From the NCBI GenBank assembly GCA_039621445.1, contig CP154954.1, positions 31,272,012 through 31,336,011 on the forward strand: a DNA stretch of 64,000 nucleotides. Reading direction: 5' to 3'. The notes under the pieces are model-generated. The model had not been told where the DNA came from and made no database searches. It worked only from the letters and a program-made list of their open reading frames with translations. This document shows positions 1 through 64,000 of this stretch, one piece after another. The stretch is from Euglena gracilis. Taxonomy: Eukaryota. The position numbers were made by a program, and so were the translations under genes. The number at the start of each line of letters is the position of its first letter. Within the stretch, counting starts at the first letter, position 1.

Positions 1-386
1 GTGTCCGCGAGGGACAACAAAGTCCAGGAGGGATCTTCATTTTGTCCAAAATTCCCTGCTAGGGGGTGTATGGGACGCGGGGGGGGGAGGACGGGGGGAG
101 ACGCCCCTTAGAGACCGAATTTTTTTCCATCGCCGAACAAGGTGCCTGCAAGGTGCAAAAAAATGTTTGTAGACAAAGGGCCAGTTGTGGATAGTCCTGG
201 TTTGGTTAGGAGTATGTACAAATACAGCAAGCGCGAGTAAGCGAGCGAACGCTTGAGCAAAGCTCAAGGTTGGGGGTTTGGGGAGTATAGGTTTATGTGT
301 GATGGTCTAGAGGACCAGTGTGAAAGGGAGAGGAGGGGAAAAAGAGAGGGGGGGGGGTGTGAGGGCACCGGCGTCAGGGTGAATTA

Positions 387-913
387 TCACGTAGATAAAA
401 GCATCCGGTCTGTGGCTCTTTCGGCCAGGCGCAGTTGGCGGGCAACTGCCCGGGCGAGTATGATAGATAGATTCTCTGTCAGTTCCTGGAGCCGGCGTTG
501 TTTGACAATGCCGGCGAAAGCGTTTGTAGCCATGTGGAGGATTTCACGGAGGAGCTTGGCAGCGGCAGGGCCAGGACAGCCCCACGGGTTGAAAGTCACA
601 CCGGAGTAAGTCCCACTGATGCCGCGAACATCTGTCCTCTGCCTGGTTCCTTTTATGCAGCTCAGCATCGGGCAAAGTGCGTGAGACACGGGTGAGATTC
701 AGAGGCCACTGGGAGGGGGGCCAGAGGGTGTTCGATGGAAACGTCTACGGCAAGGTGCCGTCCTTTGTTCCGGCCGAGCAGTGGGAGGTCGGCATCGCGA
801 GTGCCAGATTCGCAGCTCTGCTCCTTGCGAACAGAATCGCCTGCTCGCTGGCAGAGATCGACGATGGCGTCCCGGAGGCAGTTATGTCTTTCGGTGACGC
901 CGTTCTTGCGGCC
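387..913 (-). pseudogene. 3' fragment of a second CRE-like non-LTR element (restriction-like endonuclease domain), frameshifted
   Basis: Manual translation RKNGVTERHNCLRDAIVDLCQRAGDSVRKEQ...RDADL...LAVDVSIEHPLAP then ...FNPWGCPGPAA...LSIILARAVARQL aligns by eye with the C-terminus of ORF 1438-3018. Confidence 0.75.
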
Positions 914-1437
914 TAATGATTGTACCGGGTTTTCACCTTCCCCTTACATCCTCCATCACGGTGGGTAGCACAGCTTCACCCAAACCGTGCCCCGGGCCCA
1001 GGGAAACGTCTCTTTTGGCCCTCGCCACAAGAGGAACCCCCTTGTGACTCCCTGTGCCGCCACAGGTCGCGGGTAGCTTATACTGTGGGAGTAATGTACA
1101 AAAGAGTGTTGTCAGGGTGCGGAGGTTGGTTAGCGGAAGATGAGCAAAGGTCACCTTCAATAAATATTGGGCGGGGAGGGGGGCGTTTGTACCTCTTTTG
1201 CCACAGGATGGCGTGTTTGTGTCGGGTTTTTTGGCTTTTGTTGTGTTCTGCTTCTCTGCGCGTCTATGTGACCCATTGATTTGTCTTTGGCTCGGCGTGT
1301 GGCTCTGCTCAAGGGGTAACTAGGGGTTACTGAGTTGTGTCTTCTTTGCTCATTTTGTAATCTGACCTTGGGGTGCTAACATAGTAGGTGAGAGTTCAAG
1401 GTTGGTTATTTGGTTGAGAGTTTGTGCTCAAAGGCCT

Positions 1438-4400
1438 TCAGACAGAATATGGTGAGTGGGCGGAAGACAGGGTGATCTCATCTTTGGAAGAATACAAGCT
1501 CCAAACGAGCTGTCTACTGATTTCTCTGATAAGTGTGAAGGACAGGCCTTGCCAAATGTCTGCTTCTGCGGCCCGCCGTTGCCACCCTTCCCGCTGCCCC
1601 AGAAGGGCCTTGAGGAGGGTGGCCATCAAGGAGCGCGCTTCTTGTCCCATGCCCCCGTAGCAATCCATGACGAATGGCATCAACCGCCAGCCCAGTCGTT
1701 GGCATGTTGCATCATATTTGGTATGCTTTTCAGCCTCCTGACGTGTTTGCCATTGTGAAAGGCTCTCTGCACTTCGGAGCGGATGACTTTGCGCAAGGGT
1801 GTGGCGGATTGTCACATCCACTGCAACGGGTCCATCACTGTCCAAGCGAGGAATGAAGATGTCCCCAGGCCGGGAACGGTCATCAACTCGTTGTTCTTTA
1901 CGGGCTGTGAATCCTGCCTTCTGTGTTGTGGTTGTCAGAAAGTCTTGGACAGCCCCGTGCCGCCGGGTGATGAAGTTTGATTTGCAGCAAACGAGGTGGT
2001 GTCCGAGAAAGTCTGATGGTCCAAAGCATTTGGGACAGAGGTTGGGATCGGATTCCATTGGTGTGAGAGTCATTCCGAGGGACCAACGAAGTGTGCAGCG
2101 GAATTCAGCCGTGGGTAACAGGGTGCGCAGTCCTTGAGATGGTGTCAAAGCGGCCCACGCCATAGCATGCGGTTGGCATTGGCTTGCAAAACGTACAGCA
2201 GCAGGTCCATTCAATGTGTCCCGAAGTGTTTTCTGGCGGGCAAGCATGCCCTGCTGGTTCCACCAACGTTGTGAATTGTGTGGAGACTGTGCCTGAGGAA
2301 TCAGGTTTTTGTCACTGGCCCATTGTGGCAGTGGAGCCATTTGACCAAGTTCATTGAGGGCTGTCTGTAAACAATCGTCAGTGTCCTTGGGAAGGATGTC
2401 CATGGCAGCAGGCAGGCCCAAGACAGAGGGAGCTCTTCGACAAAAGTCCACCACTTGAGACAATCTGGCAGGCACACGTTGAAATAGTGGATCCGAGATC
2501 CCCAGTCCACGGCATCTGATGGCCAGGGAAACTTGCAGCCATTCTTCTGGGGTGCAAGGGGAGCCGACCATGCCACTGAATGTTTCCCGAATAATTCCCG
2601 ACAATGTCTTGCATGCCGCTGTTGCAGAGGAGATTTTACAGGCGCGCAAGAGGTCATTCACTTTGCAAGCGGGTAAGCAAAACCGAAGCAAGGTGAATTG
2701 CACATGCGATTGAGGTAGGTGCTGAAGTACTGTGCAAGAACGTCGGATGTCTTCAATGCGCTTATTCCAAACTTCTTCACAGAAGGGGTCATCTTGGGGG
2801 TGGTGGACAGGGACCCCTAAAACTTTCAGACCAAAACCAGCAACAAAGGCGGTCAGTGGTATTTGATGTAAGGGGCTATCCTGTGGCGTGCCAGGGGGAA
2901 TGCAAGGGGCACCTTCTGTTGATGTGAACGCTGGTCCCCACAATCGACATTTTGCAGGGTTCACGGCCAACCCAAGCGTGGCTGCCTCGCGAATTAGAAA
3001 TGCAAGGGCATTGTGCAATTGTGCTGGCTATCCCAGCAGATGGGCATCGTCCAAGTACCACCCCTGCCATTCAACCAAACGTGAGAGGCCCTCACAAAGG
3101 TCTTGCACACCCCAGGCGAAAGCTGCAGGTCCGCATGGGTCGCCTTGTTGAGCTCCCCTCTGGGAAGGCAGACAATGGTTTCCACAATACAACTTGCTGT
3201 GTTGGGCGTAGCACGAATCCAGCCAAGGGCACACTTCTGGGCATCGTCTACGGATGGATTGCAGGATTTTTTCCCGTGACAAGGAGTTGAAGGCATTCCT
3301 GAAATCCACTTGAAGCAGCCCCCAGCGATTGTCTCTGCCCGAATGCAGAGTGTCCACCATCTGTTGGATTCCCATTGCGATCAATGGACATGCATTCGGC
3401 ACACCAACGCCACATTGAGGAGGACTCAGTTCTTTCAAAGCGTTCACCACTGTGGGATGACGCACGAGGCATTTGCCAACCAATCGGCGGAGTGTTTCAC
3501 CTGCTGCGATCGGGCGAGTGTCTTCATCACACACCGTGTGCTCCACAAGGTTTCCAAAAGCATCCTCTTCCATTGCTGTTTGTTTGTTCTGTTTTCGCAG
3601 AGGTGTCAACCTGGCAGAGGAAAGAATTGGGGCCATGCCGGGGTGAACACCGTGTGTAATTGCCCGACAGATGAAGGTATCAAGCACTTCGAGGAGGTCA
3701 TCTCCACAAGCCCCCATAGCTGGCGTTTTTTTTTTTGTTTTTTTAAAAAAAAACGTTTTTTTTGTTTTTTATTAAAAAAAACGGGCAAAAAAAACGGCCA
3801 AAAAAACAAAGGGGAAAATGATGGTCCAAATTTTGCCTTTGATTGCAAGGGTGAACCAATCTTAGCTCAAATGACTTGAAAACCAATACTTTTGGTTGTC
3901 TTCAACAAGATGGTCAAAATAGGGCATTTTTCTGCAATTTTGGGATGTTTCAACTTGAAACATCCCAAATTTGGTGTCTTTCTCTGACCGAGGATGGGCA
4001 AAAAAAGCTAAAATTGAAGACAAAAACTTTTTTGCCCTGGACCCTCAATGGCGTTTTTTTGTTTTTTTTAAAATTTTAAAAAAACATGTTTTTTTAAAAA
4101 AAACGTGTTTTTTTTGACTTCGTTTTAAACGAAGTGCCAGCTATGCAAGCCCCTGGGTAGTCTCCAACCATGGCCTTGAGGTGGTCAGGTCTCAGGCCGG
4201 AAGGTCCCGGTGCGGATTCCTTTGGGAACCCGAATATAGCTTTGCGCAAATTTTGCAATCGCTCTTTTGTGCTTTCCGGAGGAAAGGTAATCGTTTGGGA
4301 AGGGTCGGCCACTGGGATGCGCAGTGGAGGCTCTGGTGGGTGAAGGTCACGCAGCCTTTGAATCACTTTTGGGTCATTGCTGTTCTGAACCCCCTCAGAG

Positions 4401-5345
4401 GTGAGCTCTCGGCATGCTTTTGAAATAGCCCCGTGGCCAACAAGGCTTTCAATGCGGGAGAGGAACCGTTCTTCAGTTGCCTAGGCTGCCAGTGCTGTTT
4501 TTTTGCCTTGTCTGTCTGCCTTGTGGCTTTTGTGGGAGACTGGAGTCCAACCAAGAATCAAATACAGGACGGGTGAGATACAAGCGAGCTCGTTCTGCAA
4601 TTTTCTCCCCACCATCGCCCAGTTCGATCGCCCGCCACGTTGCAAAGGACAAAGCACCGCTTTGGGGAAGGCCCACAAGGCGTGCAGGGTTTCCCAGCCA
4701 GGTTCCCTATTGAAATGCCTCAACAATTGCAGGTAGGTTTGATTGACATTGAGGAGGGCTCCACGCGGCAGGTATACAAGGGTGCCTGTCATCAAAAGAA
4801 ATTTCCTCAAAAGTGGGATGAAGGGATGGTGGGCATGGAGCAGAGAATGGCGTACCCCAGCAATGTGATTTTGGCCAATGGGGGTTGGTGGGGGTCTAGC
4901 TGGGGCTGGTGACGATGCTGCTGCGGTTGTTGCCACTAAGGATGAAGAGCTACCCAATGGGGGGTTGGAGAAGTTCAGGAAAGGCGTCGCCTGATTAGCT
5001 TGCATCCACATGGCCCCAACGTCTGACAGGGGGAAGGGTCCTGGTCCTTGTGTGCCAATTGGGTTCTCCATGATGACCGTGGAGCATATTGAGGGGAGGC
5101 CTTGTTGGCCAAAGAACAATGCACCCAGCAGATTTGGGAACCAAGATTCCCCCCTTTCCAAGGTGGTGCGGGTGTGGTGGTGTGTGATCGGGGGGTGAAA
5201 TTATTTAAATTGTGCTGCCTGGCGCCATGTCCAACGTCCTCACCCGACACCGACGGGGGGCTCTGCGGGTGGTGGTGCTGTAGGAGGGATGGAGATTTGT
5301 GATGCTGGCGCCATGTCAATATCCTCACCCGAAACAAATGGTGGG
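1438..5345 (-). pseudogene. Reverse transcriptase / RLE polyprotein (interrupted)
   Basis: SAPGPSGLRPDHL, RPIAAGETLRRLVGK, VDFRNAFN, QRGAQQGDP, WYLDD, CPKC..HHLVCC, RPGDIF..VAVDVT; in-frame TAG at 3028-3030, MITE at 3715-4145, frameshifts upstream. Confidence 0.9.
3715..4145. mobile_element. hAT-type MITE inserted in the CRE RT gene
   Basis: TIR CATAGCTGGC/GCCAGCTATG; perfect 8-bp TSD CAAGCCCC; removal restores DYPGACGDDLL. Confidence 0.9.
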
Positions 5346-5859
5346 TCTGTTTCGGGCACAACAAAATGGAAATTTGGGGGTAACAGCCGCCGAGACGCGC
5401 TCGCGCGAGGCCAAAAAAAAAAAAAAAAAAGCACAAGCACTTTGTGTTGTGTTGGTCAAAAAATGGCCCAAACAAATGGCAAAAATTGACCACTTTTTTG
5501 TTTTTTGGAACCCAAAAATCCTTCCGAGTTTGGAATGGTTCGCCTCCGCGCCGGAGGCCATAATACGGCACAAAAAGAAAAAAAAAAATATAAAAAAAAG
5601 AAAAAACCCGTATTTGTTAAATTGCTCCACCCGCGCGGCGCCCCGCGCGGCCGGCTCGCCCCCCCTCAGCCCCCCCCCCCCCCCCGCTGTGCTAGCCCCC
5701 TGTGTGCTGTCTTGTGCAGGAGTGAAGGCACAAGCATTTTTCTTTGTTTGGCCGACGTTGGGTGGTCTTTTCCGATCACCGGAGAGGGAACCTGGGGGTT
5801 GTCAAGTTCATTTTGCTGAAGTGGGAAGGTTGCAGGCCAGCAGAATGTGGCAGAACTGG

Positions 5860-6590
5860 CTGGCTGGGGGGCCATTGTTGCAGACCAAAAGGTGTATGTG
5901 CTGTCTGGCTGGGGGGCCACTGTTGCAGGCGAAAATGTGGAGGAACATGGTCGCCAGTTTGTCGGGGGCTTTTCTGGCTGAGAGCAAAAATGGTGTCAGG
6001 GGGGGCCTTTGCAGGCCCATGGCCTTTGCAGGCCACTGGGACAAAATGGTGCAACAGGACAAAAAGGTGTCACAGGGGGGCCTTTGCAGGCCCAGGGCCT
6101 TTGCAGGCCACTGGAGCAAAATGGTGTTGGAGGGGGGCCTTTGCAGGCCCAGGGCCTTTGCAGGCCACTGGGGCAAAATGGTGCAACAGACCGAAATGAT
6201 GTTACAGGGGGGCCTTTGCAGGCCCAGTGACTTTGCAGGACATTGGGGTAAAACAGTGTCACTGAGGGGTTGGGGTGGCAAAATGCTTTTCAATGTCAAG
6301 TCAAAACTGCTGCAAAAAGTGTCACTGAGGGGTTGGGGTGGCAAAATGTTTTTCAATGTCCAGCCAAAACTGCTGCAAAATGTGTCACAGCTTTTGGTGT
6401 AACATGTGCTGTGAAAACTGGGGTTTGCCACTTCAATTGATCACAGGTTTGGGATGCAATGCAGAACACAGAAAAGAAGACACTGGAGCTGAAAGTGGCA
6501 CCTAATGGTTGGCAGATGGGGGGCCTTTGCAGGCCCAATGGGGGGGGCCTTTGCAGGCCCAATGGGGGGGGCCTTTGCAGGCCCAATAGG
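5860..6590. repeat. GGGGGCCTTTGCAGGCCCA minisatellite in the CRE 5' region
   Basis: About ten copies of the CCTTTGCAGGCC core; also at 52870-53605. Confidence 0.85.
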
Positions 6591-6868
6591 AACCAGCAGG
6601 GCTGAAAAGCCCAGTAAGTCGAACTTCTGGGGCTGCAGATAAGGGCTGAGAAACCCACTTCAACTGGAGAACTTGTCCTCGAACTGCACTGCACCTTGGT
6701 CTCGGCTATGAACTTGAACTTGAACTTGAACCCTTTTTCTTTGAACTTGATACCAGTACTTGTTACTTGAATTGTTCTTGTAACTTGAACTGCCAGGGAC
6801 TTCACCTTGACCAGCACTTTTAACTTGAACCCCTCCAGGGGCTTTCACTTCTCGACCATGTGATATGT

Positions 6869-6894
6869 CGAAAAAAAATAGACACTCAGAAAGT
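6869..6894 (-). ncRNA. Euglena spliced-leader exon copy (relic, no GT donor)
   Basis: Reverse complement reads ACTTTCTGAGTGTCTATTTTTTTTCG, the 26-nt Euglena SL; followed by ACATATC. Confidence 0.85.
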
Positions 6895-7824
6895 TTTTGC
6901 GCATTAGGACTTCCCTGCCTATTGTCGGACCAGAATTCGCCCTCAGGTGACACCTCTGAACTGTGTGTGGGATCGACCGGAGACACCAAAAAAAAGTTTG
7001 AAATCCCACCCCCACCTCTTGTCTCAAGGATGCAAAAATCATCGCAGATTTTCCGAGAAAGGAGAAAATCTTTGTTTCTTCACACCAAGTGTCAATATGC
7101 CAATGGTCTCAATCAAAGATTTTCACCTGAACTTTGCGTCCAAGTGGATGCACATGGGTTGTGCCGCAAATGCTCCAACGCTCTGAACTGGCATGGCCAC
7201 AATCCATTCACCCTGTCTGCAGGCAACCAATGTCATCCCCTCAGTTTGATGATTTTTTGCCCCTTCCAAATTCCATTTACACTGAGCTTGAACTTCCAAC
7301 TGACTTGTGGACCAAGGCAGTCAAGCTCCTCCTTTATCATCCCAGTGGGTGTGTCCAGGTGGGGTGGTACGGTGAATCGCAAGGGAAGTAAGGGAAGGGA
7401 ATCGGCCAAACAGCCATCGACCCCTCCCACCTCCTCCCGTATTTTCGGGAGCACCAATTTTCGACCCCAAAATTTTTTCCCGGATTTGTTAAAAAAACCT
7501 GTGAAATTGCTGCAGTGGGGTGGGTCGACCCCCCCCCACGGATGGGGAGTCGACCCACCCAACAGGCCCTCCCGAACTGCCCCCCAATGATCCATGGGTT
7601 TTCATTCATTTGCGGTGGACAATGGGCACTCCTTTATCTGATGGTTCCATCAGACACGCAAATGTCATGCCCCCCCCCCCCCCGAGCTGTCCCCCCCCCT
7701 AGCATTGCGGCGAAAGAAATATTGAAATATTTCATGAAATTTCACAAATATATTTTCTTATCGGTGAAGGATTTAAAAACGTGTTCAGCCCGCCAAATGC
7801 CTGCCCTGAAATTCGTGGTCATGA

Positions 7825-7980
7825 ACACGTTTTCAATGAGGGCATTTGTGGCAATGACACGTTTTCCATCAAGGCATCTGTGTTCAGGCACGTTTTCAAT
7901 GAGGGCATTTGTGGCAATGACACGTTTTCCATTAAGGCATCTGTGTTCAGGCACGTTTTCCATTAGGGCATCTGTGGCAA
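7825..7980. repeat. ~51-bp tandem repeat, about 3 copies
   Basis: CACGTTTTCAATGAGGGCATTTGTGGCAATGACACGTTTTCC... repeated. Confidence 0.75.
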
Positions 7981-8079
7981 CCCCGAGCAAGAAGCAAAAA
8001 TCGCTGTCATGAAAAAACGGCGTGCGGTTGAGAGGCCGGGTGGTCCTCAACGGGTGAGGCGGGGCGGGGGCACTCTAAC

Positions 8080-8565
8080 TAGGGTTGTGCCAATTAATCG
8101 TTTTGGGCTGGCGAACGATTAATCGCGATTAATCGGGGGGTCTCGGACGATTAACGATTAATTGGTCCCTTCCGATTTTTGATAATGAAATCTGCCTGAG
8201 AAATTATATCATCGAACATAGACCATTTCTTTGTGTGCCCGCTGACGAATTTTTGTTTCATTCTCCGTTGACATGGCAGAACGAAGCTTGTTAGGAACTG
8301 TTGTTTCTTAATCAGAATCGCGCGATGTTTCACGGGCAGGTTCGCTGACTCGTTGGGCCACTTTTAACAACCGTTTTCATGGCGTACCAGCAAGTAGTGT
8401 GCTATCTGAATGACTACCCACAAATTTCTGTTGATTTCAACAAATATTGTGTTTGCATCCACATTACATCCACAATGAACGATTAAGCGCCATGGGGCCG
8501 AACGATTCGATTAATCGGCGATGACGAACGATTAATCGGTTAATCGATTAATCGAAACAGCCCTA
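8080..8565. mobile_element. 486-bp TAGGG-terminated MITE, copy 1
   Basis: TIR TAGGGTTGT/ACAGCCCTA; subterminal GATTAATC repeats; TSD CTCTAAC; near-identical copies at 37731 and 55084. Confidence 0.9.
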
Positions 8566-8626
8566 CTCTAACAACACGACAGAAGGCTAAGTTGCCTTGG
8601 AGCACAACGACAGGGAGTGGCGGACT

Positions 8627-8788
8627 TCACGGCACACAACACGCTTTACACAAAAAAGAGCCATACTTTGGTGGCTCTTTTGCCAAATCTTGGCAATGAA
8701 AATGATATGCCAATCCGCAGGCGTCACAGACAACTTTGTTCAGCTCCACACAATTTGGATTTTTGGGAATGGCAACACCACAAAATCT
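8627..8788 (-). pseudogene. PHD-finger fragment
   Basis: FCG...VVCDACGLAYHFHCQDLAKEPPKYGSFLCKAC fits C4HC3 spacing, with the first Cys missing. Confidence 0.65.
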
Positions 8789-8804
8789 CGACCATGTGAT
8801 ATGT

Positions 8805-8830
8805 CGAAAAAAAATAGACACTCAGAAAGT
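8805..8830 (-). ncRNA. Euglena spliced-leader exon copy (relic)
   Basis: Exact 26-nt SL inside an 82-bp block repeated at 6850-6931 and 8786-8867. Confidence 0.85.
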
Positions 8831-9049
8831 TTTTGCGCATTAGGACTTCCCTGCCTATTGTCGGACCCTACGATCCCTGATCGCCAGATCCGCGACAGTA
8901 AATTAGGTATTGGCACTGTCCATCCCCTGTTCTGCAGTGTATTTTTCACGAAAGGAAGTACACCAAGTACACCAAGCACTGGAATACGTTTGGAAAGGTT
9001 ATCTTGAAGTTGAAGAATTGGTGATACCATTCATGAACACCTGGAGCCG

Positions 9050-11171
9050 ATGATCAAGTTGGAAGTTCAAGTTCCAAAACAAAAAACCTGCTGTCCAGTT
9101 CGAGATCAGAACACTACTAGCTGGCTGTTTGACTTGCAGACGAAATTTGACAAGAAGATGATGATCCTTAAATTGGTTCTGCTGCTGTTCACCTTCACCA
9201 GCTCTTGGCAGGTGAATTCCCCCTCTCCCTCTCTCCCCTCCTGCCCCCCCTCCTGTCACTGCACTCCCTGGGCCAGTGTTGTCCTTACACGTTTTACAGT
9301 GTTGTACTTACAGTGTTGTACTTACCTTGCTTTTCCTTCCCCCAACAAAATCATTTTACAACACATCCACACCCAGCGACCCAACATTCACCCACAAATC
9401 TTTCATCATCCAAATTTCTCCCCCACACCCCCCTTCCCCATTTCACTGCCAAATGCCCCCCTCCTTTCACTTCCACATCTGGGACATTCCTCCACCACTA
9501 CCAGTGGAATCTTACCGACCACTGTTGCAAAAAATCTCCCCTTCCCATTTTCACACCTTCCCCCCCAACATTCCTGCGCCATTTGCCATACCCATCCCCT
9601 TGTCCCATGTGTTCCCCCGGGGACCTTGGGTACACTTTCTCCCCATTCCTCCCAAACCCAAAAATTTTTCTGGGGTTCTCCTTCCCTAAACACCACCACA
9701 TGGCAAACATGGGCCTCTCTGGTTCTGACTGCAAAAAAGACAAACCCCACACACCTCCCTGAACCTTTCCAGGCAAAGCCCTACACTTTCCCGAACAAAA
9801 AATGGATTCTTCTCTGCGGTGACATTCAGCCCAACCCCGGGCCAGTGTCTTCAGCCAACTGCCCTTTTCCAACCAACCTATCCGCCGGCAAACTGACACC
9901 TTGGGCGTGGTCACGCGGCACCTGGGCGTCTTCCCCCAGCAGGACAAGTACCAGCCCACAACCTTGGTGCACTGTCCACCCTCACATGGGACAACCTGGC
10001 GCTTCCCCTCGGCCTACGCTGCTGCCCGGCCGCACCAGCCCCCCGCACGCAATCACGGCTGCTCACCCCTTCAACAAGTCTTCCCTTCCAAGATATCTAG
10101 GCCCGCCGCCCCCTCTCCCCGAATGACATTTGGCCTACCACCGCACTCACTACCCCAGCCGGCTGCATCCCCACGGACGTCTACCCTTCGCCGCCTCTCG
10201 AAAAGTCAAGAAGACGAGAACGACCATCCACCCTCCCGCAATACACTGTGGGGCCTAGCCGGTCGTTTGTCAAAGCTTAACCTCCCCCATCCAATATCCA
10301 GGAAGTGTATGTACCATATACTCCGGATCATGTTCAATGTCCTCCTAGATCTCCAAACAGCATCGCTTCTGCACCTTACCATGGGTCGCCTTATCTCTCT
10401 CCTCCTCTCCGTCCTCTCCCTCAACTGGCTTCTTATACTCACCCTGAAATATTACAACAATGCCACCTGTGCTCCCCCCTCACAAGAACTTGCAGAACGC
10501 GGGCTTGGACAACGCGGCTCCTATCCCATCCCGACCCATATTTGGGACACTGTTGTCCCCCCCAGCCTCATCCACACCCTCCGCTACCATTCACCACCAC
10601 CATCTCTTCAGCGACGCCCCTCCCCACTCACTTTTGTCCTTCTCCACTCTTTGGCACGGGACAAGTTCCTTCTTCCCCTGCCAAGATCTTCGGGGGACTT
10701 CCACCCCTCCTCCAACATGGCCTCTTTTATCCACCCCAAAAACAGCAGTAAAGTCAGCTTTATTGCCGATTTGCGCTGGGCGAACGCATTCTCCAACCCT
10801 CCACCCTTCCACCTCCCCTCCCTTCCCCAAATCTCCCACACCATTTCCAAATTCCCCCCTGGCACACTGTGGGCTGCCACCATCGACCTCACCAATTTCT
10901 TTTGGAGTCTCGAACTTCCTCCTTCCGCCAAGCACGCCTTCCGCACCTCCTCCTTCTACTTCCCTTGCCTTCCCTTCGGGTGGAACATCCCCCATACTAG
11001 CCCAACTTACCCTTCAAGACCTTATCAAGCAGGCTGTTTCCTCCCTCCCTTCGACGTACACCAACGGAACACACTTCTTCATCTTCACCTACTGTGACGA
11101 CATTCTCGTCCTTGCCCCATCGTACTCCCTCTGCAACCTCGTGACCGGCACCATCACATCTACCCTTCTCT
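9050..11171 (+). mobile_element. DIRS-order-like (Ngaro/VIPER/TATE type) retroelement RT, copy A, frameshifted, cut by gap
   Basis: FIADLR, ATIDLTNFFW, CLPFGWN, SPILAQ, YCDDILV. Confidence 0.7.
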
Positions 11172-11184
11172 NNNNNNNNNNNNN
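11172..11184. other. Assembly gap
   Basis: 13 Ns. Confidence 1.
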
Positions 11185-11257
11185 GTATTCAGAGAGGTTG
11201 AAAGCAAAATAAGGGTGTCCTTAAACTCGCAAGCAATGCAACCAACGGCAGCCACAC

Positions 11258-31544
<20,287 letters not shown>

Positions 31545-31552
31545 AGTTGATG

Positions 31553-31566
31553 CTGAAAAGAAGATG
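31553..31566 (-). promoter_or_regulatory. Putative SL trans-splice acceptor of PPWD1
   Basis: CTTCTTTTCAG ends 8 nt before the ATG. Confidence 0.5.
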
Positions 31567-32459
31567 TGTATGTTGCGGGATTGATCAACAAACACTCAAA
31601 ACGAGGACCAAGCGATCAACTGCAATTGACTGGGGTCTTGGTTTGATTTACGGTGCTTCCACTTAATTAAGAATTAGAGCCAATGTGGGAATCACCGTTT
31701 CAAAAAAAAATTGACAAATCGTGGTTGGCTTTTGTTTTTTTAATTTATTTTTAAAACCAAAAAATGCCTAATCCTTAAATAGGACTAAGAACCACAATCG
31801 GCAACTTTTTGGATGGTGCTTTTTGTTGTTGTATTTTTTTTCTGTTTCATCATCATCATCATCATCATCATGACCCTGGCCCCGTTCCCTGCTTTTTTTT
31901 TCTTCAGGATTGACCCCCCCCCGAGAATTTGGGCTTGCTTCTTGTGAAGGCAAAACAGCGCAAAGCACATTGGATGCACCGGGACTCAAGCCCGAGTTTT
32001 CCGACGCAGCGGCCAGCACACATTCTTTGCCTTCATGCCAACAGCAGGACCCGAAAGTTGCCTCAGGTCTCGCTGAAGTCGTTAGAAATCATCAACAAAA
32101 CTGGGTCTTCAGCATGAGTGACGGACATTGTATCAACCACCACAAGAATCGCCGGCTGAAGGCCAGCCCTTTGGCCGAAACCAACCAGCTTTTTGAATAG
32201 TTGAATAACTCTTTGCAATGAGACACCTCTACGACCCCCACCCCTCCAAAATACTCACGGCCATCCCCCCCAGGACCCTGTCTTGGGAGGGTCCTGGGCC
32301 AGGGTTAGGGCAGAACGGGAAGGCCTGGTGGGTCGACCCCCCCAGCTGGGAGGGGGGGGGGGGCCACCCACCACAGCATTTTCACCAATTTTGGCCAACG
32401 GGGATGTTGGCCGGGGAAAATTTTTGAAACTTTTTTTTGAAAAACGAACCAAAAATACA

Positions 32460-32640
32460 GGACTGAAAACACACATCCACCGGATCGAAAACACACATCC
32501 ACCGGAATGAGAACGTACATCCATCAGTCTGGAAACACACATCCACCGGACTGAAAACACACATCCACCGGACTGAAAATGCACATCCACCGGATTGAAA
32601 GCACATGTCCACCGAACTGAAAATGCACATCCACCGGTGA
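32460..32640. repeat. 22-bp minisatellite
   Basis: CCACCGGACTGAAAACACACAT variants, about 8 copies. Confidence 0.85.
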
Positions 32641-32683
32641 TTTTTTGATGGAAAACCACATTTTTTCACAAAAAAAAATCTCA

Positions 32684-32927
32684 GGGGGTGTTCCCCCCGC
32701 GTCCCCCCCGCGTCCCCCCCCCCGCGTCCCCCTCCCTGCGTCTCCCCCCCCCCGCGTCCCGGATTTTGGCCGGGCACGTTTTTTGGTCGACCAAAGGAAA
32801 ATTACATACAAATTTAGGTGACGCCAAAGACAACGTGTGGGGGTGGTTGGGCCACGGTTCCCCCCCGCGTTCCCCCCGCGAACCCCCCCCCCCCGCGCCC
32901 CCCCCCCCCGCGTCCCGAACCACCCCC
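32684..32927. mobile_element. PIF/Harbinger-like MITE
   Basis: Termini GGGGGTG...CACCCCC; 3-bp TSD TCA; second copy at 45569-45804. Confidence 0.75.
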
Positions 32928-33601
32928 TCAAAAATTTTCAGGTTAAAAATTGGTAGTTTTTAGGAGGGGTAAAAAAAAAACGAAGCTCAAAAAATGGACA
33001 AAATTTTGGCACAGTCCAATTTTACTGAGACTTTTTCTCTTGGATTTTTTTTTATTTCAAATGGCTTTTTTGCATCAAAAACCGCTCAAAATCAAAATTT
33101 TGAGAAAATGTTGATATTTTGGAAGCAAGGCAGAACGGGAAACGGCCTCGGGGCAAGGTGGTGGGTGGGGGGGGTCGACCACCCCCCCCCACCACCTCTT
33201 CCCGTTGTTCTGGTGGCACCAATTTTTGGACCCCAAAATTTTTTCCCAGCACCTTAGGCGCCAGGTGTTTTTTTGACCCATTTTGGGACCCATACATGAG
33301 GTCCCCCCAAAACCCCCCCCAAACCCCCATTTTTTCAGGGTCCTAGGGGTCCTAGGGCGGTGGGGTCCTGGGGGTCTTGGGGGGGGCCTGGGTTGCCCTG
33401 GATCCTCTCCCCCAACCCCCCCCCTCTCAGGCTTGTGGGGCGGCAATTTTTGCCATATGTGTCCCTCAACCCCCCCTTGCACCCTCACTTCCCATTTTGT
33501 AAGGAAACTATTTTGACTTTTTCGCCTTAGAAATGGCCGGGCTGGCGGGGCTGGTGATGTGTGGGGGTGAAACCGAACAAAATGGTTTTCCTAGTCTCAG
33601 C

Positions 33602-33694
33602 ATTTTCGGAATTGCAAAATTCGATTTGAAAATTTTCGGAATTGCAAAATTCGATTTGAAAATTTTCGGAATTGCAAAATTCGATTTGAAAATT
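33602..33694. repeat. 30-bp tandem repeat, 3 copies
   Basis: ATTTTCGGAATTGCAAAATTCGATTTGAAA. Confidence 0.9.
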
Positions 33695-34838
33695 GGGGTC
33701 ACTTGTGGAGTCCAAAAAAAAGTCCGAACTCGAAAAGTCCGTGTGACTGGCTGGGCGGGTGGGGGGGGGGTCTGGGGTGCGGGGAGGTGGGTTTTTTTTG
33801 TTTTTTTTTAAAAAAAACATTGTTAGAATTAAAAAAGACAACAACAAAAACAACGTCAAAAAAAACAGGCCGACCCACTATGCCTCCCGCTACCTCCAAA
33901 GTGGCATACTCCCCCCGTGACCCCCCCCCCCGTGACCCCCCCGTGACCCCCCCCCCGTGACCCGCACCACCCCCTGGCACATCCTGGGACAGCTGTGGGC
34001 CACATTTTGGGGCAGGTTTGATACCCCATCTTGGGGTCAGTTTTGTGTCCCAGCTTGAACAACACCAGCTTGAACAACAGATGGGTCAGGTTTTTTTTGA
34101 CGTCGGGGCAAAAACCGGGGGATAAAAACTGTTTTGCTTTTTTGGCCGGGGGGTGTCCTGTCCAAAACGTTCCATCCAAAACGGTGGCTAGTCAGGGGTC
34201 CAAGAACAGGTTTATTTTTTTGGGTATGTTTGTTGTAGCACCCAGTTTGCGCGACCACAACGTGAAATTTTTCCTAAAAAAGTTACTGAACCCTTCCGGA
34301 GACAGAAAAAAATTGTCTTAGGCGAGCCAAACTAGAATTAAACCTCCAACTTCCGGGAAGAAAACGGAATTAATGCCTGTCGCTTTTAATGCAGACGTAT
34401 TAAGTGTCTGTCGCTGTTAAATGGCGACCTATAGCGAAAGTTACCGCGCTCATCCCGCTGCCCAGGCTTCAAATGGTGGCAGTGGAGTTCAACTTCATAA
34501 ACACTTCGACGTTGCGTTACCCCCCCCCCTTATTGTCCCACCGACCTCTCCCCGGGAGGCCCGACCGGACAATAAGGGGGGAGGGACAATAAGGGGTACA
34601 ATAAAGGAATTTTCATTAACCGGGCCAAAAAATCCCCCGTCGGCCGGGGCCTAGGGACAATAAGAGGGGGGGGGGACAATAAGGGGGGGGGGGGTTACCT
34701 GACGTTACGGAGGACATTTATGTGGAGTTGGCGGAAGTGGTGGAGACATGGTATACATTCACACAAATGGCCACATAATTGGCAACTTGTTTTTTTTTGG
34801 ACACTGCTTTTTGTTTTTCTTTAATTGAACAATGTTTA

Positions 34839-35231
34839 CCATGCCCCCCCCCCCTACTGTTCCCGTCCCGTGGCCCCCTTTTGGGTCCATGGGAACAGTA
34901 AGGGGGAACAGTAAGGGGGGGGACGAGCTCCCCCCCCCCTTACTGTTCCCATGGGCCATGAACCAACCAACCAAGTTAGACCCAAAAGGCCACCTAAAAT
35001 GCCAAAATGAAGCTTTTTTGGTTTACATGCTTGAAAATTGCACCTCCACAACATCCATTTTGGCATTAGGTTGGATTTTGGTGGGATGGAAAGCACCTAA
35101 AACCGACCACAAAATTCCCCCTTTTTGCCTTGTGTTCCAAGAATCCTTTACAAAAAGTGCTATGACACTGTACTGTTCCCGTCCCCCCAATGGGAACAGT
35201 AAGGGGGGGAACAGTAAAGGGGGGGGCATGG
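34839..35231. mobile_element. Tc1/mariner-like MITE
   Basis: TIR CCATGCCCCCCCC..TACTGTTCCC; TA TSD. Confidence 0.75.
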
Positions 35232-37730
35232 TATTCAAAAAAAAACCTTTTTAAATGCATATTCTCAATCATTTTTAGCAACTTATGGGAGTTTCTATCA
35301 AAAACTTCCCTAAAAAATGAAAAGATTCATAAAATTACATTTTCTTGCATTTTGGATGTTTTTGACCACTTTTGGGCAGCTTTTGAACTTAGTAGGATTC
35401 GAAGCATAGGGGGTTGGTACGCCGTGGCGAGGGGGGTCCGAATAGGGGGGGGAGGGGGGATAAATGGCGTGGCGAGGGGGTCAGCGACTAGGGGGGGGGG
35501 GGGGGGTACATGGTTTTCCAACAAAATTTTCGTTCAAAAAAATCGCGAAAATCGCCAGTGGTGTGGCGAGGGGGTCCGCGAGGGGGGGGGGAGGGGGGTA
35601 AATGGCGTGGCGAGGCCCTCGGAGAGGGGGGGGGGAGGGGTGTACCAACCCCCCCATGGTTTGGGTGTTTCATAAAGTCTTTTTTTTTCAATGAAACTTC
35701 CCTTTTGTTTTTGTTCTTTTGGTGTGTTTTGCTGTTTTTTTTTCTTCAATAAAAAACACATTGTTGTTTTTTTTAAAAAAAATTTAAAAAACGCCAACTA
35801 TGGATGGCCACACTTTACATTAGCTTCCAAAAATTTTCTCTGCAGCAACTCTAGGGTACAAGCAACCTCTTCCCAAAGCCTTCCTGGGGGGTTGGTACGC
35901 CGTGGCGAGGGGGTCCGAATAGGGGGGGGGAGGGGGGTAAATGGCGTGGCGAGGGGGTCGGCGACCAGGGGGGGGGGGGGGTAGCATGGTTTCCAACAAA
36001 ATTTTCGTTCAAAAAATCGCGAAAATCCCCGGTGGCGTGGCAAGGGGGTCCGGCTAGGGGGGGGGGTAAATGGCGTGGCAAGGCCCTCAGAGAGGGCCCC
36101 CCTAAAACAACATTTTGTGTTCACTTTGGGCTGGGGAAAAAAAACAGCTTTGCGATCACTGTGCATCATGGAAAGCCAGAGGCAACAGCAATGCGGGACG
36201 CACTACTTTTCAAAAACATTTGGGGCTCTGCAGTTACCTTCAAAAAATTTAATAAAAAAACAGAAAGGGTTTGGGGGGTTTTTTGTGATTATTTTTTAAA
36301 AAAGACAAAAAAAGCCATTCATGAAAAATGCTTTTGCCAGAAGAAATTGTTGCTTTTCAAGGAACCTCACCAACCTGTTGCAAATGATTTCCCAACATTC
36401 AAAAAAAGCTGTGTGGTTCATCACCAGTCACACATCGATCTGGTTGACGAACGTGCAATATCGTTCACTCAAAATCCTGTATCAGACCTCTCTATTTTGT
36501 GAAACCCGACAAAAAACAAAACCCTGTTTTCCGGGGGTTTTCATTCTAAAAGATGTGGCCCAGATGGCATTACCCCCCTCCCCTTCATTGGCCAAAAAAG
36601 GAGGTGCCGCCCACCAAGAGGCGGTGTTAATACAACCAATTTACCCTCAAAATGTTTTGCATCTGACTTCACAACCCAATAGCAAATAAGGAGTGCATAG
36701 AGGCAAGGTTGACGGCTTGTTTTTTTTGAAAAAAACAACATTTTTTTTAAAAAAATATGTTTTTTTTTAAAAAAAAACGCATGGAGGGTTTGGGGGAAAA
36801 TTTTTTGCAATTTTTTTTTCAGAAGAAAGTTCACGTTTATCTCTGCGGCACTCATTTTTTTGTTGTTTTTTTGGGGTTGAAAGGATGATTTTTCGCACCA
36901 GAAAACATAGATTTGGAAATACTTTCACACATAAAAAAATTAGAGGGCCGGTGATGCCTTATTTGGCAAAATATTCAGGTAGATTCCTAATTTTGAGGCA
37001 TAAATTTTGCAAAATTTGGAATGGTGATGCCTAATTTGGTGTCAAAATGCTAATTTTAGGTTGGATTCCAAATTTGGAGCCTAACAGGGATTTTTTCCCC
37101 AAAATTTCGTTTTCGGTGATTCCTAATTTGACCACCGAAAATGTGATGTTCCCCCGTGACCCCCCCCCGTTACCCCCTCGTGACCCCCCCCCCGGTCAAA
37201 CCCAAAAATATCCCTTTCAATGTTTTCAGAGACGTACCCCTTCCTGAATGCCCAGCAGGAATGTTTTCAGGGTTTCCCCCCCCAGGACATTCTGGCCTTG
37301 AGAAAAATACCCGAAAATATCCCTTTTCCCCCTGGATTTTTGCTGGCAACCCTTGCGGGGGACTGCACGGCGCAGCGGCGACGAGCGCCAGCCTGGAGCG
37401 CCAACCACGCCGCCAATGCCCCCCCCCCAAGGTCACCACACTTGTGAATTTACTCTGAAAACCCTGAGTTCCCCCCCCCCGCCCTTGGCCACTGCAGCTG
37501 TGACTACGTTTATGACTGTTTGGAAATTCATTTTGGGGGGGCAGGTGCCATAGGTGTAGAAGTGGGGGGTCGGGGGGGGGGGGGCGGCCGCCCCCCCCCC
37601 CCGAGATTTTGGAAAGACAATTTTTTTTTGCAATGTCACGCTTTCGCTTTGTAGGGATGAAGAAATTTTTGTCGCCAAGGATGGCTTCTCATGCGAGCAT
37701 TGACTCAATTGCACAAGACAATCCTTGTTC

Positions 37731-38216
37731 TAGGGCTGTTTCGATTAATCGATTAATCGATTAATCGTTCGTCATCGCCGATTAATCGAATCGTTCGGCC
37801 CCATGGCGCTTAATCGTTCATTGTGGATGTAATGTGGATGCAAACACAATATTTGTTGAAATCAACAGAAATTTGTGGGTAGTCATTCAGATAGCACACT
37901 ACTTGCTGGTACGCCATGAAAACGGTTGTTAAAAGTGGCCCAACGAGTCAGCGAACCTGCCCGTGAAACATCGCGCGATTCTGATTAAGAAACAACAGTT
38001 CCTAACAAGCTTCGTTCTGCCATGTCAACGGAGAATGAAACAAAAATTCGTCAGCGGGCACACAAAGAAATGGTCTATGTTCGATGATATAATTTCTCAG
38101 GCAGATTTCATTATCAAAAATCGGAAGGGACCAATTAATCGTTAATCGTCCGAGACCCCCCGATTAATCGCGATTAATCGTTCGCCAGCCCAAAACGATT
38201 AATTGGCACAACCCTA
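37731..38216. mobile_element. 486-bp TAGGG MITE, copy 2 (inverted), in transposase exon 1
   Basis: 7-bp TSD CTTGTTC; removal restores DNPCSTGSTIQHLRP. Confidence 0.9.
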
Positions 38217-38391
38217 CTTGTTCAACAGGTTCCACAATTCAACATTTGCGTCCCACTGTCCAGATTGGTGGAAGAAAGTTCTTGCAAATTTGGACGGAGC
38301 AATTTCCTTGGGTCCGTCATGATGCTGCAAAAGATGCTGCGTTTTGCAAAATCTGTGAAGAGGCAGTTCATTTGAATCTTCCACTGCCAAC

Positions 38392-38504
38392 AACAAGCAT
38401 TGGTTCCCAAATGCCAAATGGATGCCTCCCCGTCCCAATTTTAAAACATTATGTTACTGATTTTAAAACTTGAAACCCCTAAGTTTCAAATCAATGCTTC
38501 CCAT
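38392..38504 (+). other. Nonconventional intron 1 of the hAT transposase
   Basis: AC|AAC AAGCATTGGTT...AATCAATGCTT CCCAT|G; restores LPLPTSSKVSG. Confidence 0.8.
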
Positions 38505-38693
38505 GTCGTCCAAGGTGTCCGGATCCAAGGCGGCTTTTGCGGACAATGGCTTCAAGAATTGGAAGAAAGCCGTTGAAAAGTTTCGCGAGCACGAAGTCAA
38601 TGATTTTCATCGTGCTTGTTCAATGGGCCTTGTGGCTCGTGAGCAGGTTCCAGTGACGAACATTTTTGGCCTCCATTGTGGGGGGGGGGCTCC

Positions 38694-38968
<275 letters not shown>

Positions 38969-39267
38969 GGTTCAAAATGAGATGTTTGAAAGAAGACATT
39001 CCTGAATTGTCCACTTGGCTCCAAGGGGATCATTGGAAGTGGCTGTCACCAGACATCCAAAATGAAGTATTTCAGATGTTTGCAGACCACATTTTGAGGA
39101 AGAAACTAAGTGACATTCAACAACGCAAGCATTTTGCTATGATCATGGATGAGACCAGTGACATCTCCGTGAAAGAGCAGCTTTCTTTCTCTGTCCGCGT
39201 CGTTGATGACGATCTACACACCAAGGAGATATGGTGTGGTTTCTACGAGGTTCGGGACCTCAGTGGA

Positions 39268-39481
39268 GAAAAGAGTTCACTTTGGAGCTGGTGTGCTTTG
39301 CTTTTGTCCCTCAAGAAAGTGCTAGAAAGGGAGCAATTTTCAACCAAAAATGGAAAAGGTAAAAAAGACACAAAACGGCAATTGCCAAACTTTGCCTTCC
39401 GTCGAAATGCACCTTTCCCCCAACAAATGTGAAATGCAATGATTCATTATTAAAATGACTTGCGGAAGTAACTCTTGCACC
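39268..39481 (+). other. Nonconventional intron of the hAT transposase
   Basis: GGA|GAA AAGAGTT...AACTCTT GCACC|ATT; restores RDLSGIGLFGVLKDIL. Confidence 0.8.
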
Positions 39482-40008
39482 ATTGGACTATTTGGTGTCC
39501 TCAAAGACATATTGACAAGATTTTGCTTGAATTTGAGCCATTGTCGCGGGCAAGGCTACGATGGTGCGAGCAACATGGCTGGAAAGTTTGCTGGATTGCC
39601 GGCATTGGTTGTTGGTGAAGAAAAACGGGCGCTGTATGTCCACTGCTTTGCGCACTCACTGAATTTAATGATACAACATGTCTTGAAGGAAGACAGGATG
39701 ATGTGTGACATCATGTCGCTTGTCGGAAATCTCGTAGCTTTCATAAGAGACTCCCCCAAAAGGATGCAGTGGTTTCAAGACATTCTGGCTGAGCAGGAAG
39801 GTGGTGCTCGCACAAGTTTGCATTCTTTGTGTGTTACGCGCTGGACAATGAGGGCGGCATCCATTGCGGGTGTTTGCAGCAACTATCATGCGTTGTTGCA
39901 GTTTTTCAATGACGTGGATGAAAACGACTCCTCCGAAGCAGGTGTTGTAGCCCATGTATTTGTGACTCGCCTGCTTCAATTTGACACTTTTTTCAATTCA
40001 GGTACTCC

Positions 40009-40116
40009 GTCAAGGGTTCATGGATGGGTTCGGAAATATAGGGGACCCCCCCCCCTCGTCAGACATGCCGAACCTCCATTTTCTCGTTGTTGGGTGAAAC
40101 CCTGAACCCTTCTAAG
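40009..40116 (+). other. Intermediate intron (GT-AG and +4/-6 stem) of the hAT transposase
   Basis: C|GTC AAGGGTTCA...TGAACCCTT CTAAG|GA; gives QVLRQVFQPVDRASTVLQ, given a frame slip in the upstream T-run. Confidence 0.7.
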
Positions 40117-40606
40117 GACAAGTTTTTCAACCAGTTGACCGTGCAAGTACTGTGTTGCAGGCCGTTCAATTGCATTTTTCGGAAGCAAAGGAGATAGTGT
40201 CAACAGTGCAGAAAACAATCCTCAATTTGAAAGCTGACAACCGCTTTGACACATTCTGGGCAGCGGTGGAGGTGAGTGCTTGCAAAGTCGGGGTTGATGG
40301 TCCAAATTTTGCCAAGGGTGAGGAGGAACGTGGACGGCCAATGTAAGACTGTGAAGGAGCATTTTCACCAAAAGTATTGTTTCACAATTGATTCCATTCA
40401 AAAGCATTTGAAGGAAGAATTTGTGGAGTCACTTGCAGTCAATCACATCCTTCAAGTTAAGGGATGCTTGACTTCTATGGCAATGACATTGACCAACCAA
40501 CATCATTGCAATTTGAAAGGGAAATGCTTCAGAACATTGCCAAGGAGAAGAACATATCGCTCAAAAACTTTGGAGATGTTGTTGATTTTCTGAGGAGTTG
40601 CAGTGG

Positions 40607-40919
40607 AGCCAGGGCACTCTTGCCTTTACCTTCCCATCGATGTACAGAGAGTAGAAATGCCCCCCCCCCAGAAAATGGCCTCCGGGACAAGATGTACCAA
40701 TTTTGGCGAGGCCATGAAAAAGGTTCAAAAGATTGCCAAAAAAAGTCAATCCCGAAATTTTCAGGTTGCCAAAAAAAGGTCATATCAAAACAAACCATTC
40801 AAGAAATTGACACAATTTCTGTAGGGGTCCCCCAAACCCCCCCCCACCATTTGGCTTCAAGGGGATCTGAAAACATCCGGGCAAGGAGGTATTTTGTGAG
40901 CAAGATATGCCCTGCCACA
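40607..40919 (+). other. Nonconventional intron of the hAT transposase
   Basis: GG|AGC CAGGGCAC-TCTTGC...GCAAGATATGCCCTG CCACA|G; restores LRSCSGAIRAMLPLMV. Confidence 0.8.
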
Positions 40920-41056
40920 GGCAATACGTGCCATGTTGCCGCTGATGGTTTGCTTGGTGCGGTTGTGTCTCACCATACCCGTCACTTCTGCAACAGCCGA
41001 ACGCTCTTTCTCCACTCTCCGTCGCTTGAAAACTTACCTCCGTTCGCAATTGGGCC

Positions 41057-42453
41057 AAACAGCAATGAGCCAACATTTCTGTTCCAAACCAAACTTTCTT
41101 ACGGGAGTGTTTTTCCTAAAATACCGAAGGAAGTAGTTTCCCCCTTTTCGTTTCAAAAAAGGACCATTTTTTAAGCCTCTTGGATGTCAAAGCACACAAA
41201 GACCAATGGTAAAAGCATTGACCTGTTTGATTGTAACCGTGAATAGAGGCCCGGCGCCAGCCCTGTTTTTCGTGGGTGTGAACACGGAAAACAGGGCATA
41301 TTTTCAATTCACGAAAATATGCCCTGTTTTTCGTGAATAGGTATTCACGAAAAACAGGGCATATTTTCGTGAATACGAATTTTACTGAAATGAACCCCAA
41401 AAACCTGTCAATCCCATCAATCGAAAGCTCTTCTCAAGGGCTTTTGACAGATGGCCACAGGATTCAGCAATAATGCACACGGCACTTATTTTCAGTGATC
41501 GTGTATTCCAAAATTCGACATCCTAATTTCTGAAATCCCACACCTCAGGTGCCATACGGCATATCAATCGAAAGCTCTCCCCATGAGCTTTCATTTGGTA
41601 CCCTCAGAACTCAGCCACACTGCACAGCGCCCTAAAAATTGCCGATCGCAATGTTCCGGCCCTTTTCGCAAATCCCAAAACCCACTGTTCACCTGCCATG
41701 TTTCCCCTTGATCGATGGCCCTTCTCAAGGGCTTTCAGCAGATGGCCTTAGATTCCAGCCGTGCTGCATGGTACTCTATTTCAGAAATTCCCCAAATTTG
41801 ACCAAATGGAAAGTGTTGCACAAAATACCCCAATTTCTGGCCAAATACCCCCCAAAAAACTGCTCAGATATGATTGCCACATGTCTAAAAACCATTTTGG
41901 ACACTTTTTGGCACTTTTCATTTTGGGTCCCCTGGACGCCGTCTTCCCGCCCGAACCAACCAGACAAGCGTTGGACGCCGGTTCGGGCGTGAAGCCAGAG
42001 CCCCAATACACGGTTTGGGGGTTGTGGCAACATTCGGTCCAGCGGTGTTTGTGGCTTTCTTCGCCATTTTTGCAAGAGCAGACCGAAGGACACCATTTCT
42101 ACAGACCTGTTTCTATTCACAAAAAACAGGGCATATTTTCAATTCACGAAAATATGCCCTGTTTTCCGTGAATAGGTATTCACGAAAAACAGGGCATATT
42201 TTCGTGAATAGGATTTTTGGGGAAAAAAATGGCAAAAAAATGCCCGAAAACCTGGCGTGAAGCACACCAACGAAAAACAGGGCAGGCGCCGGGCCTTTCT
42301 ATTCACGGTTACAGAAAAATCGTGGGCTATAACCCGTATTCAGGGCGTATAACGGGTCAAGGGCGCCTACGGCGCCCTTGACCCGTTACACGGCCTGAAT
42401 ACGGGTTATGCCCACGACTTTTATATAAAAAAAATCTGCCTATTGCTGTAGCC
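41057..42453 (+). other. Nonconventional intron of the hAT transposase (contains a nested element)
   Basis: C|AAA CAGCAAT...ATTGCTG TAGCC|AA; restores LRSQLGQARLNHLAL. Confidence 0.88.
41232..42313. mobile_element. Non-autonomous TIR element nested in the last transposase intron
   Basis: ~28-bp TIR TGTAACCGTGAATAGA..GGCCCGGCGCC; subterminal AAAACAGGGCATATTTTC repeats; no TSD seen. Confidence 0.75.
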
Positions 42454-43779
42454 AAGCACGTCTAAACCACCTTGCTCTGTGTCATGTTTACAAGGAAGAA
42501 CTTCTCTCCCTCCCCCTTGATGCGCTCATGAATGAGTTCATTCAACGGAATGTTTACCGTTCCACAACCTTCGCCCTGCGATGAAAGCCTTTGTTGCATC
42601 TTCCGCATTTTGTTGTTTGCGGAGAGTGAGAAGGGGAATTGGAATGAAATTTCAAAGTGTATTATGCTCAACACCCGTTTCGGTCCGAATCTCGCCCCCC
42701 CCCAAGAAAAAATTACTTCTACACCCCTGGCAGGGGCCCCCGAACGCCCCCCCCCCCGGGTCCAAGTCACCGAATGTATACCTTTTTGGGTGGCGTTTCA
42801 CTGCAAACAAACGACTTGCCCCCCCCCGCCAACGGCATCGTGCACGCATCTGTCCGTCCTCAAGCTCTCCTACGGCGTTCTCCGAACGCGATTGGGTCCA
42901 GAGAAGGCCCACGTTCAGGCCTCCCCCGCCCCCCTGAAGAAGACGTGCATTCTTTAACCACTGCCCCCCCCTGGGGCTGGGGCTGGGGGGGGGAAACTGG
43001 CGCCCTGGGCATACGTTTTCGCCGTGCAGCGCCCAAAATTTTTGAAAACTGCCCGATTTTTTGGGGGGGTCCGCCCCCCCCCCTGGGGGGTGCCTCCCTG
43101 GGTAGGTGGGGGGTGCCTTCTTGCCCCCCCCCCCGTTCCCCTGCTTCTTCGGGGGGGGGGGCCTGAAGCCAAACTCAGCTTCCTGAGCCGGGAGCTGCAT
43201 TGAGTTTGGTGCGATAATGTGCGGGTGCCGGGCAGTCGCACAGCAGATGCAGCTGCAGTCGTAGATTCACGAGGGGGCTCTCCGGGGGGGGGGGGCAACC
43301 GACACGTGGCCCACAAACAAACAAAAAAAGAAAACCAATCGAGACAGACTGAGGAACCGTCCAACCCACAGTGTTTCTATGTTGCCCACAGAAAACAGGA
43401 ATCGAGACAGACTGAGGAACCGTCCCACCCACAGCGTTTCTATGTTGCCCACAGAAAACAGGAATTGCAGACATCTTTTTTTCAGAACATCCCCTCAGTG
43501 GATCCACATGTGCAACACAGGCTGTGCCGAAAAACACAGCCGGGCCGGGCTGAAGCAGGGGGGGGGGGTTACAGTAGATCGCTGTCGTCGGCATCCCACT
43601 CGTTGACGTCGCGGTTCTGTGATTTGCCTTGACAACATAAAAAGGGTCAAAAGGGTCAAAGTAAGGCAACTTTTACTTTTTTTTGGGGTTCCCAAAAAAA
43701 GTGATTCGGTTGTTCCTCAGCAAAACATAAGGCATCTGCTGCCCTTTTTTTTGGTTGCTGAAAAGCGAGGGGCCGTTGA

Positions 43780-44600
43780 TAAGGTTGGACGATTAATCTT
43801 AATCGACGGCACCGAACGATTAATGCCGATTAATCGGGGGGGTGGCGAACAATTACCGAACGATTAATGCCCCCTTTGGGTTCCTAGCATTATGATGACC
43901 AACAAACACTTCATTGCCCTTGAAAAATAATGTTTTTCCTTAAAAATAATTTTTTTCCGGGATCCCTTTCTTTTTGGCACGTGCATTCTCACCAACATCT
44001 GACCTTTCTTCCTGGACATCAGCCGACAGGGCTAAGCTGAACACCGCTTCACCTCACACTGCCTTCCCTTACTGAAAAAAATGGGTCATGAGGATGATAT
44101 TTTGCCACAGTTGAAACGGGAGGTGGGGCAATGGGTGACCCAAAATGGCCCTCTGGCCATCACTGCTTCTGAAGCACCAAGGCTGAAAATTGCAATTGCA
44201 ACTTTGGCCAAAACCGGCACATGCAAAGCAACTCCCTCCCAAAATTGCACAGGCTGAGGAAGTGGCCGTGTTGAGCGCAGTTTTTCTCACCAGAGTCTCC
44301 TGCATAGCAACTTGCGCGCTAAGCTGGATGACTCTTCCATCTGTGCTCTGATGTCTGTGCGTATGAGTATATCCCGTTTGTTTCCTAACGGGTCTCCCCC
44401 AAAAGAAAGCAACGCGCAGTGACATTCCTGTGAGATAGAGCCTCCAAAATTATCACTCCCAAGTGTTTTCCTGCACTGCCTTTTCAATGGTTTCTTTGGG
44501 AAGACCGATTATTTCGATTAATCACCCCCTGGCCGAATGAACGATTAATCAAGGGGTGGCGAACGATTAATCAAAAAATCGATTAATCGAAACAACCTTA
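43780..44600. mobile_element. hAT-like non-autonomous element related to the TAGGG MITE
   Basis: TIR TAAGGTTG/CAACCTTA; GATTAATC subterminal repeats; TSD GCCGTTGA vs GCCGTTGG. Confidence 0.75.
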
Positions 44601-45080
44601 GCCGTTGGAAGGAAGACTGGGGAATGAAACCCGTTCCTGGGGAAGAAAGGACTGCCTCTTCGGCGTCGGCGACTTGCGAACTGCTGGTTCACGATTGCGC
44701 AGGACACTGCGCCCGTTACCCATGCCGGCCTTCACTAAGTTGGGCCGACCGCGGGCAGTTGCCCCCCCGGGTCCGTCGTGCACACGACGTGCACGTGCCC
44801 CATGTCTTTTTCCATACTGTCGAAAATCCGTCTTTTTGATTTTCGACAACGGTTTTAAACCGATTTAAAACGATGTTTTAAACGACTGATAAAAGACGAG
44901 GCCCACACTGCCCTTGACCCGAACCATCCCCGAAAATTTTTCTGCAAAAAATGGCCATTTCGCAAGGAAAAAGGTCAATTTTTGCTTTTTCAAAAAAACA
45001 TGTTTTTTTGCGTGTTTTTTTTTAAAAAATGCTTTTTTGTTTTTTTTAAAAAAACAAAAAAAAATGTCAACCCTGCATAA

Positions 45081-46742
45081 GAGGTTCGGCACGTTTGACG
45101 AGGACCCTCGGCCACCAAGGGGGGGGGTACCCATTTTGCCGTGCCGAGGGGGTCGGACCCCCAGGGGGGGAGGGTCCAACGCGGCGGAGAGCCGAAATTT
45201 CCCAAAGGAAATTTTTTCATTGGTATGGTTCGGCCCTGCCGAGGGGGTCGGCCGACCACGGGGGGGTAGGATTGCTATTTTTCCGGAAAAATATAATTTT
45301 ATTTTTCCGATGGAAAAATTGTGGGAAAATTGCGGAAAAATTGGAAATATTGCCGATATTTTTCCATCATATGAAAATTGACCCGGAATGGGAAACAACC
45401 ATCAGCCATTCAAAGGCAAAGAAAAGTGAATCAAATGGCAGTCGCGGCAATGTGATGCCAGCAACGTAATAGGTAAGGGTTGCAATGCAACGTGATTCAC
45501 ACGGATATATACCTCACGCACCAGCTTTTCAAAAGCAATCCGAGGTCTACCATCGGATAAAAAATCCGGGGGGTGTTCCCCCCGCATCCCCCCCCCCGCG
45601 TCCCCCCCCCTCGCGTCCCCCCCCCGCGTCCCGGATTTTGGCCGGGCACGTTTTTTGGTTGACCAAAGGAAAATTACATGCAAATTTGGGTGACGCCAAA
45701 GAAAATGTGTGGGGACAGTTGGGCCACAGTTCCCCCCCCGCGCGTCCCCCCCGCGTCCCCCCCCCACGTCCCCCCCCCCCCCCGTCCCGAACCACCCCCC
45801 CCCCCCGCTGTACTGAATACTCTCTCAACCGATGCTTGAGAAGCCGGAATACAAGCCAGCGGTTTTCCTAGACTGGATATGTTATGAACGGCACCATTCT
45901 CATTTATTGGAAAATATTTTCTCAGAAATCCATACAAGCCTTAACTCAGGTGTTGGGGGTGTGGGTGGGGGGAGATGTGGGTGTGGGGGGGACGTGGGTG
46001 TGTGGTGGGGGGGGTGGGGGGCTGGGGGGTTGGGGGGGGGGGGGTGGGGGGGGGAGGGGGGGTCTGGGGGGGGGGGGGGGGGGGGGGGGAGGGTGGGGGG
46101 GGGGGGGGGGGGGGGTGGTGTGCGGGTGTAGGGGGGGGTGGGGTGGGGGGGCGTTGGAGGGAACATGGTGGGTTTTTCGATTTTATTTGAGAATTGTGCC
46201 TTGTGGAAAGGGTGACAGTCAAAATGACTATCTTTGAAGTGGCCTGGACTTGAGCCGAGCCGGGCCAGGCCGAAATTGGCTAACTACACCAAAAATGGCT
46301 TGCAAAATGCAGTTTCCAAAAAAAATGAGGATTTGGCAACCCTCCAAAAAAATGTCCAAAAAAACCACCAAAGCAGCATTTTGGGCCAGTTAAAGAGATA
46401 TGTGGCCGGACTGCATTGCTGTTGCCAATCGCAATACACACATCGTGCAACAATCGCATCCTTCATATCAACAATGCCACCTTCTTTGTTCAATGGCACA
46501 AAATGTGTCCAAATTCCAACCTTCCTTCCACGGCCCATGACAAAAAACACCACTGCAAAAAGAAAAAAATATTTTTTCTATTTTTCCTATTGGAAAAATA
46601 AAATATATTTTTCATGGAAAAATTGCGGAAATTTTTCCTGGAAATTTTTCCTGGAAATATTTCAGCAATCCTACGGGGGGGGTACCCATTTTGCCGTGCC
46701 GAGGGGGTCCGACCCCCGGGGGGGGGAGGTATGCCGAACCTC
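45081..46742 (-). mobile_element. Internally deleted hAT element (BED finger plus hATC)
   Basis: TIR GAGGTTCGGCA/TGCCGAACCTC; IWTHF...ARCVYC at ~46420-46520; IPASQASVERVFSTA|DFLSDGRPR split by a MITE. Confidence 0.8.
45569..45804. mobile_element. PIF/Harbinger-like MITE, copy 2
   Basis: Homologous to 32684-32927; 3-bp TSD CCG; removal restores the hATC frame. Confidence 0.75.
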
Positions 46743-47289
46743 CATAGAGGTCTGGTCTGCTCCTTGCAGTCTTTTCCATCCACTCAGAAAAACGCAACCA
46801 GTCTCACACAGAAGTGCCCACGGGGGCTCAACAAAAATGTCCATGCGGGCCTAAATTTCTCGTCCATTAGGATCAATAATTGTGTCCAGGGGGGTTCTCC
46901 GGAACGTGTCCGCGAGGGACAACAAAGTCCAGGAGGGATCTTCATTTTGTCCAAAATTCCCTGCTAGGGGGTGTATGGGACGCGGGGGGGGAGGACGGGG
47001 GGAGACGCCCCTTAGAGACCGAATTTTTTTCCATCGCCGAACAAGGTGCCTGCAAGGTGCAAAAAAATGTTTGTAGACAAAGGGCCAGTTGTGGATAGTC
47101 CTGGTTTGGTTAGGAGTATGTACAAATACAGCAAGCGCGAGTAAGCGAGCGAACGCTTGAGCAAAGCTCAAGGTTGGGGGTTTGGGGAGTATAGGTTTAT
47201 GTGTGATGGTCTAGAGGACCAGTGTGAAAGGGAGAGGAGGGGAAAAAGAGAGGGGGGGGGTGTGAGGGCACCGGCGTCAGGGTGAATTA

Positions 47290-47792
47290 TCACGTAGATA
47301 AAAGCATCCGGTCTGTGGCTCTTTCGGCCAGGCGCAGTTGGCGGGCAACTGCCCGGGCGAGTATGATATATAGATTCTCTGTCAGTTCCTGGAGCCGGCG
47401 TTGTTTGACAATGCCGGCGAAAGCGTTTGTAGCCATGTGGAGGATTTCACGGAGGAGCTTGGCAGCGGCAGGGCCAGGACAGCCCCACGGGTTGAAAGTC
47501 ACACCGGAGTAAGTCCCACTGATGCCGCGAACATCTGTCCTCTGCCTGGTTCCTTTTATGCAGCTCAGCATCGGGCAAAGTGCGTGAGACACGGGTGAGA
47601 TTCAGAGGCCACTGGGAGGGGGGCCAGAGGGTGTTCGATGGAAACGTCTACGGCAAGGTGCCGTCCTTTGTTCCGGCCGAGCAGTGGGAGGTCGGCAAAC
47701 TCCTTGCGAACAGAATCGCCTGCTCGCTGGCAGAGATCGACGATGGCGTCCCGGAGGCAGTTATGTCTTTCGGTGACGCCGTTCTTGCGGCC
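47290..47792 (-). pseudogene. Second CRE-like RLE fragment, copy B
   Basis: As 387-913, with a short deletion near 47697. Confidence 0.7.
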
Positions 47793-50593
47793 TAATGATT
47801 GTACCGGGTTTTCACCTTCCCCTTACATCCTCCATCACGGTGGGTAGCACAGCTTCACCCAAACCGTGCCCCGGGCCCAGGGAAACGTCTCTTTTGGCCC
47901 TCGCCACAAGAGGAACCCCCTTGTGACTCCCTGTGCCGCCACAGGTCGCGGGTAGCTTATACTGTGGGAGTAATGTACAAAAGAGTGTTGTCAGGGTGCG
48001 GAGGTTGGTTAGCGGAAGATGAGCAAAGGTCACCTTCAATAAATATTGGGCGGGGAGGGGGGCGTTTGTACCTCTTTTGCCACAGGATGGCGTGTTTGTG
48101 TCGGGTTTTTTGGCTTTTGTTGTGTTCTGCTTCTCTGCGCGTCTATGTGACCCATTGATTTGTCTTTGGCTCGGCGTGTGGCTCTGCTCAAGGGGTAACT
48201 AGGGGTTACTGAGTTGTGTCTTCTTTGCTCATTTTGTAATCTGACCTTGGGGTGCTAACATAGTAGGTGAGAGTTCAAGGTTGGTTATTTGGCTGAGAGT
48301 TTGTGCTCAAAGGCCTTCAGACAGAATATGGTGAGTGGGCGGAAGACAGGGTGATCTCATCTTTGGAAGAATACAAGCTCCAAACGAGCTGTCTACTGAT
48401 TTCTCTGATAAGTGTGAAGGACAGGCCTTGCCAAATGTTTGCTTCTGCGGCCCGCCGTTGCCACCCTTCCCGCTGCCCCAGAAGGGCCTTGAGGAGGGTG
48501 GCCATCAAGGAGCGCGCTTCTTGTCCCATGCCCCCGTAGCAATCCATGACGAATGGCATCAACCGCCAGCCCAGTCGTTGGCATGTTGCATCATATTTGG
48601 TATGCTTTTCAGCCTCCTGACGTGTTTGCCATTGTGAAAGGCTCTCTGCACTTCGGAGCGGATGACTTTGCGCAAGGGTGTGGCGGATTGTCACATCCAC
48701 TGCAACGGGTCCATCACTGTCCAAGCGAGGAATGAAGATGTCCCCAGGCCGGGAACGGTCATCAACTCGTTGTTCTTTACGGGCTGTAAATCCTGCCTTC
48801 TGTGTTGTGGTTGTCAGAAAGTCTTGGACAGCCCCGTGCCGCCGGGTGATGAAGTTTGATTTGCAGCAAACGAGGTGGTGTCCGAGAAAGTCTGATGGTC
48901 CAAAGCATTTGGGACAGAGGTTGGGATCGGATTCCATTGGTGTGAGAGTCATTCCGAGGGACCAACAAAGTGTGCAGCGGAATTCAGCCGTGGGTAACAG
49001 GGTGCGCAGTCCTTGAGATGGTGTCAAAGCGGCCCACGCCATAGCATGCGGTTGGCATTGGCTTGCAAAACGTACAGCAGCAGGTCCATTCAATGTGTCC
49101 CGAAGTGTTTTCTGGCGGGCAAGCATGCCCTGCTGGTTCCACCAACGTTGTGAATTGTGTGGAGACTGTGCCTGAGGAATCAGGTTTTTGTCACTGGCCC
49201 ATTGTGGCAGTGGAGCCATTTGACCAAGTTCATTGAGGGCTGTCTGTAAACAATCGTCAGTGTCCTTGGGAAGGATGTCCATGGCAGCAGGCAGGCCCAA
49301 GACAGAGGGAGCTCTTCGACAAAAGTCCACCACTTGAGACAATCTGGCAGGCACACGTTGAAATAGTGGATCCGAGATCCCCAGTCCACGGCATCTGATG
49401 GCCAGGGAAACTTGCAGCCATTCTTCTGGGGTGCAAGGGGAGCCGACCATGCCACTGAATGTTTCCCGAATAATTCCCGACAATGTCTTGCATGCCGCTG
49501 TTGCAGAGGAGATTTTACAGGCGCGCAAGAGGTCATTCACTTTGCAAGCGGGTAAGCAAAACCGAAGCAAGGTGAATTGCACATGCGATTGAGGTAGGTG
49601 CTGAAGTACTGTGCAAGAACGTCGGATGTCTTCAATGCGCTTATTCCAAACTTCTTCACAGAAGGGGTCATCTTGGGGGTGGTGGACAGGGACCCCTAAA
49701 ACTTTCAGACCAAAACCAGCAACAAAGGCGGTCAGTGGTATTTGATGTAAGGGGCTATCCTGTGGCGTGCCAGGGGGAATGCAAGGGGCACCTTCTGTTG
49801 ATGTGAACGCTGGTCCCCACAATCGACATTTTGCAGGGTTCACGGCCAACCCAAGCGTGGCTGCCTCGCGAATTAGAAATGCAAGGGCATTGTGCAATTG
49901 TGCTGGCTATCCCAGCAGATGGGCATCGTCCAAGTACCACCCCTGCCATTCAACCAAACGTGAGAGGCCCTCACAAAGGTCTTGCACACCCCAGGCGAAA
50001 GCTGCAGGTCCGCATGGGTCGCCTTGTTGAGCTCCCCTCTGGGAAGGCAGACAATGGTTTCCACAATACAGCTTGCTGTGTTGGGCGTAGCACGAATCCA
50101 GCCAAGGGCACACTTCTGGGCATCGTCTACGGATGGATTGCAGGATTTTTTCCCGTGACAAGGAGTTGAAGGCATTCCTGAAATCCACTTGAAGCAGCCC
50201 CCAGCGATTGTCTCTGCCCGAATGCAGAGTGTCCACCATCTGTTGGATTCCCATTGCGATCAATGGACATGCATTCGGCACACCAACGCCACATTGAGGA
50301 GGACTCAGTTCTTTCAAAGCGTTCACCACTGTGGGATGACGCACGAGGCATTTGCCAACCAATCGGCGGAGTGTTTCACCTGCTGCGATCGGGCGAGTGT
50401 CTTCATCACACACCGTGTGCTCCACAAGGTTTCCAAAAGCATCCTCTTCCATTGCTGTTTGTTTGTTCTGTTTTCGCAGAGGTGTCAACCTGGCAGAGGA
50501 AAGAATTGGGGCCATGCCGGGGTGAACACCGTGTGTAATTGCCCGACAGATGAAGGTATCAAGCACTTCGAGGAGGTCATCTCCACAAGCCCC

Positions 50594-51026
50594 CATAGCT
50601 GGCGTTTTTTTTTGTTTTTTTTTAAAAAAAACGTTTTTTTTGTTTTTTATTAAAAAAAACGGGCAAAAAAAAACGGCCAAAAAAACAAAGGGGAAAATGA
50701 TGGTCCAAATTTTGCCTTTGATTGCAAGGGTGAACCAATCTTAGCTCAAATGACTTGAAAACCAATACTTTTGGTTGTCTTCAACAAGATGGTCAAAATA
50801 GGGCATTTTTCTGCAATTTTGGGATGTTTCAACTTGAAACATCCCAAATTTGGTGTCTTTCTCTGACCGAGGATGGGCAAAAAAAGCTAAAATTGAAGAC
50901 AAAAACTTTTTTGCCCTGGACCCTCAATGGCGTTTTTTTGTTTTTTTTAAAATTTTAAAAAAACATGTTTTTTTTTAAAAAAAACGTGTTTTTTTTGACT
51001 TCGTTTTAAACGAAGTGCCAGCTATG
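50594..51026. mobile_element. hAT-type MITE in the CRE RT gene, copy B
   Basis: TIR CATAGCTGGC; TSD CAAGCCCC. Confidence 0.9.
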
Positions 51027-52307
51027 CAAGCCCCTGGGTAGTCTCCAACCATGGCCTTGAGGTGGTCAGGTCTCAGGCCGGAAGGTCCCGGTGCGGATTC
51101 CTTTAGGAACCCGAATATAGCTTTGCGCAAATTTTGCAATCGCTCTTTTGTGCTTTCCGGAGGAAAGGTAATCGTTTGGGAAGGGTCGGCCACTGGGATG
51201 CGCAGTGGAGGCTCTGGTGGGTGAAGGTCACGCAGCCTTTGAATCACTTTTGGGTCATTGCTGTTCTGAACCCCCTCAGAGGTGAGCTCTCGGCATGCTT
51301 TTGAAATAGCCCCGTGGCCAACAAGGCTTTCAATGCGGGAGAGGAACCGTTCTTCAGTTGCCTAGGCTGCCAGTGCTGTTTTTTTGCCTTGTCTGTCTGC
51401 CTTGTGGCTTTTGTGGGAGACTGGAGTCCAACCAAGAATCAAATACAGGACGGGTGAGATACAAGCGAGCTCGTTCTGCAATTTTCTCCCCACCATCGCC
51501 CAGTTCGATCGCCCGCCACGTTGCAAAGGACAAAGCACCGCTTTGGGGAAGGCCCACAAGGCGTGCAGGGTTTCCCAGCCAGGTTCCCTATTGAAATGCC
51601 TCAACAATTGCAGGTAGGTTTGATTGACATTGAGGAGGGCTCCACGCGGCAGGTATACAAGGGTGCCTGTCATCAAAAGAAATTTCCTCAAAAGTGGGAT
51701 GAAGGGATGGTGGGCATGGAGCAGAGAATGGCGTACCCCAGCAATGTGATTTTGGCCAATGGGGGTTGGTGGGGGTCTAGCTGGGGCTGGTGACGATGCT
51801 GCTGCGGTTGTTGCCACTAAGGATGAAGAGCTACCCAATGGGGGGTTGGAGAAGTTCAGGAAAGGCGTCGCCTGATTAGCTTGCATCCACATGGCCCCAA
51901 CGTCTGACAGGGGGAAGGGTCCTGGTCCTTGTGTGCCAATTGGGTTCTCCATGATGACCGTGGAGCATATTGAGGGGAGGCCTTGTTGGCCAAAGAACAA
52001 TGCACCCAGCAGATTTGGGAACCAAGATCCCCTTTCCAATGGTGGCACTGCGGGTGGTGGTGTGGTCGGGGGGATGGAAATTTGTGATGCTGGCGCCATG
52101 TCAACGTCCTCACCCGACACCGACGGGGGCTCTGCGGGTGGTGGTGCTGTAGGAGGGATGGAGATTTGTGATGCTGGCGCCATGTCAATATCCTCACCCG
52201 AAACAAATGGTGGGTCTGTAGGAGGTCCGGGGTTACTTTCAATGTCCCCACAGGACAGTAAAGACCGACCTCGTCCTGCTCCCCCCGATGCTGCCAGGGT
52301 AGGCTGT

Positions 52308-52715
52308 GGAGGCTAGGCGCGCCGCTCGGGGGGGTCCGGGGCTTTGCGCGGGTGTGGCCGTGCGCGGGGGACCCTGGGGGTTGTCCCCCCGTCCATGTGC
52401 CTAGCATAGCCAAGAAAAAAAAAAATTGGTGAAAAATCGCGACTTTTTTGAGGCCCAAAAATGACCATGACCATTTCGGACACAAAATGGCAAATTTGGG
52501 GGCCGCGCGCTCTGCAGGCCAAAGCACTTTTTGGTCAAAAATGGCCCATGGCCAAAATGACCATTTTTGGACCCAAAAATCCCCGATAGGGGGGTGCGGG
52601 GGGGGCTGGCTGCGGGGGCCTTTGCACCCCCTCCCCCCCTCCCGGTGGCGCGGCCGGTCCGGGGCCGCTCGCCCCCCCCTCCGCCCCCCCCCCCCCCCCG
52701 CTGTGCCTAGCCTCC
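52308..52715. mobile_element. Harbinger-like MITE in the CRE leader
   Basis: TIR GGAGGCTAGGC/GCCTAGCCTCC; 3-bp TSD TGT; removal gives AKDSTQPTLAASG. Confidence 0.85.
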
Positions 52716-53883
52716 TGTGTGCTGTCTTTTGCAGGAGTGCAAGGCACAAGCATTTTTCTTTGTTTGGCCGACGTTGGGTGGTCTTTTCCGATCACCGGAG
52801 AGGGAACCTGGGGGTTGTCAAGTTCATTTTGCTGAAGTGGGAAGGTTGCAGGCCAGCAGAATGTGGCAGAACTGGCTGGCTGGGGGGCCATTGTTGCAGA
52901 CCAAAAGGTGTATGTGCTGTCTGGCTGGGGGGCCACTGTTGCAGGCGAAAATGTGGAGGAACATGGTCGCCAGTTTGTCGGGGGCTTTTCTGGCTGAGAG
53001 CAAAAATGGTGTCAGGGGGGCCTTTGCAGGCCCATGGCCTTTGCAGGCCACTGGGACAAAATGGTGCAACAGGACAAAAAGGTGTCACAGGGGGGCCTTT
53101 GCAGGCCCAGGGCCTTTGCAGGCCACTGGAGCAAAATGGTGTTGGAGGGGGGCCTTTGCAGGCCCAGGGCCTTTGCAGGCCACTGGGGCAAAATGGTGCA
53201 ACAGACCGAAATGATGTTACAGGGGGGCCTTTGCAGGCCCAGTGACTTTGCAGGACATTGGGGTAAAACAGTGTCACTGAGGGGTTGGGGGCAAAATGCT
53301 TTTCAATGTCAAGTCAAAACTGCTGCAAAAAGTGTCACTGAGGGGTTGGGGTGGCAAAATGTTTTTCAATGTCCAGCCAAAACTGCTGCAAAATGTGTCA
53401 CAGCTTTTGGTGTAACATGTGCTGTGAAAACTGGGGTTTGCCACTTCAATTGATCACAGGTTTGGGATGCAATGCAGAACACAGAAAAGAAGACACTGGA
53501 GCTGAAAGTGGCACCTAATGGTTGGCAGATGGGGGGGCCTTTGCAGGCCCAATGGGGGGGGCCTTTGCAGGCCCAATGGGGGGGGGCCTTTGCAGGCCCA
53601 ATAGGAACCAGCAGGGCTGAAAAGCCCAGTAAGTCGAACTTCTGGGGCTGCAGATAAGGGCTGAGAAACCCACTTCAACTGGAGAACTTGTCCTCGAACT
53701 GCACTGCACCTTGGTCTCGGCTATGAACTTGAACTTGAACTTGAACCCTTTTTCTTTGAACTTGATACCAGTACTTGTTACTTGAATTGTTCTTGTAACT
53801 TGAACTGCCAGGGACTTCACCTTGACCAGCACTTTTAACTTGAACCCCTCCAGGGGCTTTCACTTCTCGACCATGTGATATGT

Positions 53884-53909
53884 CGAAAAAAAATAGACAC
53901 TCAGAAAGT
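53884..53909 (-). ncRNA. Euglena spliced-leader exon copy (relic)
   Basis: Exact 26-nt SL. Confidence 0.85.
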
Positions 53910-55083
53910 TTTTGCGCATTAGGACTTCCCTGCCTATTGTCGGACCAGAATTCGCCCTCAGGTGACACCTCTGAACTGTGTGTGGGATCGACCGGAGACA
54001 CACAAAAAAAGTTTGAAATCCCACCCCCACCTCTTGTCTCAAGGATGCAAAAATCATCGCAGATTTTCCGAGAAAGGAGAAAATCTTTGTTTCTTCACAC
54101 CAAGTGTCAATATGCCAATGGTCTCAATCAAAGATTTTCACCTGAACTTTGCGTCCAAGTGGATGCACATGGGTTGTGCCGCAAATGCTCCAACGCTCTG
54201 AACTGGCATGGCCACAATCCATTCACCCTGTCTGCAGGCAACCAATGTCATCCCCTCAGTTTGATGATTTTTTGCCCCTTCCAAATTCCATTTACACTGA
54301 GCTTACTTGGTACCCTAACCGTTGCACGCCAGACCGAGGAGACGTCGCGATCGTCGGACGGCCAGAATCTGAGTCGAAAATTTGTCGCCATTTTCAGGAT
54401 TTTTGATTGTGTATTAAGAGGCTTAATAAACCTTACAAGAAAGTTTTCCTCTAGAATCAACGGACCTGAGGGCCTTGGGGGGGCACCAGAGTGGTGAAAA
54501 TTATGATTCCCCACTGACCGAAAAACAAGACCCCAGGCGGACGATGGTGAGTTGGGTGGTGATCGCCCGTGTCTGAGAGAAGAGGCTTTGCTTTCATCGA
54601 GGGGTATTTATACATGGACGATTGACACAGAGCCAGAAATACCCTCGCGATAGCCGGAATTTTGGTGAAGTGCAAAGTGGTATGTGTGTGGACATTGCAG
54701 TGTAATGGTCGAGATTGGTCATGGGAGTGTCCTTGGCCAGAGGGGTGGGACGCCGGTTCTGGTCATGAGCCCGGCGTCTCTAAAACGCCGGACTTAACCT
54801 TAAACAAAGATGTCTCGGACGCCGGTTCTGTCCAAAGCCCGGCGTTCCAAACGCCGGTTCCGTCCTTCGGACGGAACCGGCGTTTGGAACGCCGGACTTT
54901 GGACAGAACCGGCGTCCGAGACCTCTTTTTTGTAGTAAAGGCATCTGTGTTCAGGCACGTTTTCCATTAGGGCATCTGTGGCAACCCCGAGCAAGAAGCA
55001 AAAATCGCTGTCATGAAAAAACGGCGTGCGGTTGAGAGGCCGGGTGGTCCTCAACGGGTGAGGCGGGGCGGGGGCACTCTAAC

Positions 55084-55569
55084 TAGGGTTGTGCCAATTA
55101 ATCGTTTTGGGCTGGCGAACGATTAATCGCGATTAATCGGGGGGTCTCGGACGATTAACGATTAATTGGTCCCTTCCGATTTTTGATAATGAAATCTGCC
55201 TGAGAAATTATATCATCGAACATAGACCATTTCTTTGTGTGCCCGCTGACGAATTTTTGTTTCATTCTCCGTTGACATGGCAGAACGAAGCTTGTTAGGA
55301 ACTGTTGTTTCTTAATCAGAATCGCGCGATGTTTCACGGGCAGGTTCGCTGACTCGTTGGGCCACTTTTAACAACCGTTTTCATGGCGTACCAGCAAGTA
55401 GTGTGCTATCTGAATGACTACCCACAAATTTCTGTTGATTTCAACAAATATTGTGTTTGCATCCACATTACATCCACAATGAACGATTAAGCGCCATGGG
55501 GCCGAACGATTCGATTAATCGGCGATGACGAACGATTAATCGATTAATCGATTAATCGAAACAGCCCTA
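55084..55569. mobile_element. 486-bp TAGGG MITE, copy 3
   Basis: Duplicate of the 8080-8565 insertion. Confidence 0.9.
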
Positions 55570-55808
55570 CTCTAACAACACGACAGAAGGCTAGGTTGCC
55601 TTGGAGCACAACGACAGGGAGTGGCGGACTTCACGGCACACGACACGCTTTACACAAAAAAGAGCCATACTTTGGTGGCTCTTTTGCCAAATCTTGGCAA
55701 TGAAAATGATATGCCAATCCGCAGGCGTCACAGACAACTTTGTTCGGCTCCACACAATTTGGATTTTTGGGAATGGCAACACCACAAAATCTCGACCATG
55801 TGATATGT

Positions 55809-55834
55809 CGAAAAAAAATAGACACTCAGAAAGT
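55809..55834 (-). ncRNA. Euglena spliced-leader exon copy (relic)
   Basis: Exact 26-nt SL. Confidence 0.85.
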
Positions 55835-58318
55835 TTTTGCGCATTAGGACTTCCCTGCCTATTGTCGGACCCTACGATCCCTGATCGCCAGATCCGCGAC
55901 AGTAAATTAGGTATTGGCACTGTCCATCCCCTGTTCTGCAGTGTATTTTTCACGAAAGGAAGTACACCAATATGGGGGGGGGGGGTGGTACACCAAGCAC
56001 TGGAATACGTTTGGAAAGGTTATCTTGAAGTTGAAGAATTGGTGATACCATTCATGAACACCTGGAGCCGATGATCAAGTTGGAAGTTCAAGTTCCAAAA
56101 CAAAAAACCTGCTGTCCAGTTCGAGATCAGAACACTACTAGCTGGCTGTTTGACTTGCAGACGAAATTTGACAAGAAGATGATGATCCTTAAATTGGTTC
56201 TGCTGCTGTTCACCTTCACCAGCTCTTGGCAGGTGAATTCCCCCTCTCCCTCTCTCCCCTCCTGCCCCCCCTCCTGTCACTGCACTCCCTGGGCCAGTGT
56301 TGTCCTTACACGTTTTACAGTGTTGTACTTACAGTGTTGTACTTACCTTGCTTTTCCTTCCCCCAACAAAATCATTTTACAGCACATCCACACCCAGCGA
56401 CCCAACATTCACCCACAAATCTTTCATCATCCAAATTTCTCCCCCACACCCCCCTTCCCCATTTCACTGCCAAATGCCCCCCTCCTTTCACTTCCACATC
56501 TGGGACATTCCTCCACCACTACCAGTGGAATCTTACCAACCACTGTTGCAAAAAATCTCCCCTTCCCATTTTCACACCTTCCCCCCCAACATTCCTGCGC
56601 CATTTGCCATACCCATCCCCTTGTCCCATGTGTTCCCCCGGGGACCTTGGGTACACTTTCTCCCCATTCCTCCCAAACCCAAAAATTTTTCTGGGGTTCT
56701 CCTTCCCTAAACACCACCACATGGCAAACATGGGCCTCTCTGGTTCTGACTGCAAAAAAGACAAACCCCACACACCTCCCTGAACCTTTCCAGGCAAAGC
56801 CCTACACTTTCCCGAACAAAAAATGGATTCTTCTCTGCGGTGACATTCAGCCCAACCCCGGGCCAGTGTCTTCAGCCAACTGCCCTTTTCCAACACCTAT
56901 CCGCCGGCAACTGACACCTTGGGCGTGGTCACGAGGCACCTGGGACGTCTTCCCCCGGCAGGACAAGTACCAGCCCACAACCTTGGTGCACTGTCCACCC
57001 TCACATGGGACAACCTGGCGCTTCCCCTCGGCCTACGCTGCTGCCCGGCCGCACCAACCCCCCGCACGCAATCATGGCTGCTCACCCCTTCAACAACTCT
57101 TCCCTTCCAAGGTATCTAGGCCCGCCGCCCCCTCTCCCCGAATGACATTTGGCCTACCACCGCACTCACTACCCCAGCCGGCTGCATCCCCACGGACGTC
57201 TACCCTTCGCCGCCTCTCGAAAAGTCAAGAAGACGAGAACGACCATCCACCCTCCCGCAATACACTGTGGGGCCTAGCCGGTCGTTTGTCAAAGCTTAAC
57301 CTCCCCCATCCAATATCCAGGAAGTGTATGTACCATATACTCCGGATCATGTTCAATGTCCTCCTAGATCTCCAAACAGCATCGCTTCTGCACCTTACCA
57401 TGGGTCGCCTTATCTCTCTCCTCCTCTCCGTCCTCTCCCTCAACTGGCTTCTTATACTCACCCTGAAATATTACAACAATGCCACCTGTGCTCCCCCCTC
57501 ACAAGAACTTGCAGAACGCGGGCTTGGACAACGCGGCTCCTATCCCATCCCGACCCATATTTGGGACACTGTTGTCCCCCCCAGCCTCATCCACACCCTC
57601 CGCTACCATTCACCACCACCATCTCTTCAGCGACGCCCCTCCCCACTCACTTTTGTCCTTCTCCACTCTTTGGCACGGGACAAGTTCCTTCTTCCCCTGC
57701 CAATATCTTCGGGGGACTTCCACCCCTCCTCCAACATGGCGTCTTTTATCCACCCCAAAAATAGCAGTAAAGTCAGCTTTATTGCCGATTTGCGCTGGGC
57801 GAACGCATTCTCCAACCCTCCACCCTTCCACCTCCCCTCCCTTCCCCAAATCTCCCACACCATTTCCAAATTTCCCCCTGGCACACTGTGGGCTGCCACC
57901 ATCGACCTCACCAATTTCTTTTGGAGTCTCGAACTTCCTCCTTCCGCCAAGCACGCCTTCCGCACCTCCTCCTTCTACTTCCCTTGCCTTCCCTTCGGGT
58001 GGAACATCCCCCATACTAGCCCAACTTACCCTTCAAGACCTTATCAAGCAGGCTGTTTCCTCCCTCCCTTCGACGTACACCAACGGAACACACTTCTTCA
58101 TCTTCACCTACTGTGACGACATTCTCGTCCTTGCCCCATCGTACTCCCTCTGCAACCTCGTGACCGGCACCATCACATCTACCCTTCTCTCAAATAACCT
58201 CCTCATCTCCCCCAAATCCTCCCTTGTGCCGACACAAGAAATCACTTGGCTAGGCAAGGTCTTCAACCTTTGCAACCGGACCATCCAAAACACCCTTCCC
58301 ACATCCCAAAGGGCTCTT

Positions 58319-58967
58319 GGAGGAGCCCAGATAACCGTGGTGTAACCGCGGTGTAACTGCGGTGTAACCGCGGTGAGAACAAGAACAAGAGGGGTGTACC
58401 CCTCGCAACCCCCGCGACCCCCACATGGAGGGTTTCCGCATCCCAGTAGGAGCCAAAAAATGGCACCTAATTAGGAATTAGCACCCAAATTAGGAATCAA
58501 AATTGCCAAAATGTGTGATAAATTCCTAATTGGATCTATTTTTGGACACAAAAGTTCTAAAAGTAGGTCATATCTGACGTTGTGTGTGAGGTCACACAGG
58601 TCACACGTGACCCGTCAAAACTGCCACGCCCCCCCCCCGACCCCCCCCCCCGCGACGTTCAGCGAGAAGGGTTAAACTGTTTGCAAGAACCTTAACCCTA
58701 ACTCGACTCCTTCAAATAACCTCATAATGACCCGTTTCTGGCCTCAAGAGAACTGACTTGGCGTTTTTAGAAGTGGGTCATTTAGCAAAGGAGTAAACCC
58801 CCCCACCCCCCCCCCCGTTTTTTTCGGGTGGTCTTACTTTGGGGGGATTTCCCATTTTGCCGACGCCCCCGAAACTCTGCCTCCACCACCTTGCAAGGCA
58901 CCTTGCCCACGTAACCGCGGTGTAACCGCGGTGTAACCGCGGTGATAACCGCGGTGTGGGCTCCTCC
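58319..58967. mobile_element. Harbinger-like MITE in the DIRS-like RT
   Basis: TIR GGAGGAGCCCA/TGGGCTCCTCC; TSD CTT; subterminal GGTGTAACCGC repeats; removal gives QRALALCLL. Confidence 0.85.
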
Positions 58968-59015
58968 CTTGCCCTATGCCTCCTCTGCGCCTATATTCCC
59001 CTACATCCTCGTGTA

Positions 59016-59255
59016 CCATCCACCCCCCCCCCATTATGTACCTCCCCCCGGGAGGCCGAAATTGGGGGGAGGTACACAATGGGGGGGAGGTACACAATGG
59101 GGGGGGGGCGAGGTATACAATGGGGGCCATGCCTACGGATGGCCGGGCGAGGTGCATTCCCCTTGGGCTAGGTGCATACTGCCCCCCCCCATTATGTACC
59201 TCCCCCCCAGGGGGTACACAATGGGGGGGGGTACATAATGGGGGGGGGTGGATGG
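59016..59255. mobile_element. Tc1/mariner-like MITE in the DIRS-like RT
   Basis: TIR CCATCCAC(C)nATTATGTACC; TA TSD; removal gives HPRVIDRLTG. Confidence 0.85.
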
Positions 59256-59591
59256 TAATCGACCGCCTCACCGGTTACATGCTGTGGTTCCACAGGCCAC
59301 ACCGTGGAACAACCCTGTTCCTCCGGGGATGGTACTTGACAAAGTACACAATTGGCCGGCTCGACCACGCCTTTCCAAAACTCCGAAGGGCCCTCTTCCA
59401 CCTCCTCTTACAAGGCCTCACACCCTGGACCGCTTTCGACCCAATCCCACCTCCCCTCTTCAACCCCCTCATCTTCGTTGACGCCACCATCACAACTGAA
59501 GGCTGCCAAATCGGTCTTTACTGCCCCACCGTCGGATGCCGAATCCAACGAATCCCCTGCCCAGCCATATCCCAACAACGTGCCGAGCTGC

Positions 59592-62500
59592 GCAAATCCC
59601 TTGTGAAACCCAACTGATTTGGGGGGCAAAACCCTTTTGTTGCTCAACTGTTCGAGGGCCCCAAAATAACAAAATCCCTTGTGTTACCCACCCGTTTTGG
59701 GGTCCAAAACCTTTGGTTGACCAACTGGGTCGAGGGCCCCCACGGTAAAGGTCCCCAAAGGTCGCTATGGTCGACCCCCCCCGAGGCTGTGGGGTGGGTG
59801 GCGACCCTAGAAACCCTTGTGGGCCGACCCTAGGGTCGACTTAGGGTCGGCCCACACCACACACCACCTCCCCCCCCCCCTACAACCCTAGGGTCGACTT
59901 AGGGTCCCCCACCCTCCCACCCCCCCCAAAAAAAAAAAAGGAAATTTTCGGGCAAACCCTTTGTTGCCCAACTGTTCGAGGGCCCCAAAATAACAAAATC
60001 CCTTGTGTTACCCACCCGTTTTGGGGGCAAATCCCTTTTGTTGCCCAACTGTTCGAGGGCCCCAAAATAACAAAATCCCTTGTGTTACCCACCCGTTTTG
60101 GGGGCAAATCCCTTTTGTTGCCCAACTGTTCGAGGGCCCCAAAATAACAAAATCCCTTGTGTTACCCACCCGTTTTGGGGGGCAAATCCCTTGTGAAACC
60201 CAACAGATTTGGGGGGGCAAAAAACTTTTGTTGCCCAACTGTTCGAGGGCCCCAAAATAACAAAATCCCTTGTGTTACCCACCCGTTTTGGGGGCAAATC
60301 CCTTGTGTTGCCCAACTGTTCGAGGGCCCCAAAATAACAAAATCCCTTGTGTTACCCACCCGTTTTGAGGGGCAAATCCCTTGTGAAACCCAACTGATTT
60401 GGGGGGCAAAACCCTTTTGTTGCCCAACTGTTCGAAAGCCCCAAAATAACAAAATCCCTTGTGTTACCCACCCGTTTTGGGGGCAAATCCCTTTTGTTGC
60501 CCAACTGTTCGAGGGCCCCAAACTACAATCCCTTGTGTAACCAAGCTGATTTGGGGGGCAAATCCCTTTGTTACCCAACTGTTCGAGGGTCCCAAAATAA
60601 CAAAATCCCTTGTGTTACCCACCCGTTTTGGGGGGCAAATCCCTTTTGTTGCCCAACTGTTCGAGGGCCCCAAAATAACAAAATCCCTTGTGTTACCCAC
60701 CCGTTTTGGGGGCAAATCCCTTTTGTTGCCCAACTGTTCGAGGGCCCAAAATAACAAAATCCCTTGTGTTACCCACCGTTTTGGGGGGGAAAATCCCTTT
60801 TGTTGCCCAACTGTTCGAGGGCAAAACCCCCTGTGTTACCCCGTTTTTGGGGGGCAAATCCCTTGTGTACCCAACTGATTTGGGGGGCAAAACCCTTTTG
60901 TTGCCCAACTGTTCGAGGGGCCCCAAAATAACAAAACCCTTGTGTTACCCACCCATTTCGGGGGACAAATCCCTTTTGTTGCCAAACTGTTCGAGGGCCC
61001 CAAAATAACAAAATCCCTTGTGTTACCCACCCGTTTTGGAAGCAAATCCCTTGTGAAACCCAACTGATTTGGGGGGCAAAACCCTTTTGTTGCCCAACTG
61101 TTCGAGGGTCCCAAAATAACAAAATCCCTTGTGTTACCCACCCGTTTTGGTGGCAAATCCCTTTTGTTGCCCAACTGTTCGAGGGCCCCAAAATAACAAA
61201 ATCCCTTGTGTTACCCACCCGTTTTGGTGGCAAATCCCTTTTGTTGCCCAACTGTTCGAGGGCCCCAAAATAACAAAATCCCTTGTGTTACCCACCCGTT
61301 TTGGGGGAAAAATCCTTGTTTTTCCCAACTTTTAGAAGGAACCAAAATAACAAAATCCATTGTGTTACCCACCCATTTCGGGGGACAAATCCCTTTTGTT
61401 GCCCAACTGTTCGAGGGCCCCAAAATAACAAAATCCCTTGTGTTACCCACCCGTTTTGAGGGGCAAATCCCTTGTGAAACCCAACTGATTTGGGGGGCAA
61501 AACCCTTTTGTTGCCCAACTGTTCGAGGGTCCCAAAATAACAAAATCCCTTGTGTTACCCACCCGTTTTGAGGGGCAAATCCCTTTTGTTGCCCAACTGT
61601 TCGAGGGCCCCAAAATAACAAAATCCCTTGTGTTACCCACCCGTTTTGGGGGCAAATCCCTTGTGTTCCCCAAATGTTCGAGGGCCCCAAAATAACAAAA
61701 TCCCTTGTGTTACCCACCCATTTCGGGGGCCAAATCCCTTTTGTTGCCCAACTGTTCGAGGGCCCCAAAATAACAAAATCCCTTGTGTTACCCACCCGTT
61801 TTGTGGGCAAATCCCTTGTGTTCCCCAACTGTTCGAGGGCCCCAAAATAACAAAATCCCTTGTGTTACCCACCCATTTCGGGGGACAAATCCCTTTTGTT
61901 GCCCAACTGTTCGAGGGCCCCAAAATAACAAAATCCCTTGTGTTACCCGGCAAATCCCTTGTGAAACCCAACTGATTTGGGGGGCAAAACCCTTTTGTTG
62001 CCCAACTGTTCGCGGGCCCCAAAATAACAAAATCCCTTGTGTTACCCACCCGATTGGGGGATCAAATCCCTTTTGTTGCCCAACTGTTCGAGGGCCCCAA
62101 AATAACAAAATCCCTTGTGGTACCCACGGTTTGAGGCAACCACTCCTTGTGAACCCAACTGATTTGGGGGGCAAATCCCTTTTGTGCCCCAATGTTCGAG
62201 GGCCCCAAATAACAAAATCCCTTGTGTTACCCACCACTTTGGGGGGCAAATCCCTTGTTGCCCAAACTGTTCGAGGGCCCCAAAATAACAAATCCCTTGT
62301 GTTACCCACCCGTTTTGGTGGCAAATCCCTTTTGTTGCCCAACTGTTCGAGGGCCCCAAAATAACAAAATCCCTTGTGTTACCCACCCGTTTCTGTTCGA
62401 GGGCCCCAAAATAACAAATCCCTTGTGTTACCCACCCGTTTTGGGGGCAAAACCCTGTTGTTGCCCAACTGTTCGAGGGTCCCAAAATAACAAAATCCCT

Positions 62501-64000
62501 TGTGTTACCCACCCATTTCGGGGGACAAATCCCTTTTGTTGCCCAACTGTTCGAGGGCCCCAAAATAACAAAATCCCTTGTGTTACCCACCCGTTTTGAG
62601 GGGCAAATCCCTTGTGAAACCCAACTGATTTGGGGGGCAAAACCCTTTTGTTGCCCAACTGTTCGAGGGTCCCAAAATAACAAAATCCCTTGTGTTACCC
62701 ACCCGTTTTGGTGGCAAATCCCTTTTGTTGCCCAACTGTTCGAGGGCCCCAAAATAACAAAATCCCTTGTGTTACCCACCCGTTTTGGGGGCAAATCCCT
62801 TGTGAAACCCAACTGATTTGGGGGGCAAAACCCTTTTGTTGCCCAACTGTTCGAGGGTCCCAAAATAACAAAATCCCTTGTGTTACCCACCCGTTTTGGT
62901 GGCAAATCCCTTTTGTTGCCCAACTGTTCGAGGGCCCCAAAATAACAAAATCCCTTGTGTTACCCACCCGTTTTGGTGGCAACTCCCTTTTGTTGCCCAA
63001 CTGTTCGAGGGCCCCAAAATAACAAAATCCCTTGTGTTACCCACCCGTTTTGGTGGCAAATCCCTTTTGTTGCCCAACTGTTCGAGGGCCCCAAAATAAC
63101 AAAATCCCTTGTGTTACCCACCCGTTTTGGTGGCAAATCCCTTTTGTTGCCCAACTGTTCGAGGGCCCCAAAATAACAAAATCCCTTGTGTTACCCACCC
63201 GTTTTGGGGGCAAAACCCTTTTGTTGCCCAACTGTTCGAGGGCCCCAAAATAACAAAATCCCTTGTGTTACCCACCCATTTCGGGGGACAAATCCCTTTT
63301 GTTGCCCAACTGTTCGAGGGCCCCAAAATAACAAAATCCCTTGTGTTACCCACCCGTTTTGAGGGGCAAATCCCTTGTGAAACCCAACTGATTTGGGGGG
63401 CAAAACCCTTTTGTTGCCCAACTGTTCGAGGGTCCCAAAATAACAAAATCCCTTGTGTTACCCACCCGTTTTGGTGGCAAATCCCTTTTGTTGCCCAACT
63501 GTTCGAGGGCCCCAAAATAACAAAATCCCTTGTGTTACCCACCCGTTTTGGGGGCAAATCCCTTGTGTTCCCCAAATGTTCGAGGGCCCCAAACTAACAA
63601 AATCCCTTGTGTTACCCACCCATTTCGGGGGACAAATCCCTTTTGTTGCCCAACTGTTCGAGGGCCCCAAAATAACAAAATCCCCTGTGTTACCCACCCA
63701 TTTTGAGGGGCAAATCCCTTGTGAAACCCAGCTGATTTGGGGGGCAAAACCCTTTTGTTGCCCAACTGTTCGAGGGTCCCAAAATAACAAAATCCCTTGT
63801 GTTACCCACCCGTTTTGGGGGACAAATCCCTTTTGTTGCCCAATTGTTCGAGGGTCCCAAAATAACAAAATCCCTTGTGTTACCCACCCGTTTTGAGGGG
63901 CAAATCCCTTGTGAAACCCAACTGATTTGGGGGGCAAAACCCTTTTGTTGCCCAACTGTTCGAGGGTCCCAAAATAACAAAATCCCTTGTGTTACCCACC
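59592..64000. repeat. 77-bp satellite array with 34-bp variant subunits, running off the window end
   Basis: Unit CCCAACTGTTCGAGGGCCCCAAAATAACAAAATCCCTTGTGTTACCCACCCGTTTTGGGGGCAAATCCCTTTTGTTG. Confidence 0.97.

Follow-up and report, generated by a model that had tools for sequence, protein, structure and literature searches.

An intron-less spliced-leader exon within an 82-bp direct repeat of Euglena gracilis: a possible retrocopy relic caught in a putative long target-site duplication

Retroposition of trans-spliced RNA is well described in dinoflagellates. In two reports on the relict spliced leaders (SLs) of that group, an SL found in nuclear DNA 5' of a transcribed unit is taken as proof that a trans-spliced RNA has been reintegrated (PMC5585692, PMC6050394). 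The Euglena locus described here resembles the dinoflagellate retrogenes in that an SL exon stands directly 5' of a transcribed unit. It is unlike the truncated, stacked dinoflagellate relicts in having a euglenid host and one complete SL, and unlike the host retrogenes in that the SL adjoins a repeat or retrotransposon unit and is known here without re-trans-splicing. Our literature search found no report of SL relics or of SL-linked retrotransposons in Euglena.

A different association between SLs and retrotransposons is that of the CRE clade (SLACS, CZAR, CRE1/2) and the nematode NeSL elements, which part of one source describes as non-LTR elements with a restriction-like endonuclease (RLE) that target SL exons (PMC4640811). 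Their insertion sites are within bona fide SL RNA genes, and duplicated gene halves flank them. The Euglena locus shares with them an RLE-type non-LTR element associated with SL sequence and a duplication of target DNA, but its SL is uncut and lacks both an intron and a gene context, and both repeats lie 5' of the reverse transcriptase (RT) ORF. For SLACS the target duplication is about 49 bp. With R2 and R9 the element has in common the order RT, CCHC, restriction-like endonuclease, and its family profile matches solved R2 proteins at E ~1e-44, but unlike them it is not in rDNA, and its relatives are multi-2A polyproteins. The length to be compared in the R2/R9 group is reportedly 126 bp, and the element behind the 82-bp duplication is only a putative RLE encoder. 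Finally, a 5'-truncated LINE with a 3' transduction leaves a truncated copy and adjacent low-copy source DNA as one piece between direct repeats, and the usual LINE target duplication is 4-20 bp. The segment that we call X is likewise a truncated element copy plus low-copy DNA between direct repeats; unlike LINE insertions, it has no 3' poly(A) and its duplication is far longer than usual.

The window, by which we mean the whole 64,000-nt stretch of DNA that was analysed, contains the following features.

956..1437, minus strand: likely 3' UTR of the RT element; a high-copy boundary falls at 956 (RNA loose ends, depth bin 747-1119)
1438..3768, minus strand (copy B, 48317-50740): ORF for RT, CCHC and restriction-like endonuclease (motifs, profile)
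5700..6868, minus strand: unit U, a high-copy, repeat-rich region that begins directly after the SL (sequence and read mapping)
6850..6931, minus strand: 82-bp block, copy 2, proximal to U (sequence repeat)
6869..6894, 8805-8830, 53884-53909 and 55809-55834, minus strand: complete 26-nt SL exon, no intron (exact match)
6932..8785, minus strand: segment X, 1854 bp (copy B, 53947-55789, 1843 bp; loose ends, depth bins, paralog contig)
8080..8565, no strand given: 486-bp MITE inside X, its inverted ends TAGGG... (third copy, empty-site joint)
8627..8785, minus strand: 3' end of a PHD-finger ORF, cut at 8785 within the finger (PF00628)
8786..8867, minus strand: 82-bp block, distal copy 1, with the same sequence as 6850-6931 (sequence repeat)
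50975..52312, minus strand: in copy B, N-terminal stretch of the RT frame, containing RT motif 0 and the 2A peptide LLSCGDIESNPGP
53865..53946, minus strand: block copy 2 in segmental duplicate B (sequence repeat)
55790..55871, minus strand: block copy 1 in segmental duplicate B (sequence repeat)

The identity of the leader is secure. When the window was searched for the 26-nt SL at up to 3 mismatches, four matches were returned, all exact and all on the minus strand, and 100 shuffles produced none; the 26-mer is identical to the E. gracilis SL quoted in a passage of PMC6242988. The initial annotation had described a complete SL exon inside the block, followed by AC instead of GT and placed upstream of the RT ORF on the same strand, and all of this was borne out (26/26 bases; AC in 4/4 window copies; RT ORF read 3768->1438). 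The surroundings of the exon are nonetheless not those of an SL RNA gene. In SL genes on metagenome loci, TAC precedes the exon and GTATA follows it in 5/5 copies on 4 loci (L001-L004), all five copies are uninterrupted, and a same-strand 5S rRNA gene is present at 3 of the 4 loci. Agreement between the block and these five copies is confined to the 26 exon bases, with mismatches at -1 and +1 and with AAA where the genes have TAC. Neither 5S nor any other Rfam family matched the window at gathering score, and matches within 6600-9100 were at chance level. Comparison with real SL/5S units, which had been suggested for the bases upstream of the exon, thus yielded no TAC, no 5S and exon-only identity, and the block, which has no GT intron, no upstream TAC and no 5S gene, is ruled out as an SL RNA gene. 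An independent SL exon without an intron occurs on a euglenid contaminant contig (L005). The MAG that contains this contig has no second SL and no RT relative, and tblastx of the contig against the window gave low-complexity matches only; viral contigs had no SL match and no relative of the RT protein.

The block itself is sharply delimited. A plus-strand search of the window found four exact copies, starting at 6850, 8786, 53865 and 55790, as the annotation had reported for 6850-6931, 8786-8867 and copy B. The copies are identical at 82/82 positions and adjoin X directly at both sides, and because the bases just beyond them differ on both sides, the repeat measures exactly 82 bp. Copy B arose by segmental duplication (1-11171 against 46906-58190, three aligned stretches, 98.8-98.9% identity), so the four blocks represent two independent positions and not four. 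The window held no further SL fragments or pieces of the block, and no third 82-bp copy 3' of the RT ORF. Weak complementarity had also been claimed for the block ends; it is visible by eye (6/7), but the predicted RNA fold leaves the ends unpaired, and the fold of the 82 nt is unexceptional (z = -0.45, with 62 of 200 shuffles folding as well or better). Read on the minus strand, the block consists of a 37-nt flank, the 26-nt SL and the first 19 nt of U.

This composite structure is apparent when the block is compared with other copies of U. A DNA contig of run X9 that lacks the SL matches the window up to 6866, which corresponds to 17 of the 19 nt that follow the SL. Past 6866, read on the minus strand, it has 27 different letters that end in A7, and then the RT 3' end at 956. 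Because this contig continues into U, the 19 nt belong to U rather than to an independent 82-bp unit. In this second genomic copy, U thus starts 2 nt inside the SL/U junction and has no SL. An ATG lies 9 nt past the SL; its frame reads MVEK* in the window, stopping after 4 codons, and MGREVKAPGGVQV in a transcribed paralog. The RNA paralog (53 reads) contains CCTAATGGGCCGAGAAGTGAAAGCCCC and opens an ORF beginning MGREVKAPGG. In the stranded run X24, low-level minus-strand (sense) RNA extends across U and the RT element. The putative SL joining point in transcripts of U and the RT family is ACATATCAC. On the other side of the leader, the end of the 37-nt flank, TCCTAATGCGC, matches the paralog bases directly before CGAGAAGTG at 10 of 11 positions, a match equalled by 108 of 200,000 shuffles. 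Judging from the sequences, a 44-nt SL-bearing insertion into a resident copy and a full-length retrocopy would fit this match equally well. No target-site duplication (TSD) or poly(A) of U itself was found. A repeat of the upstream flank, sought in 1-1700 and 44500-48400, gave at best 8-9 nt at chance E-values; the 3' end is embedded in nested repeats.

U probably forms the 5' part of the R2-like retrotransposon behind it. The RT domain of that element is recognized as RVT_1 (E 3.9e-8), and the RLE motifs CPKC..HHLVCC, RPGDI and DVT are present. The resulting RT-CCHC-RLE architecture is the one expected of the CRE clade, but since it is common to all RLE clades it does not single out CRE, and CRE, SLACS or CZAR names were absent among the 82 and 93 homologs. 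A PDB search with the single C-terminal ORF gave 0 matches, so a family profile was needed; this profile (A1) aligned over positions 199-899, from the RT through the C-terminus, with the R2 structures 9nl3_A and 9dou_A (E 1.3e-44 and 2.1e-44). Two of five relatives, which are the multi-2A polyproteins mentioned above, have a Dam methyltransferase match, and the C-terminal 280 aa found unnamed clusters only in the ESM Atlas. The ORF carries an in-frame TAG after YLDD and more in-frame stops, the RT holds a MITE-like insertion, and where copy B has the N-terminal region copy A has a different, T-rich sequence (5356-5632). On these sequence features, the element is a dead R2-like (RLE) non-LTR retrotransposon with a 2A peptide.

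Segment X, which separates the two blocks, is made up of low-copy DNA (6932-~7460) and a fragment of a high-copy element (~7461-8785). At 8785 the segment breaks off within the PHD finger (PF00628, E 2.9e-5, 24.5 bits against a cutoff of 24), and at least 26 DNA contigs (run X1) and at least 18 RNA reads (run X24) diverge there into different sequence, in which the first CxxC of the finger is completed. As these contigs and reads run on past 8785, X is a truncated copy of a dispersed element. At the other end, a 285-nt DNA contig that is 94% alike matches 6938-7107 and continues with 115 unrelated letters, which puts a boundary no more than 6 nt from the end of X. The identical repeats thus adjoin an insert with breakpoints at 8785 and, from one contig, at ~6938, as a TSD would. 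The middles of the two copies are unrelated (7290-7933 in A, 54305-54937 in B), amounting to a 640-bp replacement. X also holds the unspliced first exon of a plus-strand gene (acceptor 7222, donor 7310), and the next exon, represented by the 21 letters of a loose end at 7310, is absent from the window at up to 3 mismatches. Because X lacks a poly(A) at the 3' junction, is heterogeneous and differs in its middles, a single clean retrotransposition is an assumption. The MITE has a third copy at 37731-38219 (99.8%) and an empty-site joint 8076->8571; it is younger than X and has no part in the mechanism of the repeat.

The read mapping draws on 24 of 1812 loose ends and 15 of 113 joints, those that were listed, and an empty site (flank, single block and U without X) was not among these 15 joints. 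A 239-nt contig present in both DNA runs crosses the junction of block 2 and X (6869-7107) without a break at 6931, although the runs may derive from the sample behind the window assembly, so that their independence is not certain. That this contig starts exactly at 6869 hints that AAAA plus the SL is common to other loci, with a contig graph that is not fully explained. The depth bin holding block 2 (16,443 and 34,475) is near flank level and below the high-copy families.

We favor the reading, to which we assign a probability of roughly 0.5, that retroposition left the SL as a relic and that the 82 bp are a long TSD generated by the insertion of X. A mature trans-spliced RNA of the U family (SL, 9-nt 5' UTR, ATG...) would have been reverse transcribed to its 5' end and the cDNA fixed in the genome, leaving a complete, intron-less SL at the very beginning of U. 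The 37 nt ahead of the SL would then be the flank of the cDNA insertion; as the last 11 nt of this flank resemble the beginning of an exon in a resident paralog, the cDNA may have integrated at a homologous site or close to one. Later, the 1.85-kb X, a 5'-truncated high-copy element (with the ORF ending in a PHD finger) together with low-copy DNA carried along, would have inserted at the SL/U junction. Filling in of staggered cuts 82 bp apart would yield a TSD composed of the 37-nt flank, the SL and 19 nt of U, and afterwards the MITE would have entered X and the whole ~11-kb region would have been duplicated. A relic is suggested by the complete exon (26/26) whose identity to SL genes ends at the exon borders, and by its position against the 5' end of a transcribed unit whose start region is shared by paralog RNA. 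The reading best backed by the evidence is thus one the initial annotation had given as background, namely that reverse-transcribed trans-spliced RNAs leave SL relics, rather than any of its three specific proposals: a CRE element aimed at SL genes, an encoded SL that bypasses trans-splicing, or a small mobile SL unit.

The proposed SL-gene-targeting CRE is not supported by the arrangement found: the block is no SL RNA gene, and both repeats lie 5' of the RT ORF instead of one on either side of it. A looser version, in which an RLE retrotransposon (X or the RT family) recognizes the SL relic and cuts on both sides of it, much as CRE-clade and NeSL elements act in SL genes, gains something from the centering of the duplication on the SL and from the second insertion boundary, within 2 nt of the SL/U junction, at another locus. 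According to a passage of PMC4640811, moreover, RLE elements frequently show target specificity, with SL exons among the known targets. We nevertheless think it very improbable, given a single event that left the SL uncut at a site that is no SL RNA gene, the uninterrupted state of the five metagenome gene copies and the want of any link between other family copies and SL sequence among the matches listed. A related scenario, in which the SL-capped 5' junction of the retrotransposon family is a preferred landing site that the RLE cuts ~80 bp apart around the SL relic or 5' end, is quite improbable. If true, it would build head-to-tail arrays, and it would add to CRE/SLACS/CZAR and NeSL a third independent case of targeting associated with the SL, directed in this instance at retro-copied SLs and not at SL genes. 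Tandem arrays also figure in the suggestion that the block is a head-to-tail joint, in which the 3' terminus of one element (37 nt ending in A4) abuts the SL-capped 5' terminus of the next and X is a short non-autonomous member sharing only the termini. The A4 run ahead of the SL fits this suggestion, as does the adjacency of the RT 3' end plus A7 to the 5' end of U at another locus; U is followed by the RT element here and the RT 3' end by U in the contig, as tandem copies would be. We consider the joint unlikely, however, because matches of the 37 nt to the 3' region of the RT element do not exceed 9 nt, the sequence just beyond the 82 bp differs at both sides, and X starts within a truncated PHD-finger ORF that is continued upstream in at least 26 other DNA contigs, so that its start is no family 5' terminus.

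A DNA-level origin, in which X is part of another locus inserted while a staggered double-strand break was being repaired, or an artefact, in which the duplication is misassembled within a gapped, repeat-rich scaffold, is in our judgment quite unlikely. The unspliced plus-strand exon makes X look like genomic DNA, but 3' transduction by a retrotransposon accounts equally for low-copy DNA of genomic appearance. The scaffold gap at 11172-11184 and the 640-bp replacement also speak for this reading, but short-read contigs from two runs cross the block 2/X junction and both segmental copies have the same arrangement. It is very doubtful that the 82 bp are a small unit, dispersed by its own mobility, by recombination or by gene conversion, that arrived twice independently. 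Sharp ends, perfect identity in 4/4 copies and the contig break at 6869, suggestive of AAAA plus SL at other loci, speak for such a unit. Against it stand the depth of the block 2 bin, which is not at high-copy level, and the absence of structure and of terminal repeats; furthermore, since at least 17 of the last 19 nt run into U elsewhere without an SL and 11 nt of the 5' part match the exon start of the paralog, the 82 bp are a composite of local sequence, and the mobile unit of the initial annotation is set aside with it. That the genomic SL supplies element transcripts with a leader without trans-splicing is extremely unlikely: the complete SL, short UTR and ATG are in place, but the ORF is broken almost at once, the RT element is dead, another family copy has no SL, and no molecule starting at the SL was present among the reads listed. 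A DNA-encoded SL, moreover, would not carry the SL RNA cap structure unless transcription began exactly there, which counts against an encoded leader. Two further candidates were rejected. Split direct repeats of a plus-strand DIRS/Ngaro element (Y) do not apply, as both copies lie 5' of the ORF of Y and X ends in a truncated foreign ORF. A first exon common to two retrocopies fails because other copies have no AG before TTTTGTGG, and because it needs two identical 5' ends plus the 37 nt.

The 82-bp repeat is therefore most likely an ordinary by-product of retrotransposition, and neither an SL gene nor the work of a leader-hunting element; the locus is no evidence for a new mechanism. If X inserted as we propose, the 82-bp duplication would be an unusually long TSD. 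For annotators the locus carries a warning: an SL match in a Euglena assembly need not be an SL RNA gene. An intron-less SL in DNA is direct evidence, at the level of sequence, that mature trans-spliced RNAs have been reverse transcribed and fixed in a euglenid genome, and such relics would permit the genome-wide counting and dating of Euglena retrocopies and of full-length retrotransposon copies.

The 82-bp block that carries the Euglena spliced leader (SL) exon is an exact direct repeat: searching the window for exact matches to the 82-mer of 6850-6931 (block 2) returned further copies at 8786-8867 (block 1), 53865-53946 and 55790-55871. Neighboring bases on either side disagree between copies, and the repeat is therefore exactly 82 bp long. 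The window holds two segmental duplicates, copy A (1-11171, with a scaffold gap following at 11172-11184) and copy B (46906-58190), which align in three stretches at 98.8-98.9% identity, so that the four blocks amount to two duplicated positions. In minus-strand orientation, every block consists of 37 nt, then ACTTTCTGAGTGTCTATTTTTTTTCG (the 26-nt SL), then 19 nt starting with AC. The 26-mer occurs four times in the window, always exact and always on the minus strand, and none of 100 shuffles gave a match. It is identical to the E. gracilis SL sequence given in PMC6242988, and the SL primer in PMC5654406 has two extra 5' bases, AC. The initial annotation's description of exact 82-bp repeats with a complete SL is thus confirmed by four exact 82-mers and four exact 26-mers. 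The weak complementarity it saw at the block ends is there by eye (6/7) but lacks folding support (z = -0.45; 62 of 200 shuffles fold equally well or better).

Comparison with SL genes provides a likely explanation for the origin of this exon. Metagenome contigs scanned once with the 26-mer yielded four loci with five SL copies, all five having TAC before the exon and GTATA after it, and three of the four loci carry a same-strand 5S rRNA gene; presumably, these TAC-exon-GTATA loci with 5S are the euglenid 5S-SL repeat. Agreement of the block with the five gene copies is confined to the 26 exon bases, the preceding base being A in the block versus C in the genes and the following base A versus G. 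An Rfam search of the whole window returned no 5S, nor any other family, at gathering score. Because the match is limited to the exon and 5S is lacking, the block SL is not an SL RNA gene but an exon-only copy in the form present on mature mRNA, which points to an origin by reverse transcription.

The sequence that follows the SL is informative as well. Unit U, a repeat-rich stretch (5700-6868, minus strand), starts right after it, with an ATG 9 nt past the SL. From RNA run X21, 53 reads agree with the window over 6821-6854 before diverging; read on the minus strand, these paralog reads contain GGTGATTCCTAATGGGCCGAGAAGTGAAAGCCCCTGGAGGGGTTCAAGTTA and open an ORF, MGREVKAPGGVQV, and the window U has lost one base relative to this transcribed paralog. 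A contig from DNA run X9 matches as far as 6866, taking in 17 of the 19 nt that follow the SL. On the minus strand, 27 different letters that terminate in A7 come before these 17 nt, and further upstream lies the sequence at 956, a high-copy boundary that we take as the 3' end of the minus-strand retrotransposon downstream of U (the RT element). The X9 copy of U thus starts 2 nt inside the SL junction, without an SL and head-to-tail behind an RT-element 3' end. Together, the X21 paralog and the X9 copy show the SL sitting precisely where U has its RNA-like 5' end. Since U precedes the RT element here and follows its 3' end in the X9 contig, it is probably the element's 5' part. In stranded RNA run X24, whose strand was calibrated on an SL-bearing plus-strand exon (7223-7310), low-level sense-strand signal is present over U and the RT element (for example, bin 5969-6341, 3.61 versus 0.17).

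On the other side of the SL, the 37-nt flank bears no resemblance to SL gene upstream regions, a comparison that the initial annotation had proposed, or to the RT element's 3' region. Its last 11 nt, TCCTAATGCGC, immediately preceded by AG, match paralog RNA directly before CGAGAAGTG at 10 of 11 positions, a score reached by 108 of 200,000 shuffles. Judged from this match, the window looks like a resident copy that gained AAAA, the SL and 14 nt, perhaps through repair from an SL-bearing cDNA at the homologous site or through template switching. Alternatively, the unit may be a simple full-length retrocopy. Under both routes, the SL derives from mature RNA.

In copy B, the RT element has a single minus-strand reading frame (52312-48317) whose sole interruptions are in-frame stops and one insertion:

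Within this frame: 2A peptide LLSCGDIESNPGP
Same frame, minus strand: RT motifs (Pfam RVT_1, E 3.9e-8), with YLDD then TAG
Same frame, minus strand: CCHC motif and RPGDI...DVT

A profile of 35 relatives matches solved R2 proteins from the RT through the C-terminus (E 1.3e-44 and 2.1e-44), which makes the element an R2-like, restriction-like-endonuclease (RLE) non-LTR retrotransposon. RLE elements are divided among the CRE, R2, R4, NeSL and HERO clades, according to PMC4640811. No CRE or SLACS names occur among the 82 and 93 homologs found. Only a few of these carry names at all: uncharacterised insect proteins, a Giardia hypothetical and a single "ribonuclease HI/exonuclease III" entry. The closest long relatives, from public metagenomes or transcriptomes, are 32-53% identical to the RT-RLE query (P0087, P0088, P0090, P0091), and P0089 is 33% identical. 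These five are polyproteins of 1613-2111 aa with 3-4 2A sites, an RLE-type architecture with a multi-2A modular N-terminus, and two of them (P0088, P0091) have a Dam methyltransferase match (PF05869) upstream of the RT. The window element retains only the last 2A and everything after it, homology beginning at 51734. With its stops and a ~450-nt insertion in the RT, this copy is dead. The insertion (~430-450 nt; 3707-4145, copy B 50597-51046) keeps the frame by chance. It is probably another MITE, since DNA contigs of other copies, 5 in each run, jump across it with 8 nt of overlap and its depth bin is among the highest of the stretch. In copy A, a different, T-rich low-complexity sequence (5356-5632) stands in place of copy B's 2A-coding region (52219-52648), perhaps through an assembly or consensus error in copy A.

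Several neighboring features were also recorded. Another RLE-domain fragment (689-910, minus strand; copy B 47335-47789), 33% identical to residues 579-646 of the RT-RLE protein, adjoins the RT element's downstream end, which makes the two elements either nested or neighbours. A second retroelement lies in opposite orientation (9014-11171, plus strand; copy B 56035-58345), with a 693-aa ORF containing a 2A-like LLCGDIQPNPGP followed by RT motifs including YCDD in a shifted frame; its RT is LTR/DIRS-like by eye (Pfam RVT_1 weak, E 4.1e-5, below cutoff), and it is low-copy by depth, with diverged-paralog RNA over ~8990-9325. A satellite array with a 77-78-bp unit takes up the window's final 4.4 kb (59592-64000); long microsatellite-like arrays with 8-bp and 9-bp units occupy 22572-22946, 23706-23986 and 38640-39021, with extended G or C tracts at 45955-46168.

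Between the blocks lies segment X (6932-8785), which is a patchwork:

Directly after block 1, minus strand: end of a PHD-finger ORF (PF00628, E 2.9e-5, 24.5 bits versus a cutoff of 24)
8080-8565 (copy B 55081-55569): 486-bp MITE with TAGGG... inverted ends and repeated CGATTAATCG motifs

At 8785, 26 DNA contigs (run X1) and 18 RNA reads (X24) run on into other sequence, which provides the PHD finger's missing first Cys pair. This marks the PHD-ORF part as a 5'-truncated copy from a family that is dispersed and transcribed. Summed contig depth, which is not copy number, is ~10-100x flank level over 7461-8952, intermediate over 7088-7460 and near flank level over 6715-7087. The low-copy part includes the plus-strand exon 7223-7310, which is trans-spliced (77 RNA reads with the SL tail ...ATTTTTTTTC before 7222); 160 reads splice from 7310 onward into an exon whose sequence is absent from the window, and the bases past 7310 are AC, not GT. 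A 285-nt DNA contig, 94% alike, begins to match only at 6938, placing a breakpoint at most 6 nt from X's other end, and a 239-nt contig found in both DNA runs covers the block 2/X junction. The MITE, which we take to be hAT-like, is flanked by an (A)CTCTAAC duplication and has a third copy at 37731-38219, the three being 99.8% identical. Its empty site, a joint from 8076 to 8571, is present in one DNA contig and 10 RNA reads, and its entry was later than X itself. The ~640-bp middles of X are unrelated between copy A (7290-7933) and copy B (54305-54937, ending in a ~130-bp palindrome at 54802-54931), indicating that X was reworked after the segmental duplication.

Two identical copies of an 82-bp composite of flank, SL and U start abut the foreign X, one at either end, and a target-site duplication is the simplest account of this arrangement. 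X would have inserted at staggered cuts 82 bp apart, and fill-in would have produced the repeat. The upstream truncation of X is compatible with target-primed reverse transcription, and its low-copy, genomic-looking downstream end with 3' transduction. Very long target-site duplications are known from RLE elements, the one made by R9 reportedly spanning 126 bp. The patchwork nature of X counts against this account. No empty site lacking X appears among the joints listed (15 of 113), and no poly(A) was found at X. The 239-nt contig begins exactly at 6869 with no break at 6931, a contig graph that this account does not fully explain.

Other explanations were considered, each of which faces at least one contrary observation. 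The 82 bp could be a head-to-tail junction module, X could reflect a DNA-level insertion or an assembly artefact, or an inserting element could have been directed to the SL sequence. Targeting of SL genes, which the initial annotation had raised, is not supported by an SL without GT intron, TAC or 5S. Its suggestion of a small SL-bearing mobile unit, an independent 82-bp entity, conflicts with the SL-less copy, in which 17 of the final 19 nt belong to U. A functional encoded SL that bypasses trans-splicing fares no better, as the frame after the SL reads MVEK-stop. That earlier interpretation is partly supported: what stands of it is the SL as a relic of a reverse-transcribed RNA.

We regard the locus as most plausibly an SL relic of a retroposed trans-spliced RNA combined with a long target-site duplication. 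A second intron-less SL exon, on a 988-bp contig (L005) within a bacterial MAG, implies that such relics also exist elsewhere. There, a Euglena-type SL follows TAGGGG repeats and precedes a short UTR and ORF start (1-988); the contig evidently stems from a euglenid and was binned with bacterial sequence, and no other SL or RT relative was found in that MAG. No report of SL relics in Euglena was found in the main texts of literature outside subscription journals. Relics of this same kind, left by retroposed trans-spliced RNAs, are already known from dinoflagellates, as described in PMC5585692 and PMC6050394.

Follow-up and report, generated by a model that had tools for sequence, protein, structure and literature searches.

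Results

The window, which here means the whole 64-kb stretch of DNA that was analyzed, contains on its minus strand one independent copy of a non-LTR retrotransposon. When two insertions within this copy are skipped, positions 53011..48320 form a single frame (99 + 1182 codons), which is interrupted by TAGs at 51364 and 49909 and in which the order is leader, 2A/StopGo peptide, N-terminal domain, reverse transcriptase (RT), CCHC knuckle, and restriction-like endonuclease (RLE). The leader frame upstream of insertion 1 comprises 99 codons (52715..53011, minus), which are open after a TGA at 53014-53012, and it continues at 52277-52303 beyond this insertion. The stretch coding for the 2A/StopGo peptide, read from the sequence as GRGRSLLSCGDIESNPG followed by P, lies at 52276-52223 (minus), and the post-2A region occupies 51027..52222 (minus). 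This region starts with a Pro-rich stretch, which holds an 84-bp tandem duplication in the minus-strand frame (52044-52201), and proceeds to a conserved N-terminal domain (approximately 51047-51700) located by tblastn of the related proteins P0002, P0125, and P0117; the first TAG (51364-51362, minus) falls inside it. The RT fingers and palm are encoded at 49910..50585 (minus), where Pfam gave an RVT_1 match at approximately 49925-50398 (E = 6.2e-08, 33 bits, cut-off 29.6) with YLDD near 49930. Following the second TAG (49909-49907, minus), an open frame of 529 codons (48320..49906, minus) encodes the RT thumb, a linker, the CCHC knuckle (48863-48916, minus), and a PD-(D/E)xK restriction-like endonuclease with the motif RPGD...VDVT...E..K (E-K-H-T-K-Y; 48605-48751, minus), and is closed by a TGA at 48319-48317 (minus). 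On the 5' side of the leader, repeat analysis detected tandem repeats (52998..53401) whose units, of 57-132 bp, share the core GGCCTTTGCAGGCC; they were not seen again on the 3' side of the element and may be its 5'UTR or flanking DNA. A fragment of another RLE element sits 3' of the 2A-bearing element.

The endonuclease type was examined with alignments, profiles, and a structural model. Residues C331, C334, H344, C348, R386, D389, D404, and K434, which comprise the CCHC and RPxD..D..K motifs, were invariant in an alignment of 23 family members. A profile of the family gave R2 proteins as the best matches (9nl3_A, 5e-23), which also scored ahead of group II/retron RTs, whereas L1 ORF2p reached only 1e-4. 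A second stretch of this profile paired the CCHC and PD..D..K motifs with the same motifs of R2, a match that is weak when taken alone (i-E 0.14). An AlphaFold model built from the 529-codon frame of the window reached a mean pLDDT of 90.8. When it was compared with Foldseek, all of the top 7 matches were R2 proteins (E = 8.8e-09 to 1e-05), aligned along approximately 500 columns. The R2 proteins 9nl3, 9dou, 8gh6, 9nl2, and 8ibw, which are the best profile and fold matches, hold RT, thumb/linker, CCHC, and RLE in the same order as the window element; they differ from it in that identity in the fold alignments is 11-14%, and no N-terminal zinc finger or Myb domain was seen in the window copy. 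We know of no 2A in R2. When P0002 was used as a single query, the PDB search gave nothing at E ≤ 1, and the ESM Atlas matches were unnamed RVT_1 clusters only. No APE (Exo_endo_phos) family was detected in Pfam scans of the window frames or of 23 relatives. Because of the CCHC and RLE motifs, the R2 matches in profile and fold, and the absence of an APE family, the element is assigned to the RLE-type non-LTR retrotransposons, with a predicted R2-like architecture and no APE. An earlier reading of the same DNA made from its letters only (the sequence-only reading) had placed the element in the CRE clade of this type (CRE1/2, SLACS, and CZAR); its RLE type agrees with the present assignment, and CRE is kept as a candidate label. 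Insertion into the spliced-leader gene defines the trypanosomatid members of CRE, not the whole clade; an Rfam scan of the window gave nothing at or above a gathering score, neither a spliced leader nor an rRNA gene.

Both insertions are MITE-like, having terminal inverted repeats, target-site duplications, and empty sites in paralogous copies. Insertion 1 (52304..52714) has inverted ends of 10 bp, GAGGCTAGGC, and a 5-bp target duplication, CTGTG on the plus strand, one copy of which is counted in its length of 411 bp. Insertion 2 (50586..51026) is 441 bp long and likewise has 10-bp inverted ends, CATAGCTGGC; its target duplication, CAAGCCCC on the plus strand, measures 8 bp and is counted in that length. 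Both lengths are divisible by three. Excision of the 411 bp gave ...AKDSTQ-PTLAASGG..., precisely the joint that had been proposed to bring the leader in frame with the 2A. The MITE itself had thus been recognized correctly, and only its limits (52308-52715, 408 bp) need revision by 3-4 nt, a change that keeps the frame at either length. An intron was also considered for insertion 1, whose ends read GA..AG on the minus strand, and was set aside as unnecessary, the joined form being present in DNA runs as well. The two later MITE-like insertions, the two in-frame TAGs, and several indels mark the window copy, as read from its sequence, as a dead relic, and its value therefore lies in the family rather than in this locus. 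A second copy of the locus (96..6985, minus), 98.7-99% identical to 47000-54000, belongs to a duplication of approximately 47 kb within the window. It has no 2A, one deletion having taken out the motif together with part of insertion 1, and the window therefore yields one observation of the motif, not two.

Around the motif, the minus strand reads ...AASGGAGRGRSLLSCGDIESNPGPPTDPP..., or more fully ...PTLAASGGAGRGRSLLSCGDIESNPGPPTDPPFVSGE..., with D-I-E-S-N-P-G-P at 52246-52223. The peptide LLSCGDIESNPGP reported by the sequence-only reading was found at exactly 52261-52223 and in frame with the downstream Pro-rich region. The predicted break falls between a glycine at 52228-52226 and a proline at 52225-52223, and the frame is open past this proline through to the RT and RLE when insertion 2 and the TAGs described above are allowed for. 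The window peptide (GRGRSLLSCGD, whose last residue opens DIESNPGP) has the class A 2A C-terminal motif and, within the expected 18-25 residues or so, a Leu-rich stretch and the upstream G-D. All 18 of its residues match the pattern of the relatives, G-R-G-x-S-L-L-S/T-C-G-D-V/I-E-x-N-P-G-P, and at the conserved positions they are the commonest ones (V or I at one of them). This pattern was derived from NPGP sites of 28 proteins among the 129 collected. Of the 65 sites, 56 are strict and 48 follow GRG, while at least one, that of P0007, does not resemble a 2A. The family pattern GRG-x-LL-T/S-CGDVE-x-NPGP closely resembles the widely used T2A.

A motif of eight residues could arise by chance in repetitive, Pro/Gly-rich sequence. 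The window is G+C- and Pro-rich, and bare NPGP was indeed observed 6 times against approximately 1.05 expected. The strict form D[VI]ExNPGP, however, occurs once in the six frames of the window and in 0 of 200 shuffles of it (mononucleotide, not dinucleotide-preserving). It is accompanied by the full 18-residue match, and relatives have homologous sites that are equally placed with respect to the RT, which for practical purposes refute a chance origin; we regard this explanation as hardly credible. The window motif is thus read as a genuine, inherited StopGo site with putative skipping activity, in frame with the RT-endonuclease and, once insertion 1 is removed, with the leader. A second 2A-like ORF of the window (56035-58113) gave no homologue at a threshold of E ≤ 0.001 among proteins of the lengths covered.

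Other genomic copies were compared over 47800-53400 using Logan contigs of two DNA runs (X1 and X2), one probable RNA-library run (X17), and one metatranscriptome. In one run, 43,128 contigs mapped to the element, and the family is therefore very abundant. The joint 52303->52715, which is that of a copy without insertion 1, was found in 2 contigs of X1, 2 of X2, and 1 of X17 (75 letters on its shorter side), with 5 letters common to both sides of the joint; the joint 50585->51027, which is without insertion 2, was found in 3, 5, and 1 contigs of the respective runs. The leader is therefore contiguous with the 2A in other copies. Leader depth in the DNA runs was similar to that of the 2A region, and the 5' tandem repeats still showed high depth, with a repeat number that differs among copies. 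Nearly all contigs of other copies have T at 52255 (plus strand), which changes the serine into a Thr codon (LLTCGD) and the motif into LLTCGDIESNPGP. This Ser->Thr replacement was the sole change of the motif, where contigs cover it, among the best-supported differences listed; the 222 others may include minor variants of the motif. Nearly all other copies also have T at 51364 (plus strand), giving a lysine codon instead of TAG, and most of them differ by single-base indels at 51379, 51481, 51668/9, and 51734.

Relatives were collected with three queries. The RT-RLE query, in which TAG was read as X, returned 85 proteins, all unnamed or "hypothetical" and mostly on 3-4 kb contigs. A 2A was found in one of the 85, P0027, where RGRGSLLTCGDVESNPGP precedes the RT, 75 residues into the ORF; most of the others begin too near the RT to reveal any 2A. 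For the nearest relatives, P0002 and P0006, the called protein starts at a Met approximately 40 residues before the N-terminal domain; it may be truncated, and it holds no 2A. The 316-residue frame starting at the 2A gave 35 matches in an exhaustive search of representatives, 22 of them to the N-terminal domain. A 2A stands 50-150 residues upstream of this domain in 6 of the 22 (P0089, P0091, P0095 in part, P0099, P0103, and P0104); 13 start less than 60 residues before the domain, and the remaining 3 have 89-152 upstream residues and no 2A. A further 12 of the 35 matched the 2A stretch itself, and 11 of these 12 have two to five sites per protein. Residues 1-520 of P0117 gave 11 long proteins (857-2004 residues), each with 1-4 sites upstream of the RT, and at least 5 of the 11 (P0117, P0120, P0124, P0125, and P0129) combine 2A(s), YxDD, and RPxD..D in one ORF. 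P0125, with three 2As, is 52.6% identical to the window RT-RLE over 763 residues. The motif is conserved well beyond the window copy, with sites upstream of the RT in P0027, in the 6 N-terminal-domain relatives, and in all 11 proteins of the P0117 type. In distant relatives on metagenome contigs (22-35% identity), a relaxed 2A-like motif was found at 1 of 80 loci among the matches listed, and there (L050) it belongs to a separate ORF located 3' of the RT-RLE ORF.

The same comparisons bear on whether the 5' region with its 2A comes from a different element, which the sequence-only reading had named as a refuting case, or from a virus-derived fragment, so that it merely abuts the RT-RLE through a nested insertion or a chimeric junction. 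Two insertions, a 3' fragment of another RLE element, and 5' tandem repeats give the locus a mosaic structure, and the last 13 residues of the motif are identical to those of a viral 2A, all of which would suit such an origin. Contigs of other copies nevertheless run from the leader straight through the 2A with even depth across the junctions, so that the 5' region is joined to this element outside the window copy as well. In relatives from other sources, single ORFs repeat this order of 2A, N-terminal domain, RT, and RLE, and tblastn of P0125, P0117, and P0027 aligned them colinearly to the 2A, N-terminal domain, and RT of the window. A foreign 5' region is accordingly considered very improbable.

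Ten relatives (P0104, P0105, P0117, and P0120-P0126) gave a partial match to the Pfam Dam family (PF05869; profile positions approximately 30-78) with NPPF. Four of the matches exceed the Dam gathering score of 28.1, namely P0104 (33.9 bits), P0121 (35.8), P0122 (28.7), and P0126 (29.4). In all ten, the Dam-like module is followed downstream by at least one 2A, which precedes the RT in those proteins that include one, and in six of the ten the module has a 2A on both sides. The first module of P0125 gave a sub-threshold match of the SLBP-type RNA-binding family.

The RT-to-C-terminus region of 71 of 97 proteins and the window was used to construct a FastTree tree, from which 26 proteins with an unrecognizable or insufficiently complete RT were omitted. 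This quick, unrooted tree shows clustering and not the number of gains. The window fell into a group with P0001, P0002, P0005, P0006, and P0125 (support 100), and all 9 of the 2A-bearing rows lie within one set of 29 rows (support 97), which also takes in the window. The 2A label required 4 changes on the tree, a number as low as which was obtained in 0 of 500 shuffles. The 29-row set also includes members with zinc-finger N-termini and no 2A, namely P0011 and, among others, the subclade P0013-P0017.

The motif stays invariant while RT identity drops to approximately 30%, which argues for selection on the motif itself, as far as a comparison of sequences can tell. The conservation inside one family may reflect only recent amplification.

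The product upstream of the 2A was examined separately. The first ATG of the leader is at 52891, from which 85 residues extend to the 2A glycine, and the leader is approximately 85-125 residues long, with at most 99 codons plus 26. It is of low complexity, gave no Pfam family, and is unlike the leaders of the relatives outside the GRG...NPGP stretch. These properties do not fit the ORF1-like protein that had been expected to be released from the single ORF, and we do not retain that label. In the window, tblastn with P0117, P0104, P0105, and P0125 detected no Dam-like or other upstream module. The idea of a released upstream product holds in spirit for the relatives, in which 2As delimit upstream modules including a Dam-like, methyltransferase-like domain.

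Discussion

The most probable explanation, to which we assign a probability of roughly 0.7 from the sequence comparisons, is that the motif is the family's own StopGo site, located N-terminally in the one long ORF of an RLE-type element and inherited from a clade with one to five 2As. The sequence D(V/I)ExNPG/P is described as causing skipping of a peptide bond in the available parts of two papers (PMC3708506, PMC3894237). A ribosome starting in the short leader would accordingly make leader-...GDIESNPG and release this product without a stop codon. Translation would then resume at the proline to generate an RT-CCHC-endonuclease protein free of upstream sequence, and this free protein would probably be made in a lower amount. 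In that clade, one to five 2As would cut one ORF into separate products, including the Dam-like, methyltransferase-like module.

The site might instead be functional only as a brake, or be vestigial, if the upstream modules were lost and the last site was kept to end or attenuate RT translation with no useful upstream product. The short leader and the missing upstream module described above point in this direction, as does the behavior of a viral counterpart. The last 13 residues of the window peptide are identical to those of 2A2 of Wenzhou picorna-like virus 48 (WP-LV48), an RNA virus, although the residues further upstream differ; as reported in the accessible part of that study, this 2A2 gave an abundant upstream product, no downstream product, and no fusion in vitro (PMC11512398). 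By analogy with this upstream-only result, release at the window 2A may not be followed by efficient restart. A down-regulating role was also proposed for the N-terminal 2As of single-ORF non-LTR elements (PMC3894237, in the part available), and a 2026 preprint states, in its accessible sections, that most retrotransposon 2A-like peptides lower protein abundance (bioRxiv 10.64898/2026.06.17.732966). Against a vestigial site stands the motif itself, which, judged from the differences listed, is perfectly kept in a very large family and also in relatives at approximately 30% RT identity, and longer copies may carry upstream modules. As attenuation and separation are compatible, a brake is a variant of the inherited StopGo site rather than a true alternative to it; as an explanation standing by itself, we consider it rather unlikely.

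As the sequence-only reading stated, 2As are described for APE-bearing elements, where they are N-terminal in L1Tc/Ingi and in further non-LTR elements of the APE type (PMC3708506, PMC3894237). The elements L1Tc/Ingi, Rex1, Crack, L2, and CR1 likewise have a canonical D(V/I)ExNPGP, N-terminal in the RT-bearing ORF and often without an ORF1 (Heras 2006; Odon 2013, PMC3708506, from the parts at hand). For 2As of the L1Tc/Ingi type, the proposed roles are to detach the RT protein from upstream sequence and to lower its amount (PMC3708506, PMC3894237). These elements differ from the window element in that their APE is N-terminal of the RT, whereas the window element has no APE and carries a C-terminal CCHC and PD-(D/E)xK. 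Its relatives have up to five 2As per ORF, unlike elements of the L1Tc/Ingi type. In the available excerpts of Odon 2013 (PMC3708506) and of "Lost in translation" (PMC3894237), 2As are confined to APE-type elements, and the REL-endo type is drawn as a single ORF with no mention of 2A. The use of 2A/StopGo in cellular genomes was previously tied to APE-type elements, and the "ancient" RLE-type was drawn with plain single ORFs. A kinship with SymbioLINE was considered as well and ruled out, as SymbioLINE elements are APE-type.

Another close system is Dualen/RandI of Haematococcus, whose non-LTR elements combine an RLE with a 2A-like peptide that precedes their enzymatic domains, in some cases with extra N-terminal modules (bioRxiv 10.64898/2026.06.17.732966). 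Dualen/RandI also carries an APE, and the modules described there are deubiquitinases and PPR repeats, while the window family has no APE and the module of its relatives is Dam-like. The same excerpt characterizes 2A-bearing ORF2p-like proteins as "mostly" having APE, with Dualen/RandI in addition. Another preprint reports predicted 2As on approximately 580 contigs that carry an RT; most of these are "non-LTR-like", the sites are spread along the ORFs, and the section concerned (31) gives no endonuclease typing (bioRxiv 10.64898/2026.09.24.754024). The literature, to the extent of the text accessible for each source, thus describes 2A for APE-type elements, for Dualen/RandI, and for untyped RT contigs, and not explicitly for elements having only an RLE. 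Our literature search found no paper pairing a 2A-like peptide with a restriction-like endonuclease; supplementary tables (e.g., PMC12338488) may list RLE members. Among the six motif variants of the family, only the viral 13-mer was found in the literature, in one paper. From this search, the association of 2A with RLE and the Dam-like module bracketed by 2As appear to be unreported, though not unforeseeable.

A wider proposal, which is tentative and for which we would offer somewhat less than even odds, is that an RLE-type lineage uses a polycistron punctuated by StopGo. One to five 2As would release accessory proteins (Dam-like and possibly RNA-binding) as an alternative to the ORF1/ORF2 arrangement of APE-type LINEs, and the window family would be a stripped-down descendant with the last site. 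The near-identity to 2As of insect/picorna-like viruses would then point to an exchange of the 2A cassette between retroelements and RNA viruses. Apart from this proposal, a canonical site in an RLE-type element, with a clade of intact relatives that have multiple sites and a methyltransferase-like module, points to a use of StopGo in retrotransposons that is wider than in the classic picture and more virus-like, in the sense of splitting a polyprotein, and to a route by which single-ORF elements can gain accessory proteins. The relatives also supply dozens of natural 2A variants and have a bearing on the origin of viral 2As. Dam domains are described in DIRS and LTR (Ty3/Gypsy-like) elements in the accessible parts of two sources (bioRxiv 10.64898/2026.05.21.726589; PMC5890265). 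In the present case, the Dam-like module (PF05869-like, NPPF), which is absent from the window copy, sits in the RLE-type non-LTR ORFs of the relatives and is set off by 2As.

2A Sites in Related Elements and in a Virus

The environmental relatives P0098, P0102, P0105, and P0110–P0129, proteins related to the RLE-type element of the window, are StopGo 'polycistrons' with up to five GRGxxLLSCGDVExNPGP sites per ORF, and a partial Dam-like module (PF05869, NPPF) is located between these sites or upstream of them. In P0129 and P0089 this pattern is replaced by another flavour of 2A, W-x-x-D-L...DGDVExNPGP. In the distant relative L050 (23% identity), a metagenome locus, a second ORF (3211–4728, +) lies directly 3' of the RT-RLE ORF and has the motif at 3997, containing ...FIDLMHDIETNPGP; this ORF possibly marks where another element, inserted in tandem, begins. 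The final 13 residues of the Euglena site (52276–52223, −) are also those of 2A2 of Wenzhou picorna-like virus 48, a site reported to lie in an unusual region downstream of 3CD (PMC11512398).

Duplication and a Second 2A-like Site

A duplication of approximately 47 kb was detected in the window, as positions 96–6985 correspond to 47000–54000, and 9833 to 56854. The copies share 98.7–99% identity with numerous small indels, and may stem either from segmental duplication or from an artefact of the assembly. The 96–6985 copy (−) of the RLE-type locus is devoid of the 2A, as a deletion took the motif together with part of the MITE-like insertion (52304–52714). A second 2A-like site, KKWILLCGDIQPNPGP, was found at 56830–56865 (+) and duplicated at 9809–9844 (+), in which Gln occupies the position where Glu is usual. 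It is located within a 693-codon frame (56035–58113) that continues into an RT-like region (DLTNFF, LPFGW and YCDD in the duplicate), where the RVT_1 match was under the cut-off (E = 4e-5). This frame is part of a retroelement other than the RLE one.

Other Elements in the Window

The RLE-type element is adjoined on its 3' side by a fragment (47335–47822, −; RHN..RD...VDVS) that derives from a further member of its family and matches P0002 829–898 and P0129 1587–1753. Three successive frames at 38467–41171 (+), exhibiting DUF4371 matches under the cut-off and a GQGYDGASNM motif, look like hAT-type transposase remnants. The long array of diverged repeats at about 59700–64000 appears satellite-like, and open frames recur on both of its strands, reading …QNPLCYPPVLG…PTVRGPQNNKIPCVTHPFWG….
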